Origin: an uncultured delta proteobacterium
GTDB taxonomy: Bacteria; Desulfobacterota; Binatia; Binatales; Binataceae
DNA: 64,000 bases
Reading direction: 5' to 3'
NCBI GenBank assembly: GCA_963808235.1
Contig: CAWEEQ010000004.1
Coordinates: 3,136,001-3,200,000 of the forward strand
The notes beneath the pieces were generated by a model. That model was not told where the DNA came from and did not search any database. It worked only from the letters and a program-made list of their open reading frames with translations. Positions 1-64,000 of the stretch are shown here, piece by piece. A program made the translations under genes and the position numbers. How positions within the stretch are numbered: position 1 is the first letter of the stretch; the number at the start of each line of letters is the position of its first letter.

Positions 1-2083
1 TCACGTAGTACGAAATCTGATCGCCGGGCAGATATGGGCGCTCAGCCTGGAGCGCGAGTTCGTACGCCGCCGCAAGATTGCGCCGGTTCTCGCCGATTTT
101 GCTCCGATAGGTGTCGAGCGAGTCCTGCAGCGTCTCGGTCTTCATCAGGTCGGCGATTCCGATTTCATGGCGGGACAAGCGTTCGCGATAGTCGTCGTGA
201 AGTTTCGCGATCTCACCGCGACGATCGTGCAGCAAATGCTGAAACATCTCTTCCATGAAACGGCGCTGAAAGCGCTCGAGTCCGCGCGATCGCAGTCCGG
301 AGCCGCGAATCGTCATCTTGCCCGATTCGTCCATTAGCACGTAGTTCTTCATCTTGTAGGAGAACATCGCGGCGTATCGACCGTCGATTTCGAGCCGGAT
401 TCCCTCAGTCATGATCGACGCCACCTGCTCCAGGAGCGCCTCGGCGCCGCGTTCGTCCGCCGCCGACGGTGGCGGCACGAAATAGATCCCGTCGGTATCG
501 ACTTCGATCACCTGCGCACCGCCCGCTTCGAGTTCCGCTACCGCGCGCTGGATCAGATCGCGCCCGCGCCGGGTTACGTCGTTGGCCGCGCCGAAGTCAT
601 TGAAATGACCGAGCGAAAATCCAAGATAGCCGTAAAACGAATTGATCAGAATCTTGAACGTCTGCTGGAGCGCCTCGGCATTGCGCCGCTCCACGCCCTT
701 GAGTTCGCGCGCCAACGCCTTGGCCTGCACGCGAAAACTGCGCAAGTCGTTCAACATCTTGAGGAACACGCCCAGGCGATCTGCCGCGGGCGCGTGCTGA
801 TACTGGAGCATCAGCGACGGATACAGCGAGGTAACGTCGCAGTGCAGAACACCGTGCGCGACGCCGCTCCGGCGCATCTCGGTATATCCGCCGGCGACCG
901 GCGCCGGTTCCGACGGGGCGGGAATCGAGTGACCGGCGGCGAGATACGCACGCATCATGAGCGCGTCGATTTTGGTCGCGTTCCCGCGCAGCGCCGCACT
1001 CTGGTACGAGTACGGAAAAATCTGCGCTTGCACGAAGTAGCTGGGCGAGAGCGTTTCCGCGAGCCCGCGGGTTTCGCGAGCGTCGTCGAGTGCGTACTCG
1101 TACAGTTTTTCCGGCTCGTGTTCGAAATAGTGGCTGATCTTCGACGCGTCGATATAAACACGGCCCTTGCGCGCGAGCCCGAAATGCTGCGCGAGCTGCT
1201 TGAGCCCCAGGCTTTCGAGTTCGCGGCTGCCGATATCGTAGTGCTGCGCGAGAATCCAGGTGTCGATAATGCTGCGCCCGGGAATGTCGTAACGGCGATA
1301 CGCGATCGATCGTTCCGCGATCTGCATCCGCGATGGTCGCGCGCGAAGCTCGCCGCCGCCGCGCCCGAGTCCGAGCGTCACTCGACGCCGCCGTGCGCGC
1401 GCTTCCAGGTATTCGAGATCGAAGCGAAAAAAATTGTGCCCTTCGATCACATCAGGATCCCTTTCCGCAACGATGCGCACCATTTCTTCGAGCATCGCGC
1501 GCTCGTCCATCTCGGTGCCTTTGAGCAGTCGCTCGAAGCCGGTCGAGTCGGTGAGCGAAATCGCAATCACCCGATCGCCCTCGCGCGCCGCCGACGGAAA
1601 TTCAAAGCCCGGCGAGATGTAAGTCTCGATATCGAGTTGCAGGCGGCGCAGATCGCTGAAGTCCATCCCGATAAAAAAACTGGTTCCGGTCAGCATCAGG
1701 TGCTGCTCGACGGGATCGGCAAGGACGAAATACGGCGCGTCCGGAACGTTTACGGGTTTGCCCGTGACATTGCGCAGATGGCGCTTGCTGGCTTCCATAG
1801 CGTCGATCGAGTCGAACGTAACCAGAACGCCATAGCGAAAGCCGCCGGCAAGCTCGCGCGTCTGATGCGGCGCATTGAAGCCCGCCAGCAGCGCCGCGTC
1901 CTCGAGCAGTAGAAACAACTTCAGCGGACGACGCTCGCGGCTGAGCTTGCCGCCAATGCGCTTGTACACATCGATCTCGGTTCTCGATGCGATCTCGACT
2001 GCCACCACGCCCGGATCCGCGGGATCGCCGAAGAGCAGCCGGTTGCTGTAAAACTGCGCCGAAATTTCCTGGTAGGTAGTCAT
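1..2083 (-). CDS. polB: Family B DNA polymerase (Pol II-like), 3' end runs off the window
   Basis: Manual minus-strand translation from ATG at 2083 (MTTYQEISAQ...). Exo I LDIETY, motif A CDVTSLYPS, motif B KILINSFYGYLG, motif C IEVDTDGIYF. Absent from the ORF track because no stop falls inside the window. Confidence 0.92.
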   Translation of the reverse strand, partial: MTTYQEISAQFYSNRLLFGDPADPGVVAVEIASRTEIDVYKRIGGKLSRERRPLKLFLLLEDAALLAGFNAPHQTRELAGGFRYGVLVTFDSIDAMEASKRHLRNVTGKPVNVPDAPYFVLADPVEQHLMLTGTSFFIGMDFSDLRRLQLDIETYISPGFEFPSAAREGDRVIAISLTDSTGFERLLKGTEMDERAMLEEMVRIVAERDPDVIEGHNFFRFDLEYLEARARRRRVTLGLGRGGGELRARPSRMQIAERSIAYRRYDIPGRSIIDTWILAQHYDIGSRELESLGLKQLAQHFGLARKGRVYIDASKISHYFEHEPEKLYEYALDDARETRGLAETLSPSYFVQAQIFPYSYQSAALRGNATKIDALMMRAYLAAGHSIPAPSEPAPVAGGYTEMRRSGVAHGVLHCDVTSLYPSLMLQYQHAPAADRLGVFLKMLNDLRSFRVQAKALARELKGVERRNAEALQQTFKILINSFYGYLGFSLGHFNDFGAANDVTRRGRDLIQRAVAELEAGGAQVIEVDTDGIYFVPPPSAADERGAEALLEQVASIMTEGIRLEIDGRYAAMFSYKMKNYVLMDESGKMTIRGSGLRSRGLERFQRRFMEEMFQHLLHDRRGEIAKLHDDYRERLSRHEIGIADLMKTETLQDSLDTYRSKIGENRRNLAAAYELALQAERPYLPGDQISYYV

Positions 2084-2174
2084 CGCCGCGCGCGCTCAAG
2101 ATTTTGCGATTGCCAATTTCACTGCATCTCGAGCCGCGCGTCAAACAACGCGTCACAGTGTCACACGCGAGATT

Positions 2175-3194
2175 TCAGAACGCGCCCAAACGCACGAGCC
2201 CGGCTATGAAGACCGCGTATGCCGCTCCGCCAATCGCGAGCGTCGGCGTTCCCAGCTTTGAGTCTCGCAGGTTGATGAAGAGAATCGCCGCCGACGCGAG
2301 CGCGATCGTCCCGGCCAGCAACTCGGGATTGGTCAAATGCCATGGTGAAAACGCGAGTCCAAGCGCGACTGGGATGCACGACTGGAAAACCATCGCACCG
2401 GTGATGTTGGCGAGCGCGAGGTGATCCTTGCCCTGCCGGATCCAGATTACCGAGTTGTATTTTTCCGGCAGCTCAGTCGCGAGCGGACTCAGCATCAGCG
2501 ACAGCACACCGGGATTCAGATGCGCGTGGGCGGAGAACACGATGATCTGATCGACGAACTCGATCGCGCCGACGAGTATCGCTCCCACTCCGACGACTAC
2601 CTGCGCGGCCGTCGTCCATACCCTCGGGCGTAGCGAATTTCCCCCGATGATCGCCTCGAAGTAGAGCCCGTGTTCCACGTGCGCGTCGGCCGCGCGCTTC
2701 AGGCGCAGCATCACCACGATGTAGCTGGCGTATACGATCAGAAGTGCGACGGCGATAAGATGGCGAACAAAAGGGTCCGTCTCGATCGTCCCTACGATCA
2801 CCAGCGCCAGAAAAACCGGAATGAAAAATGCCAGGTCGCGGCGCGCATCTTCGCGAACGACCTGAAGCGCAATCCTGCCCCGGCGTTTGCGAAACGCGAG
2901 CGCCGCCACCCCCATCACAAACAGCGCCACCGTCGAGAGCATCAGCGGCGCGCCGACTATCGCGCCGAGGCCCACCGCAGTGTGCGCCGACGGTGAGTCG
3001 CGCCCCGTCAGCAGTGCGACCGCCGGCACGAACGTCTCCGGCAACGCAGTCCCGACCGCCGCGAAAACGCTTCCGACCGCAGCCTCGGCGACGCCCAGCC
3101 GGTGCCCGGCCCATTCGACGCCGTTGGTGAAGAGCTCCGAGCCGGTAAGGATTATCGCGAAGCTAAGCGCGAGGATAAGCGCGTGTATTGCCAA
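2175..3194 (-). CDS. Sodium:calcium antiporter (CaCA family)
   Basis: Multi-TM protein with alpha-repeat motifs GTALPE and ATELPE, and ANITGA. Confidence 0.9.
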   Translation of the reverse strand: MAIHALILALSFAIILTGSELFTNGVEWAGHRLGVAEAAVGSVFAAVGTALPETFVPAVALLTGRDSPSAHTAVGLGAIVGAPLMLSTVALFVMGVAALAFRKRRGRIALQVVREDARRDLAFFIPVFLALVIVGTIETDPFVRHLIAVALLIVYASYIVVMLRLKRAADAHVEHGLYFEAIIGGNSLRPRVWTTAAQVVVGVGAILVGAIEFVDQIIVFSAHAHLNPGVLSLMLSPLATELPEKYNSVIWIRQGKDHLALANITGAMVFQSCIPVALGLAFSPWHLTNPELLAGTIALASAAILFINLRDSKLGTPTLAIGGAAYAVFIAGLVRLGAF

Positions 3195-3587
3195 AACTGC
3201 TCCGATGCCGGGTTCTGTGTGCTGCGAGGCTCTCTCTCATTAGCGAGGCCGCCGCTCGATTTCCAGCGCGTTTGCGCGCGCACCGCTCACAATCTCACTC
3301 GCGATGCAGCCAAACGGGCAAACGATGCGTATAATATCATTGATGGTGTTGGTTACGGTCGGAATTGTGGAGAATTGACCATCGAAAACTACAACTAGAA
3401 GCGACTGGCGATTCGTCAGTTGACTTGGATACAGGTGACCCCTAAACTGGATTCTTTGGCGTCCTTGCACTTGCCTTTGAAATCTCGTCTGTATAAATGA
3501 GGCTACCTGACTCCCCGCTTGCGGTCGTAATTTCGGCCGGGTTGCGCGCACTCGATCAACGCCCTCGCAGGACGGAAGCTTAAACGA

Positions 3588-5351
<1,764 letters not shown>

Positions 5352-5369
5352 CCGCGCGCAATTTTCACC

Positions 5370-5598
5370 AATAGCCTCGCCCTGTCAGGGAGAGGCCGAC
5401 GCTCGTCTTCGAGCGGCCGGTGAGGGTCCAGGTTCCAAAATTTCTGCGCGCTCCATTTTTTCGTGTCATCCCGAGCGAAGCCGAGGGACCCCGAATCTTT
5501 CTCAACGCCGATCTCACCACACCATCCCTCGCACCCGGCGACACGCCAAATGTATCCCCTCCGGTCCGTTTTTTTGTGCTACGAAAGCGGTGAGGCTC
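5370..5598 (+). repeat. 229-bp composite REP-like direct repeat, copy 1
   Basis: Near-identical to 6078-6306. Hairpin A (cctcgccctgtcagggagagg...ggtgaggg), then hairpin B (tgtcatcccgagcgaagccgagggacc), then a tail. Confidence 0.92.
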
Positions 5599-5744
5599 TT
5601 TCCGTTCGACACGCGCTGAGCTTCAGCTCTTGCCGACTCCAACTCTCTCGAATTCCGCGCGCTCTGTCCTTTGCCAGGCAATCGTGGAGGAATGAGTGCC
5701 TTGCGTCCGCTAACGAAGGCCGCGACACCGACGAGAAAAAATTC

Positions 5745-6029
5745 ATGACCTTTACGAAGCGCCTTCGCGCGCCAATCATGCGCGGCGAAATCACCTGCAG
5801 TGTGCGGATTTGGCAATCGCCCCACGTCAAGGTCGGCGGACACTACATGCTGGGCGAGGGGTTCATCGAGGTGACCTCGATAAGGCGGATCACGATCGCC
5901 GATATCACCCCCGACCTCGCGAGACGCTCCGGATTTTCTGGAGTCATCGATCTTCTGAAAGTCGCCAAACACGGCCCCGGAGAAAACGTCTACCTGATCG
6001 ACTTCGAGTACCACGACCAAAGAACTTAA
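5745..6029 (+). CDS. ASCH/PUA-like domain protein (94 aa)
   Basis: MTFTKRLRAPIMRGEITCSVRIW...DITPDLARRSGF...VYLIDFEY matches the ASCH pattern. Start reassigned to ATG 5745. Confidence 0.8.
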   Translation: MTFTKRLRAPIMRGEITCSVRIWQSPHVKVGGHYMLGEGFIEVTSIRRITIADITPDLARRSGFSGVIDLLKVAKHGPGENVYLIDFEYHDQRT

Positions 6030-6077
6030 CCGCGAATTCAAAAGGACACTACCTAACAGCTGAGATGCATCCCTCGT

Positions 6078-6306
6078 AATAGCCTCGCCCTGACAGGGAG
6101 AGGCCGACGCTCGTCGTCGAGCGGCGGGTGAGGGTCCAAATCCCAAATTCCGCTCACTCCCATTTTTTCGTGTCATCCCGAGCGAAGCCGAGGGACCCCG
6201 AATCTTTCTCAGCGCCGATCTCACCACACCATCCCTCGCACCCGGCGACACGCCAACGTATCCCCTCCGGTCCGTCTTTTTTTGTGATACGAAATCGGTG
6301 AGGCTC
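6078..6306 (+). repeat. 229-bp composite REP-like direct repeat, copy 2
   Basis: Aligned by eye with 5370-5598. Differences are concentrated in a roughly 25-nt linker. Confidence 0.92.
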
Positions 6307-6323
6307 ATCGCAAAGTTTTCAAA

Positions 6324-7706
6324 ATGACCGACCACCCCAACATCATCCTCATAATCGCCGACGACATGGGCTACGGCGACTTCGGATGCTTCAACCACGG
6401 CCTCTCCCGCACCCCGACCCTCGACCATCTCGTCAGCGAAGGCACCTGCCTGACCCAGCACTACTCCGCGTCGCCGGTATGCGCCCCCGCGCGCGCCTCC
6501 CTGATGACCGGCCGCTACCCGCATCGCACCGGCGTCATCGACACCCTCGAAACGCGCGGCCTCGATCGCCTTGCTCTCCGTGAGATAACGATCGCCGAAC
6601 TCCTGAAACGCGCCGGCTACGCAACGGGCCTCGTCGGCAAATGGCACAATGGCGCGTACGACCAGCGCTATCATCCGAACCGCCGCGGCTTCGACGAGTT
6701 CGCCGGTTTTTCCGGAGGATGGCAGCCCTACTACCAATGGAATCTCGATCGCAACGGCTCGATCTCGCGCGGCGACGGCCGCTACCTCACCGATGTATTC
6801 ACCGCCGAGGCGACCGAGTTCATCGATCGCCATCGCGCTGACAAATTCTTTCTCTATCTCGCCTACAACGCGCCCCACTTCCCGTTCGAAGCAATCGAGG
6901 CCGATGCTGCCCCGTACAAGGAGACCGGCAACTTCACGCTCGCGGTGAGCCAGATCTACGCGATGATCGAATGCATGGATCGCGGCGTCGCGCGCGTGCT
7001 CGAGGAACTCAAACGAGCCGGCCTCGCCGACAATACTTTGGTAATGTTCTCCAGCGACAACGGTCCCCAGTTCGGCGGCAAAGGCGACCTATGCACCGAT
7101 CGCTTCAACTGCGGTTTCGCCGGCGCGAAAACTTTGGTCTATGAGGGCGGCATCCGGCTCCCGATGGTTCTCCGCTGGCCCGCAGGCCTCGACGGCCGCC
7201 GCCAAATTCACGAAATGATCCACTTCACCGACTGGCTCCCGACGATCCTCGCACTGGCCGGCGTCGAACCTCCGCCCGATCTCAAGCTAGATGGAATAAA
7301 CGCGATAGCTTCTATACGCGGCGAGCGCGGCAAGGTGCCCGATCAACGCTTCTGGCAATGGAACCGCTATACCCCCGACGCCGAATGCAACGCCGCAATG
7401 CGCGACGGCCGATGGAAACTAGTCCGCCCCGCAATCCGCGAACTGATGCAGGTATCCAAGGAAGACCTCGCGATGGACATCCAGTCCAAGTACAACCCCG
7501 AAAAATTCCACGACATCCTCCGCACCCCCGCCCCACCCCGCATCAAACCCACCCCACCCCCCGCCCAACTCTTCGACATAACAACCGACCCCTCCGAACA
7601 AACCGATCTAGCCACAACAGACCCAGGTCACGTTTCGCGCATGACGAATGCCCTGGCCAGATGGTTCGAAGAAGTCGACCAAGACCGCCGCACAATCCAC
7701 GACTGA
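6324..7706 (+). CDS. Sulfatase (arylsulfatase A-like, Cys-type FGly motif)
   Basis: PNIILIIADDMGYGD, CAPARASLMTGRY (CxPxR), GKWH, SDNG, YEGGIR. Confidence 0.95.
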   Translation: MTDHPNIILIIADDMGYGDFGCFNHGLSRTPTLDHLVSEGTCLTQHYSASPVCAPARASLMTGRYPHRTGVIDTLETRGLDRLALREITIAELLKRAGYATGLVGKWHNGAYDQRYHPNRRGFDEFAGFSGGWQPYYQWNLDRNGSISRGDGRYLTDVFTAEATEFIDRHRADKFFLYLAYNAPHFPFEAIEADAAPYKETGNFTLAVSQIYAMIECMDRGVARVLEELKRAGLADNTLVMFSSDNGPQFGGKGDLCTDRFNCGFAGAKTLVYEGGIRLPMVLRWPAGLDGRRQIHEMIHFTDWLPTILALAGVEPPPDLKLDGINAIASIRGERGKVPDQRFWQWNRYTPDAECNAAMRDGRWKLVRPAIRELMQVSKEDLAMDIQSKYNPEKFHDILRTPAPPRIKPTPPPAQLFDITTDPSEQTDLATTDPGHVSRMTNALARWFEEVDQDRRTIHD

Positions 7707-7711
7707 TTCAT

Positions 7712-8380
7712 CCTACCTTCCCCTTGTCCGAGGGGAGGTCGGAGCGCGCCAAAGGAGCGCTCCGGGAGAGGTGCAACGCCCGACAGCGCACACACGCCGA
7801 CTCGTCTAACCACTGTTCACTCGCTACAGGTGCCGCCAAGTCTGTCATCCTGACGAAGCGAACAACCCGAGCGGATGAAAGGACCTCAGCGTCCGCGCCC
7901 TCCTGTCATCCTGACCGAAGCTCGCAACGCGAGCGGAGCGGATCTGGCTTCTGGCCTCCGGACAGCGTCGCGCCAGCGCCGCCGGTTCCGGTTTCGAGTC
8001 GCCGCTTCCAACTCCTTGTGGCACTGCCTCCCAAGTGGCACGGGCGTCCCTGCCCGTGATTGACCCGCCCTCCTGTCATCCTGACCGAAGCGAGCGGCAA
8101 CGCTCGCGGAGAGGAACTGGCTTCTGGCCTCCGGACAGCGTCGCGCCAGCGCCGCCGGTTCCGGTTCCGAGTCGCCACATCCACCATTAGCAACCCTAAT
8201 CCCCCGGATCGCCACGAGAGTTCAGGGATGAACTGTTCAGCCTGATTCAAACCCAAATTCCGTGAGACCCTAACCCTGATGAACTACTCCCCGTGTCATT
8301 CTGAAGCGCAGCCGAAGAATCCCGGATCTTTCTCGATGCCCACAACACCACGCCATGCGCGCACCGCCGACGCGCCCCGG
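7712..8380. repeat. Mosaic cluster of REP-like palindromes
   Basis: Hairpin A-like element about 7715-7772. tgtcatcctgac(c)gaagc at about 7843, 7904 and 8074. About 110-bp direct repeat at 7896-8003 and 8066-8176. GTGG-type palindrome 8035-8058. Degenerate hairpin B plus tail 8292-8376. Confidence 0.85.
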
Positions 8381-8480
8381 CCGAAATCGATCCTCGCCCT
8401 CCGCTGGATTGAATTCATCCGCGATGGTCTGATTTAAGTGTCTGTCACAGGCACCTCCGCGCGGTCCTGATGGAGCGCAA

Positions 8481-10623
8481 ATGAACGAGCAAGTCACCCG
8501 CCAGATCCTCTGGAACGTCCCCGTTCCCTTCATCGTTCTGATGTACAGCCTGCTCGCGATGCTGATCGTCGGATGCGTCTACGCGTTCCTGAAATGGTAC
8601 CGCCTCGTGAGCCTCGGCGTCTCGGAAAATCGCCTCGACCATCCTGTCCAGCGCCTGGTCCTCGCGATGCGCGATTCGTTCGGCCAGGGCAACGTGATTC
8701 GCGAGACCTGGGGATGGATGCACTACGCATTCTACGTCGCGTTCGTCGGACTGTTCATCGGCACGACCATCGTTCTGATCAACAGCGACTTGCGCGATCT
8801 GTTCGCCCTGTTCGGACTCGATTTCTACTTCTACTACGGCGATTTCTATCTCTACTTCAAAGCCGCGATGGACACCTTCTTCCTGCTCCTGATCCTCGGC
8901 GTCCTGATGGAAGGTGCGCGCCGCGCAGTCCGCAAGCCGACCGTGCTCAACGATCCGCCCGCCGAAAAAGTGAATGACAACCTCGAGAACCGCCTCGGCT
9001 ACTGGTTCCCGATGTCGATGATGGTGCTGGCCGCGCTCACCGGCCTGATGCTCGAGGGCGCGCGCATCAACGCCGCGCATCCCGCATTTACCGAATGGGC
9101 CTACGTCGGGCGAGTCGTCGGCCGCATCGAAGGCGGCCTCGGCGCCGGCGTCACCTATCATCGATGGCTCTGGCTGACCCACGTGCTGCTGGTGTTCGTG
9201 CTGCTCTTCTGTTTCCCGTTCACCAAGCTGCGCCATCTGATCTTCGGCCCATTGAATCTATTCTTCCGCAACATGGGCCCGCGCGGCCGCCTCGCCCCAA
9301 TCAAGGATTTCGAAAACGCCGAAACCTTCGGCGTCTCGCAAGTCGAGCAGTACACATGGAAACAACTGCTCGACATGGGCTCGTGCCTCGAGTGCGGCCG
9401 ATGCACCATCAACTGCCCGACCGTCGCCACCGGCAAGACCCTCAACCCGAAATATCTCGTGATCGAACAGCGCGAACACCTGCTGGCTAAAGCTCCCTTC
9501 CTGCTCGCCGCAAAAGCAAACGGCAAGAGTCGGCAAGGCGACGAAAATCAGGAAAATGGCAAAAACCGGCAAGGCGCGGAGGCTCCCGCCTGGGACGGTC
9601 CCGACATGATCACGCAGGTCGCGACCGAGGAAGCAGTGTGGGCGTGCACGTCGTGCGGATGGTGCGAAGAAGGATGCCCGGTCGGCATCGAGCACATCCA
9701 GCGAATCGTCGACATGCGGCGCTACGACGTTCTGATGGAATCGCGATTCCCGACTCAGATCACCGGCGCATTCAAAGGAATCGAGAACCAGGGAAATCCG
9801 TGGGGACTCGCGCAGGAAAAGCGCGCCGAGTGGGCCGCCGGCATGGAGATCGCCGGAGATCGCGGCGCTCGACGATCCGTCAGATATCGACGTGCTGTAC
9901 TGGGTGGGATGCGCCGGCTCTTACGACGAGCGCAATCAGCGCGTCAGCAAGTCATTCGCAGGCCTGATGAAACAGGCCGGGGTCAAGTTTGCGATCCTCG
10001 GCCGCGAGGAAACCTGCACCGGCGACCCGGCGCGCCGGCTCGGCAACGAATACTTGTATGCGACCGTCGCCGCGCAAAACGTCGAGACCCTCAACAAGTA
10101 CAAGCCGCGCCGAATAGTCACTCAATGTCCGCATTGTTTTCACAATTTGAAAAACGAGTACCCGGACTTCGGCGGAAACTATACCGTTCTGCACGAGGCG
10201 GAATTTATCGACGAGCTGATCCAGGCCGGACGCCTGAAACCTCGCGGCGAGATAAGCGAGCGGATCACCTATCACGACCCGTGCTACATGGCGCGGCACA
10301 ATCGCAAATGGGACAGCGCACGCAGCGCGCTCAACGCGATTCCGGGCACCGAAGTCGCCGAGGTCGAGCAGTCGAAGAACCGCACCTTCTGCTGCGGCGC
10401 CGGCGGCGGATGCTTCTGGAAGGAAGAGCACGAGGGCACCCGGATCAATCAGAAGCGTTTCGATCAATTGAACGAGGCCAAGCCCAAGTGCGTCGCGGTC
10501 GGATGCCCATTCTGCATGACGATGATGGAAGACGCGGTGAAATCGCGCTCGCTCGAGGAAACCATGCGAGTCCGCGATCTCGCGGAACTAGTCGCCGAAT
10601 CGACCGGCGCGAACACGAAATGA
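8481..10623 (+). CDS. Membrane Fe-S oxidoreductase (FadF/GlpC/HdrD-like), one frameshift near 9852
   Basis: N-terminal TM region, CLECGRCTINCP and CTSCGWCEEGCP ferredoxin motifs, then CCG domains (YWVGC, CPHC, YHDPC, CCGAGGG, CPFC) in a second frame. An extra G in atc-gccg-gag explains the shift. Confidence 0.88.
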
Positions 10624-10640
10624 TCGAGCCCGTGATAACT

Positions 10641-11300
10641 TCAAATTTGTTTGCCCCAGGAATCCAGATACGTGAGCTGCTCGATCGGACGGCGGATGAG
10701 CGGGCCGTGGCCGCGCCCGACCGGATATCCGATCGGAATCGCCGCCGCGGTATACCAGGGATCCGGGATTGCGAGCAGGCGGCGCACTTCGGGCTCGGAT
10801 TCGCACAGAAGCGTCGTGAGCACGCATCCGAGACCTTCGGCGCGGCACGCGAGCAAAAGATTCTCGACCGCGGTGTAAACCGATCCGCCGCCGACCACCG
10901 ATACTCGATCCTGCTTCGCGTCGGTGATTGCCATGTTCTTCGGATTGAAGCAGAAGACTGCGACCACCGGCGACTCGCCGAAGTGCGCCGCGAGATAGTC
11001 GCCGGCCGCAAGCGTCCGCTCGGCGCGCGCGCGAACTTCCTGCGCAACGCTGGCCGGTATCTGGGTGCGATATTGCTTCGAGTACGCCGCCCACCTTTCG
11101 GCGTAGAGCTTGCCCAGCGGTTCTTTGAGCGCGCGATCTTTTACCACCACAATTCGCCACGGCTGCACGTTGCCTCCGGTCGGGGCCCAGGTAGCCGCTT
11201 CGAGCACGCGGCGTAGCACATCGGCCGGTATCGGGTCGGGCCGCAACCGCCGGACCGCGCGCAACGTGCGCATCGTTTCGTAAATTCCCATTTCCGCCAT
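10641..11300 (-). CDS. Nitroreductase family protein
   Basis: RAVRRLRPDPIP, APTGGNVQPW, ENLLLACRAEGLG, IPIGYP. AGGAG RBS precedes ATG 11300. Confidence 0.92.
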   Translation of the reverse strand: MAEMGIYETMRTLRAVRRLRPDPIPADVLRRVLEAATWAPTGGNVQPWRIVVVKDRALKEPLGKLYAERWAAYSKQYRTQIPASVAQEVRARAERTLAAGDYLAAHFGESPVVAVFCFNPKNMAITDAKQDRVSVVGGGSVYTAVENLLLACRAEGLGCVLTTLLCESEPEVRRLLAIPDPWYTAAAIPIGYPVGRGHGPLIRRPIEQLTYLDSWGKQI

Positions 11301-11334
11301 GGTTGATTCTCCTATCGTCAAAGATAGATCTCGA

Positions 11335-12204
11335 TCATCGGGCGCCTAGATGCGATCGGCCGATTGCCGCGAGCGCGAACAGTGCGGAGTCCATCGCGGC
11401 GTGCGCGATCATCGAGGCCTCGAGCCCGCGCCTCAGGTACAGGCGCCCGAATACGATTCCTTCCCACGTTTGTGGCATCAGCAATCCGGCGAGCAGAAGT
11501 CTCGGAGTAGAGTGAAACATCGATCCAGCCAGCGGGACCAGGTGAACCATCCCGAAGGCATAGGCTTGCAGGATAGTAGCGAACCAGAGTGCGCCGCGAC
11601 TGGACTCGCCGGACGAGTCGCGCGTAATCAATCGCGCGATCCATGTGAAGACGGCGAACAAGACCAGTCGAAACTGGATTTCCTCGCTGACCGCGGCGGG
11701 GATCGCGACCAAAGCGCCTGCGAACGCGATACGGCCTGGCGCGAGTTTCATCATCGGCGGGGTCGGCAGATTCAGGCCGCCACCATGCAGATGCATCATG
11801 AGAATCGGCACGATCACCAGGCCCAGAACTAACGCGCCCGATGCGCCGGCGAGCAACGCGTAGCCCATCGATATCCTGAGCAGGCTGCGGATGCCGAAGT
11901 GCAACCGCTCGCCCGCTATCTTTGCCGCGATCAGTGGAGCGCCGGGGAGTCCCAGCCGCGGATTGATTCGGATTGCAAACGGCACCATCGAGGTGAGTCC
12001 GATCGCGATCGCGAGAACCGGGAATGTGCGACTGACTTCCGCGCGAGTGATGAACTTGAACGCGAGCGCGAACGGGAACTCCAACGCCACGCCGACAATC
12101 GCAAGCACTATCAGCAGCGCGGACTCGCGCCGCCGTGTCGCGCGATCCGACGCCGTACTTTGCGGCATCGCGGCGGGCGCACCGCTGCTTGCGGCTTCGC
12201 TCAC
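11335..12204 (-). CDS. CPBP (Abi/CAAX) intramembrane metalloprotease
   Basis: SEEIQFR, FGMVH and AHAAMD motifs in a multi-TM protein. Confidence 0.85.
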   Translation of the reverse strand: MSEAASSGAPAAMPQSTASDRATRRRESALLIVLAIVGVALEFPFALAFKFITRAEVSRTFPVLAIAIGLTSMVPFAIRINPRLGLPGAPLIAAKIAGERLHFGIRSLLRISMGYALLAGASGALVLGLVIVPILMMHLHGGGLNLPTPPMMKLAPGRIAFAGALVAIPAAVSEEIQFRLVLFAVFTWIARLITRDSSGESSRGALWFATILQAYAFGMVHLVPLAGSMFHSTPRLLLAGLLMPQTWEGIVFGRLYLRRGLEASMIAHAAMDSALFALAAIGRSHLGAR

Positions 12205-13025
12205 TTGATCGGCGGGATGAATTCGGGCACGTCCTTCGAGGGCTTCATCTTCCAGGCCGGCTTTCGCTTCTCCATGAATGCGCTCACGCCTTCATATGCG
12301 TCCGGCTGCTTGCCCGCCCACACGAATGCCTTCGTATCGACCGCCTGCGCCTTTTCGGCTTCCGGCTCCGCGAGCAAGCCGTAGATCAGCCGCTTGGTGA
12401 TCGCGACTGATACCGGCGCGGTGTTCTGCGCGATATCGGTCGCCATCTCCCGCACCCGGGTCATGAACTCCGCATCGGGCCATACGTGGCTCACGATTCC
12501 GAACTCGAGCGCCTCGCGCGCGGTGATGATTCTGCCGGTCATCAGCAGTTCATTCGCCTTGGCGAGTCCGATCATCCGCGGCACGGTCCACAGACTGAGC
12601 GCTTCCGGAATAACTCCGCGCCGCACGAACACGAAACCGATTCGCGCGCTCTCGGCCGCGACCCGGATGTCCCATTGCATCGGCAGCGTGATTCCCATCC
12701 CAACCGCCGGCCCGTTGATCGCCGCGATGATCGGTTTGCGCACGTTCCACGGGCGTATCGCAGGTGCCGGCCGCTCCCGACGCTCAGCGCGCGCATCAGC
12801 GTCAAAAGTATTGCCACCGCTCGACAGATCCGCGCCTGCACTGAACGCGCGACCCGCGCCGGTGACGACGATCACGCGGACTTCATCATTGGCATCGAAG
12901 TCGGCGAAGCCCTGGTACAGTTCCGCCGCCATCGAACCTGAGAATGCGTTCAGCTTCTCGGGACGATTGAGCGTGATAGTCGCAACGCCGTCCTTGATTT
13001 CGGTAAGAATGTGCCCGCTCGCCAT
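12201..13025 (-). CDS. Enoyl-CoA hydratase/isomerase (crotonase)
   Basis: LNRPEKLNA, AFSAGADL, KPIIAAINGPAVGMG, AFMEKRKP. Confidence 0.95.
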   Translation of the reverse strand: MASGHILTEIKDGVATITLNRPEKLNAFSGSMAAELYQGFADFDANDEVRVIVVTGAGRAFSAGADLSSGGNTFDADARAERRERPAPAIRPWNVRKPIIAAINGPAVGMGITLPMQWDIRVAAESARIGFVFVRRGVIPEALSLWTVPRMIGLAKANELLMTGRIITAREALEFGIVSHVWPDAEFMTRVREMATDIAQNTAPVSVAITKRLIYGLLAEPEAEKAQAVDTKAFVWAGKQPDAYEGVSAFMEKRKPAWKMKPSKDVPEFIPPIK

Positions 13026-13113
13026 GATTGGATCCTCCGCGCGAATAAAACTTTCCTATGCGGTCGTTTATAACCCGACCCGCCACGTTCGTGAAAGTCG
13101 GCGACGCGAGCGT

Positions 13114-13596
13114 CTACTTGGTGAAATCGATTGGTTGGGGGCAGGCGTTGCCGCCGGCGTTGTAGTCGTAGACCATCCGGCCGCCGAGATCGGCGCCGGC
13201 GGCCATCGCAATCATGATCGCCAACAAGCCGGCGAGGAAAACGTAGCGGCCGCGGGTCGGCATCGGGCGCGCGGCAAGAGCCCATGCGGTCAGGACGCCG
13301 GTCGCTACGGACGCGGCAATCATCAGATGCTTGTGGTGCGCCAGCAGTTGATCGCGGACCGACTGCGATACCATCAGCCCGGCCGCCGCGTAGAGTCCGG
13401 TCGCGAGCGATACGGCTGCGCCGAGCGCTCCCAGAGCCAGCATCCAGAGGCCCGCCCATTGGAGCGACTCGCTGGCGCGAACCCATGCAAGGAAATAAAG
13501 AAGCGCCGCGCCGTAGATAAACGCGATTGGGAAATGTACGAACAGCGGATGCAGATTCTGCAGGTGCGATGCGCCCGGCAGAATGCGCTGGATCAC
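13114..13596 (-). CDS. DUF2231-like membrane protein
   Basis: HPLFVHFPIA, ATGL, HK and GGRMVY pattern over 4 TM helices. Confidence 0.82.
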   Translation of the reverse strand: MIQRILPGASHLQNLHPLFVHFPIAFIYGAALLYFLAWVRASESLQWAGLWMLALGALGAAVSLATGLYAAAGLMVSQSVRDQLLAHHKHLMIAASVATGVLTAWALAARPMPTRGRYVFLAGLLAIMIAMAAGADLGGRMVYDYNAGGNACPQPIDFTK

Positions 13597-13614
13597 AATA
13601 CTATCCGCGCGGCG

Positions 13615-13974
13615 CTACTTCACTGATTCGACGACCAGGTAATCGACGCCGTTCTTGCTGTATTCCTTGCCGGTGACCGTCACCTGATCTTCCATCCGCG
13701 AAATCACGGTATCGGGGAGCGGCGACGCGTCCTTGTTGGGCAGCAGGATATAGGACTTCGCGGTGCCGCTTTCGATGAGCGTCACCGGAATTCCCTTCGA
13801 CGCGCACTTTATCGCGCACGCTTTATGTCCGGCGCCCTTCGCGCCCATCGTGCCGTAGCAGTAAGTATCTTCGAGATTGCCGGTGACCGACTTCGTCGCA
13901 TCGGCGGCGATGCTCACGCCGGTCATGCTGGTCGCGAGCACGAGTGCGAGCCCAAGATTCGCAAGCCGATTCAT
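13615..13974 (-). CDS. Secreted small protein with C...H..CA..C motif
   Basis: Signal peptide followed by DTYCY...GHKACAIKCASKGIP. GGGAGG RBS. Confidence 0.8.
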   Translation of the reverse strand: MNRLANLGLALVLATSMTGVSIAADATKSVTGNLEDTYCYGTMGAKGAGHKACAIKCASKGIPVTLIESGTAKSYILLPNKDASPLPDTVISRMEDQVTVTGKEYSKNGVDYLVVESVK

Positions 13975-13994
13975 CGCTCACCTCCCGGCGAACG

Positions 13995-14192
13995 TCAGTG
14001 CGACGCCGCATGCAACATGCAATGTGCTCCCATCGTATGGCTGCCGCCGGAGCAACACGATGCGCTCGGGCAGCATCCCTGCTTTTTCAGGCAGCACTCG
14101 GGCGTATCCGAGGTGCGCGTGCCGGTCGCGGTCATTCCTAACGGCGCAATCATCACGGTTGCGAGCAGGGCCAGGAACGCAAATTTTTTCAC
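13995..14192 (-). CDS. Secreted 65-aa Cys/His-rich peptide (metallothionein-like)
   Basis: GTG at 14192 with AGGAG RBS. MKKFAFLALLATVMIAPLG signal, then ECCLKKQGCCPSASCCSGGSHTMGAHCMLHAASH. Confidence 0.78.
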   Translation of the reverse strand: MKKFAFLALLATVMIAPLGMTATGTRTSDTPECCLKKQGCCPSASCCSGGSHTMGAHCMLHAASH

Positions 14193-14215
14193 GATGAAAC
14201 TCTCCTGATGCAGAG

Positions 14216-15198
14216 TTAGCGGCGATACGAACGCGCTTCGACCGCCGAGTTGACGTCGCTTCCAGTGAGTAGTTCGCGCCATCCCTTGCGTCGGCGAGCA
14301 CCGGGCAATCGCGCGCCCATTCGATTCAGATGAAACTCGAGAATCTGCTTGAGTTCTTCGTTGAGACGTTCGATCTCGATTTCCTCGGGCATCTTGGGCC
14401 GCGGCTGTCCCTCGGTGATTCCGCCGCGGCGGCGCCCGTAGAGTTGCTGCAAGCGCAACTCCGCCTTCGCGATCATCGCCTTGTACTTGTAATCGAGGCG
14501 GCTGAGCGCGTCGGTCATTTCGGCCAGCGCCACGAACCTGCGCCGCATTCGCCACCATTCAAACAGCGTCACCACCATCACGCCGAACATGATGATCGCG
14601 AGGACGCCGAGGCTAATCGCAGTCGCGCGCCACCATGGCAGCAGCCTGGCCTCCAGTTGCGATTCCTGGTTGTCGCCGGTCAGTTCCTGCACCTGCGCCT
14701 GCAGCGATTTGATTTTTTCTTCCGCCGAGTCGGCCTTTTGCTGCGCGGCTTGTCCCTGCGCGCTCAGCGTCTCGACCTGAGATTTCAGCGTCTCGACTTC
14801 GCTGGTGAACGGATGCGGAACTTTCAGCACCTCGTCGACCATCAACTCGTCATCGGGATGCATCCGGTTGGCGTGCGCTAGTTCGTCGGGCGTGACGCCG
14901 AACATCTGCGCGATGGAACCGAGAGTGTCTCCGGGCCGTATCGTGTACGGAATGACATTGGCGGGATGACTCGGCTTGACGACCGGCGCCGACGACTCAT
15001 CTTGCGCCGTCTGATCTCTTCGCGAGCTTCAGACGGTGCCTCGGCGCCTGGAGCACGGATAATTCTCGAGGGCGGCGCGGACGGGGGGATGGTACGTTCG
15101 TTGAAGTCGGCTTGAGCGAACGCAAGTCCGCAGCCGGCAACTATAAGGGCCACCGCGAGGGCCAGTCTGGATGACCTTAAGCCGCGTCGCGCGTTCAC
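14216..15198 (-). CDS. LysM + coiled-coil + TM protein, frameshift near 14960-15000
   Basis: Signal-like N-terminus from GTG 15198. LysM YTIRPGDTLGSIAQMFGVTPDELAHAN...L.V...LKVP, then heptad coil, TM helix and cytoplasmic coil. Confidence 0.78.
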
Positions 15199-15344
15199 AA
15201 TGGGCGTCCTTTTGCCAGCGAGCCAGACACTAGTATCTATCAGAACCGAATTAGGGTCTAGGAGGCGGGTAAAAAGCAATTCTAATAGCGGCTCCCTGGT
15301 CTGCGATCTGGTCGGATGTAGTGCCGCGTGCCGCTGGAATCAAG

Positions 15345-15495
15345 AACCTAACCCCTACCTCTTCCTCAGGAAGGGGAAAATATTTAAGATCTCGGAGGGG
15401 AAATTTCTAATTTGTGACCCTCACCCGCCGCTCGTTTTTTCACTAAGTCGCTACGCGATGAGCGTCGGCCTCTCCCTGTCAGGGAGAGGCTATTA
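15345..15495 (-). repeat. REP-like palindromes including an inverted copy of hairpin A
   Basis: 15416-15495 reverse-complements to taatagcctctccctgacagggagaggccgacgctc...gagcggcgggtgagggtc, matching 6077-6136. A second hairpin (cccc..cttcctcaggaagggg) lies at 15345-15376. Confidence 0.85.
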
Positions 15496-16465
15496 GGGGT
15501 GCAGCGCTGCGTACGCGGCGCCGACCACTCCGCCGTGGGCTCCCAGAGCGGCGCGGACGATTTTCACCTGTGCCGAGATCGCGCTGAAGGCGCGCTCGCG
15601 GACCTGGGCAAGCATCGTTTTGCGCATGTAGGGCAGCGCGCCGGCGACTCCGCCGCCGATCACGACCAACTCGGGATTGAAGATGTTGAGGAACGACGCG
15701 ATTGCGATTCCGAGGTAGTGGCCTGCGATCGCGAACGTCTCGAGCGCGATGCGATCGCCGCGCGCGCGCCTGCGCGGACAGCGCCGCGCACTGAGAAATT
15801 TCCTTCTTCGTCGAGGACTGTGGCGGGCAACTGCGCGCCTGCCCGCAATCCCAGCCGATCGCGCGAAGCAGGCCGCGCAGGCCGGACGCCGACGCATACG
15901 CTTCGAGGCATCCGCGCGCGCCGCAATCGCATGGCGGACCGTCGGGCTCGACGGTCACGTGTCCGAGTTCGCCGGCCATGCCGCTGCGTCCGTGAACGAA
16001 TTTGCCATCGACGATAATTCCGCCGCCGACTCCGGTGCCGAGCGTGAGCAGCACCACGTCGCGATGTCCGCGCGCGGCGCCGCGCCAGAACTCGCCGAGC
16101 GCCCACGCGTTGGCGTCGTTCTCGAGCACGATCGAGCGCCCGATCAGCGTTTCGAGCTTGCGCCTGAGCGGATATCCGCGCCATGCCGCGACGTGCGGCG
16201 CCGCCATCACGACTCCGCGAGTGCACGTCGAGCGGACCGGGCACCGCGACTCCGATCGCGCGCGGCGAGCCGAGTCCGCGCTCGCGCGCGCGTATCGAGC
16301 AGATGAAGAAGCTGAGTCGCGATATTTTCGGCGACGTCGCCGGCCTGGCGCGACGCGTGCGACGGCGCCGCGCTCCATCAGGATGACCTCGCCGGTCGCG
16401 GATACGGCCGCGCATCGGATATTGGTGCCACCCATATCCAGGCCGACCGCCCACGCCCGCTTCAT
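15493..16465 (-). CDS. ROK family kinase (glucokinase-like), several frameshifts
   Basis: GLDMGGT, GVAVPGP (other frame), ENDANA, LTLGTGVGGG, GELGH, CDCGARGCLE, FNPELVVIGGG. Confidence 0.88.
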
Positions 16466-17253
16466 CGCCCGGAAGTCGCCCGGGAATTTCATCAACGCGA
16501 GATACTCGCGATTTCCGGCCGCGCCTTCGATCGGCGATTCGAGCGTGCCGACGACCGTCAAGTCCGATCTTCTCCGCGAACTCGACGATCCCCGCGACCG
16601 CTTCGCGCCGCAGCTTTTCGTCCTTGACCACGCCGCCCTTGCCGACCTTGCCCTTGCCGACTTCGAACTGCGGCTTGATAAGCGCGACTATCTCCGCGCG
16701 CGGGGCGAGCAGCGCGAGCACCGCGGGGATCACCAGCCGAAGCGAGATAAAGCTGGTATCGATCGTCACGAGCTCGGGCTCGTAGGGCAAGTCGCTCGGC
16801 GAGGCGAGGCGGATATTCATGCGATCGAGCACGGTGACGCGCGGATCCTCGCGCAGCTTCAGCACCAGCTGCCCGTAGCCGACGTCCATCGCGATGACGC
16901 CTTTTGCGCCGCGGCGCAGCAGCACGTCGGTGAAGCCGCCGGTCGATGCGCCCACGTCCATCGCGAGCTTGCCTTCGACCGAGAGTCCGAAGTGCTCGAG
17001 CGCGGCGATCAGCTTGTACGCCCCGCGCGAGGCGAACTGCGGCGCACCCGCCATCAGCGCGATGTCGCGTCTCGGAATCGACCTTGAGATCGGCCTTGTA
17101 CGCCGGGCGCGAATCGACGCGCACGCGCCCCGCCATTATGAGGCGCTGCGCAATCTCGCGGCTGTCGGCAAGGCCGCGCCGCGCCATCTCGGCGTCGAGC
17201 CGAAATCGCGCCAGAGGCGCCGATGCGCGCCGCGGCCGTTGAGCCGGAACCAT
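16462..17253 (-). CDS. tlyA: TlyA family rRNA 2'-O-methyltransferase, frameshifts near 17060 and 16560
   Basis: S4-like RLD...RGL..SR, SRGAYKL, DVGASTGGFTD, SFISL, LIKPQFE, ESPIEGAAGNREY. Confidence 0.9.
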
Positions 17254-17301
17254 TCCTAGAAGGGTGTTTCGTCGTCGTCCTTTGCGCCGGCGGGTTGTTC
17301 G

Positions 17302-17532
17302 TCAGCTCTCTTCGAAAGGCGCCGTGCGCAGTTCGCCGCCGGCGCTCCGCGTTAGCAATTCGACCTTGCGCTCGACTTCGTCGAGTTTCTGATTGAGCGC
17401 CTTGACCAGCATGACGCCGCGCTCGAAGGCGCTGATGGATTCTTCGAGGGTCAATTCGCCGGAATCGATTTGGCTCACGATCGTTTCGAGGTCCTTTAAT
17501 TCGTCTTCGAACTTTTTTGTTTTGGTGGTCAT
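17302..17532 (-). CDS. xseB: Exodeoxyribonuclease VII small subunit
   Basis: KFEDELKDLETIV..IDSGELTLEESISAFERG. Confidence 0.95.
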   Translation of the reverse strand: MTTKTKKFEDELKDLETIVSQIDSGELTLEESISAFERGVMLVKALNQKLDEVERKVELLTRSAGGELRTAPFEES

Positions 17533-17535
17533 GAT

Positions 17536-18893
17536 TCAGACAGTGCGGGCCGGTAGCGCGCGCGGTCAGCCGCCCTTTCGCGAGGCGAATATCGAGTTCC
17601 TCGCCAACGTTTACCGATGCCGCGTCGAGCACCGCGCGCGAATCGCGCAAGTTAGTAACCACTGCGTAGCCGCGATCGAGAACTTTCAGCGGCGAGAGCG
17701 CATCGAGTCTGCCCGCGAGCGCGCCGACCTGTCGGCGGCGCTTTTCAGAGCTGACGACACTCCCCCTGCGCGATATTGATGTCGAGTCTGGCGATGCGGA
17801 GCCGCATGTCTCGCACCGTCGCATCAGGACTGCGAAGCCTCAAGCGCAACTCGCGGATACAGCGGCGGCAATCGTCGATTCGCGATTCGATTGCGGCGCC
17901 GAGTTCCGCGCGAGTGCTCTCGACGCGCTCGCGCGCATCGGCGATCACGCTCGCCGGGATGCCGTATTCTTTCGCCGAGATCGTCGACCGTTTCGCGCAT
18001 CCCCGCGAGTTCACGCTCCATCGCGTTCACCAGCGCCGCCGCATTCGAGGCGACCCGCTCTTTCAGCTCCGCCATGCTCGGAACGACCATCTGCGCGGCG
18101 GCGGTGGGAGTGGGCGCGCGCATATCGGCGACAAAATCCGCAATGGTGTAATCGATCTCGTGGCCGACCGCGGAGATCACCGCGATCGACGAGCGGAAAA
18201 TCGCGCGCGCGACAACCTCTTCGTTGAACGCCCACAAATCTTCGAGCGAACCGCCGCCGCGGCCGACGATCAGCACCTCGGCGCGTCCGTCGCGATTCAG
18301 ATCCGCGATCGCTGGCGCGATCTCATTCGCCGCACCGTCGCCCTGCACTTTCGCCGGCCGGAAAATTACCCGCACATTGGGAAACCGATCGAACAGGATG
18401 CGCAGCATGTCGCGCAGGCCTGCTCCGCCACGCGCGGTTACGATTCCAATCGTCCGCGGCAGAACGGAATCGCGCGCTTGCGCGCCCGATCGAACAAGCC
18501 TTCCGCCTCGAGGCGGCTCTTGAGCTGTTCGAAAGCGACCTGAAGAGCGCCGGCTCCGCGCGGCTCCATTTCCTCCGCGTAGAGTTGCAGCGCGCCGCGT
18601 TGCTCGAATACTTTGACCCGTCCGCGGACGATTACTTCCATCCCGTCGGTCACTTTGAACCGCATCCGGTTGAACGCCGACTTGAACATCACGACGTTGA
18701 TCGCACTGCGCTCATCTTTGAGCGTGAAATAGAAATGATTCGACGGCGCCAGGCGTGCGTTGGAGACTTCGCCGACCACCCAGCACTCAGGCAGGTTGGT
18801 CTCGAGGGTATCGCGAACCATCCGCACCAGGTCCGATACGCTGATGAGGCCGCTCCGATGGCCTCGGAGCGAGAGGTCGAGCTGCCCGTCCAT
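17536..18893 (-). CDS. xseA: Exodeoxyribonuclease VII large subunit, several frameshifts
   Basis: WVVGEVSN..HFYFTLKD, VQGDGA, GRGGGSLEDLWAFNEE, SAVGHEID, RAPTPTAAA and LSPLKVLDRGY spread over several frames. Confidence 0.92.
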
Positions 18894-18902
18894 CGCCAAA
18901 GC

Positions 18903-19584
18903 TTAGCAGAACGCGTCGGAAAGCTCCTATGCGCAGCGTCTAGGATAAGATGCGTCGACGATTGACTTGGCGAGCGGCTCGCGATGGCGCATCCGGCCAA
19001 GGTAGGTGCGCTCATGAGTCGATTCAGAGTGGCCTCGTTGCATCCGCGGCGGGTGACGGGACCGGTTCGAAATCGCAAAAAATATAGCCCGCAATTGTCG
19101 AGCCCGCGGCTCTGCAGCGTGTTATCGTCGAGCGTCGTGGCGTCGACGCATCCGGCGCGGTTACCGACCACGATGATAACTTCGAGTCCGAGCATCGACG
19201 CGAGATCGGCGAAGTCGGTGTTCCCGCTGATGGGCGTGGCGATTCTGCCGGCGGTTTCGAGCAGCATAACGTCGCTCTCCGCGGCGATATCGCGAAAGCA
19301 TCGCGCGATATTCGTCGAGATCGGTGGCGGCGGCGGCGCCATCCGCGAGCGGTAACGATACGGGCAAATCAAGTCGATCTCAGCGACGATGATGCTGCAA
19401 GCGCCAGCGCACGCGCGTCGGCTGAATCCAGCTTGCCTTCGACCTCGACGCATCCCGTGTCGATTGGCTTCATCACGCCGACCCGCATCCCGCGCGCCCG
19501 CATCGCAAACCCGAGCGCGCATCCGACGGTGGTCTTGCCCACGCCTTTGTCAGTGCCGGTGATAAGGAAACGTCGACCATTCAA
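18903..19584 (-). CDS. bioD: Dethiobiotin synthase, frameshifted (3' end approximate)
   Basis: FLITGTDKGVGKTTV, GVMKPIDTG, then LLETAG...P in another frame. Confidence 0.8.
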
Positions 19585-19695
19585 TCGACAGTTGCGACTC
19601 TAATTCGCAGCGAGCACATGATTTCGCGAAGCGACGATGATTTCCGAAGCGATAAAGATATCATCGAGAATTCTCATCGCGGGAGCGAATCCGGA

Positions 19696-20223
19696 ATGAG
19701 CCAACCCAAGCTCAACATCACCGAAAAATGGGAACGCGCGCGCATTCGCCACAGCCATCGGCATCCGCCAGTCAAGAACATCAATCGAGATTCAAGCCGA
19801 GGAAATGACCACCGGCCAGCGAATCGCCGACGGCTCGCGGCGGTGATGGGCAGTTGGCCGTTCATCATTGTGCAATCATTCATACTTGCGATCTGGATCG
19901 GCTGAACGTCGTCGCATAGGATCAATCACTGGGATCCCTATCCGTTCATCCTGCTCAACCTGGCGCTGAGTTTTCAGGCGGCCTATGCGGCGCCGATCAT
20001 CATGATGTCGCAGAATCGGCAGGCCGCGAAGGATCGCCTGATGGCCGAGCAGGACTACGTCGTGAACATCAAGGCCGAGGAAGAGGTGAAATCGATCATG
20101 GCTCATCTCGAGCAGCAGGACGAAGTGATGATCGACATCCTGCGCCGAATCGAGTCGCAGCATCAGGTGATCATGACCAAGCTGGAAGTTCCCCAGCCGG
20201 ACGGAACTGCCCGCGCCCGGTGA
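19696..20223 (+). CDS. DUF1003 family membrane protein, frameshifted
   Basis: MGSWPFIIVQ, WDPYPFILLNLALSFQAAYAAPIIMMSQNRQAAKDR. Confidence 0.85.
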
Positions 20224-20235
20224 TCTGAATCCTCG

Positions 20236-20275
20236 AAAAAGAAAGCGCCGGACATCTCGCTGATGCCCGGCGCTT
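20236..20275 (-). terminator. Intrinsic terminator between convergent DUF1003 and ctpA
   Basis: Stem aagcgccgg...ccggcgctt with an A-run on the left (U-tail for the minus strand). Confidence 0.7.
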
Positions 20276-20297
20276 CGATCGCAATCTGTAACGTTGC

Positions 20298-21746
20298 TTA
20301 GTCGCCTTTCGACTTGACGTCTTGCTCTGCGACAACGGCCTGCATCGATTCGCCCTTCGCGAGCTGGACCTTGTATGTGCTCCAGTGCTTCAGGATGTTG
20401 ATCGCGCGATCGAGCTGCACATCTTTCTCTTCTTTCGGCTTGCCGCCCTTGGCGCCGGGGCCCTTGTCGCCCTTATCGTTGCCGGGCGCTGGTACCGTGC
20501 TCACGCCGGTCGAATATCGGTATCTTTGGCCTTTTCCTTCTTGCCCATTCTGGAAGTGATGCGGCAGGTCGGCCTCGTGGATTTCCGGGTTCTCGTTGAT
20601 CTCGGCGCCCTGTAGCTTGAGCGAGGCGAGCGTTTCCTTGGGCGGCTCGACATCGACGTCGGGGGTGATTCCGACTGCCTGGATCGAGCGGCCGGTCGGC
20701 GTGTAGTAGCGCGCCGTGGTCAGCCTAGCGCCGAATGATCGTCGAGCGGCAGAATCGTCTGCACCGAGCCTTTGCCGAAGGTCTGGGTGCCGAGGATCAC
20801 TGCGCGCTTCTGGTCCTGCAACGCGCCGGCGACGATTTCACTCGCGCTCGCGCTGCCGCCATTCACCAGCACCACCATCGGGTACTCCGAGAAATCTTTT
20901 TTCTTGTGCGAGAAATACTTCTGCTGCTGATTTTCCTGCGCGGCCCTGCGTATAGACGATAAGTCCGCCGTCCAGGAAATCGTCCGAGACTTTCACCGCC
21001 TGGTTCAGCAGCCCACCCGGATTGTCACGCAGGTCGAACACGATTCCCTTGACCTTGCCGTGATCCTTCGCTTCGAATTCGTCGATCGCTTTCTCGACGC
21101 CGTCGCCGGTGTTCTCCTGGAAAGTCGTGACGCGGATATAGCCGTAGCCGCCGTCGAGCATCTTCGACTTCACCGACTGGATCTTGATCACGTCGCGCGC
21201 GAGCGTAACCGTGAACAGCTCGGGTACTCCGTTGCGATGCAGCGTCAGCTTGATCTTGCTGCCCTTGGGCCCGCGCATCCGCTTGACCGCTTCGGTCAGC
21301 GACATGTCCTTGGTGAAGTCGTCATCGATCTTGATGATCTGATCGCCGGCCTTGAGTCCGCCGCGAAACGCCGGCGTATCTTCGATCGGCGCGACGACAG
21401 TGAGCGCGCCGTTCTTAATAGTTATCTCGATTCCAAGTCCGCCAAAGCTGCCCCGCGTCTCGACCTCGAGATCGCGATACAAGTCTGGAGTCAGATACGC
21501 GCTATGCGGATCGAGCGACGCCAGCATCCCGGTTATCGCACCGTCGATCAGCCGCTTCGTCGACACCGGCTCGACGTAGTTCTTCTGCACGATCGCAAGC
21601 ACGCTCGCGAAGGTATCGAGCTCCTGGTAGGTGTCGTTCGGAAGTGCCTGCGCCCGGCGAACTGCAACTTCCTGTAACGCCAGGAACGAAGTGGTTAGAC
21701 AAATCGCTAAGGTGATGGACCATCGATGTCGTTTAATCATTGACAT
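20298..21746 (-). CDS. ctpA: S41 carboxyl-terminal processing protease, frameshifts near 20935 and 20735
   Basis: [16 protein letters not shown] domain, [43 protein letters not shown]. Confidence 0.93.
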
Positions 21747-21875
21747 TACTACTATCGCCGCGATCTCGAGATTATGAGTTTATACATTTAAGCAGATGGA
21801 GCCGCGTGATGCATACGGCTGCGACTGCCGCCCTTGCCAAATTTCAGCCGCCCGTTCCTGCCCCGCCCGCTTTTG

Positions 21876-21996
21876 TCCCGCTTTCGAATCTAACAACTGC
21901 TGAAGCGCGTTCTTCACGCCCGGTCGTGACCAATCCAACGCGCCGATATGATGAGCCGCGATTTGGCCCTTGCCGTTTATTATAGGTGTCTCCGGG
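21876..21996 (-). pseudogene. Diverged duplicate of the 3' end of the tlpA gene
   Basis: Encodes PETPIINGKGQIAAHHIGALDWSRPGVKNALQQLLDSKAG versus PETFIIDRKGQIVAHHMGAFDWSRPDVKDALQQLLDSKAG at 22837-22957 (offset 961 bp). Confidence 0.9.
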
Positions 21997-22101
21997 CCAT
22001 GTCGCGAGAGCCGCTCTGTGAGCCCATATCGACGCGATCTATGGTTCTGCCGGGGTGACATTTGGCAAACAGCGACGCGCTCGGATAGCATCGCCGGGCA
22101 G

Positions 22102-22848
22102 ATGAGCTTCTCGGAACTGCTGATCAGGCCCTCGATTATCGCGGCCATTCTCGAAAGGCGCAGACTTCGGGCGGCCTTCAGGGAAGTTTACCGTAAATTC
22201 CGCCCCTACACGATGATTCACGAGGACCGGTACGTGGAAAACCTCGGACTCTGCGCCAAATTCGGGGCTACGCCCGGCTGCGTAGTGGAGTGCGGAGTGT
22301 GGCGCGGGGGAATGATCGCAGGGATGGTTGCGGTGCTCGGCGCCGGGCGGCAGTACTTTCTGTTCGACAGCTTCGAGGGATTGCCACCCGCAAGCGAAGA
22401 GCTGGACGGCGCGTCGGCGATCGCATGGCAAAGCAACACCAGGTCGGCGGCCTACTACAACAACCTCACCGCCGCGGAGGAAGAAGCCGCGGCAGCGATG
22501 AAGCTTTCCGGCGCGACTTCGTTCTCGATAGTAAAGGGCTGGTTCAATGAAACGATTCCGCGTTTTGCACCTCCATCCGAGATCGCGGTTCTGCGACTCG
22601 ATGGCGATTGGTACGAATCGACCCGGGTCTGCCTGGAAAATCTTTATCCTCACCTTGCGCCGGGCGGAATAATAATTATCGACGACTATTACGACTGGAA
22701 CGGGTGTGCACGGGCCGTCAATGAATTCCTTTCAGGTCTCGCGTCGCCGAATGTTGTTCCGAGGCTCAGCCAGTTCCACGACCGGATCGCCTACCTGGTC
22801 AAACCCGGTCTGGCGCGGTCCCTGATGAACGGTCTATCCAGCTTTTGA
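22102..22848 (+). CDS. TylF/MycF/NovP-type O-methyltransferase
   Basis: VECGVWRGG, FDSFEGLP, KGWFNET, LRLDGDWYEST, PGGIIIIDDY. Confidence 0.92.
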   Translation: MSFSELLIRPSIIAAILERRRLRAAFREVYRKFRPYTMIHEDRYVENLGLCAKFGATPGCVVECGVWRGGMIAGMVAVLGAGRQYFLFDSFEGLPPASEELDGASAIAWQSNTRSAAYYNNLTAAEEEAAAAMKLSGATSFSIVKGWFNETIPRFAPPSEIAVLRLDGDWYESTRVCLENLYPHLAPGGIIIIDDYYDWNGCARAVNEFLSGLASPNVVPRLSQFHDRIAYLVKPGLARSLMNGLSSF

Positions 22849-23412
22849 ATCCAGCAACTGCTGAAGCGCGTCCTTCACGTCCGGCCGCGACCAGTCGAAC
22901 GCGCCCATATGATGGGCCACGATTTGGCCCTTGCGGTCGATTATAAATGTCTCCGGGACCCCGCTCATTTCGTAAGTCTCGCTGATCTTGTTCTCGGGGT
23001 CGAGCAGGATTGTGAAGTGAAAGCCGTTCTTTTCGACGTACGGCGCCACCATCGCGCGGCCTTTGGTGTCCTGGCTGACCGCCAGCATCACGAAGTCCTT
23101 GTTGTTCTTGAAGTCCTCGTACAGCGTCTCCATCGAGGGCATTTCCTCGCGGCAGGGTCCGCACCAGGTCGCCCACACGTTTAGAAAAATCACCTTTCCG
23201 CGCAGCGACTCGAGCGATACGGTATGACCGTCAAGCGCCTCGAGCTTGAAATTTGCCGCCTGGCTTCCCGCCGCGACGGTCGCATCCGATTGCGACTGTT
23301 CGCTACCCAGCGGCGCACGCGTTCCCTGACGCCCGGAGATCGCAACCAGCGCGATTCCGACAACCACCACGACCGCTGCGACCGCGTAGAGAATCTTGTT
23401 CGTGGAATCCAT
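22834..23412 (-). CDS. TlpA/ResA-like thiol-disulfide oxidoreductase
   Basis: N-terminal TM anchor, WATWCGPCREEMP, GVPETFIID. Confidence 0.93.
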   Translation of the reverse strand: MDSTNKILYAVAAVVVVVGIALVAISGRQGTRAPLGSEQSQSDATVAAGSQAANFKLEALDGHTVSLESLRGKVIFLNVWATWCGPCREEMPSMETLYEDFKNNKDFVMLAVSQDTKGRAMVAPYVEKNGFHFTILLDPENKISETYEMSGVPETFIIDRKGQIVAHHMGAFDWSRPDVKDALQQLLDSKAG

Positions 23413-23415
23413 CGC

Positions 23416-24282
23416 TCAGGCTCGAAGCGCGTCCTTGGCGGGCTGCGCGTCTTTCGCGGGATGACTGTCCATTTGCGCAGGCGTGCTGCGTTTCGCGGTG
23501 AGCGCCAATCCGAGCGCGCCCAGGACCATCATCGCGAACGCGATCAGTTGCGCCTCGCTGAGTCCATAGAAAACTCGCGGATTGATGCGCACGAACTCGA
23601 CGAGGAAGCGCGCGGCTCCGCCCAGCACCAGGTACCAATAGATCAGGTGACCCGCCGGAGCGCGCTTGCGCATCGACCACAAGATCGCGAACACGCCAAG
23701 GTAGAGGAGAGTTTCGTAAACGGGCGCGGGATGCACTCGCACACCGGGAAAATATCCGGAAACGAGGCGGTAGTGTTCGTCCAGCTTGAGGACCGTCTCC
23801 GAGTTCCAGCCTACGATAGCCTTTGGATAGGCCATCGCCCACGGCAGCGTGGACGGCAGGCCCCAGTCACCGTCGCCCGACAGTTGGCATCCCATTCGGC
23901 CGATCGCCTGCCCGATCGCAAGCGCCGGTCCGCACATGTCCATCGTCACGGCAAATGAGATCCGATACCAGCGCGAGACCAGGTACGCGCCCAGGATTCC
24001 GCCGATCATGCCGCCGTAAAAGACGAAGCCGGAGCCGGAAAAGATCATCGTCTTGGGATCGGCAAGATAGGTCGGCAGGTCGTCGAGGATCGCGTAGATT
24101 CGCGAGCCTGCGATCCCGAGGACGGCGGCGGTGATCACGATTGAAGACGAATATTCGGGATCCAGACCGCGCCGCGTGCATTCGAGACGGATAACGTAGT
24201 CGGCGGCCAGAAAGCCGAGCGCCATCATCATGCCGTAGCTGTAAACAGTCAGCGGGCCCAGGTGGAACAGGATTGGTATCAT
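23416..24282 (-). CDS. lgt: Prolipoprotein diacylglyceryl transferase
   Basis: SYG, FYGG, QAIGRMGC, HPAPVYE, RFLVEFVR. Confidence 0.95.
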   Translation of the reverse strand: MIPILFHLGPLTVYSYGMMMALGFLAADYVIRLECTRRGLDPEYSSSIVITAAVLGIAGSRIYAILDDLPTYLADPKTMIFSGSGFVFYGGMIGGILGAYLVSRWYRISFAVTMDMCGPALAIGQAIGRMGCQLSGDGDWGLPSTLPWAMAYPKAIVGWNSETVLKLDEHYRLVSGYFPGVRVHPAPVYETLLYLGVFAILWSMRKRAPAGHLIYWYLVLGGAARFLVEFVRINPRVFYGLSEAQLIAFAMMVLGALGLALTAKRSTPAQMDSHPAKDAQPAKDALRA

Positions 24283-24421
24283 TGTTGAGGTGAGACGGGA
24301 ATCATTATCAGTTGCAAGGCCGGAATCATCTTCGCCTGCTAGTATATTACGCGGCGGCTCGCGGTGGCCACAGATAGTTTCGCCTTGCGCCCGAGAGGCT
24401 CCCCATTTATAGGACGCATTT

Positions 24422-24874
24422 ATGCGCGCAGTTCTTCAACGGGTCAGCCGGGGCGAGGTACGGTCCGGCGGCCAGGTCCTCGGTCAAATCGGGCGCGGCT
24501 TTGTGGTTTTGCTCGGAGTTGCCCGCGACGACACCGAGGCGGACGCCGCCAAGCTGGCCGATAGAATCCTCGGGATTCGGGTATTTGCCGATTCCAATGG
24601 CAAGATGAATTGCGCACTCGCGGCGGTCGGCGGCGAACTTCTGGTGGTGTCGCAATTCACTCTGCTAGCCGATACCGACTCAGGACGACGGCCGTCGTTC
24701 ACCGGTGCCGCGACTCCCGACGAAGCGCGCCGCCTGTATGAGCACTTTGTCTCGCTCGTACGCAGCAGCGATGTTGATGTCAGAGTTGCGACCGGCCAGT
24801 TCGGCGCGACGATGGAAGTCGAGCTGGTGAACGATGGGCCGGTAACGATCATCCTCGACAGCCGCGCGAATTGA
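24422..24874 (+). CDS. dtd: D-aminoacyl-tRNA deacylase
   Basis: MRAVLQRV, VSQFTL, GRRPSF, FGATM, NDGPVT. Confidence 0.97.
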   Translation: MRAVLQRVSRGEVRSGGQVLGQIGRGFVVLLGVARDDTEADAAKLADRILGIRVFADSNGKMNCALAAVGGELLVVSQFTLLADTDSGRRPSFTGAATPDEARRLYEHFVSLVRSSDVDVRVATGQFGATMEVELVNDGPVTIILDSRAN

Positions 24875-24991
24875 AGAATCCGGAAAAGAAAAGTTGAAAC
24901 GCGAGTTTCGTCGCCTCCTCTACGCTGAGATTCAAAGGGCGCCTCTGAGTTATATGATGGCACGTTTGAGGCGGCATTTTCTGAGGCGCGG

Positions 24992-25387
24992 GTGGAGAAA
25001 CCCCATTTGGCTCGTTATTATCCTCGGGCGCTAGAGCGGAAGGCCAAAGGCGAGGATCAGCCCGAATTAGTCCCAAACGAAGAGGAAGAAGAAATTAACT
25101 TGGAGCACATTTTACCGGAGCAGCCGGAGCAGAACTGGCCAGATATCGCGCCGGAAATGGCCGAGGCCTACTACAATCGGATAGGCAACATGGCGCTGCT
25201 CCAAGCGAAGAAAAATTCCACGATTGGGAACGCGCCGTTCGACGACAAACGGAAAGTTTTCGGGCAATCGGCATACATACTGACGGCAGAAGTGGGTGCT
25301 AAAACCAAATGGACTACGACTGAGGTTCAACAGCGGCAAAAGCATCTTGCGCAGCGTGCGGTTGAGACTTGGCCGTTGGCGGTATGA
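24992..25387 (+). pseudogene. C-terminal remnant of a GmrSD-type (DUF1524 HNH) restriction nuclease
   Basis: NLEHILPE...IGNMALL...KNSTIGNAPFDDK. No DUF262 N-terminal part. More AT-rich than its flanks. Confidence 0.78.
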
Positions 25388-25713
25388 AGCCGCGTCAGGT
25401 CACCGCGCTCGCGCTTGTGGGCTTCTTCGCGCTGATCGTTATGACCGGCTGCTTAGCCCCTTGGAACTTTAGTTATTATCCAGACCCAAGCGCTCACACG
25501 GCTGGCTATAAATGCCCACCGCCCGAGGAGATGAGTCATTTTGTTGTGACCAAGACTGCGCCGTGTACCTGGATACCGGGAGAGATGTTCGCTGCGTCCT
25601 GTTGGGACGAGGAAATTGCAGCTATGAATGAAGGACGCGGCTGCGTTCCCGAGCCCAGTCCGACACCGACAGCGACACCCACTTCTACTGCGACTCCAAC
25701 CGTGAGTTCGTAA
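25384..25713 (+). CDS. Putative lipoprotein, Cys-containing, with PT-rich tail
   Basis: ATGA overlap with the upstream stop. MKPRQVTALALVGFFALIVMTGC lipobox and PSPTPTATPTSTATPT tail. Confidence 0.65.
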   Translation: MKPRQVTALALVGFFALIVMTGCLAPWNFSYYPDPSAHTAGYKCPPPEEMSHFVVTKTAPCTWIPGEMFAASCWDEEIAAMNEGRGCVPEPSPTPTATPTSTATPTVSS

Positions 25714-25831
25714 ATTAAGCCACTTCGCTTTTCAAATGACGCTACTCGATCCTAAAGGCGCTCGAATGACGCCAGTAGCTGGGGTAGCCGTTCTATTGTC
25801 ATGCGGTTGGGCGAGTAGTATTGCTTCTCTT

Positions 25832-25943
25832 GCCGATTAGGCGGCTACCTGTCCGCGGAAAGGGCTGAGCCCACCATAAAGTTTTCGGATTTTTACGTAA
25901 CTCTTCTGCCCGTTTGCGGACGCCGGGCAAGAAGGAAGGGTTA
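25832..25943 (+). promoter_or_regulatory. Candidate structured 5' leader that sequesters the RBS
   Basis: Stem TAACTCTTCT-GCCCG/CGGGC-AAGAA-GGAAGGGTTA (25898-25943) covers the SD. Its loop TTTGCGGAC is complementary to upstream GTCCGCGGA (25851-25859). Confidence 0.5.
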
Positions 25944-27085
25944 TGTCTGCAACTCAATCCTCGCCAAAATCACTGCCTGCAAATCCCAGCGCGGAGTACC
26001 TGCGTAAGGAGGCCAAGCGTCTCGCGCGCGATGAGGCGATCCAGCTTACCGCCGCGCAGCGCCGGCTGGCACATGAGTACGGTTACAGAAGCTGGGCCGA
26101 ATTGATGACGGCGGTGCAGAAGATGGCGTCGGCGGGCGGCGCCGGCATCGGCGCCAATCCTTCTAAGCCGGTTGGCTCGACTCCAGTTAGCGACAGCGGT
26201 GCGAATGTCTTCCCGTTGCTGCCGTTGCGCGGACTGGTTGCGTTCCCTCACGTTTCCTATCCGATCTTTGTCGGGAGACCGACGTCGATAAAGGCGGTCC
26301 AATGCGCGAAGGATCGAGAAGTTCCGATCTTCCTGGCTGCGCAAAGAGATCCGAAAAGCACGGACCCATCGAGCTCCGAGATGTACCAGGTTGGCAGTCT
26401 CGGAAGGGTGATCGAAGCGATGCAGTTCCCCGACGGGAGCGTCAAAACCATCATCGAAGCCGACCGACGGGCGCGGGTGAATCGCTTCATCTTCGATACG
26501 GATTTCTCCAAGGCCGAAGTCGAGGAGATCGAAGAGACCGCGATTTCCGAGGCGAGGATCGAGGACCTGGTTCCCCTGGTGATTTCGGCGTTCATGAGGA
26601 GACGCGCCAAACCATTGCGCCAAAAAAAATTCCATCGCATTCGATCGAGGTCCCGAGGGAAAATCGAAGTGCTGGTCGGTGGCGGGAGCGTCGAGGCACC
26701 GCTCGAGCCGCTCAACGAGCGCCTGTCCAAGCCGGTCGAAGGGCTGCGCATTTCGGTTCGCGCCCTCAAGGGCCTGCGGACCGCGGATATCAAGTGCGTC
26801 CGCGATCTGGTCCAGCGCACCGAGGAGGACATGCTCAAGATCAAAAACTTCGGCCGCAAGGTGCTCGACGAGATCAAGGAGATACTGGCCAGCATGGGGC
26901 TGACACTGGGCATGCCCGAGGCGTGGGTTGTGGCGGGAACAGATGCCGGCAGCGCCTCGGCGCTCGCCGATCGGATCGCGAGCGAGCTGCCGATGGAACT
27001 CGCATGGAAACAGGAGCTGCTGGAGCTTCTCAACCCGGCCCACCGGCTGGAGAAACTCTTAGCCTACTTGAATGTGCTGCGCTGA
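25943..27085 (+). CDS. Lon N-terminal substrate-binding domain protein with inserted RNA polymerase alpha-CTD, no AAA+ or protease domain
   Basis: aa 11-55 LPANPSAEYLRKEAKRL...AQRRLAHEYGYRSWAEL helical module. aa 89-217 and 338-377 Lon-N (PLLPLRG..FP, GR..SI, LAAQRDP, PDG, LADRIAS..KQELLE..RLEKL). aa 257-324 alpha-CTD (SVR, DLVQRTE, KNFGRK, GLTLGM). Confidence 0.9.
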   Translation: MSATQSSPKSLPANPSAEYLRKEAKRLARDEAIQLTAAQRRLAHEYGYRSWAELMTAVQKMASAGGAGIGANPSKPVGSTPVSDSGANVFPLLPLRGLVAFPHVSYPIFVGRPTSIKAVQCAKDREVPIFLAAQRDPKSTDPSSSEMYQVGSLGRVIEAMQFPDGSVKTIIEADRRARVNRFIFDTDFSKAEVEEIEETAISEARIEDLVPLVISAFMRRRAKPLRQKKFHRIRSRSRGKIEVLVGGGSVEAPLEPLNERLSKPVEGLRISVRALKGLRTADIKCVRDLVQRTEEDMLKIKNFGRKVLDEIKEILASMGLTLGMPEAWVVAGTDAGSASALADRIASELPMELAWKQELLELLNPAHRLEKLLAYLNVLR

Positions 27086-27115
27086 TTCGGGAGGACATCG
27101 AAAAAGGGAAAAAGA

Positions 27116-27139
27116 CACAGGCAGGGACGCCCGTGCCAC
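27116..27139 (-). repeat. GTGG-type REP-like palindrome
   Basis: Reverse complement GTGGCACGGGCGTCCCTGCCTGTG differs by one base from 8035-8058. Confidence 0.8.
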
Positions 27140-27202
27140 AGGAATTTGGAAAGACAGTTCCTTTGCCACTAGAATGTCCCGGTGCTCGGAGGCGAGAGAA
27201 CT

Positions 27203-28036
27203 ATGCCGGAAGACAAATTTGTTCAGGTCAACGAGATGCGGCTTCACTACCGAGACTTCGGAAGCGAAGGCAAACCTGCCCTGCTCTTCATGCACGGTCT
27301 GACGGGGAATGCGCACTGCTTCGATCACGTCGCGCCGGAGTTCGTCGGCACGCATCACGTGCTCGCGCTGGATTTTCGCGGCCATGGAGACAGCGAGTGG
27401 CATCGCGACGGAGAATACGCTTTTCAGCGTCAGGTGAGTGACGCGGTTGGGTTTCTCGAAGCGCTGAACGTCTCGAAGGTCAGTTTGATCGGAAGCTCTC
27501 TTGGCGGCGCGCTCGCGATGGTCCTCGGCGCGATAAAGCCGGACTTCGTCGAGCGAGTAGTGCTTAACGACATCGGGCCGGAAATCAATCTTCCCGAACC
27601 TGATGAAGCGGCGGAAGCTCTGGACCTGCTAAACCAGCAGTTCTCGGACGCAGCCGAAGCGCTCGACTACTACAGGCGATGCTACCCTCCAGCGCGAGTG
27701 CTTCCAGATACCGTCGCGATCGAATTCGTACGCAACTCATTGCGAGTCGCCGATGGCGGGTCTCTGCGCTGGAAAGCAGATCCTCGCGTTCAGGCGGTCG
27801 CGCCGACCTCCAGCACTTCAGGTTCCTCGCCGGGGATGTGGCCGCTGTTCGACGCGGTCAAAGCTCCAATCCTGGTGATTCGCGGTGCCGAGAGCGAGAC
27901 GTTGCTCGCGAGTACAGTCGCGAAGATGGTTGCGCGTCGGTCCGGTATCCGCGCGGTTGAGGTTCCCGGAGTGGGTCATACTCCATGGTTGTCTGAGCCA
28001 ACGGCGCTGGCCGCGCTGCGAGAGTTCTTGCGCTAG
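27203..28036 (+). CDS. Alpha/beta hydrolase
   Basis: HG, DFRGHGDS, GSSLGG nucleophile elbow, VGHTP. Confidence 0.93.
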   Translation: MPEDKFVQVNEMRLHYRDFGSEGKPALLFMHGLTGNAHCFDHVAPEFVGTHHVLALDFRGHGDSEWHRDGEYAFQRQVSDAVGFLEALNVSKVSLIGSSLGGALAMVLGAIKPDFVERVVLNDIGPEINLPEPDEAAEALDLLNQQFSDAAEALDYYRRCYPPARVLPDTVAIEFVRNSLRVADGGSLRWKADPRVQAVAPTSSTSGSSPGMWPLFDAVKAPILVIRGAESETLLASTVAKMVARRSGIRAVEVPGVGHTPWLSEPTALAALREFLR

Positions 28037-28096
28037 AGTTCTTGCGCTGAGGAAGTCCCTTCCGATCTTTTCCTGCGTGCTGTAAGTAAACTCTCT

Positions 28097-28945
28097 ATGC
28101 CGAAGATATGGCCGGTGCATTACGCTCTCGGGATGGCGGGAGTAGCTGTCCTCCGAAACTGGATGTCTGGCGACGAAACCGCTCGGGCATCCGCGGAGGA
28201 ACTCCGGACGCTGGCCAACAGATTCAGCGAAGATCCCTCGCTCAGCTTTCAGCTCGACATACCCGACATGGACGTAGAGAGCGGCTACCGTCTTTGGGCT
28301 GACACATACGACGATTTGCATAATCCGCTGATCGCCATCGAAGAGCCGATCATCCGGGCGCTGATCGATGCGATCCCGCCCGGTCGCGCTCTGGATGCCG
28401 CATGCGGAACGGGGCGCTATGCTCGCCTTCTGAGTGAGCGTGGCCATCAGGTCGCCGCAGTCGATTTGTCCGCCGAGATGATCGAAAGAGCGCGCGCGAG
28501 CTCACCGGACGTCGAGTTCAAGCAGGGAAGCCTCGAGGCGCTACCGTTTGATGACGAGCGGTTTGATCTCGTGATGTGCGGACTTGCGTTGACTCATCTG
28601 CCCGAAATATCACGCGCGATTTCCGAAATCCGGCGCGTGCTGAAGGTCGGCGGCATCGCAGTGATCGCGGACCATCATCCGATGGCCGGTTTCCTGGGCG
28701 GCAGCGCCATCTTTCAAGACAAGGAGCGCTACTATCGGAACGTTAGGAGTTTCGTTCATGCGCATTCTGAATACGTTTCGGCATTCGTCGCCGCGGGCCT
28801 TGAAATACGGGAATGCCACGAGCCGCTAACGACAGAGGAACTGGCATCCAAGGGCCCATTGTTCGCGGTGTCTCCCAAAGCTTTCCTGGAAGGAACGGTC
28901 GGAATGCCGCTCGCGCTGATCTGGCGGGTGGTCCGCAATCGGTGA
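28097..28945 (+). CDS. Class I SAM-dependent methyltransferase
   Basis: ALDAACGTG, VDLSAEM, LPFDDERFDLV, RVLKVGG. Confidence 0.92.
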   Translation: MPKIWPVHYALGMAGVAVLRNWMSGDETARASAEELRTLANRFSEDPSLSFQLDIPDMDVESGYRLWADTYDDLHNPLIAIEEPIIRALIDAIPPGRALDAACGTGRYARLLSERGHQVAAVDLSAEMIERARASSPDVEFKQGSLEALPFDDERFDLVMCGLALTHLPEISRAISEIRRVLKVGGIAVIADHHPMAGFLGGSAIFQDKERYYRNVRSFVHAHSEYVSAFVAAGLEIRECHEPLTTEELASKGPLFAVSPKAFLEGTVGMPLALIWRVVRNR

Positions 28946-29469
28946 GGAAGAGCCGAGCCGCGGCGCCCGAGATTCTTGGCGTCGATCACATCTATTTGAG
29001 CGTCGCGGAATTTGCGCGGTCGCGAATCTTTTACGACCGCCTGATGAAATCGCTCGGCTTCAAGAAAGGGACTTTCCCCGTCGGCGGTGAACCTCATTGC
29101 CACTATTACAATCGCAACTTCCAGATAACGATTCGGCCGGCACGCAGCCGAAGATCAAAACACGATTCCTTTTCACCGGGGCTACATCATCTATGTCTTC
29201 GGGTGGCGAATCGTGCGGCGGTAGATGACATCGCCGGCCGGTTGCGCGCGATGAGAATCGCGATCGAGGGACCTCGGTTGTGGCCGGAATACGCAAACGA
29301 CTATTACGCGGTGTTCTTTTCCGATCCCAATGGAATTCGGTTAGAAGTAATGAATCACATCGAGCGGCGGAAGACGGTGCGCAGGTTATGGAACCAGCTG
29401 GAAGGCTTCAACAATCCACTTGATCGGCTGGCGCGAAAGGCGCGACGATCCAGGAAGAAAGGAAACTAA
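28942..29469 (+). CDS. VOC/glyoxalase family protein
   Basis: GTG 28942 overlaps the upstream stop. VDHIYLSV, PGLHHLCLR, YYAVFFSDPNGIRLE. Confidence 0.88.
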   Translation: MRKSRAAAPEILGVDHIYLSVAEFARSRIFYDRLMKSLGFKKGTFPVGGEPHCHYYNRNFQITIRPARSRRSKHDSFSPGLHHLCLRVANRAAVDDIAGRLRAMRIAIEGPRLWPEYANDYYAVFFSDPNGIRLEVMNHIERRKTVRRLWNQLEGFNNPLDRLARKARRSRKKGN

Positions 29470-29488
29470 CCGAGGACTCTGAACTGCG

Positions 29489-29980
29489 ATGCCACGGGCG
29501 GGTTTCTATACTGTCGAATCGGGAAAAATTTCGTTTCGGCGCGACGGCAACTGGTACAGCGACGATGAGCGGATCGACAATCCGCGGATCGCGCTGCTGT
29601 TCAGCCAGAGTATCAAGCGAAATCCCGACGGCAGCTACTATCTGCAGGTCGCCGAAGAGCGCGCATCGATCACCGTCGAGGACACGCCTTACGTGGTGAA
29701 ATCGCTCGAAGACGATCAGCTCGGCGGTTTCATGATGGTGCTGAACGACGAGACTCGCGAACCGCTGAATCCCGCGGAGCTGGAAATCGGCGCGGATAAC
29801 GTGCTCTACGCTCGCGTCAAAGGCGGGGAATCGCGCGCGCGATTCCTGCGCACCGCGTATTATCATCTGAGCGACTGCTTCGAATCCGACGCCGACGGCC
29901 GCTTCTATCTGAACATTCGCGGCAAACGGCATCCGCTGAAAGCTGGTTCAGTCAATCGCGCGACCGCGTCGCCATCCTGA
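29489..29980 (+). CDS. DUF1285-like protein
   Basis: DGNWY...I....IALLF...ITVEDTPYVV...LYARVK..ARFLR.AYY. Confidence 0.75.
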   Translation: MPRAGFYTVESGKISFRRDGNWYSDDERIDNPRIALLFSQSIKRNPDGSYYLQVAEERASITVEDTPYVVKSLEDDQLGGFMMVLNDETREPLNPAELEIGADNVLYARVKGGESRARFLRTAYYHLSDCFESDADGRFYLNIRGKRHPLKAGSVNRATASPS

Positions 29981-29987
29981 AAATAAC

Positions 29988-30476
29988 ATCGAGCCCAATC
30001 TTCACATCGTTCTGGTTCGCCCCGAAATTCCGCAGAACACCGGATCGATCGCGCGGCTTGCCGCGGCGATCAAGGCGCGGCTGCATCTGATCGGGCCGCT
30101 CGGCTTCTCGCTCGAAGATCGCTATCTGAAGCGCGCCGGTCTGGACTACTGGCCGCTGGTAGATTTGCGCACTTACAAGGAGTGGGACGAGTTCGCGGCG
30201 GCGCATCCGAATCCGCACGCCGCCAAATTCTTTTCGACGCACGCCGACAAGTCCTATCTCGAAGCGGTTTACTCGCGTGGAGATTTTCTTTTCTTCGGCT
30301 GCGAGACCGAGGGCCTGGGCCGCGAGTTCGTCGCGGAAAGAATCGACCGCGCATACCGGATTCCAATCTTCGAACCCGGCGTCCGCAGCCTGAATCTCTC
30401 CAACGCAGTTTCGATCGTAGTCTACGAAGCACTCCGCCAGACCGGCCTGCTAATCGTTAACCGCGGCCCAGATTGA
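29988..30476 (+). CDS. trmL: tRNA (cytidine(34)-2'-O)-methyltransferase TrmL (start codon uncertain)
   Basis: LHIVLVRPEIPQNTG, LHLIGPLGF, LKRAGLDYW, FGCETEGL, RSLNLSNAV. No in-frame ATG, GTG or TTG precedes the conserved N-terminus. Confidence 0.9.
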   Translation: MEPNLHIVLVRPEIPQNTGSIARLAAAIKARLHLIGPLGFSLEDRYLKRAGLDYWPLVDLRTYKEWDEFAAAHPNPHAAKFFSTHADKSYLEAVYSRGDFLFFGCETEGLGREFVAERIDRAYRIPIFEPGVRSLNLSNAVSIVVYEALRQTGLLIVNRGPD

Positions 30477-30480
30477 AGGA

Positions 30481-30500
30481 ATATGGTAAATATGCCATAT
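30481..30500. promoter_or_regulatory. Inverted repeat, probable TA autoregulatory operator
   Basis: ATATGG-N8-CCATAT immediately upstream of the toxin ATG. Confidence 0.6.
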
Positions 30501-30506
30501 TAGGCA

Positions 30507-30860
30507 ATGGCCCCGTTCCCAAGGCCGGTCATTTGGGTCGGCAGCAGCAAGGATGACATATCGGCCCTGCCCGGACCCGTGAAAGCCTCTTTCGGCCATC
30601 GTTTGCGGCAGGTGCAAGACGGCGAAACGCCGCTCGACATGAAACCGCTTACGCAGTTTGGGACTGGCGTGTTCGAGCTACGCGAGCGCTTCGACAAAAA
30701 TGCCTATCGGTTGGTTTACGCGGTGAATCTCAAAAGGGCGATCTATGTGTTGCACGCTTTCATGAAAAGATCGAAGTCTGGAATCGGGTTGCCGAAACGG
30801 GATGCGGAATTAATCGAAACGCGCCTGAAGCGCGCACATGCAATAGACGCGGAGGATTGA
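30507..30860 (+). CDS. RelE/HigB-like (Gp49-type) toxin
   Basis: WVGSSKDD, GVFELR, AYRLVY, IYVLHAFMKRS. Toxin-first gene order. Confidence 0.88.
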   Translation: MAPFPRPVIWVGSSKDDISALPGPVKASFGHRLRQVQDGETPLDMKPLTQFGTGVFELRERFDKNAYRLVYAVNLKRAIYVLHAFMKRSKSGIGLPKRDAELIETRLKRAHAIDAED

Positions 30861-30864
30861 AAAA

Positions 30865-31194
30865 GTGGCCGAGATTCCTGTTCACAAGAGCAGCGGTAAC
30901 GTGTTCGTTGACATTGGCTTTTCGCCTGCCGAAGCGGCCGAGCTCACCGCGAAAAGCAAACTCATCAGCGCCATTGGCGAGACTATCAAGCGGCGCCGAC
31001 TCACGCAGTCGGAGGCCGCGCGGCGTTGCGGAACGGACCAACCTACACTTTCCAAGGTCCTTCGTGGGCGTATGGAGAGCGTGACGATCGACCGGCTCAC
31101 GGCGTGGCTCATGGCACTCGGACGCACGGTCGAAATTCGCGTGCGCCCATACGACGCAAAAGCGAAAAAGGGGCACCTTGTCGCAACCGGTTGA
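30865..31194 (+). CDS. XRE/HigA-like HTH antitoxin
   Basis: SSGNVFVDIG, LTQSEAA...DQPTLSKVLRG, DRL...LGRTVEI. Confidence 0.88.
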   Translation: MAEIPVHKSSGNVFVDIGFSPAEAAELTAKSKLISAIGETIKRRRLTQSEAARRCGTDQPTLSKVLRGRMESVTIDRLTAWLMALGRTVEIRVRPYDAKAKKGHLVATG

Positions 31195-31249
31195 ACCAAT
31201 GCGGCGACGATCCGGCAACAGCCACAGGGCGCGGATGAAGGATTATCCG

Positions 31250-31936
31250 TCACCTCCAGAACGACACGACGGTGCCCAACACGAGGAACGCGACCACCAG
31301 CGCACCGGCCGCCAGAAGGAATCCGATCAGCACGGTCAAAAATGCGCGCCATGCGGAGAATCGATGCACTTCGCCAAGACACTTGAACGATACGATCCAC
31401 CACCACAGCGTTAGCGGCGCGGAAATAATTATCGACGGCAGCATCGAACGCCAGTAGGCCAGCGCGGTATGCATCGTCACGAGCGCCGGAGGTTGGTGGG
31501 GTGGCGGGAGCAGAAATCCAATTGCGAGATTGACGAGGGCTATCGGGACAGTCACCACAGAAGCCCAGGCGATGGCGGCGCGAACTTCCACCGCCTTCGC
31601 AGTGCCGCCGAGCAGCGACCCGGTCCATCGAAGCAACGCGCCGTTGATATACAGGAATGGGACCGCCAGCAGCGGCCATGCGGCGAGCGTCCAGAGTTTC
31701 ATCAACTGTGCGGAATGGGGCGCCATCGCCGGAATTGGCTTGCCCGCGATTGTGAAAGCGGTGGGGTTGTAATTGTTGCCGTGAATAGCGTTCGCTATTG
31801 CGACGATCACCGCCGTGATGAGCACGATTGCTATGACCCGATCTCTCGGGTCGCGATCGACGATCGTGCGGATAGTGGCGCGCGGGCGGATGCAAATGCT
31901 TACGTATGGCGAATCAGTCCAGTTGGCCGGCTCCAT
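31250..31936 (-). CDS. Yip1 family membrane protein
   Basis: I.IRPRATIR, G.LLGG.A, AIAWA, EVHRFSAWRA. Confidence 0.8.
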   Translation of the reverse strand: MEPANWTDSPYVSICIRPRATIRTIVDRDPRDRVIAIVLITAVIVAIANAIHGNNYNPTAFTIAGKPIPAMAPHSAQLMKLWTLAAWPLLAVPFLYINGALLRWTGSLLGGTAKAVEVRAAIAWASVVTVPIALVNLAIGFLLPPPHQPPALVTMHTALAYWRSMLPSIIISAPLTLWWWIVSFKCLGEVHRFSAWRAFLTVLIGFLLAAGALVVAFLVLGTVVSFWR

Positions 31937-31951
31937 CGAATGCTCCCCCTC

Positions 31952-33742
31952 TCATTTTTTTGCAGGCGCTTCGCGATACGGCAGCGCCTTGCGATAAAGA
32001 TCGAGTCGCTCGCTTTCTTCCTTTTGCACATCGGCCGGTCCGGACTGCGACTTGAGCAGATCGATCGACCGTTCCTCCCATGTCACTGCCTGCGCGAAAT
32101 CGCCCGTTTCACCCAGAGAGGACGCAAGGGTGTCGATCGCATAGCCGTCCTGCCATGAAGAAAGATCACAGGCCTTCTTGGCGAGCGTGAGCGCGCGCTT
32201 GCCGTTGCGAAACTTCGAATCGGGACAGGTGCTGAGGAACCAGGCCGCGGCGTTGTACGTTTCCCAATCATTGGAGGCAACCGCAAGCGCGTGATTGTAG
32301 TCGTCGAGGGCGAGCCGATATTCGCCGACATTCTCGCGAAGGTGGGCGCGGGCCAGAAGGTCATCTTTTGAGGCGGCTTTTATGTGGGCGAGATCCGAAA
32401 TCGCCAGGTCGGGCCGCTTTTTCTGGATAAAGGCCCCGGCCCGTGCCTCCAAGACGCGCATGTCGGACGGATCGAGCTTGGCGGCCGTGTTAAAATCTTC
32501 AATCGCGTGATCGTAGTCCGCCTTCTCCTGGTAGACGAAGCCCCGGCGATAGAACAGGTCGGCGTCCTTGCGCTTCGAATATTTCATCGCCTGATCGAGA
32601 TCTGAAATGGCGTTGTCGTATTGACGGCGGTGATCGTCGATATACGCACGATTGCTGTAGAGTTCCGCGTCTTTCGGCGCCAGCGCGATTGCCTGGTCGG
32701 CATCGGCCTGCGCCTTGTCGTAATGACCCGCATAGTAGTAGGCCATCGCGCGGGAGATGAGAGCGTCGGGATCGGGCTCCTTGGGATCAAGGCTGAGCAC
32801 CTTGTCGAGATCGCCGATCGCCGCCACGTAATCGCGGTTCATCGTTTCGAAGCTTGCACGAGCTTTCAACAGCGCAGGATCGTTCGGCTTCGACTCGAGG
32901 GCACGAGTGTACTCGGCAATCGCAGCGCCATTGTCGCCGAGCGCGTAGTCGCGCTGTGCGAATGTTTCGTGGATGCCGCTGAAGCCAAACATCGAAGCCG
33001 CGCCAACCATCGCGATGGGCATCAGGAAGGGCATCGTATCGACCAGGAAATGACCGATGATGCAGGCCATGATGTCCTTGCGCCATAGATACATGAGGAC
33101 GAACAGCAACTGCATCGGCGCGATCTCGATCGCGTAGCGCCATCCCCAAAACGGAATGTGCTCGGCCAAATCCAGCGCCAGCGCAATCGCCGCGGCGAGC
33201 ACCAGCCGCCCAGTGACGATTCGAAGGCGATCGATCGCGAAGCCACGAGCCGCAACCTCCTCCGAGAAACCGCCCGCGGCGGCGACGAGCACCCCGAGCC
33301 CGGCCGGTATGCGCATCAACGAGCTGAGCTGGTGGGTGGCGACATGCGACATGCTGTTCGGAAAGAAGAGCAGGAGAAGTAGTCTGCCGACGCCCTCTGT
33401 GATCAAGACGGCGACGAACAGCGCCAAGCCCAGACCCAGATCGGCAAGCGTCGGTCTGCGGAGGCCGACTGAGGAGAGCGGTTTTCGCTCCAGGAAAACG
33501 ACGATGCCGAAGAGCACCGCGGTCGCAATCAACTGGTACGTGACAGTAGTCAGCGTCCAGCTTCCGTATTGCGATCGCCCGGCCGACTTCAGCAGCGAAT
33601 CGAGCAGATTCGAGAGCGGTTTGAGCAGGACCGAGAATCCCACCGCAAGCCCAAGGAAGGTCGTAAAATAAATGCTGGCTGGCCGGGTTGGATTGTCCGG
33701 CGGAATCGTCGAATCCGCCGTCTGTTGAGACGCGGTCTCCAT
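31952..33742 (-). CDS. CPBP intramembrane protease fused to TPR repeats
   Basis: SEEVAARG, AEH and GHFLVD in the TM half, followed by about 7 TPR-like repeats. Confidence 0.85.
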   Translation of the reverse strand: METASQQTADSTIPPDNPTRPASIYFTTFLGLAVGFSVLLKPLSNLLDSLLKSAGRSQYGSWTLTTVTYQLIATAVLFGIVVFLERKPLSSVGLRRPTLADLGLGLALFVAVLITEGVGRLLLLLFFPNSMSHVATHQLSSLMRIPAGLGVLVAAAGGFSEEVAARGFAIDRLRIVTGRLVLAAAIALALDLAEHIPFWGWRYAIEIAPMQLLFVLMYLWRKDIMACIIGHFLVDTMPFLMPIAMVGAASMFGFSGIHETFAQRDYALGDNGAAIAEYTRALESKPNDPALLKARASFETMNRDYVAAIGDLDKVLSLDPKEPDPDALISRAMAYYYAGHYDKAQADADQAIALAPKDAELYSNRAYIDDHRRQYDNAISDLDQAMKYSKRKDADLFYRRGFVYQEKADYDHAIEDFNTAAKLDPSDMRVLEARAGAFIQKKRPDLAISDLAHIKAASKDDLLARAHLRENVGEYRLALDDYNHALAVASNDWETYNAAAWFLSTCPDSKFRNGKRALTLAKKACDLSSWQDGYAIDTLASSLGETGDFAQAVTWEERSIDLLKSQSGPADVQKEESERLDLYRKALPYREAPAKK

Positions 33743-33772
33743 CGCGTTCCCCCCTCCGCGTCTCTTAGGGAA

Positions 33773-34048
33773 CTAGCTTTTCTTGACCGCGCAACTGCCG
33801 CATCCCGACGAGCAGCCGCCCTTGTCGCCCTCCTCTGGAGGTGGGCCGAAGTAGTAGCCCGACTGCTCGAGATCGCCGGGTCCGACCCATTCGAGCGCAT
33901 CGCCGACCGTCTGGTCGCAATGCACGCAAACGCGACGCTCAATCCCGTTGTCGTCGAGCATCACGTAGGTCAGCACTGATTTGTCGCAGTGGGTGCAATG
34001 CGCCATCGGAAATGACGCATCTCTGAGCGCGAGCGGAGAAGAAGGCAT
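33773..34048 (-). CDS. Small Cys-rich zinc-ribbon-like protein
   Basis: CTHC...CVHC plus C-terminal GGCSSGCGSC. Confidence 0.65.
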   Translation of the reverse strand: MPSSPLALRDASFPMAHCTHCDKSVLTYVMLDDNGIERRVCVHCDQTVGDALEWVGPGDLEQSGYYFGPPPEEGDKGGCSSGCGSCAVKKS

Positions 34049-34106
34049 CGGAATCCACGCTACACCATTGTGTTAACGCGTGGAAATCCGACGCCGGTGA
34101 GTTCAG

Positions 34107-34514
34107 CTAGCCGTGATGATGGCCGCCGCCGTCATGGCCGCCTGAGTGCGCGAAAGAATGACCACCGCCGTGGTATCCGCCACCGCTATGGGCGAATCCA
34201 CCGCCACCGTGACCCCATCCACCACCGTGGCCCCATCCGCCTTCGCGTGCCGCCCAATCATGGCCGTCCCAGCCGTGACCATGGCCCCAATAGCCCCAAT
34301 CATCGTGATACCAAGGATGGCCATAACCATAGACGCCGTAATCCGGGGCGTACCAGGAAGAATAGGCGGGATATCCGTATCCGCCATATCCTCCATATCC
34401 GCCGCCATATCCACCACCCCAGCCAGGTCCTTCGACGTCATAGCAGCCCTGCAATGGAATCATGCAAGCGATGAGCAACAGCGCTGCTACGGCGCTTATG
34501 ATTTTGCTCTTCAT
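34107..34514 (-). CDS. Gly/Tyr/His-rich low-complexity putative lipoprotein
   Basis: MKSK plus hydrophobic stretch plus LQGC lipobox. GGY repeats and GHGGG/HHH tail. Confidence 0.75.
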   Translation of the reverse strand: MKSKIISAVAALLLIACMIPLQGCYDVEGPGWGGGYGGGYGGYGGYGYPAYSSWYAPDYGVYGYGHPWYHDDWGYWGHGHGWDGHDWAAREGGWGHGGGWGHGGGGFAHSGGGYHGGGHSFAHSGGHDGGGHHHG

Positions 34515-34647
34515 TGCTCTTTACCTCTATCTCTTCAGACGAACTCTTTAGGACAGGGTTTCAAGCGAAGATTTGAGGAAGAACAGGGAATTAGCTAGGA
34601 GAATCAAGCATTTTTTCGTGCGCAAGTGTGCGCAGTGATGGTTACGG

Positions 34648-35559
34648 TCACTGACGCCGATATGGCTCTCCGAGTGCGCTCGGAGCGGCTGCCTGACCTC
34701 CTACACCCGCTAAAACGAGCAACGTCAGCGCGTATGGCAGGGCGAGGAACAGTTGATAGGGAACCACAGTTCCGAGTGCCTGCAGACCGAACTGCAAAGC
34801 CATCGCGGCGCCGAACAGGACCGACGCCGCGGCCAGTCCCCACGGATTCCATCGCCCGAGAATCACCACCGACAGCGCGACGAATCCACGTCCTGCCGAG
34901 ATGTTCTCGACAAACGTGTTTGCGTACGCGAGCGTGAGATAGGCGCCGGCCAGGCCAGTGAGCGCGCCCGCCGCAAGCAGCGCCTGCCACCTGAGCCAAT
35001 ACACGCCGAGCCCGAGAGCGTCGGCGGCTTCGGGACGCTCACCGGCGGCACGCAGTCGGAGTCCATAACGGGTGCGCGAAATCACGTACCACAAGATCGG
35101 AATCAGGATGAGCGTGAGATACACCAGCGCATTCTGATCGAAGAGCACCGGGCCGAGTATCGGGATCCTTGCGAGCGGTCCGAGCGGGATCTTTCCGACC
35201 GGCGTCACCATGAATGCCTTCCCGGTCTCGCCGAACAATTTGCGATAGAAAATTCCGGTGACGCCGAGTGCAAAGATGTTGAGCGCGGTGCCGGTCACCA
35301 CCTGGTTCGCGGCGAGATTCACGACCAGCAGGGCGAAGATTGCGTCGATCGCGATTGCCGCCGCCATTCCGGCCGCGAGTCCGAGTGCGATACTGCCGGA
35401 GAAGTAAGTCGCCGCGAGCGCGAAGAATGCGCCCGCGAGCATCGCGCCTTCGATGCCCACGTTGATAATCCCGCTTTCCTCGACCATCAACTCGCCGAGC
35501 GCGGCCAGCATGATCGGAGTGGCCATGCTGATCGTCGAGGTGAGGAACGCCTCAAGCAT
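34648..35559 (-). CDS. ABC transporter permease (nucleoside/NupC-like)
   Basis: ESGIINVGIEG, GLRLRAAGERP, AGRGFVAL, ALPY, PSALG. Confidence 0.92.
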   Translation of the reverse strand: MLEAFLTSTISMATPIMLAALGELMVEESGIINVGIEGAMLAGAFFALAATYFSGSIALGLAAGMAAAIAIDAIFALLVVNLAANQVVTGTALNIFALGVTGIFYRKLFGETGKAFMVTPVGKIPLGPLARIPILGPVLFDQNALVYLTLILIPILWYVISRTRYGLRLRAAGERPEAADALGLGVYWLRWQALLAAGALTGLAGAYLTLAYANTFVENISAGRGFVALSVVILGRWNPWGLAAASVLFGAAMALQFGLQALGTVVPYQLFLALPYALTLLVLAGVGGQAAAPSALGEPYRRQ

Positions 35560-36631
35560 CGAGCCGCTCCTGCGCAGCGGGCGGAATTGCTGCGGCCTCG
35601 GGCGGCGCGCCGAACATCCGCTCGCTGAGCCCGCTCCAGAGCGGAGTGTCGAAGGCGAGGATTATTAGGATCACCAGTCCCTGGATAACCTGGACCAGCT
35701 CGGGCGAGACGTTCTGCGCGCGTTGCATCGCTTGCGAGCCATTGTCGAGCGCGCCGAAGAACAGTGCCGCAGCGACGATACCGATTGGATTCAGCCGCGC
35801 GACCAATGCGACAGCGATCGCCTCGTAACCCCATCCGGGCGAGAACTTTTCATACAGTCGATGCGAAATCGCGGAGACTTGCACCGCGCCGCCGAGTCCC
35901 GCGAGCGCGCCCGACAGCGCCATCACCCAAACGGTCAGCGCCGGGATCGGGATTCCAAAGAATCTCGCCGCGCGCCGGTTGCGGCCCATCGCGCGCAGCT
36001 CGAATCCGACCCCGGTGTGAAAGAGCAGCAGATGGCATAGCACGGCGAGCACGACCGCGAGCGGCATCCCCAAGTTGAGGCGGCTCGGCGAAAAATAAAA
36101 TCCTAGTTCGGCTGCCGACGCGATCGGGGCGCTGGTCGGATAGGCGCGCGACGCTTCCATCAGCGGCCCATGCACCACCCAACTGAGCGCATAGACGGCG
36201 ACGAAGTTCAGCATGATGGTGCTGATGACCTCGTTAACGTCGCGCCGCGCGCGGAACCATCCTGCGAGCCCTCCCCAAATCGCGCCGCCAAGCGCGCCCG
36301 CGCCGAGCATGATTGCAATCGCGATCGGATGCGGTAGATCGCCGAGCCACGGACCCACAGCACCGGCCGCGATCGCGCCGATCGTGAGCTGCCCATCGCC
36401 GCCGATATTCCACAGCGCACCCGAAAACGCGATCGACACCGCGAGCCCGGTGAACACCAGCGGAGTCGCTTTCACGACCGTATCGACGCACGCGTACCAG
36501 TTGCCGAATGCGCCCTCGCCAAGCGCGACGAATACGCCGATTGGAGACGCGCCGAGGCCGAGCAATACGAGCGAGATAAGCGCGGCGGCAATCGCGAGTG
36601 CGCCCAGCGGTTTCGCAATCGAAGACAGCAT
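35552..36631 (-). CDS. ABC transporter permease (NupB-like)
   Basis: WNIGGDGQ, NEVISTIMLN, GFELRAMG, ALVARLNP. Confidence 0.92.
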   Translation of the reverse strand: MLSSIAKPLGALAIAAALISLVLLGLGASPIGVFVALGEGAFGNWYACVDTVVKATPLVFTGLAVSIAFSGALWNIGGDGQLTIGAIAAGAVGPWLGDLPHPIAIAIMLGAGALGGAIWGGLAGWFRARRDVNEVISTIMLNFVAVYALSWVVHGPLMEASRAYPTSAPIASAAELGFYFSPSRLNLGMPLAVVLAVLCHLLLFHTGVGFELRAMGRNRRAARFFGIPIPALTVWVMALSGALAGLGGAVQVSAISHRLYEKFSPGWGYEAIAVALVARLNPIGIVAAALFFGALDNGSQAMQRAQNVSPELVQVIQGLVILIILAFDTPLWSGLSERMFGAPPEAAAIPPAAQERLDA

Positions 36632-36642
36632 CGCTGCGCGGC

Positions 36643-38121
36643 CTACTCCCAGGTTCCGGCCATCAGCAGGCCGAGCCGCTCGGGGTCGCGTTCGTCGGCG
36701 CGAGTCTCGCGAATTTTCCCTCGATTGATCACCATCAGGCGCCCGCAGGTCGCGAGCAACTCATCGAGATCGCTGGAGACTAGCAACACTGCGCCGCCGC
36801 CGGCCGCGAAGTCGAAGATGGTCCGATGGACGTCGGCGGTGGCCGCAAGGTCGAGTCCGCGAGTCACGTTATGCGCGACGATCATTCGCGGATGTGCGGC
36901 GATCGCGCGTGCGACTACCAGGCGCTGGCGGTTTCCTCCGGACAGCGCGCCCGAATTCATCTCGGGGCCTGCGGCGCGAATCTGAAAACGGTCGATGAGC
37001 GTTGCGCAGAGATCGATCGCGCGCGAACGGCTGAGCCAGCCGCGCGATGTCATCCGCTCCCGGAGCGGACGGGCGAGGAGCAGGTTTTCCCAGAGCGTCA
37101 AATCGAGGACAAGGCCGTCGAGGTCGCGATTTTGCGGAATCACCGCCATCGCGCCGCTGCCCGCTTCTCGGCTAACGCTGATCAGTCCCGCGCTCGGCTC
37201 GCGTGCACCGGCAAGCAACTCGACCAGTTCCGACTGACCGTTGCCATCAACCCCCGCGAGTCCAACTATCTCGCTCGCCGCGACTTGAAACGAAATCCGA
37301 TCGAGAATCCGCCGGCCATCGTCATCGAGCGTGAGATCCTGAACCTCGAGCACCGGCGCGCCGCGATTCGCCACGAAAACGTCGCGACGCGCGATCGGCG
37401 CTGCAACGATCTCGCCGATCATCATGCGCGCAAGTTCGGCTTCGTCGGTCGCGGCGGCCATCGTGGATGCGACCACGCGGCCCCGCCTCAGCACGGTAAT
37501 TCGATCCGCCACTGCCAGCGCCTCACTCAGCTTGTGAGTTATGAGCACTACGATTCGGCCCTCGGCGCGAAGCCGCCGGAGCAAGTCCACGAATGCGCTC
37601 AGCTCGGTAGGCGCGAGCACTCCGGTCGGCTCGTCGAGAATCAGCACCTGGGGATTGAAGCTCAGCGCGCGGAGCACTTCGAGCCGCACACGCTGCGCGA
37701 TCGACAATTGCTCGACCGTCGAATTGGGCGCGGGCAGCTCGAAGCCGAGATTGCGCGCGAGCACGCGGCCGGCCGACGCGACCGCGTCAAGATCGAGCGC
37801 GCCGCCTTCGCCTTCGAATCCGCCGAGTGCGAGATTTTCCTCCCACGTCATACGCTCGAACAGCATCGGGCTCTGATGCACCGTCGCAATTCCGGCCCGC
37901 AGCGCGGCATGAGGCGATCCGGCGCGAAGCGGATACCCGTCGAGCGAGGTCTCTCCACTGTCCGGGCTGAGCGCGCCTGCGAGCACGTTCATCAAGGTTG
38001 TCTTGCCCGCGCCGTTTTCGCCGACCAGCGCATGAATCTCGCTGGGACGCGCCTGGAAATCGACACGGTCGAGCGCGCGCGTGCGGCCGAAACGTTTGGT
38101 GATGGCGGCGGCGCTCAGCAA
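36643..38121 (-). CDS. ABC transporter ATP-binding protein, double domain (NupA-like)
   Basis: GENGAGKT, ILDEPT, ITHKL, LSGGNRQ. Confidence 0.93.
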   Translation of the reverse strand: MLSAAAITKRFGRTRALDRVDFQARPSEIHALVGENGAGKTTLMNVLAGALSPDSGETSLDGYPLRAGSPHAALRAGIATVHQSPMLFERMTWEENLALGGFEGEGGALDLDAVASAGRVLARNLGFELPAPNSTVEQLSIAQRVRLEVLRALSFNPQVLILDEPTGVLAPTELSAFVDLLRRLRAEGRIVVLITHKLSEALAVADRITVLRRGRVVASTMAAATDEAELARMMIGEIVAAPIARRDVFVANRGAPVLEVQDLTLDDDGRRILDRISFQVAASEIVGLAGVDGNGQSELVELLAGAREPSAGLISVSREAGSGAMAVIPQNRDLDGLVLDLTLWENLLLARPLRERMTSRGWLSRSRAIDLCATLIDRFQIRAAGPEMNSGALSGGNRQRLVVARAIAAHPRMIVAHNVTRGLDLAATADVHRTIFDFAAGGGAVLLVSSDLDELLATCGRLMVINRGKIRETRADERDPERLGLLMAGTWE

Positions 38122-39447
38122 CTAGGCCGCGCTATCCGGGCTGTAGTGTGAGCGCACGTATTCAAGCGCGTCGTCTCGGGTGGCGAGCGCGCCGTCGAGT
38201 TGCTGATCTTCGACGTCTCTTAAAATTTCCTTGAAGCGCGGTCCGGGACTGAAACCGAGTGCCTTCAAGTCCTCGCCGCCGATCAGACGCGGCGGGCGAA
38301 TTTCCGCCGCGGTCATCGTGCTCATCGCATGCTTGCAGAAATGCCAGAAGCCCAGGTACGAGCTCGACGCCATCGCGTCCATGAACGCCACTTCCATCAG
38401 TTCGTCAAAGCCAGTTTCTGCGAGCATCCGTTTGAGCGTGGCCGGGCGCATCCGCGGCGCCATGCAGAGTTTCAAATGATTCTTGACCAGATACGCCACC
38501 CGCTCCTGGACCGCGCGCGAACGCTTCAGCCGCGCGAGCATTTCCGCCGCCATCACCGCGCCCTGTTCGACGTGTCCGTAGAAGGTGACCTTGTCGCCGG
38601 TCACCGCGCGGCATCGCGGCTTGGCGATATCATGGAGCAGGATTCCGTACGCGACCGTCTCGGAGCATCCCGCGGGCAGCATCGCAACTCCGATCCGCGT
38701 ATGCGTGTACACGTCGCCTTCGGGATGAAAATTTTCCGGCTGCGCACAGCCGCGCATCTCGACCACTTCGGGCAGGATCAATTGCATCAGGCCGCTATCC
38801 ATCATGAGGTCCATCGCGCGTGCGGCGCCGCCCTCGGTCATCATCATGGTGATTTCTTCGCCGATTCTCTCCGCCGCGGTCAGCGAAATCTTGGGCGCGC
38901 TCTTGAGCATCGCGGACCAGGTCGCGGGATCGATCGTGAAGTTGAGGCGCGCGGCGAATCGCACCGCGCGCAGGATGCGCAGATGATCTTCCTCGAAGCG
39001 CTCGTCGGGATTCCCGATCGCGCGGATTATTCCGGCGCGTAGATCGCGCATCCCGCCGACCAGATCGATCAGCTTGTCGGCTATGGGATCGTAAAACATC
39101 CCGCCGATAGTGAAGTCGCGGCGGATTGCGTCTTCCTCGAGAGCGCCGAATCGAACCGCCGACGGACGACGCCCGTCGAGATACTCGGCCTCTGCTCGGA
39201 AGGTCGCGACTTCGAACTGGTCATCGCCAATCAGCACCGCGATCACGCCGAATTTCGCGCCGACCGCGACGGTGCGCTCGAACATCGTTTGCACAACCTC
39301 GGGACGCGCGTCGGTCGCAACGTCGAAGTCCTTGGGCTCGACGCCCAGGATTCGGTCGCGCACACATCCGCCCGCGAAGACGGCGCGAAAGCCGGCATCG
39401 ACGAGACGGCGAACGATATCGAGCGCCTTTTGCTCCTTCTCGCTCAT
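38122..39447 (-). CDS. CCA tRNA nucleotidyltransferase/poly(A) polymerase family with HD domain
   Basis: GGCVRD, DFDVAT, RRDFT, EDHLRILRAVRF, HPEGDV, LLHDIAKP. Confidence 0.93.
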   Translation of the reverse strand: MSEKEQKALDIVRRLVDAGFRAVFAGGCVRDRILGVEPKDFDVATDARPEVVQTMFERTVAVGAKFGVIAVLIGDDQFEVATFRAEAEYLDGRRPSAVRFGALEEDAIRRDFTIGGMFYDPIADKLIDLVGGMRDLRAGIIRAIGNPDERFEEDHLRILRAVRFAARLNFTIDPATWSAMLKSAPKISLTAAERIGEEITMMMTEGGAARAMDLMMDSGLMQLILPEVVEMRGCAQPENFHPEGDVYTHTRIGVAMLPAGCSETVAYGILLHDIAKPRCRAVTGDKVTFYGHVEQGAVMAAEMLARLKRSRAVQERVAYLVKNHLKLCMAPRMRPATLKRMLAETGFDELMEVAFMDAMASSSYLGFWHFCKHAMSTMTAAEIRPPRLIGGEDLKALGFSPGPRFKEILRDVEDQQLDGALATRDDALEYVRSHYSPDSAA

Positions 39448-39549
39448 GGCAAATTCCAGCCGCCCAGTTTAGCAGAGCGGCCGGACTGTGCACCTATGTC
39501 GGATTTGAATCCCGCAGGAATCCAAGCCAGGAAAGCCCGAGCGGAGTGG

Positions 39550-42123
39550 TTAGCCGCCCCGGCAGCCGTCGCCGGCGTACCAGACCTTGCCCTTCACGGC
39601 CCAACTGCTGCCGGGGTAGCGGCGATGGAGCAGACCGAACGCCGACTTCGCCAACGTTGTGCCATCGCTGTTCGAGCATCCGAGGTGCACGGCCCGGAGG
39701 CATTGATAGAGCGCCTCGGGAGCGCGGTCGTCGTTCGGAGACTGACGCTTGGCCTGTTCGATCGCCTCTGAGCAAAGAAAGTTCGGAGCGTTTATCGCCG
39801 ATAGCTTCTGCCATTCGTCATCGGCTGATTTCCTTTCCGCCGCCGACAGAAAGCTCGGATACGTTTGGATCTGCAGGTTCTGACTGACTCCCGAGGGCCA
39901 CCAGTTGTCGCGAAGGGAGTCGATCTCGTCAAGCGATGTAATTCTGCCGGGACCCCGGTCAACGTAAAACCGCAAGCCCGGATTTTGAAGCATCATGTAG
40001 GCGGCCGCGAAGCGCTGCGCATCCGGGTTCTTCGCGTCGAGCCACGAATCGATTGACGGCTTGAGTTTCGGAACAGCTTCCATCACCGCGGGCGCGAGCT
40101 CTCGCGCTGCCGCTTCATTGCCGAGCAGAATCGCCCTGATGAAGGTGGCGAGCGCGACCTGTCCGCGCAGCCGCGATGGCAGCGTCTGGCTATCCGCAGC
40201 CTGCATCAGCACGCTCAGCGGGAGCCATCGGGTCAACGCGCCTGCGCCATCGTCGTCGAACAGCGGTCCCGCCGCGAGTTCCTTCAGAGATTGCCCGCTC
40301 GGGTCGTCGAGATTCGAGGGAAGCTCTTCACCATCGCCATCATCGGTGAATCCGAGCGGCGTGCGCGGCGCGTACTTGAGCAGCTCGGCGAGATTGCGGG
40401 CCACGCTCATACGGAGGCGCGTAAGTTCGTTCACCGTCGAGCGCGGCAGTTGATCGCGCGTGGCGAGGATCGCGTCGAGCTTCTCCCGCGCCTCATCGGT
40501 CTTACCGAGTCCGATCTGGAGCCGCGCGATGTGGTAGGTGGTCGTCGCATATGCCGGCGAGCCGGGCTTTACTTTTTCTGCCGACTCGATCAGCGCCGGC
40601 GCGTTCGGGTCTGAGGCGGGGATTTCCGAAATAGCTGCTACCAGCCAAGGTAACGACGAGGTCTTTTTCCACTTCTGGATCGAGTGCGCGATCGCGGCGG
40701 TGTCGGAATAAGGAGCGGGAGGGTTGCCAGTGTCAGCGACGTGAAGAGTCGAGATCCAATCAGTGAGATCGTCGCTGGGAGGATTCTCATTTTTCGGGCC
40801 GTGCGCGAGCATCCAGATGTAGTCGCTGACATCCTGCTTGAGCACCTCGGCGGAGGTGGGCAGCAAGACTGCGCGCGCCAGCTCCTGCTCGCGCTGCATC
40901 GGATGCAACTGCGCATCGACAAAGCCCAGCAATCGTTGTGCGACATGCTTGACGCTGGCCTCATCGGAGGTGGCGACGATCTTGTTCAATTGCGCTTCCG
41001 CCTCGGCCAGCATCGCAACGTCATTTTTCTCGGCAGACAGCGTTGCCTTACGTATCGTCGCCCTCGCAATCAGATATGGCGCGAGCTGCCGCCACGGCGA
41101 TGAAGGATCGGCGGCTATCGCCGCGAACATCTTCGCCGCGGTATCGAAGTTGCCGCTGTAGAAATTTGCGCATGCGATCTGATACGCGCGCTGCGCCTGC
41201 TCGAACGGCGTACCGCCGGTGAGTGGCTGCGGAATGTCAGGAGTGGCGAGGGGTGTTGGATTCGCCCCAGAAAACGGCGCATTCCCGCACGCGATCAAAG
41301 CCTCGTTCTGCTCATCGACCCATTGCTTCACTTTGGGGTTCGACGCGCCCAAATCACGAATCATGGCGTCGAGCTGGGCTGTCACCGTCTGAAACTTCCT
41401 TGCCCTGCAGTTATCCCCCTCTCCGAACGATCCCGGCGCTACGACGCCCGGGACCTCTTTGCACGTCTCCGTCCATTCCTCGACCGCTTTGGACCATTCC
41501 TGGGAGTCCTCGGCAAGCGTCGGCAGGGCACCGGAACAGTTGTTGAATACCTGATCCTGCGCGCCCACCCATTGCTTCACCTGCGGACTCGACAGGCCGA
41601 ACTTTCCGATCATCGTATCGAGCGTGGCCGCTGCCGTATGGAAAGAGCTGTCATTGCAGTTGGCGTAGTCAAACGATCCATATTCCGCCGGGGCTTGGCG
41701 ATTGACGTCGATTTCTTTGATACCTTCAACGCCAGGAACCTTGTTGTGTGCCGCAATCCATTCGGAAGTAACTTTGCCGGCGTTTTGCTCTTCCTCCGTC
41801 AATTGGGACGATCCCGCCGGAGGCTTTCCCAAACCCAGCCAATCGTTCCAAAGGGAGACTATCGCCTTCTGCTCGGGCGCATCGAAGCCGGGTCCGGCGA
41901 GATACCGATACGCGACATACAGATACGAGCGGTCCCAGGTCGGCTTGATTATTCCAAGCCGCCCGGCGGCGAACTGATCGAATGGCAGGTCGGGATGGAT
42001 GTGCGATTCGAACAACGCAATCACTGAATGAACCCCGCTCGCGCCGGACCAGCCCCACAATGAAGCCGAGCTGAGCAGCGTCGCTGCAGCAAGGACAATC
42101 GCAATCGCTCGCCGAACCCTCAT
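39550..42123 (-). CDS. Large secreted alpha-helical protein with internal duplication
   Basis: Signal peptide from ATG 42123. Repeated W..KVPGV...C...F.T..A.LD.MI..G.S.P.VKQWV..Q...C module. C-terminal APEALY...C...LLHRRYPGSSWA. Confidence 0.8.
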   Translation of the reverse strand: MRVRRAIAIVLAAATLLSSASLWGWSGASGVHSVIALFESHIHPDLPFDQFAAGRLGIIKPTWDRSYLYVAYRYLAGPGFDAPEQKAIVSLWNDWLGLGKPPAGSSQLTEEEQNAGKVTSEWIAAHNKVPGVEGIKEIDVNRQAPAEYGSFDYANCNDSSFHTAAATLDTMIGKFGLSSPQVKQWVGAQDQVFNNCSGALPTLAEDSQEWSKAVEEWTETCKEVPGVVAPGSFGEGDNCRARKFQTVTAQLDAMIRDLGASNPKVKQWVDEQNEALIACGNAPFSGANPTPLATPDIPQPLTGGTPFEQAQRAYQIACANFYSGNFDTAAKMFAAIAADPSSPWRQLAPYLIARATIRKATLSAEKNDVAMLAEAEAQLNKIVATSDEASVKHVAQRLLGFVDAQLHPMQREQELARAVLLPTSAEVLKQDVSDYIWMLAHGPKNENPPSDDLTDWISTLHVADTGNPPAPYSDTAAIAHSIQKWKKTSSLPWLVAAISEIPASDPNAPALIESAEKVKPGSPAYATTTYHIARLQIGLGKTDEAREKLDAILATRDQLPRSTVNELTRLRMSVARNLAELLKYAPRTPLGFTDDGDGEELPSNLDDPSGQSLKELAAGPLFDDDGAGALTRWLPLSVLMQAADSQTLPSRLRGQVALATFIRAILLGNEAAARELAPAVMEAVPKLKPSIDSWLDAKNPDAQRFAAAYMMLQNPGLRFYVDRGPGRITSLDEIDSLRDNWWPSGVSQNLQIQTYPSFLSAAERKSADDEWQKLSAINAPNFLCSEAIEQAKRQSPNDDRAPEALYQCLRAVHLGCSNSDGTTLAKSAFGLLHRRYPGSSWAVKGKVWYAGDGCRGG

Positions 42124-42872
42124 TTCGCGACTTCTCCAATCGCGTTGCGCACCTCTTCGGCCGTCCATGGATGCGGCGAGAACAGGTACACCCGCTTTCC
42201 CGCGGCAAGACCCGAAATTTGCGCGTCGAGTGACAGGCCAACGCTGTTGCGGCTCACGACCGGCACGAACTGGCCGCCGTTGCGAAGATAAGCCGTCACC
42301 TCGCCTGCGTCCGGACCCATCCGGTAGAGCATCGGAACGGCCTCATCGACGGGCAGCCCGGAGATCCAGTCATCATCGAGACACCATGAGGCGAGCGCGG
42401 TCATGGAAAGCGGTATCGAAGACGGCATCCGGTCGCGAACATCAGTCAGAAGGTCACTGTAGAAAGATCGCTCCGACCGGCGCGCGTCGAAATCGATCTG
42501 GATTGCGGCGGGCGAAGTGCGTACCAGTCCGGCGATGATTCGAGCGGCTTCACCGCGCTGCGAAGCCGACAAGGTCGGCGGCAAGCGTCGATCGATCTCG
42601 ATGCGCACCACCGCTATCAGGATCGTACGCGCCGGCACCGTCAAAGGCTGGAACCGCGGGCGAACGATGACGTCATCGCCACTGAGATCGAGCGTGCGCG
42701 CGAGATATGCAACGGCGGTTTTGTCGGGATCAATGAAAGCGAGGTTCTCGCGCCGTTCCCACGCCCATAAGATGACGCGGGGCATACGGCTCATCTGATC
42801 GGCGCGAGCGGAGCGATGTGCCGGCAGCGTGTCCGATGCGCCGGCCAACAGCGCGGCGAGCACGATCGCCAT
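42120..42872 (-). CDS. DUF3142-like protein (start approximate)
   Basis: LWAWER, IQIDFDAR.SER.FY, SMTALASWC, VDEAVPM. Overlaps the next gene by 4 nt. Confidence 0.72.
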   Translation of the reverse strand: MAIVLAALLAGASDTLPAHRSARADQMSRMPRVILWAWERRENLAFIDPDKTAVAYLARTLDLSGDDVIVRPRFQPLTVPARTILIAVVRIEIDRRLPPTLSASQRGEAARIIAGLVRTSPAAIQIDFDARRSERSFYSDLLTDVRDRMPSSIPLSMTALASWCLDDDWISGLPVDEAVPMLYRMGPDAGEVTAYLRNGGQFVPVVSRNSVGLSLDAQISGLAAGKRVYLFSPHPWTAEEVRNAIGEVAK

Positions 42873-42993
42873 CTTGACCGTGCTATAAGGACTCGCCTTG
42901 CTAAGCAAGTTGTGGCCGCTGCGTGTCACCATGTTATCGACTAATCGCGCCAATCTTAGTGCAGTCGCTGAATCCTGCCGAGTGTCCCATCGT

Positions 42994-45333
42994 ATGAGAC
43001 AGTCGGTGGCTAATATACGGATCGTCACAATGTTGGTTGCGGTGTTGATTGGCGCCCCGCTGATATCGGCTTGTCGGGCGACAGGTCCACGTACGCCTGG
43101 AGCTGTAGCTTCGTCGTGGCTGATGCTCGGGCACGATCGCGCGCATACCGGCCGGAGCGATTTCGATACCAGCGCAAATCCCGGTGCGCAGAAGTGGAGG
43201 TTCTCGACCGGCGGCAGCGTGGCCTCGCCGGCCATCGGCAGCGACGGCACGATTTACGCCGGTTCCACTGACTTCAGCCTCTACGCAGTTGCCCCCGACG
43301 GAACGCGGAAGTGGGCGCTCACGACCGACAACGCCGTTGGCGCGCCGGCGATCGCCGCCGACGGGACCATCTACGTCGGCGTCGGTGAGAACCTCTATGC
43401 GGTAAATCCCAACGGCACAAAGAAGTGGGCATTCGCTATCGGTGACGCGTCGAGAGCCGCGCCGACGATTGCCACAGATGGAACCATCTACGTCAGCGCC
43501 GGTGAGAACCTGTATTCGGTAGATCCTAACGGCAAGCTGAAGTGGAAATTCGCCGTCAACTACGCGACGCAGTCCTCGCCAGCGATCGGCGCCGATGGCA
43601 CCGTTTACGTCGGCTCTGGCGACGGCAACCTGTACGCGGTCAATCCGGACGGCGCGCAAAAGTGGGCATTCGCAACTGGCAGTTTTGTCGACTCCTCGCC
43701 GGCGATCGGCACCGACGGCACTATTTACGTAGGCTCAGGTTATCCCAAAGCCAACCTGTATGCGGTGAGCCCTGATGGCACCCCCAAGTGGGCATTTGCA
43801 ACTGCCGCTGGCGCGAGTTTCTCTTCGCCGGCGATTGGCGCCGACGGCAGCGTTTACGTCGGCTCCTACGACGGACGCCTTTACGCGATAAACCGGGACG
43901 GAACGAAGAAGTGGGCGCTGGCAGCTGGCGTGATTGAGAATTCCGCGCCGGCCATCGGCGCGGACGGCACCATCTACGTTGGCTCCGACGACTACAATCT
44001 GTACGCGATAAGCTCTGACGGTTCCAAGAAATGGACGCTCGCCACTGGCAGCGGCCTACATTCCTCGCCGGCGATCGGAGCCGATGGAACCATCTACATC
44101 GGCTCCGGTGACAACAACCTCTATGCTGTCGGCGTCGCCGCTCCGCAGCCCGCGCCCGCCAAAATTCCCGCGACTACAGGCCCGGCATGGCCGATGTTCC
44201 ATCACGATCGCGCGCATACCGGCCGGAGCGATTTCGACACCAGCGCCAACCCAGGAATTCTGAAATGGACGTTGGCGATTGGCGGTGTGCAATCGTTCTA
44301 CTATATGAGCCCTTCGCCGGTGATCGGTGCCGATGGCACCATTTACATAGGTTCCGGAGATCACAGCCTATACGCGGTAAACCGCGACGGCTCGCGGAAG
44401 TGGAAGTTCGCAACCGGGGGTCTTGCGGGTTCGCCGGCGCTTGGCGTCGACGGCACCATCTACGTCGATTCCGATGACCACAACCTCTACGCACTCAACC
44501 CCGACGGCTCGCGGAAGTGGGCGTTCGCAACCGGCACCGGCGCGAACGAGTCATTAGACTCGTGTGCGGACGCGCCAGCCGTCGGTGCGGACGGCGTCAT
44601 TTACGTCGGCACTCGTGGGAAGCTCTACGCGGTCAACCCCAACGGCACCCTGAAATGGACCTTTGCGCCGAGTGAATTCAGTACTTTCTCTACGCCGGCG
44701 ATCGGCGCCGACGGGACCATCTACGTGGGCTCCAGCTACTATTACAACGGCGCCCGCACCACCAGCGGGCGCATGTACGCGCTACACCCAGACGGCACTT
44801 TGAAGTGGGAATTTGCGGCTCCTCACACTCTTGAACCTTCCTCGCCGGCGATCGGCTCGGATGGCACCATTTACATCGGATCGAGTGATTTCAACCTCTA
44901 CGCGGTGAACCCCGACGGCAGCCAGAAATGGAAATTCACGGCCGGCAAGTTCGATAGCGCTAAGGGTGATAGTGGCCTGTACTCCTCGCCGGCTATCGGC
45001 GCCGATGGGACAATTTACGTTGGCTCATGGGACTATAACCTCTACGCGGTAAAGGCGGATGGCACTCTGAAATGGAAGTTTGCCGCTGGCAATCCGGTGT
45101 TCTCCTCGCCGGCGATTAGCGCCGACGGCACCATTTACTTTGGCTCCAGCAATGACCGGCACCTTTACGCGGTAAACCCCGACGGGCGGCTTAAGTGGAA
45201 ATTCACAACCGGCGTCATTCTACCGATCAATTCCTCGCCGGCGATCGGGGCCGATGGCACCATCTACTTCGGCTCCGATGACGGCCATCTCTACGCCGTC
45301 GGCGCTGCCGCCAGATCGCAACCGTCCAAATGA
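42994..45333 (+). CDS. PQQ-like beta-propeller repeat lipoprotein (two tandem propellers)
   Basis: About 14 repeats of SSPAIG.DGTIYVGS.D.NLYAVNPDG..KW.F. ISAC lipobox. Duplicated HDRAHTGRSDFDTSANPG headers. Confidence 0.9.
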   Translation: MRQSVANIRIVTMLVAVLIGAPLISACRATGPRTPGAVASSWLMLGHDRAHTGRSDFDTSANPGAQKWRFSTGGSVASPAIGSDGTIYAGSTDFSLYAVAPDGTRKWALTTDNAVGAPAIAADGTIYVGVGENLYAVNPNGTKKWAFAIGDASRAAPTIATDGTIYVSAGENLYSVDPNGKLKWKFAVNYATQSSPAIGADGTVYVGSGDGNLYAVNPDGAQKWAFATGSFVDSSPAIGTDGTIYVGSGYPKANLYAVSPDGTPKWAFATAAGASFSSPAIGADGSVYVGSYDGRLYAINRDGTKKWALAAGVIENSAPAIGADGTIYVGSDDYNLYAISSDGSKKWTLATGSGLHSSPAIGADGTIYIGSGDNNLYAVGVAAPQPAPAKIPATTGPAWPMFHHDRAHTGRSDFDTSANPGILKWTLAIGGVQSFYYMSPSPVIGADGTIYIGSGDHSLYAVNRDGSRKWKFATGGLAGSPALGVDGTIYVDSDDHNLYALNPDGSRKWAFATGTGANESLDSCADAPAVGADGVIYVGTRGKLYAVNPNGTLKWTFAPSEFSTFSTPAIGADGTIYVGSSYYYNGARTTSGRMYALHPDGTLKWEFAAPHTLEPSSPAIGSDGTIYIGSSDFNLYAVNPDGSQKWKFTAGKFDSAKGDSGLYSSPAIGADGTIYVGSWDYNLYAVKADGTLKWKFAAGNPVFSSPAISADGTIYFGSSNDRHLYAVNPDGRLKWKFTTGVILPINSSPAIGADGTIYFGSDDGHLYAVGAAARSQPSK

Positions 45334-45361
45334 CCGCGACGGTCGGGACCTGCCGATGCGC

Positions 45362-46495
45362 TCACGCGGCTTTGCGGCCGCCTGCGTATTCCTTGCGATA
45401 GACCTGGAGCAGTGAGGCGAAGATCGACATGATCGCCGGGCCGAGGAACAGGCCGAGCGGCCCGTACGCCTCGAGTCCGCCGAGGATTCCCAAGAACAGC
45501 GCGAGCGTTGGCAGCCCCGTGCCATGGCGCATCGCAAGCGGCTTGATGAAGTTGTCGATCACCGCGAGCGCGACCGAGCACCAGATTATCAGCCCGACCG
45601 CCGCCGACCATCCCGACGCGAGCCCAAGGTAAAGCGTCGCCGGTATCCAGATCAGCGCCGTGCCGCCGATCGGCATCAGGCCCGCCGCCGCCGACGCGAT
45701 TGCAAGAAACAGCCAATACGGCATCCCAAAGATCAGCATGCCGAGCCCAATGGTCACCCCTTGCAGCACCGCGGTCAGCATCAGGCCGCGCATCACGGAG
45801 GAGAGCGTCGCGCGCAGGGTGTCGAAGATCGCCTTCTTGTCGTCCTCATGCAGTGGGGTCAGGTCCTGCAGAGCCTTGTAGTAGTAGTCGCCGTCGCGCA
45901 GCAGGTAGAAGAACACCAGCAACGTGATCCCGAAATCGACGATGAACCCGAGCACATTTTTCGCGGCCTGGGTCGCGTTCTTGGCTACGTAGTTGCTGGT
46001 TATCTGCGCCGCTTGCAGGGTCAGCTTGGGCAGCTCCTCGTCGAGCTTGTAACCGTGCTCGGCCATTTTTTTTGCGATCCATGCGCCGAGATCGGTATGG
46101 ACGGCCCAGTCGTGCAGCTTCGACACTTCGCCGCTGCTCACCATCTGCGTGGCCTGTGCGTAAAGCGTCTGCCCCTCGACCACGAGACGGCCCGAGGCCC
46201 AGATGGCAGGCAGCACGACCAGGAGCCCGACGATGACGCTGATTATCGCCGTCGAGAGCGATCGCCGCTTGACGTATTTCTCGACTTCGATCAGCGCTGG
46301 ATGCGCGATGAAGGCGAGCAGGATTCCCCACGCAAAGGGGTACAGAAACGGCAGGATCAGTTCGTACAGCTCATAGGCCATCACGGCCAGAAAGCCGAAG
46401 AAGAAGAGCTGCACGACCCGCTCGCGATCCATCGTAGGGGCAGCCATAACGCGCGAGAGCCTAGCAAATCGGCTCGCGATGGTCGCCTCCGGCAA
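45362..46495 (-). CDS. AI-2E family transporter (start approximate)
   Basis: FYLLRDG, QG..G, PIGGTALIWIP, DNFIKP, GG..AYG..GLFLGP. Confidence 0.9.
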   Translation of the reverse strand: MPEATIASRFARLSRVMAAPTMDRERVVQLFFFGFLAVMAYELYELILPFLYPFAWGILLAFIAHPALIEVEKYVKRRSLSTAIISVIVGLLVVLPAIWASGRLVVEGQTLYAQATQMVSSGEVSKLHDWAVHTDLGAWIAKKMAEHGYKLDEELPKLTLQAAQITSNYVAKNATQAAKNVLGFIVDFGITLLVFFYLLRDGDYYYKALQDLTPLHEDDKKAIFDTLRATLSSVMRGLMLTAVLQGVTIGLGMLIFGMPYWLFLAIASAAAGLMPIGGTALIWIPATLYLGLASGWSAAVGLIIWCSVALAVIDNFIKPLAMRHGTGLPTLALFLGILGGLEAYGPLGLFLGPAIMSIFASLLQVYRKEYAGGRKAA

Positions 46496-46661
46496 TTATC
46501 GTGATAGGATATCCCTCGTGAGCTGCGTGTATCTTTCGAGAACCTCGAAACACCGCCCGAGCGCGATTCTTCGGTTGCCCGCGCGGGCGGGATCGGTTAC
46601 CGTTTGCGTTTGCTTGGGATGCCTATTCAATACGCCTCGTTTCAATACACCTCGCACGTGA

Positions 46662-46736
46662 AGGCACGTAGCTCAGTAGTAGAGCGCTTCCCTGACACGG
46701 AAGAGGTCGGCGGTTCAATCCCGCCCGTGCCTACCA
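46662..46736 (+). tRNA. tRNA-Val(GAC)
   Basis: Acceptor stem AGGCACG/CGTGCCT, anticodon arm CTTCC-CT-GAC-AC-GGAAG, T arm GGCGG-TTCAATC-CCGCC, encoded CCA. Confidence 0.95.
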
Positions 46737-46832
46737 AGTCCGTGCTCATCGCCGCGCATTTGAACCCGCCCGTTTATTTCACATGCGCTTGAATTCGATC
46801 TGTACCCCGCTATGCCTGGACACCTCTCGTAA

Positions 46833-48773
46833 ATGCCTTCCGAGATAACCGTAAAACTAAACGGCCAGCCGCGTGTCGTGCCGCATGGCATTATCGTTCG
46901 CGACCTGATGCGCGATATTCCGAGCAAAGACCTGGTCGCGGCCAGCGTTGACGGCAAGGTGGTCGATCTGACCGCCAAGCTCGAGCATGACGCAATCGTC
47001 GAGCCGGTGCTGGCTGACTCAGTGGAGGGGCTCGAGGTCATCCGGCATTCGACCGCACATCTGATGGCGATGGCGGTGCAATCGCTCTATCCGGGCACCC
47101 AGGTCACGATTGGCCCGGTCATCGAGGACGGCTTCTTCTACGACTTCGCGCCCAAGACGCCGTTCACGCTCGAGGACCTGCCGAAGATCGAAGCGAAGAT
47201 GCGAGAACTGGCGAAGGCCGATCATAAAATTCATCGCACCGAGGTCGCTCGCGAGGACGCGATCCGCGAATTCTCCTCGATGGGCGAGAATTACAAGGTC
47301 GAGATCATCCAGGGTATCGGCGACGCGCAGGTTTCGATCTACACACAGGGCGACTGGAAGGATCTGTGCCGCGGGCCGCACGTGCCCTCGACGCGCTACC
47401 TGAAGGCATTCAAGCTGACCAGCGTGGCCGGCGCGTATTGGCGCGGCGACGAGCACAATGCGATGCTCTCGCGAATCTACGGCACCGCGTTCGCGAGCAA
47501 AGAGGCACTCGACGAGCATCTGAAGATGCTCGAGTTGGCGCGCACTCGCGATCATCGCAAGCTTGGCCGCGAGATGGGTCTGTACATCTTCGATCCGATC
47601 TCGCCGGGCTCGCCGTTCTACCTGCCCAAGGGCACCATCATCTTCAATGAATTGATCGACTATATGCGCCGCCTCTACCGCCGCTATGGCTACGACGAAG
47701 TCGTCACGCCGCAGCTTTTCAAGAATGAGTTGTGGAATACGTCGGGACATTGGGAAAATTTTCGCGAGAACATGTACCTCGCGCCGGATCCCGAAGGAGA
47801 GACGCATAGCGTCGATCCCGGCCCCGAAGGATGGCATCAGGGATACGGCCTGAAGCCGATGAATTGCCCCGGCCATAACTTCGTCTACCGCGCCGAGAAG
47901 CGCTCGTATCGTGACTTGCCGATGCGCCTCGCGGAGTTCACCCGGCTACATCGCGCGGAGCGGTCGGGGACGCTGCACGGCCTGATTCGGGTGCGTGAGT
48001 TTTCGCAAGACGACGCGCACATCTACTGCCGCGAGGATCAGATCGAAGACGAAGTCGCCCTCAATCTCGAGATGGTTCGCGATGTCTACGGCGGGCTCGG
48101 CTTCGAACGCGTCGAGTTCAAGCTCGCGACGATGCCCGAGAAACATCTCGGCACCGAGGAACAGTGGCGGATGGCCGAGGCCAAGCTCGGCGACGCGATG
48201 AAGCGCAACGAAATCGCGTTCGAGATAAATCCGAAGGAAGGCGCCTTCTACGGCCCCAAGATCGAGATTTACTTGTCCGACGCGCTCAAGCGTAAGTGGC
48301 AGGTCGCGACGATACAGCTCGATTACAACGCGCCCGAGCGCTTCGACCTGACGTATACCTCAAGCGCGGGCACCGAAGAGCGTCCAGTGGTCATCCATCG
48401 CGCGATTATTGGCTCGGTCGAGCGATTCATCGGCGTGCTGATCGAGCATACCGGCGGCGTGCTTCCGTTCTGGCTCGCGCCCGAGCAGGCGCGAGTGCTG
48501 TCGCTCAGTGAAAAGGTCGAGGACTACGCCAAGGAAGTGACCGAGCTGCTGAGGCGCGAAGGATTTCGCGCCCACGCGGACATCCGCAACGAGAAGCTCG
48601 GCTTCAAAGTTCGCGAGGCGGAACTCGCCAAGGTGCCGTATATGGTCGTAGTGGGCGAGCGCGAAGCCGCGGATCGATCCGTGTCGCTGCGTCTGCTGCG
48701 CGGAGAAAAGAGCAATGCGATGCCGCTCACGGCGTTGATCGAACTATTAAAGAAGGAGCCGATCCCGGCTTAG
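46833..48773 (+). CDS. thrS: Threonine--tRNA ligase
   Basis: TGS domain, RHSTAH, DLCRGPH, RDHRKLG, LKPMNCPGH, GAFYGPK, IHRAI.GS.ERF. Confidence 0.98.
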   Translation: MPSEITVKLNGQPRVVPHGIIVRDLMRDIPSKDLVAASVDGKVVDLTAKLEHDAIVEPVLADSVEGLEVIRHSTAHLMAMAVQSLYPGTQVTIGPVIEDGFFYDFAPKTPFTLEDLPKIEAKMRELAKADHKIHRTEVAREDAIREFSSMGENYKVEIIQGIGDAQVSIYTQGDWKDLCRGPHVPSTRYLKAFKLTSVAGAYWRGDEHNAMLSRIYGTAFASKEALDEHLKMLELARTRDHRKLGREMGLYIFDPISPGSPFYLPKGTIIFNELIDYMRRLYRRYGYDEVVTPQLFKNELWNTSGHWENFRENMYLAPDPEGETHSVDPGPEGWHQGYGLKPMNCPGHNFVYRAEKRSYRDLPMRLAEFTRLHRAERSGTLHGLIRVREFSQDDAHIYCREDQIEDEVALNLEMVRDVYGGLGFERVEFKLATMPEKHLGTEEQWRMAEAKLGDAMKRNEIAFEINPKEGAFYGPKIEIYLSDALKRKWQVATIQLDYNAPERFDLTYTSSAGTEERPVVIHRAIIGSVERFIGVLIEHTGGVLPFWLAPEQARVLSLSEKVEDYAKEVTELLRREGFRAHADIRNEKLGFKVREAELAKVPYMVVVGEREAADRSVSLRLLRGEKSNAMPLTALIELLKKEPIPA

Positions 48774-48809
48774 AGATTTATCCGGCTACCAGGCCGGAGG
48801 AGGTGCTTT

Positions 48810-49343
48810 ATCCGAAGAGATTTCAGAACCCCGCCCTCACGAGAGCCCGCGATTCGCGTTAACAACCTGATCCGCGCTCAAGAAGTCCGCGTAATCGACG
48901 CCGACGGCAGCCAGGTGGGAATCCTGCCGCTGCGCGACGCAATCAAAGTCGCCGAGAGTCGCGGCCTCGATCTGGTCGAGGTTTCCGCGACCGCGACGCC
49001 GCCGGTGTGCAGGGTCACCGACTTCGACAAGTATCGCTACGCGCAGAAGAAGAAGTCGCACGACTCCAAGAAGCACACCATCAGTATGATCAAGGAAGTC
49101 AAGATGGGCTCGGCGACCGGGCTGCACGATGTCAACTTCAAAGTTAATCACATCAAGCGCTTTGTTGGAGACGGCCATCGTGTTAAGCTCACCGTTTCGT
49201 TCCGGGGCCGCGCGATTACCCATCCGGAGCTCGGACGGGCGCTGATCGAGAGAATCATCGCGCAGATAACGGACATAGCGCAGGCTGAAGGCACGCCGCG
49301 GATGGAAGGACGCAACATGTCCGTGCTGCTGACGCCGCGTTAG
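48810..49343 (+). CDS. infC: Translation initiation factor IF-3 (ATC start)
   Basis: GGAGGAGG SD then in-frame ATC at 48810. RVN..IR..EVRVI, LDLVEVS, PPVC. Confidence 0.95.
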   Translation: MRRDFRTPPSREPAIRVNNLIRAQEVRVIDADGSQVGILPLRDAIKVAESRGLDLVEVSATATPPVCRVTDFDKYRYAQKKKSHDSKKHTISMIKEVKMGSATGLHDVNFKVNHIKRFVGDGHRVKLTVSFRGRAITHPELGRALIERIIAQITDIAQAEGTPRMEGRNMSVLLTPR

Positions 49344-49376
49344 AAAATTTTTTAAGGAAAGTAAAATCAAGCGACC

Positions 49377-49574
49377 ATGCCGAAAATCAGGACCAGCCGC
49401 ACCGCCGCCAAACGCTTCTCCGTCACCAAGACCGGCAAGGTCAAGTTCAAGCATGCGTATGCCCGGCACATGTTCTCGGCCAAGAGCCCTAAACAGAAAG
49501 CACAGTTGCGCAACACCGGGATTCTGGGCAAAGCTGACGCGGCCAAAGTTCGCGCGATGATGCCGTACGCTTGA
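49377..49574 (+). CDS. rpmI: 50S ribosomal protein L35
   Basis: MPKIRT..AAKRF.VT.TGK, in conserved synteny. Confidence 0.97.
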   Translation: MPKIRTSRTAAKRFSVTKTGKVKFKHAYARHMFSAKSPKQKAQLRNTGILGKADAAKVRAMMPYA

Positions 49575-49643
49575 ACGCGGCCGACTAACTAAACCGAATA
49601 TCCAGCTAACCGAATATCTACCAAGGAAGGATTTACTACTCCG

Positions 49644-50009
49644 ATGCCCCGCGCCAAAGGCGGACCCAAGACGCGCCGCCGTCATAAGCGTCAACTCAAG
49701 CTCGCCTCCGGCTTCGTCGGAGGGCGCAAACTTTATCGTCAGGCTCGGTCGACGCTCGAAAAGGGCCTCACCTATGCCTACAGAGATCGCAAGCAGAAGA
49801 AGCGCGACTTCCGCACGTTGTGGATTGCGCGTATCAATGCGCTCGCGCGCGAAAGCGGCATTTCGTACAGCAGCCTGATGAACGGGCTGAAGAAGGCCGG
49901 CGTCGAGGTCGATCGCAAGATGTTGGCGAAGCTCGCGCAGGAGCGCGACGGATTGTTTACCGAGCTGGTGCGCACCGCGAAGAGCGCGCTCGGCTTAAAA
50001 GCAGCATAG
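49644..50009 (+). CDS. rplT: 50S ribosomal protein L20
   Basis: YAYRDRKQKKRDFRTLWIARINA, DRKMLA. Confidence 0.98.
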   Translation: MPRAKGGPKTRRRHKRQLKLASGFVGGRKLYRQARSTLEKGLTYAYRDRKQKKRDFRTLWIARINALARESGISYSSLMNGLKKAGVEVDRKMLAKLAQERDGLFTELVRTAKSALGLKAA

Positions 50010-50037
50010 CCACAGCGCTCCAACGCCGCGCACCAGG

Positions 50038-50074
50038 AACCATGTGGGTAATCTCCCACATGGTTTTTTGTTTT
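50038..50074 (+). terminator. Intrinsic terminator/attenuator between rplT and pheS
   Basis: Perfect stem accatgtggg/cccacatggt followed by ttttttgtttt. Confidence 0.8.
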
Positions 50075-50114
50075 CGGCACGAGCAATCTAGCTGGCGATC
50101 AGGGAACCTTAGCG

Positions 50115-51161
50115 ATGAAAGAACAACTCGAAGAAATCAGGCGGCGCGCGATGGCGGAGCTGACCGACGAGGCCGACGAAGCGCAAATCGACGCGGTTCG
50201 GGTGCGCGTGCTCGGGCGATCGGGCGAGCTTACGGAAATCATGCGCGGGATGCGCGAGGTGCCGAACGCCGAGCGTCCGGCGATCGGCCAGCTGATCAAC
50301 CAGATCAAACGCGAAGTTGAAGCGCGCATCGAAAGTCTCAGCGAGAAACTCAAAACCGCAACGCTGGCGAAATCGCTCAATGAGAAACGGCTCGACGTGA
50401 CGCTGCCCGGCATGCGCATCGCGCGAGGCCGGATTCATCCGATCACCGATATCATGGAGAAGATGCTCCAGATCTTCGAGTCGATGGGCTTCGAGGTCGC
50501 GATGACCCAGGACATCGAAGACGACTTTCATAATTTCGAAGCGCTCAACTTTCTGCCGCATCATCCGGCGCGCGACATGCAAGACACATTTTACGTCGAG
50601 GGCGGCAGCCTTTTGCGCACGCATACGTCGAACGGGCAAATCCGGGTGATGGAGAAGCGCCGGCCGCCGCTGGCCGTCGTGTGTCCCGGAAAATGCTACC
50701 GGCGTGATGATCTCGGCGTGCGCGCCTCTCCGATGTTCACCCAGATCGAAGGATTCATGATCGACAAGCGCGGGCGAATCACGATGGCTCATCTCAAAGG
50801 TGTGCTCACCGAATTCGCGAAAGCGTTTTTCGGATCGACGGCGGTCAGATTTCGCGCCAGCTACTTTCCGTTCACCGAGCCGAGCGCCGAACTCGACATC
50901 CGATGCCTCCTTTGCGACGGTGCGGGATGCCCGGTGTGCAAGCATTCCGGATGGACCGAGGTGCTGGGCTGCGGAATGATCCATCCGAACGTGATGCGCG
51001 CGGTCGAGTACAATCCCGAGGAGTACCAGGGATTCGCATTCGGTATCGGCGTCGAACGCACCGGCCTGATGAAGCTCGGCGTTGACGACATGCGCTTGTT
51101 TTTCGAAAACGACTTGCGCTTCCTGTCGCAGTTTCCGGCGTTGAGCGGGGGTGTGCGATGA
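50115..51161 (+). CDS. pheS: Phenylalanine--tRNA ligase alpha subunit
   Basis: HPARDMQDTF, LRTHTS, FPFTEPS, GFAFG. Confidence 0.98.
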   Translation: MKEQLEEIRRRAMAELTDEADEAQIDAVRVRVLGRSGELTEIMRGMREVPNAERPAIGQLINQIKREVEARIESLSEKLKTATLAKSLNEKRLDVTLPGMRIARGRIHPITDIMEKMLQIFESMGFEVAMTQDIEDDFHNFEALNFLPHHPARDMQDTFYVEGGSLLRTHTSNGQIRVMEKRRPPLAVVCPGKCYRRDDLGVRASPMFTQIEGFMIDKRGRITMAHLKGVLTEFAKAFFGSTAVRFRASYFPFTEPSAELDIRCLLCDGAGCPVCKHSGWTEVLGCGMIHPNVMRAVEYNPEEYQGFAFGIGVERTGLMKLGVDDMRLFFENDLRFLSQFPALSGGVR

Positions 51162-53569
51162 AGCTGCCGCTCAGTTGGCTCAAGGCTTTCGTCAGCATCG
51201 ACGCGTCCGTCGAGGAAATTTCGCGGCGCCTCAGCTACGCGGGGCTGGTGGTCGAAAACGTGGAGAAACTGAGCGCGGGTTTCGCCGGCGTGTTCGCAGC
51301 CAAGGTAATCGGAATCGAAAAGCATCCGAACGCGGACCGGCTCAGGCTTTGCGACGTCGACGCGGGCGTCAAGGGCAAGTTCAAAGTCGTGTGCGGAGCG
51401 CCCAACGTAACTGTCGGCATGATCGCGCCGCTCGCGCTGGTGGGTGCGCAACTCGGCAAGGAGCCGCCGCTCGAGGCGGCGGTCATCCGCGGAATCACGT
51501 CCGAGGGGATGCTCTGCTCCGAGCGAGAGCTCGGCCTTTCGCAGGATCACGCGGGCATCCTGGCTCTGGGAGCGGACGCGCCGCTCGGCGAAGAAGTCGC
51601 GGAATATCTGCATCTCGGCGACACGGTGCTCGATATCGAGATCACTCCGAACCGCGGCGATTGCCTGTCGATCCTGGGCCTCTCGCGCGAAGTCGCCGCG
51701 TTGTTCGGCGCAAAACTTCAAGGCCCGAAGCTTCGCCAGACTCGTTCGCCCCGCTCGCAAGACGAACTCGCGTTCTCGGTTTCGATGGACGCACCCGAAC
51801 TATGTCCGCGTTACGCCGCACTCGCGATGACGGGGATCAAGCTCGGCCCGTCTCCGGCATGGCTCAGGCGGCGGCTCGAACTATGCGGGATGCGCGCGCT
51901 GAACAACGTCGTCGATGCGACCAACTACGTGATGCTCGAACTTGGGCAGCCGCTGCACGCATTCGACTTCGCAAAGATCGCGGGCGGAAAAATTGTAGTT
52001 CGCCGCGCCGGCGACACGCGCGAATTCGTCACGCTGGACAACGTCGCGCGGACTCTGGAATCGACCGATCTTATGATCGCGGATGGCGAGAAGCCGCTCG
52101 CGCTCGCCGGCGTGATGGGCGGTCTCAATTCCGAAGTCAGCGACTCGACCGAAACTATTTTGCTCGAGAGCGCGTACTTCGAGCCGATGACCGTTGCGCG
52201 TACCGCGCGACGCCTCGGACTGCGCAGCGAGGCAAGCTATCGCTTCGAGCGGGGAATCGACCGCCAGGGGCAGGTCGGCGCGCTGATTCGCGCCGCCGAA
52301 TTGATCCGAAAAATCGCGGCGGGCAAGGAAGCGTCGACGATATCCGACTTCGAGCCGCGCCGGTCTGAGCCGCACGAGATACAACTCGATCTCGCCGCGA
52401 TGGAAGCGCTGCTCGGCGCGCAAATTCCAGCCGCGGTTACGAAGAGCCGTCTCAAATCTCTCGGCGCGCAAGTCAGCTCCCGCGGCAAGGGCGTGCTCGC
52501 GGTTACCCCGCCCTCGTTCCGGTCCGACCTTATCGAGCAGGCCGACCTGGTCGAGGAAGTCGCGCGCCTGGGCGGGCTCGAGGAAATCCCGGCGGCGATT
52601 CCGCCGCGCCTTGCCGCTCTGGCGCCGGTGAATCCCGAGCGCGAATTCCTGAAAGGCACGCGTGAAGTGATGCTTGGGTGCGGGCTGACCGAGGCCGCGA
52701 CGATTGCCTTCATCGCGCCGGCCGACAACGCGCGTTTTCCCGGCATCAAGGGTAGCGTCCCGGTCAAAGTGACAAATCCGCTTTCGGCGGAACTGAGCGA
52801 GTTGCGCGCGAGCCTTCTTTCCGGATTGGTCACCGCGCTGCGCTTCAATCTGAATCGCGAGGCGAGCAGTTTTCATGCGTTCGAAATCGGCAAGACGTTC
52901 GGCATGAACGGGGACCTCGCGACCGAGCAAAGTCATCTCGCCGCGTTGAGTTATGGAACTTACGCGCTGTCCGCGATTGGCGAGCAGGGGGTCAAGGCGG
53001 GATTTTTTTCCATGAAGGGGATTCTGGAAACCTATCTCGACGCGATCGGAATCGCGGCACGGGTCGCCTTCCGACCGATCGAGCCCGGCGAAGCGCCGTT
53101 TTTGCATCCGGGCCGCGGTGCCGTGATCACTCTCGACGATATGCCCGTAGGGTTAATTGGCGAATTGCATCCGGCTGAAGCGATGCGACTCGATCTGAGT
53201 GATTCCTGCGCGGTATGTGAACTTGACTTAGCCAATTTCATTTCTTATGGTTTCTCGCCGCGCAAATCAGTTGAGGCGCCGCCGAGGTTTCCCGCAATCA
53301 GGCGCGATTTGGCGTTGGTGCTGGATCGGAATTTCCCGGCGGATATGGTACTCAAAACTGTTCGGGAGTGCGGCGCGTCGCTGCTGGAAAGCGTCGAGGT
53401 GTTCGACGTTTACGAGGGGACTGCAGTGGCGGCCGGAAAGAAGAGCGTGGCGCTGGCATGTCGTTACCGGGCAAAGGATCGCACGCTGACGGATGAGGAG
53501 GTTAACCGCATTCACGCCGTGTTGGTGGAGCAGGCGCGGATGCGATTAGGAGCGGAGTTGCGGCAGTAG
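51158..53569 (+). CDS. pheT: Phenylalanine--tRNA ligase beta subunit
   Basis: HPNADRL, CGAPN, TPNRGD, GQPLHAFD, RFERG, FDX-ACB tail. Confidence 0.98.
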   Translation: MKLPLSWLKAFVSIDASVEEISRRLSYAGLVVENVEKLSAGFAGVFAAKVIGIEKHPNADRLRLCDVDAGVKGKFKVVCGAPNVTVGMIAPLALVGAQLGKEPPLEAAVIRGITSEGMLCSERELGLSQDHAGILALGADAPLGEEVAEYLHLGDTVLDIEITPNRGDCLSILGLSREVAALFGAKLQGPKLRQTRSPRSQDELAFSVSMDAPELCPRYAALAMTGIKLGPSPAWLRRRLELCGMRALNNVVDATNYVMLELGQPLHAFDFAKIAGGKIVVRRAGDTREFVTLDNVARTLESTDLMIADGEKPLALAGVMGGLNSEVSDSTETILLESAYFEPMTVARTARRLGLRSEASYRFERGIDRQGQVGALIRAAELIRKIAAGKEASTISDFEPRRSEPHEIQLDLAAMEALLGAQIPAAVTKSRLKSLGAQVSSRGKGVLAVTPPSFRSDLIEQADLVEEVARLGGLEEIPAAIPPRLAALAPVNPEREFLKGTREVMLGCGLTEAATIAFIAPADNARFPGIKGSVPVKVTNPLSAELSELRASLLSGLVTALRFNLNREASSFHAFEIGKTFGMNGDLATEQSHLAALSYGTYALSAIGEQGVKAGFFSMKGILETYLDAIGIAARVAFRPIEPGEAPFLHPGRGAVITLDDMPVGLIGELHPAEAMRLDLSDSCAVCELDLANFISYGFSPRKSVEAPPRFPAIRRDLALVLDRNFPADMVLKTVRECGASLLESVEVFDVYEGTAVAAGKKSVALACRYRAKDRTLTDEEVNRIHAVLVEQARMRLGAELRQ

Positions 53570-53612
53570 CGTGCCTTAACGCGAGCGGGTGGGGATCGTT
53601 ACGCCGCAGGGC

Positions 53613-53906
53613 ATGACTAAAGCTGATCTCGTGGACTTGATCTACGAGCGGGTGGGCTCCTCGAAAAAGGAAGCCTGTGAAGTGGTCGAAGCGGTGTTCG
53701 CGATCATCAGAGATTCATTGCGCCAGGGCCAGAAAGTAAAAATTTCGGGCTTCGGCACCTTCATCGTCAACAACAAACATGCGCGCCGCGGACGAAACCC
53801 GCAGACCGGAGAGCCGATTACGATCTGTTCGCGCCGCGTGCTCTCGTTCAAGCCGAGCCAGGTGCTGAAGGAGCGGGTCAACAACGGCTCGCGGCCGGAA
53901 GCTTAG
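53613..53906 (+). CDS. ihfA: Integration host factor alpha
   Basis: MTKADL, VKISGFG.F, GRNPQTGE, FKPSQ.LK, directly after pheT. Confidence 0.93.
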   Translation: MTKADLVDLIYERVGSSKKEACEVVEAVFAIIRDSLRQGQKVKISGFGTFIVNNKHARRGRNPQTGEPITICSRRVLSFKPSQVLKERVNNGSRPEA

Positions 53907-53911
53907 CGAGC

Positions 53912-54382
53912 ATGCCACGCCTGCCATCAGTTCGGCGGCGAAAACCCGCATCGCAAATGCGAGCCGCGATGCCGTCGATTCCGGAGCGGGGTCTCAAAAT
54001 CGGCGAGGCGGCGCGAGCGCTCGGCGTCGAGACCTACGTGCTGCGCTTCTGGGAGACGCAGTTCCCATTCCTGAAACCCAAGCACACGCGCACCAAGCAT
54101 CGCTTCTACCAGCAACGGGACGTCGAAGTCCTGCGGCTAATCAAGCGCCTGCTTCATGATGAGGGCTTCACGATCGTCGGCGCGAACAAGCACATCAAGG
54201 AATTTGGAATCGACGCCTTGATGGCGGGCAAGACCACGGCGAAGGCGGCGGCATCATCGTCGGCGCCGGTGCCGGAGCGCGCGGCTCGCGCGGAGCAATC
54301 GCCAGGCGACGGGAATGCGCGCCGAGTCCTCAATGAGGTCCGGCGCGACCTCGAGACGATTCACAAAATTTTAGAAGACTGA
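53912..54382 (+). CDS. MerR family regulator (ihfA-linked)
   Basis: KIGEAA..LGV..YVLRFWETQF, R.Y, LL..EGFTI.GA. Confidence 0.9.
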   Translation: MPRLPSVRRRKPASQMRAAMPSIPERGLKIGEAARALGVETYVLRFWETQFPFLKPKHTRTKHRFYQQRDVEVLRLIKRLLHDEGFTIVGANKHIKEFGIDALMAGKTTAKAAASSSAPVPERAARAEQSPGDGNARRVLNEVRRDLETIHKILED

Positions 54383-54456
54383 GCGCGGAAAGGATCTCGG
54401 AATAAGGAATTCGGACCCTCACCCGCACCGAGAAAACTCGGCGCGGGCCTTGGCGA

Positions 54457-56961
54457 TTAGTCGACGGCGCGTTCCTGGGCTGCCAACTGAGCTTCTGCGG
54501 GCTTGCGCGCGGTGGCCGTGACTTCCGCGCGCGGCTGGCGGAGTAGCTTGCCGAGCGGCGCGAGATTCAGTTCGGTTGCGCACTCTTCGACTGCGCGATA
54601 GGCAATTTGTCCCGACCGCACCATCTCCGCGACCAGGCTTATCGCGCCGGCTAGCGTGAGCGCTCCGAGCGCAAGCGCTAGTTCAGGAAATCCGGCCGCT
54701 GCCATGGCCAATGCGCCGACCGTGCTCGCGGCCAGAGACATTTTCGCGATTCGCGTGAGTTTCACGCGGGCCAGCACGTGGTTCTTGAGCTTGTTTGCCT
54801 CGTGCTCTTCGTCGGCGGTCTTGAACTCGATTCGGGTCCACGGATTGGGCCGCACTTCGAGGTCGTAGTCGTTCCATCCAGCGTCGACGACGGCGCCATG
54901 TCCGTTGCGCGCGAACAATTTCATCATTCGATCGAGCAGACGATCGCGGGTGACGCCCTCCTCGTTCCAGTAGCCAAGGCGCACCGCGCGTCCCATCCAA
55001 TCAATCGACGGCCGCTGGCGAACGCTCTCCGCCGCGCCCTGTCCGGTCTGGGCTTTCGCCCGGGTCTTGTACCGCATCATCGTTCGCACCATCGGGCCCG
55101 TGTACGCGAGATACGCTATCAGCATCCGCGCCATGAAGCTGTCGTGAGATTTCTCAAGCGGGGCGTGCCACGCATAATAGAGCGCCCAGATAGGGCCGAG
55201 CGAGAGCATCGCGGCCGCCGGAATCAGCGACAGTCCGAGCACGAAGGAAAGCACCAGCGCGACTGCGGAGAGCACGGTCCACTCCAGCGTCTGCGGCAAT
55301 ACGCCGGCGAGAGTCAGGCCCGGATCGAACAGCGTCTGTGCGCCCGCGGTTGCGGTCTTCCAGAGGACTCGTTTGCGATTCCCACCCGGGATAGTCCGCG
55401 CGATTCCGGGAATCGTACCGCGCCAAGCGATCTGCCCCATTATGTTGAAGCGCTCCGAATAACGCGGATAGAGCATCGCTTCCGCGCGCCCGTAGCCGCG
55501 CTGCTGTCCGTAGTAGGCCTTGATAGTGTTGCGCCGGAAGTGCCACACGAACGCGGCTGGCGAGAAGCCGAGCTTGAGGCCCGCGTCGAGCATCCGCCAG
55601 CATACGTCGACATCGTCGCCGGCCGCGGTGAACTGCGGATCGAATCCGCCGACTTTGGTGAGCGCCGCGCGGGTGAAGACCATGTTGCATCCGGCCAGAT
55701 GTTCGGCCCGATCCTCGGCGACCAGCACGTGGCATGGGGCGCCTGGGGACGCGGCGCAGCAGGCCTCGATCCAGCCGTCTTCATGCGGCGCGTAATTGGG
55801 TCCGCCGCATCCGTCGAAATTATTTTCGGTCATCGATCGGACCATCAGCGTGAGCCAATGCTGATCGACGACGCAGTCGGAATCGGTATAGGCGATAATC
55901 TCGCCGCGCGCCGCTTGCATCCCGACGTTGCGCGCGAAGCTGAGGCCCTTGTTGGGCTGGCGAATCAAGCGGAACTCGGGAAAGTCCATCGAGATTTCGG
56001 CGGTGCTGTCGCGCGAGCCGTCGTCGACGATGACCACCTCGAAGTTCGGATAGTCGAGGTTTTTGAGCGATTCGAGGCACGGACGCATCGTGCGCTCGGC
56101 GTTGTAGGCGCAAATGACGACCGAGACCATCGGCATCTTTTCCGGACGCGGAGGACAGGTGCCGTTGAGCGTCACGAACGGCATCAATTCGGACGCACGC
56201 AGCATGCGCACGCCGAGCCAGTCGTGGGAGACCGGGGCAGGAACGGCAGGGGCAACGACGCCTGCCGCACCCGTACCGAACGCGACTGCTACCGCTTCGT
56301 CCTGCTGAAGCGACGCGTCGCGGAACTCGATCAGAACTGGACGGGCCTCAGCGAGATTGTGCAGGGCGATCACAAAATCGCGAATCTCGATCGGCTCGAG
56401 CGGGGGGATTTCTCCGTAAAGAAAATCTTCCTCGAGCAGCGAGAGCGCGCGGGTTTCCGGACGCACCTTGATTCCGACGATCGCACCCGGCGCGCGTTCC
56501 TTGATCGTCTTGATGAGAGAGCGGAAGCGCCGTCGCGCGTTTTCGAGTCCGCCGACGCGAAGGGCGTCCTGGCTGATTTCGCAATCGATAACGTAGCCGA
56601 CCAGCGCAGGATGCCTGCTGAAGATGTGCGCAGTATGCGCGATTCGCGAGAGCGCCGATTTCCATTCGCGCCGGCCCATCAACTCTTCCGGCGTAATTCC
56701 CAGTTCGACCAATGCGACCAGTCCCGACTGCGCCGCGAGGTCGAGACACGGCTGCGCCTGCGCCTCGCTGAGCAGAAGGCCGGTGGTGTGAGCAATTTTG
56801 AGATTGTCAAGTCGTTTGCGGAGTTTGAGCTTCTGGCCGAAGTCGAGAGTCGCGCTGACGTCCGGCAATCGCATCGCCTTGAAAAAGAACTTCTGTCCTG
56901 CGCGAGAAAGGAATTTGCCGTGAGTGATTACATTGTGACTGGAGTCGGAGTTGGTATGCAT
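54457..56961 (-). CDS. GT2 glycosyltransferase with N-terminal barrel-like domain and C-terminal membrane region
   Basis: SVVICAYN, VDDGSRD, ARN.G, TDSD, GCNM, GDDVD, QQRGYG. Confidence 0.92.
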   Translation of the reverse strand: MHTNSDSSHNVITHGKFLSRAGQKFFFKAMRLPDVSATLDFGQKLKLRKRLDNLKIAHTTGLLLSEAQAQPCLDLAAQSGLVALVELGITPEELMGRREWKSALSRIAHTAHIFSRHPALVGYVIDCEISQDALRVGGLENARRRFRSLIKTIKERAPGAIVGIKVRPETRALSLLEEDFLYGEIPPLEPIEIRDFVIALHNLAEARPVLIEFRDASLQQDEAVAVAFGTGAAGVVAPAVPAPVSHDWLGVRMLRASELMPFVTLNGTCPPRPEKMPMVSVVICAYNAERTMRPCLESLKNLDYPNFEVVIVDDGSRDSTAEISMDFPEFRLIRQPNKGLSFARNVGMQAARGEIIAYTDSDCVVDQHWLTLMVRSMTENNFDGCGGPNYAPHEDGWIEACCAASPGAPCHVLVAEDRAEHLAGCNMVFTRAALTKVGGFDPQFTAAGDDVDVCWRMLDAGLKLGFSPAAFVWHFRRNTIKAYYGQQRGYGRAEAMLYPRYSERFNIMGQIAWRGTIPGIARTIPGGNRKRVLWKTATAGAQTLFDPGLTLAGVLPQTLEWTVLSAVALVLSFVLGLSLIPAAAMLSLGPIWALYYAWHAPLEKSHDSFMARMLIAYLAYTGPMVRTMMRYKTRAKAQTGQGAAESVRQRPSIDWMGRAVRLGYWNEEGVTRDRLLDRMMKLFARNGHGAVVDAGWNDYDLEVRPNPWTRIEFKTADEEHEANKLKNHVLARVKLTRIAKMSLAASTVGALAMAAAGFPELALALGALTLAGAISLVAEMVRSGQIAYRAVEECATELNLAPLGKLLRQPRAEVTATARKPAEAQLAAQERAVD

Positions 56962-56992
56962 GGAGGTGGATGTCCTTTCGCCAAGGACCTAA

Positions 56993-57009
56993 TTGCCAGA
57001 GCCATGCCA
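56993..57009 (-). promoter_or_regulatory. Putative sigma54 (-24/-12) promoter of the GT2 gene
   Basis: Minus strand reads TGGCATGGCTCTGGCAA (GG-N10-GC), about 30 nt upstream of ATG 56961. An enhancer-binding protein gene lies nearby. Confidence 0.6.
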
Positions 57010-57303
57010 CGGGGAAACTTCAACAACAGCGCGCCTTTCCGCGCGGCGCCTCGGATCGTTCAAACCAATTGGTGCGAGCGCTGTACGATTTGCGGGTGGC
57101 GACGATCGGGCTTATAAAGTTCGCAGGGTGCAAAATTGGGCAGATGCGGCTAATACGGGCACGCTGGATTGGTTATTTTGCGAATGTTATAGGTCATCTA
57201 GAGCGAGGAGAAATGATCGGCTGGCACTGCATGATCAGCAACTATTGCGGACCAGCGATTAACATAACCAAGACTCAATTCTTCCACCCGGTTTAAATCG
57301 CCT

Positions 57304-59025
57304 ATGAAACTGATGCGCGCCTGTGGATGCAGCAAACCATCAAAGACCGTCGAACGCCGAAAACCGAACGATCCGCCAATTGAGGCCACCCCCGAGGACC
57401 TTCAAACAATCAGGGACCAGCTTGCCGAGATCGAGCTATCGCTCTCGCGCCTGTGGGGTCCGACAATTTGGAGCCGAACGCCAGAGTGCATCCAAATTCG
57501 CGACGAGGCGGCCGACCTGATTGACCGGCACTTCGACGGAATCGTCGACCAGTGGGGCGAAGCGATCGCAGGCATCATCCACGGCAATTCGAAGATCGCC
57601 CGCAAGGATACTGACGAGAAGGGCCGTCAAGACAATATGGTCAATTCTCTTATCCGCTTCGTCGATCATCTTCGCGATCCGGATGACATCAGCACCTACG
57701 TCTATCTGCGCAGGCATTGCCAGGAAGGAATGCTCTCGCGACTCAAGCCGTCGCAGTTCAACGTCATTCATATCGCGCTCAAGCAAATAATTTTAGATCA
57801 CGTCAAATCCACGATGACCGGTCCTGCGATGGAACGAGTGCGCGACCTGATGGTCGCGGCGATCGACGAGCGGCGCCTGATGGTTTCGCAGTTCTACATC
57901 GAATCGCGGGAACGGCTGCTGCGAGAGTCGGAGGAAAAGTATCGCAACACGATCGACCACGCGCCCGACCCGATGTACGAGATCGAGCCGCATACATGGA
58001 TTGTGACCGGCCTGAATGCGGCCGCCCAGCGGCTCCATCAAATGGAAGCCGAAAAGGGACACGCGGAGCACCAGATTATTGGAAATCCCCTGACGGAGTT
58101 GGTCCCAGAGGAGCAAAGACCCGGCGTCATCCTCGGCTTGGAGACAGTCTTGCGCCAGGGATCGGCGCAGACTTCGGAATTTCCGATCGGGCCATGGTTC
58201 TTTGACGTAAACTCCGCGATGATCACCTACGGTAAGAAGCAATTCATCCAGATGATCCTTCGCGACGTTACCCAGCGCCGCGAGATGCTCGATTCGCTGA
58301 TCAAGGCGGAACGACTCGCGGCAGCGGGCACGTTTGCGGCGGGCGTCGCGCATGAGGTGAACAATCCACTCGCGTCAATCTCCTCGCTGGTGCAGTCGAT
58401 CCTGGGCGGCGAAGGCGACCTGCAGCGCCGCACGACTCTGCACACGATTCTTTCCCAAATCACGCGAATCTCGAGCACGCTCAAGGACCTGGTTAACTTC
58501 GCGCGGCCAACCACGGCGCAGCGCAAGCCGGTCGATGTGAACGGGCTTATCGCCGAGACGCTCCGCCTGATCAGCTACAACAAGCGTTTCAGCGGCATCC
58601 AGATTGAACCGATCCTCGCGCCCGACTTGCAGCGCGCATTCGCCGACGACAACGAGATCCAGCAAGTGCTCCTCAATCTGCTCTTCAACGCCGCCGACGC
58701 GTCGCCGGCCGCGGGCAGCGTGATCAAAGTGATCACCGAAAATCAGCGCGCGGCCCAGGGTTCCGACCAGTCGCGCCGCATCACTATCAAGGTCGTGGAT
58801 AATGGGATTGGAATTCCGCGCGAGCATCTCGAACGCGTGTTCGATCCATTTTTCACCACCAAACCCGCGGGCGCCGGGGTCGGACTCGGATTGTCGCTAT
58901 GCCAGCGCATGATCCTGTCCAATCACGGCACCATTCGCGTCGACAGCGAAGTCGGCCGCGGCACCGCCGTCACGATCAGCTTGCAGGCGGATAAAGAAGA
59001 GGCGCGCGCGCAAAGCGCTGCCTAG
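57304..59025 (+). CDS. Soluble sensor histidine kinase (helical globin-like domain + PAS + HisKA + HATPase), start uncertain
   Basis: AHEVNNPL, QVLLNLLFNA, DNGIGI, FDPFFTTK, GVGLGL. No TM segment. Confidence 0.92.
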   Translation: MKLMRACGCSKPSKTVERRKPNDPPIEATPEDLQTIRDQLAEIELSLSRLWGPTIWSRTPECIQIRDEAADLIDRHFDGIVDQWGEAIAGIIHGNSKIARKDTDEKGRQDNMVNSLIRFVDHLRDPDDISTYVYLRRHCQEGMLSRLKPSQFNVIHIALKQIILDHVKSTMTGPAMERVRDLMVAAIDERRLMVSQFYIESRERLLRESEEKYRNTIDHAPDPMYEIEPHTWIVTGLNAAAQRLHQMEAEKGHAEHQIIGNPLTELVPEEQRPGVILGLETVLRQGSAQTSEFPIGPWFFDVNSAMITYGKKQFIQMILRDVTQRREMLDSLIKAERLAAAGTFAAGVAHEVNNPLASISSLVQSILGGEGDLQRRTTLHTILSQITRISSTLKDLVNFARPTTAQRKPVDVNGLIAETLRLISYNKRFSGIQIEPILAPDLQRAFADDNEIQQVLLNLLFNAADASPAAGSVIKVITENQRAAQGSDQSRRITIKVVDNGIGIPREHLERVFDPFFTTKPAGAGVGLGLSLCQRMILSNHGTIRVDSEVGRGTAVTISLQADKEEARAQSAA

Positions 59026-59028
59026 CCG

Positions 59029-60456
<1,428 letters not shown>

Positions 60457-60541
60457 GCGGGCGGGAATAATAGTGGCAATCGGTTAGTCGAGGATATAGA
60501 CTTTCCAGAGGGCAGACCGAGCGGTCGGCCCGGAGACAATT

Positions 60542-60790
60542 ATGGATCTCTTTGCGCCAAGCCATCTGCTGATCATTCTGTTGATCATTCTCGTCATTTT
60601 CGGCCCGAGCAAGCTCGGCGACGTCGGCGGCGCCATGGGCAAGGCAATTCGCGACTTCAAACGCGCGATGAACGAACCCGACGATGCGGCGAAAACTGTC
60701 GCGAAGACCGACGATGTCAGAGCCTCCGAAGCAAGAACGACCGGCGAAATAAAAACCCCCGAAGTAGTAAAGCCCGACAAAGTTTCGTAG
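60542..60790 (+). CDS. tatA: Twin-arginine translocase TatA/TatE
   Basis: TM helix followed by FGPSKL...GKAIRDFKRAM. Confidence 0.93.
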   Translation: MDLFAPSHLLIILLIILVIFGPSKLGDVGGAMGKAIRDFKRAMNEPDDAAKTVAKTDDVRASEARTTGEIKTPEVVKPDKVS

Positions 60791-61096
60791 ATACGCTTCC
60801 CGCTTTTCGATCGTTCCCTCCCATCGCCGACATTTCGCCTAGTGTCGAATTCTGGTTGTGGTAAAATCGCGTTGAGGCGATCCAGTACGCACCCGGATCG
60901 CCGTCGCGACGCTCGGCGCCTCATCTTTCTTTCGCCGTGCGCGCGGTCTTTTCATGGGAGGGCCTCTCGTTTTGCCTCAGAATCCCGATAGATACGTCCG
61001 CTTGTTTCTCTTGAGTGGAGGCTGATTTGCCGAACTGAAACCTGTCTCGCTCCCAGGCATCTGGGGAGCGCCAGACCGCGACAAAAGGAGCCGACC

Positions 61097-63329
61097 ATGC
61101 TTCCTGCGAAACCTGTCCGGATTGTCGTCGCCTGTGGATTTCTTCTCGTTGGTATCTTCGTATTCAATGCGTCCGCGCAGCTTCTTTCGCTTTCACCGCC
61201 ATTCCCCGCCGATCGCGCCGACCCTGAACCCGACCGATCCCGCGAACAATCTGAACGCCTGCTCCGGTTCCGATTGCACGCTTGGGAAATTCACCGAACC
61301 CTTCGAAGAGCCGACGATCACCTACACCGATTCCACCGGCACTCATACCGTTACCACCGAGCAGAAGTGTCTTCAGGACGCGGACGGTGTCTATCGATGC
61401 AAGCCCGCGGCGGGAACCATCGTGATGCTTCCCGACGGAAATATTCTTTACTGGAACGCTCTGGAAGGGACCGAGAACGTCGAGCTCAGCATCGTGGCGG
61501 AATTCGGCACGGTGTCAGATGACGATCAGAGCCGCGTGCTGAAGTTATCGCCGTCCGGAAATACTGTGACGCCATCGTGGGCCAGGCCATCGCCGGTCGG
61601 CGGCGGTGCGAATCCCAACGGCAGCGCGGGTACGCCGCTTCTGCCGGAGGGACTTCTCAGCACGGCGGGAACCCAGAGCGACAATGCCGGCGCGCTGTTC
61701 TGTTCCGATCAGGTCGAGCTGCCCGACGGGCTAATCATGGCGGCAGGTGGAACCGACTACTACTCGGAGCCCGGAGTGCAGGGAATTCCTTTCGGAGTCG
61801 CGGAGCTCGAGGGCCTCAAGAATGCGCGCCTGTTCGACTGGCGCAACCTCAATTGGACTCAGACCGGGAGCATGAACTGGGGCCGATGGTATCCGTCGCT
61901 GGTGAGTCTGCCCGATGGCAACGTGTTCGTGGCAAGCGGCGTGACCAAGCTTCTGAAGCCGGTTTATCCGCAGGCGCCGATCCAGTCCGGGACCAACGTC
62001 GCTCAGACCGAGACCTTCGACTGGCAGACCGGAGTATGGACCGACAACGGCCCTAATGCGCAGCAGTCGCTCCCGCTCTTTCCGAGAATGCATCTGCTGC
62101 CTAACGGCGACGTGTTCTATGACGCAGGCGGACAGACCTTCAATCCCTTCGGGCAAAGCTACAACGAAGCCCTGTGGAACATCGTCAGCGCGTACGACCC
62201 TACGACCCAGTCATGGACCGATTTGGGGTACGCCGGCCTGCCGCTTCAGCTCGATCAGGCAGGGCTTGGAGATCTGACGTCGGCGCTGCTCGCATCGAAT
62301 CCGAATTTTCCCGCGCTCACCGCGGCGACAATTACCTCCGTGCTGACCACGCTGGTCGGCCAACCGATCACGTCGTCCGCGCAACTGGCGAGCCTACTCG
62401 GCGCATTGGTCGGCCCGGGCGGAGCGGACACGATCCTGGGTTCGGGGTTTCGCGGGACCACGTTCAACATGATGCTGCCACTCAAGCCCGATGCGAGCGG
62501 GAATTACTCGAAGGCCGAATTCCTCACCGCGGGCGGCGTACTGAGCGCCGTGCTGGACACGAGCCCGGGCACTTGGGTCGCCACCCCGCTCAGCCGAATT
62601 GATACGGTTCAAATTGGAGCGGGCGGCGCAATGACTTACTCGTCGCGGCTGACCGGCAATCTGAATTATCCGCGATGGTTCTCGTACGGCGTGCTGCTCG
62701 CGGACGGATCGATCCAGGTTTTCAACGGCGCAAATCGCGATGACGTGCTGACGCCGGGACTCAGCAACCCGATTCAAGTCTCGGAACGATTCGATCCGAA
62801 TACCGAGACGTGGCACACGATGGCGACCTCGCATGAGGCGCGCACCTACCACAATAGTGCGCTGCTGATGCCCGATGGGCGCGTGATGATCGGTGGTCAT
62901 GCGCCGATCAGCACGGCCTACCTGTCGAATATCAACTTGTCCGGACTCGGATTCTCTCCCGACGACGGCCGCGACCCTTCATTCGAGATCTACAGCCCGC
63001 CCTACGTATTCCAGTCGCGTCCGCAGATCACTACCGCGCCCACTTCGGTCAGCCTCGGGAGTTCGTTCAACGTGATCAGCCCCGACGCCTCGACGATTCA
63101 GGCAGTGCTCCTGATCCGCAGGAGCGCAACCACCCACGTCGTCGATGGAGACGGGCGCGCGGTGTATCTGCCGATAACCGGATTGAACGGGAATCAGATC
63201 GCGCTTGCGATGCCGTCGAGTCCGGCGGTCGTCGTACCCGGCGAATACTTGCTGTTTCTGGAAAAACCGGACGGCCACGGCGGACAGATCCCGTCGGTCT
63301 CCGCGCCGATCCTCGTATCCGGCCCGTGA
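61097..63329 (+). CDS. Secreted copper-radical oxidase (galactose/glyoxal oxidase-like), frameshift near 61200
   Basis: Signal peptide in the frame starting 61097 (AGGAG RBS). LFCS, RWYPS, RTYHNSA and TTH copper/cofactor motifs, and a C-terminal DUF1929-like domain. Confidence 0.87.
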
Positions 63330-63337
63330 GATCTTCG

Positions 63338-64000
63338 ATGCGCAACATCTTCTTCTCATTGGCCACCGCCGCCCTCTGCTTCTTCGCCGCGCCGCTTCAT
63401 GCGCATGAGGAGCATGCTTCGAATCTCGAAGTGGTGCTCGATCGCGTCAGTCCGCAGCCGGCGCGGCTCCAGGTACAAATCGTCAATACGCTCGCCCCGC
63501 AAATGCTGGTCAGCAATCACACCGGACGAACTTTGGAGATTCTCGATCGACGCGGAACCCCGGTAATCCGCATCGGGCCCGATCGCACCTGGGTGAACGC
63601 ATCGGCGCCCGTGTACTACGCGGAGCATCCCATGAGTGATCCGATGACCGATCGCTCCGATGCGGCGAAAGCGCCGCGATGGGTACTCGCGAGCCATGAG
63701 CCGTCATGGGGATGGTTCGATCCCCGAATCCAGGCTGGCGCTGCGCAATCGCCCGCGAGCTGGCATATCGATATGCGCCTTGGCGCGGAGCCGGTCGTAG
63801 TGTCGGGTAGGTTCCGCTCTCGACCGGTATCGCACGGCTATTGGATGCCCGCGATGCGCACGCCTCACGAAATCGCGCCCCAGATCGAAGTAGCGATTAT
63901 TCCGGGCGTGGTGCCGGCGGTCACAATCGAAAACGGAGGGCATGAAATTCTCACGGTGATTGGCGCCAATGGCGAGCCGTTTCTGCGCATTGGACCGGAG
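63338..64000 (+). CDS. Secreted protein with predicted mature N-terminal His, runs off the window
   Basis: MRNIFFSLATAALCFFAAPLHA|HEEH. Internal repeat G.PVIRIGPD / GEPFLRIGPE. Open to the window end. Confidence 0.75.
   Translation, partial: MRNIFFSLATAALCFFAAPLHAHEEHASNLEVVLDRVSPQPARLQVQIVNTLAPQMLVSNHTGRTLEILDRRGTPVIRIGPDRTWVNASAPVYYAEHPMSDPMTDRSDAAKAPRWVLASHEPSWGWFDPRIQAGAAQSPASWHIDMRLGAEPVVVSGRFRSRPVSHGYWMPAMRTPHEIAPQIEVAIIPGVVPAVTIENGGHEILTVIGANGEPFLRIGPE

What the first reader, a model, noticed from the sequence alone, without database searches (positions are those of the whole stretch)
25943..27085. Protease-less Lon substrate-binding domain carrying an inserted, re-tuned RNA polymerase alpha-CTD
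Seen: a three-part chimera. It has an N-terminal helical module, then a Lon N-domain split by a very basic linker (RRRAKPLRQKKFHRIRSRSRGK) and a complete alpha-CTD (26711-26914), and the Lon helices then resume. There is no AAA+ or peptidase domain. The insert looks more GC3-rich than its flanks. By-eye alignment to E. coli RpoA keeps R265, N294, G296 and K298 but changes N268K, C269G and S299V (DNA/UP-element surface) and D259G, E261R (sigma70-contact 261 determinant). Inference: a decoy or adaptor that captures alpha-CTD-binding factors (activators, NusA- or Spx-like) and sequesters them or hands them to Lon through N-domain contacts, linking transcription activation to proteolysis. I know of no described protein with this architecture.
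Basis: partly seen in the sequence, partly recalled or inferred. Interest (0 to 1): 0.85.

Follow-up and report, generated by a model that had tools for sequence, protein, structure and literature searches.

The report
Protease-less Lon domain carrying RpoA copy
A soil bacterium encodes a small protein made of the substrate-binding head of the Lon protease, without the protease, into which a copy of the regulator-docking tail of its own RNA polymerase alpha subunit has been inserted; related proteins carry copies of other docking modules of the gene-expression machinery, so the family probably works as a bait or adaptor.

Summary
ORF 25943-27085 (+) encodes 380 aa: a conserved three-helix N-module, a LonA-type N-domain, and an RNA polymerase alpha-CTD nested between two helices of the Lon helical lobe. 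There is no AAA+ or peptidase domain.

The insert is a diverged copy of the lineage's own rpoA alpha-CTD: 52/75 aa identical, with the same lineage signature and the same high GC3. It is under purifying selection, with omega about 0.23 against 0.02-0.05 for rpoA.

The architecture is not unique. Of the 120 best homologues, 20 carry both domains. The insertion sits at two different sites: 5 as here and 15 between the N-module and the Lon domain. Other members carry copies of NusG-KOW, sigma54 region I, IF2_N or a PCMT repair enzyme.

The gene is rare, found in 1 of 165 genomes of its taxonomic family. It lies in a 4.6-kb strain-specific island.

Best reading (confidence 0.4): a non-catalytic bait or adaptor that pairs Lon-type recognition of degrons and unfolded proteins with an alpha-CTD mimic. 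Binding partners are untested. No paper describing it was found.

The parts
25930..25939 (+). Shine-Dalgarno-like AGAAGGAAGG just upstream of the ATG at 25943
   Evidence: Read directly in the sequence.
25943..27085 (+). Whole ORF, 380 aa plus stop (protein P0001)
   Evidence: Pfam finds two nested domains.
25943..26134 (+). N-module (aa 1-64): three helices (17-31, 35-45, 51-64). It is conserved in the whole family and is also found at the N-terminus of ankyrin-repeat proteins.
   Evidence: AF2 pLDDT is above 90 over residues 20-60. P0264-P0276 are 56-76% identical over the module. No solved fold matched: best Z 4.5, and no Foldseek hit at E <= 0.001.
26135..26206 (+). Gly/Ser/Pro-rich linker (aa 65-88). 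In the type-2 relatives this is where the alpha-CTD sits.
   Evidence: pLDDT below 50 for 68-85. Alignment A1.
26207..26617 (+). Lon N-domain N-lobe (beta-rich) and first long helix (aa 89-225)
   Evidence: Aligns with E. coli Lon 11-138. Foldseek 7cr9 E 3.8e-17, 2ane TMt 0.92. The hydrophobic patches hpI and hpII are kept.
26618..26704 (+). Basic, poorly conserved linker of the insertion (aa 226-254)
   Evidence: Mean pairwise identity 0.53 among P0001-4, against 0.81-0.88 for the domains (that bin was aa 218-254). pLDDT below 50.
26705..26914 (+). Inserted alpha-CTD (aa 255-324), a copy of the lineage's rpoA C-terminal domain
   Evidence: Pfam E 8.2e-21. 52/75 aa and 73% nt identity to host rpoA. 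omega 0.23. GC3 0.885.
26915..27082 (+). Resumed Lon N-domain helical lobe (aa 325-380)
   Evidence: Residues 337-376 align with E. coli Lon 161-200. pLDDT above 90 for 340-380.
24880..29480 (.). Strain-specific island of about 4.6 kb holding the gene. The bounds are approximate. It lies between dtd and a DUF1285 gene, which are adjacent in three genomes of the same genus.
   Evidence: tblastx synteny against G006, G008 and G033. Pfam of the island genes.
24992..25387 (+). Remnant (C-terminal ~130 aa) of a GmrSD / HEC-06-type restriction protein at the edge of the island
   Evidence: Pfam GmrSD_C E 9.5e-25. PADLOC HEC-06 matches profile positions 432-556 of 558.

Best explanation
The gene encodes a non-catalytic bait or adaptor protein.

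Its scaffold belongs to a lineage-specific family: a three-helix N-module plus a duplicate of the LonA N-terminal substrate-recognition domain, without ATPase or peptidase. The Lon lobe keeps the two hydrophobic patches with which LonA N-domains bind degrons and unfolded proteins.

A copy of the organism's own RNA polymerase alpha-CTD has been inserted, on a flexible basic tether, into a loop of the helical lobe. This copy lacks the alpha N-terminal domain, so it cannot join RNA polymerase. It can only bind what alpha-CTD binds (activators and other alpha-CTD-docking factors, possibly A/T-rich DNA).

The protein therefore couples alpha-CTD-partner binding to Lon-type substrate recognition in one molecule. 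It would either sequester such factors away from RNA polymerase and from Lon, or present them to Lon.

Shown: the architecture, the origin of the insert, purifying selection, retention of the Lon patches, and recurrent capture of other docking modules by the family.

Inferred: that the domains bind their canonical partners, and the direction of the effect (sponge versus hand-over).
For: 1. Domain calls and fold. Pfam finds nested LON_substr_bdg and RNA_pol_A_CTD. Foldseek of the AF2 model hits LonA N-domains: 7cr9 E 3.8e-17 with TMt 0.82, and 2ane rmsd 1.4 over 108 columns.

2. Lon substrate patches. All 10 positions that PMC8087443 defines for E. coli LonA (hpI: L16, V20, V21, P28, L29, L91; hpII: L81, L83, P84, V88; passages read) are hydrophobic in P0001 (L95, V99, A100, P107, I108, I170, M160, F162, P163, V167). 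Most of them are conserved across the 103-sequence family alignment.

3. The insert is a functional copy, not decay. It is 52/75 aa identical to host rpoA. NG86 omega is 0.23 against host rpoA. Among P0001-4 the alpha-CTD is as conserved (0.81) as the Lon parts (0.84), while the linkers are 0.53-0.65.

4. Recurrence.
   - Alpha-CTD sits at two different sites of the same scaffold: 5 type-1 and 15 type-2 among the 120 best hits.
   - Each type is monophyletic on the alpha-CTD tree (100/99 and 98/99). Both attach at the lineage's rpoA node, not inside the clade of other families' rpoA.

5. Other captured modules, each matching the host's own gene.
   - A NusG-KOW tail: 51-54% identity to host NusG over 51-53 aa in the 3 proteins tested of 5 that have the tail.
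   - Sigma54 region I inserted in the same loop as here (P0057, 64% over 55 aa).
   - IF2_N (P0119, 38% over 71 aa).
   - Sources.
   - All of these are tethered docking modules copied without the core-binding part of the parent protein.

6. P0090 fuses the scaffold to a protein-isoaspartate methyltransferase, a damaged-protein repair enzyme. This fits a damaged- or unfolded-protein reader role for the Lon lobe.

7. Precedent for coupling.
   - AraC/XylS activators (Rob, and by that paper's statement SoxS and MarA) contact the '265 determinant' of alpha-CTD, and Rob is subject to Lon degradation (passages of PMC9178005).
   - Mrx6 binds the Lon (Pim1) N-domain to set substrate choice, including an RNA polymerase (abstract of PMC12802967).
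Against: - No binding, expression or phenotype data exist.
- The AF2 model is poor over the insert (pLDDT 37-77), so nothing is known about how the alpha-CTD sits on the scaffold.
- N268 is lost and S299 is replaced. Both are recalled by me as DNA-contact residues of the 265 determinant. The copy may therefore bind neither UP-element DNA nor the activators that use that surface.
- There is no conserved gene neighbour that would name a partner. Contexts of the type-1, type-2 and no-insert subfamily-b genes differ.
- The scaffold lacks the long coiled-coil helix that follows the N-domain in LonA (the alignment ends at about E. coli residue 200). Co-assembly with Lon hexamers is therefore not obvious.
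- The sigma54, IF2_N and PadR variants are single clusters from contigs of 0.8-1.7 kb.
- The gene is rare (1 of 165 family genomes), so whatever it does is dispensable.
Confidence: 0.4

Rival explanations
1. DNA tether. The alpha-CTD copy together with the Arg/Lys-rich linker is simply a DNA-binding module (helix-hairpin-helix, minor groove of A/T-rich DNA). It anchors the Lon-type substrate reader on the nucleoid or at UP-element-like sites, as Lon itself is DNA-associated.
For: - R265, N294, G296, K298 and E302 equivalents are kept.
- The linker has 12-13 basic residues in 22.
- One relative has an N-terminal PadR winged-helix domain instead (P0117).
- Weak Pfam hits to other HhH-type families over the same stretch.
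Against: - N268 is replaced in all three classes of alpha-CTD paralogue, and S299 is V or A in type 1.
- The basic linker is the least conserved part among P0001-4 (0.53).
- The KOW, sigma54 region I and IF2_N variants are protein-docking modules rather than DNA-binding ones.
- P0117 is a single truncated protein from a 779-nt contig.
Confidence: 0.2
2. Integrated decoy against mobile-element effectors. The family displays copies of host docking domains that phages or plasmids target (alpha-CTD, NusG-KOW, sigma54 region I, IF2). It acts as a sponge or sensor for such effectors, and the Lon lobe marks or holds them.
For: - Patchy distribution: type 1 in 1/165 and type 2 in 1/165 family genomes.
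- The gene lies in a 4.6-kb strain-specific island next to a GmrSD/HEC-06 remnant.
- Several different host modules were captured by one scaffold.
- R265 is strictly retained in all paralogues. I recall that R265 is the residue modified by T4 ADP-ribosyltransferases; no call supports that.
Against: - No PADLOC family matches P0001, P0005, P0071 or P0079 (0 hits at E <= 0.001).
- There is no effector domain in the protein and no intact defence gene beside it.
- The no-insert subfamily sits in a housekeeping operon with ileS-lspA.
- The contexts of the stand-alone alpha-CTD genes show no obvious phage or defence genes, but this was only a glance at ORFs without a family search.
Confidence: 0.12
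3. Intramolecular regulator. The inserted domain does not act on outside partners. Instead it gates the scaffold's own substrate patches or its oligomeric state, acting as a lid or spacer in the helical lobe.
For: - The loop tolerates different inserts (alpha-CTD here, sigma54 region I in P0057).
- The other site also takes an unrelated helical module (L107 and the broken gene in G120).
- The flexible linkers could allow back-folding.
Against: - A lid would not need to keep alpha-CTD surface residues.
- Purifying selection is as strong as on the scaffold.
- The repeated choice of docking modules of the expression machinery argues for outside partners.
Confidence: 0.1
4. Neutral accident or assembly artefact: a chance in-frame duplication of rpoA DNA with no function of its own, or a chimeric contig.
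For: - Rare among genomes.
- The 3' junction is not bridged by the laid contigs.
- No RNA evidence.
Against: - Five protein clusters from several sources share the exact architecture at 78-83% identity.
- omega is 0.23 with dS 0.82, so the copy is old and constrained.
- The 5' junction is bridged by a run contig.
- A second, independent insertion site has 15 clusters.
Confidence: 0.03

Closest known systems
N-terminal domain of LonA proteases (E. coli Lon 3LJC/2ANE; Meiothermus taiwanensis LonA 7CR9/7CRA)
   Same: - The fold and sequence are the same: phmmer E 6.7e-27 to 3ljc and Foldseek E 3.8e-17 to 7cr9.
- Identity is 47% to the N-domain of the genome's own second Lon.
- Both hydrophobic substrate patches are kept.
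   Different: - No AAA+ module and no S16 peptidase.
- It ends at about E. coli residue 200, before the long helix.
- It carries an extra N-module and an inserted alpha-CTD.
Stand-alone Lon N-domain proteins (BPP1347 1ZBO; Xanthomonas 'Lon N-terminal domain protein' 7CAY; COG2802-type)
   Same: Protease-less proteins built on the Lon N-domain fold (Foldseek E 1.3e-7 and 4.6e-7). The genome has one such 226-aa frame as well.
   Different: - Those are single-domain proteins and much more distant in sequence (13-20% identity).
- The present family is a recent duplicate of a true LonA N-domain, with an N-module and captured modules.
- I know of no assigned function for them (recalled).
C-terminal domain of RNA polymerase subunit alpha (RpoA alpha-CTD)
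   Same: - The insert is a copy of it: Pfam 73.9 bits and 69% identity to host rpoA.
- R265, N294, G296, K298 and E302 equivalents are kept.
   Different: - It is not attached to the alpha N-terminal domain, so it is not part of the polymerase.
- N268 and S299 are changed.
- It evolves 5-10 times faster in omega than rpoA.
Eukaryotic Lon-domain substrate receptors: cereblon and LONRF ubiquitin ligases
   Same: - A Lon N-type domain is used without the protease, as a binding module wired to another machine.
- Foldseek hits cereblon at E 6.6e-8.
- LONRF2 selects misfolded proteins (abstract of PMC10226518 seen in the listing).
   Different: - Different partners (DDB1/CUL4, RING domain).
- No alpha-CTD.
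- No evidence here of a link to any degradation machine.
Lon specificity adaptors that dock on the Lon N-domain (yeast Mrx6/Pet20 on Pim1)
   Same: They link Lon N-domain recognition to the stability of transcription proteins (Rpo41) (abstract).
   Different: - Those are partners of the N-domain, not copies of it.
- Unrelated sequence.
- Mitochondrial.

Membership tests
LON_substr_bdg (Pfam PF02190) domain proteins | Score above the curated Pfam cut-off over the whole domain | tested here: met
   125.5 bits against cut-off 28.7, profile positions 2-199 of 200.
LON_substr_bdg (Pfam PF02190) domain proteins | LonA N-domain fold (beta-rich N-lobe plus helical lobe) | tested here: met
   AF2 pLDDT is above 90 for residues 89-225 and 340-380. 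Foldseek: 7cr9 E 3.8e-17 with TMt 0.82; 2ane TMt 0.92 with rmsd 1.4.
LON_substr_bdg (Pfam PF02190) domain proteins | Exposed hydrophobic patches hpI and hpII that bind degrons and unfolded proteins | tested here: met
   10 of 10 positions are hydrophobic (one is V to A), by sequence only. Binding itself cannot be tested with these tools.
LonA protease (endopeptidase La) | AAA+ ATPase module | tested here: not met
   No AAA hit in Pfam. NCBIfam endopeptidase La scores 93.4 bits against cut-off 891. The downstream gene is an alpha/beta hydrolase.
LonA protease (endopeptidase La) | S16 peptidase domain (Lon_C) with a Ser-Lys dyad | tested here: not met
   No Lon_C hit. The genome's true Lon genes do give it.
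RNA_pol_A_CTD (Pfam PF03118) domain | Score above the curated Pfam cut-off | tested here: met
   73.9 bits against cut-off 23.8, profile positions 8-66 of 67.
RNA_pol_A_CTD (Pfam PF03118) domain | DNA-binding '265 determinant' residues (R265, N268, N294, G296, K298, S299, E302; list recalled. R265 and K298 are named in PMC9178005) | tested here: inconclusive
   5 of 7 are kept. N268K and S299V are changed. The effect on binding is unknown.
RNA polymerase subunit alpha (RpoA) | N-terminal dimerisation and core-assembly domain | tested here: not met
   No such Pfam hit. The rpoA equivalog models score 46-90 bits against cut-offs of 228-523 and match only the C-terminal part. The genome has a separate full rpoA.
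Known anti-phage defence proteins (PADLOC-DB 2.0) | Match to any of the 5027 models | tested here: not met
   0 families at E <= 0.001 for P0001, P0005, P0071 and P0079.
Single-domain stand-alone Lon N-domain proteins (COG2802 type) | The Lon N-domain is the only domain, about 200 aa | tested here: not met
   The protein has an extra conserved N-module (aa 1-64) and an inserted alpha-CTD. No COG model was available to score.

The most novel reading that the evidence does not exclude
The N-module plus Lon-N scaffold is a general 'mimic display' platform. One bacterial family repeatedly copied the regulator-docking modules of its own expression machinery (alpha-CTD at two sites, NusG-KOW, sigma54 region I, IF2_N) onto a Lon-type reader. 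This would create integrated decoys that soak up, sense or hand over factors, either host regulators or effectors of phages and plasmids, that hijack those docking sites. It would be a bacterial counterpart of the integrated decoys of plant immune receptors (that comparison is recalled, not from a call).
Probability: 0.15. Interest if true: 0.85.

Novelty: new variant of a known kind. Interest (0 to 1): 0.62.

Why it matters
Lon N-domains and alpha-CTD are each well understood, but only as parts of their machines. Here both occur as free-standing copies joined in one small protein. The same scaffold has also picked up copies of NusG-KOW, sigma54 region I and IF2_N.

If the copies bind their usual partners, this is a natural, modular way of titrating or re-routing transcription and translation regulators, and possibly of coupling them to protein quality control.

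It also gives a compact experimental handle: a 380-aa soluble protein with two separable binding domains. With it one can ask how alpha-CTD partners and Lon substrates overlap.

If instead the family is a decoy against mobile-element effectors, it would be a new class of bacterial defence logic.

The work also shows that alpha-CTD paralogues (fused, tandem and stand-alone 74-aa forms) are an unappreciated class in this lineage.

Tried and rejected
- Identity of the N-module. It was folded alone (mean pLDDT 80.6) and searched against PDB with Foldseek (no hit at E <= 0.001) and with VIA-align wide (best Z 4.5, below the level of chance helical matches). The ESM Atlas gave only unnamed clusters at 0.84-0.85. 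Pfam and NCBIfam gave only weak hits to the N-terminal parts of Glyoxalase_8 (E 0.1) and PRK05973 (E 8e-6). The fold and function of the module stay unknown.
- Complex prediction. A no-insert family member (P0005, alignment A5) against the host alpha-CTD (alignment A4) scored 0.06 against a mark of 0.32. The verdict was 'no answer', so this is not evidence either way.
- Conserved gene neighbours.
  - All-against-all comparison of ORFs of 31 loci found a conserved operon (family gene, then ileS, then lspA) only for the ~256-273-aa no-insert subfamily.
  - That operon was verified in 10 fetched genomes of the genus and 4 metagenome loci.
  - No conserved neighbour was found for the subfamily that holds the window's gene, nor for type 2.
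- Expression. No RNA holder was listed among the 11 runs, so nothing can be said about transcription.
- Reads. The laid contigs left 26881-27115 almost uncovered, so the 3' junction is unconfirmed by reads. The depth peak at 26834-26880 comes from other organisms' rpoA.
- The genome-contig scan with the single protein found only two distant hits (TM6, Patescibacteria) and was of no use.
- Taxon name. The only label seen is 'Candidatus Binataceae' on one homologue (P0033). I did not establish the organism's name.
- Promoter and terminator scan. There is no promoter-like site upstream of the ORF and no + strand terminator-like site after it, which is uninformative.
- PHROGs gave only phrog_15585, a 793-position Lon-like family of unknown function.
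- Literature. Searches found no description of a Lon-N plus alpha-CTD protein or of stand-alone alpha-CTD paralogues. Subscription journals are not covered. Supplementary files were not consulted.
- A third homologous-protein search for longer forms was not made, because true Lon proteases would swamp it. The length-unrestricted search showed no longer protein combining both domains among its best 150.
Full report
**1. What is there**

The window has an ORF at 25943-27085 on the + strand (380 aa). It has an ATG start behind AGAAGGAAGG.
- Pfam finds LON_substr_bdg over residues 90-377 as a single stretch that spans profile positions 2-199 of 200 (E 3.5e-36). RNA_pol_A_CTD covers residues 258-316 inside it (E 8.2e-21). 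No AAA+ or Lon_C domain is found.
- NCBIfam models for endopeptidase La and for RpoA match only these parts, far below their cut-offs.
- Against PDB sequences, residues 90-217 align without gaps to E. coli Lon 11-138, and residues 337-376 to 161-200.
- The insertion is about 99 residues: a basic tether plus the alpha-CTD. It lies between two helices of the helical lobe of the Lon N-domain.
- An AlphaFold2 model built on a 103-sequence family alignment is confident for the N-terminal three-helix module and for both parts of the Lon domain (pLDDT above 90). It fails on the insert (pLDDT 37-77).
- Foldseek of that model finds LonA N-domains first (7cr9 E 3.8e-17; 2ane TMt 0.92). Cereblon, BPP1347 and a Xanthomonas stand-alone Lon N-domain protein follow.

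**2. Where the insert came from**

The genome has exactly two alpha-CTD matches: rpoA and this gene.
- The insert is 52/75 aa and 73% nt identical to the host rpoA alpha-CTD. 21 of the 52 identical residues use different codons.
- It shares with rpoA of its taxonomic family a signature (VEGLPISVRAxxGL and DMLKIKNFGRK).
  - The signature is present in rpoA of G000 itself, in 16 fetched genomes of the genus, and in 4 genomes of four other genera of the family.
  - It is absent from rpoA of 20 genomes of 12 other families of the class.
- Its high GC3 equals that of the rpoA alpha-CTD (0.859).
- NG86 gives dN 0.189, dS 0.824 and omega 0.23 between the insert and host rpoA. rpoA pairs within the genus give omega 0.02-0.05 (70-76 codons, dS near saturation, so these values are rough).
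- Among the four full-length type-1 proteins the alpha-CTD is as conserved as the Lon parts (0.81 against 0.84). The two linkers are at 0.53 and 0.65.
- The copy is old, constrained and faster-evolving than its parent.

**3. 'Re-tuning'**

I mapped the insert onto E. coli K-12 RpoA.
- Position 261 is P in the host rpoA and R or P among the five type-1 proteins.
- N268 is K or T, and S299 is V or A, among the five type-1 proteins.
- The consistent paralogue-specific feature is loss of N268 in all three classes of alpha-CTD paralogue found (type 1, type 2, stand-alone). R265, N294, G296, K298 and E302 are retained.

**4. The family**

- The search for homologous proteins gave 810 hits at E <= 0.001 among 8000 scored candidates.
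- The core of the family is a protein of about 285 aa: N-module, Gly/Ser/Pro linker and Lon N-domain.
- Of the 120 best hits, 20 (the query included) carry both Pfam domains.
  - 5 have the insert where the window's protein has it (P0001-4 and the partial P0007).
  - 15 have the alpha-CTD at another site, between the N-module and the Lon domain.
  - Site assignment rests on alignment A1 for 9 of them and on motif order for the rest. For P0063 my Lon-start motif did not match, but its spacing is the same as in the others.
- On a tree of 53 alpha-CTDs (76 columns; bootstrap not fully settled), type 1, type 2 and the stand-alone forms are each monophyletic (100/99, 98/99, 100/99).
  - All three join at the unresolved node of the genus rpoA. 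None joins inside the starred clade of other families' rpoA plus E. coli (99/93).
  - No branch unites type 1 with type 2. Two independent captures are likely but not proven.
- Five type-2 proteins add a C-terminal tail. In the 3 tested it is 51-54% identical to the host NusG KOW domain.
- P0057 has sigma54 region I (64% to the host's over 55 aa) in the same loop as the window's alpha-CTD.
- P0119 has an IF2_N domain (38% to host IF2), P0117 a PadR domain, and P0090 a C-terminal protein-isoaspartate methyltransferase.
- The sigma54, IF2_N and PadR forms are single clusters from short contigs.
- A further, unnamed helical module occupies the type-2 site in L107 and in a broken gene of G120.

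**5. Distribution and context**

- In 61 relatives, only G000 has the full protein.
- In 165 genomes of the taxonomic family (30 genera), type 1 occurs in 1 (G000). No-insert relatives at 50-65% identity occur in 4 genomes of four other genera, and none in the other 46 genomes of the genus.
- Type 2 occurs in 1 of 165 (G004).
- A shorter no-insert subfamily (256-273 aa) lies directly upstream of ileS-lspA. In the locus I read (L042) it overlaps ileS by 4 nt. It was found in 10 fetched genomes of the genus and 4 metagenome loci. G000 lacks it.
- The window's gene lies in a segment of about 4.6 kb (window about 24880-29480) that interrupts an otherwise conserved dtd-DUF1285 junction in G006, G008 and G033.
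- The segment also holds the C-terminal remnant of a GmrSD/HEC-06-type restriction protein, an alpha/beta hydrolase, a methyltransferase and a glyoxalase-fold gene.
- No neighbour suggests a partner.

**6. Function**

- The Lon lobe is 47% identical to the N-domain of the genome's second Lon.
- It keeps all ten positions of the two hydrophobic patches that bind degrons and unfolded proteins in LonA N-domains (PMC8087443, passages read; mapping).
- The PCMT fusion (P0090) fits a reader of damaged proteins.
- The alpha-CTD copy cannot enter RNA polymerase because it has no alpha N-domain, so it can only bind alpha-CTD partners.
- The family copies docking modules without the core-binding parts of their parents (alpha-CTD, NusG-KOW, sigma54 region I). 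That points to mimicry: titrating or re-routing the factors that dock there.
- The literature gives a precedent for overlap between alpha-CTD partners and Lon substrates. Rob, and according to that paper SoxS and MarA, contact the 265 determinant, and Rob is subject to Lon (PMC9178005, passages).
- I therefore favour a bait or adaptor (0.4). The rivals are a plain DNA tether (0.2), an integrated decoy against mobile-element effectors (0.12), an intramolecular gate (0.1), and accident or artefact (0.03).
- Nothing here shows binding. A complex prediction gave no verdict and is not used.

**7. Novelty**

- The architecture is present in public metagenome proteins, where it is labelled 'ATP-dependent Lon protease' or 'Lon protease-like protein'.
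- I found no paper on it, nor on stand-alone alpha-CTD paralogues, in eight searches.
- Alpha-CTD outside RpoA is not rare in metagenomes: tandem arrays, and fusions to helicase or to sigma70 region 4.
- I rate the finding a new variant of known kinds. Its main interest is the family-level pattern of repeated capture of docking modules.

Noticed in passing
G000:C4:626518-627139 (outside the window; locus L181 165-2646, - strand): The genome's second lon gene is split into two overlapping frames: 460 aa with only the Lon N-domain, and 627 aa with AAA+, lid and Lon_C. The cause is a one-base frame change in a CCCGGCG run. In 30 or more relatives the gene is one frame of about 825-832 aa. This is either a real pseudogene or split gene, or an assembly error.
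   Followed up: partly
L135:3359-3583 (+), L052:571-795 (-), L134 about 3234-3449 (-), L136 about 3264-3497 (+), L190 about 1477-1686 (-): Stand-alone alpha-CTD genes occur in G012, G029, G033, G028 and G169. Read as ORFs, they are 74 aa in L135 and L052. They form one clade (100/99) and evolve with omega 0.11-0.30. All have lost N268 and all have Cys at the position of E. coli R284. The L136 copy has an internal 6-residue duplication.
   Followed up: partly
Proteins P0121, P0159, P0136, P0142, P0150, P0141, P0134; G043:C1:2787352-2787993: Large metagenome proteins carry 2 to 11 tandem alpha-CTD repeats. Some are fused to a ResIII helicase, to fragments of the RNA polymerase beta/beta' subunits, or to sigma70 region 4.
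   Followed up: no
Window 25943-26134; proteins P0264-P0276: The 60-residue N-module of the family also heads ankyrin-repeat proteins of 360-467 aa (56-76% identity over the module). It matches weakly the N-terminal parts of Glyoxalase_8 and PRK05973 models. It looks like a shared, unnamed targeting or oligomerisation module.
   Followed up: partly
L042:4427-5197 and 5194-8160 (same layout in L040-L048, L050, L087, L092, L093): The no-insert subfamily of about 256-273 aa is the first gene of an operon with ileS and lspA. In the one locus whose coordinates I read (L042) its end overlaps the ileS start by 4 nt. G000 lacks this gene, although ileS-lspA is present at C4:3245835-3249410.
   Followed up: partly
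Window 24992-25387 (+): A truncated GmrSD/HEC-06-type restriction gene: only the last ~130 of about 558 residues remain. It lies at the left edge of the strain-specific island.
   Followed up: partly
Window about 30452-33773 and about 39460-45365: There are two further breaks of synteny with G006, G008 and G033. These are probably more strain-specific insertions in this stretch of the chromosome.
   Followed up: no
Protein P0090 (575 aa, 6 member sequences): The N-module plus Lon N-domain scaffold is fused to a protein-L-isoaspartate O-methyltransferase, that is, a reader of damaged proteins joined to a repair enzyme.
   Followed up: no
L193:1501-2684 (G120) and L107:3479-4201: An unnamed helical module (motif PDLMQLR..VLDQVGD.P.LLEL) sits between the N-module and the Lon domain, at the site where type-2 proteins have the alpha-CTD. 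The G120 gene is broken into two frames.
   Followed up: no
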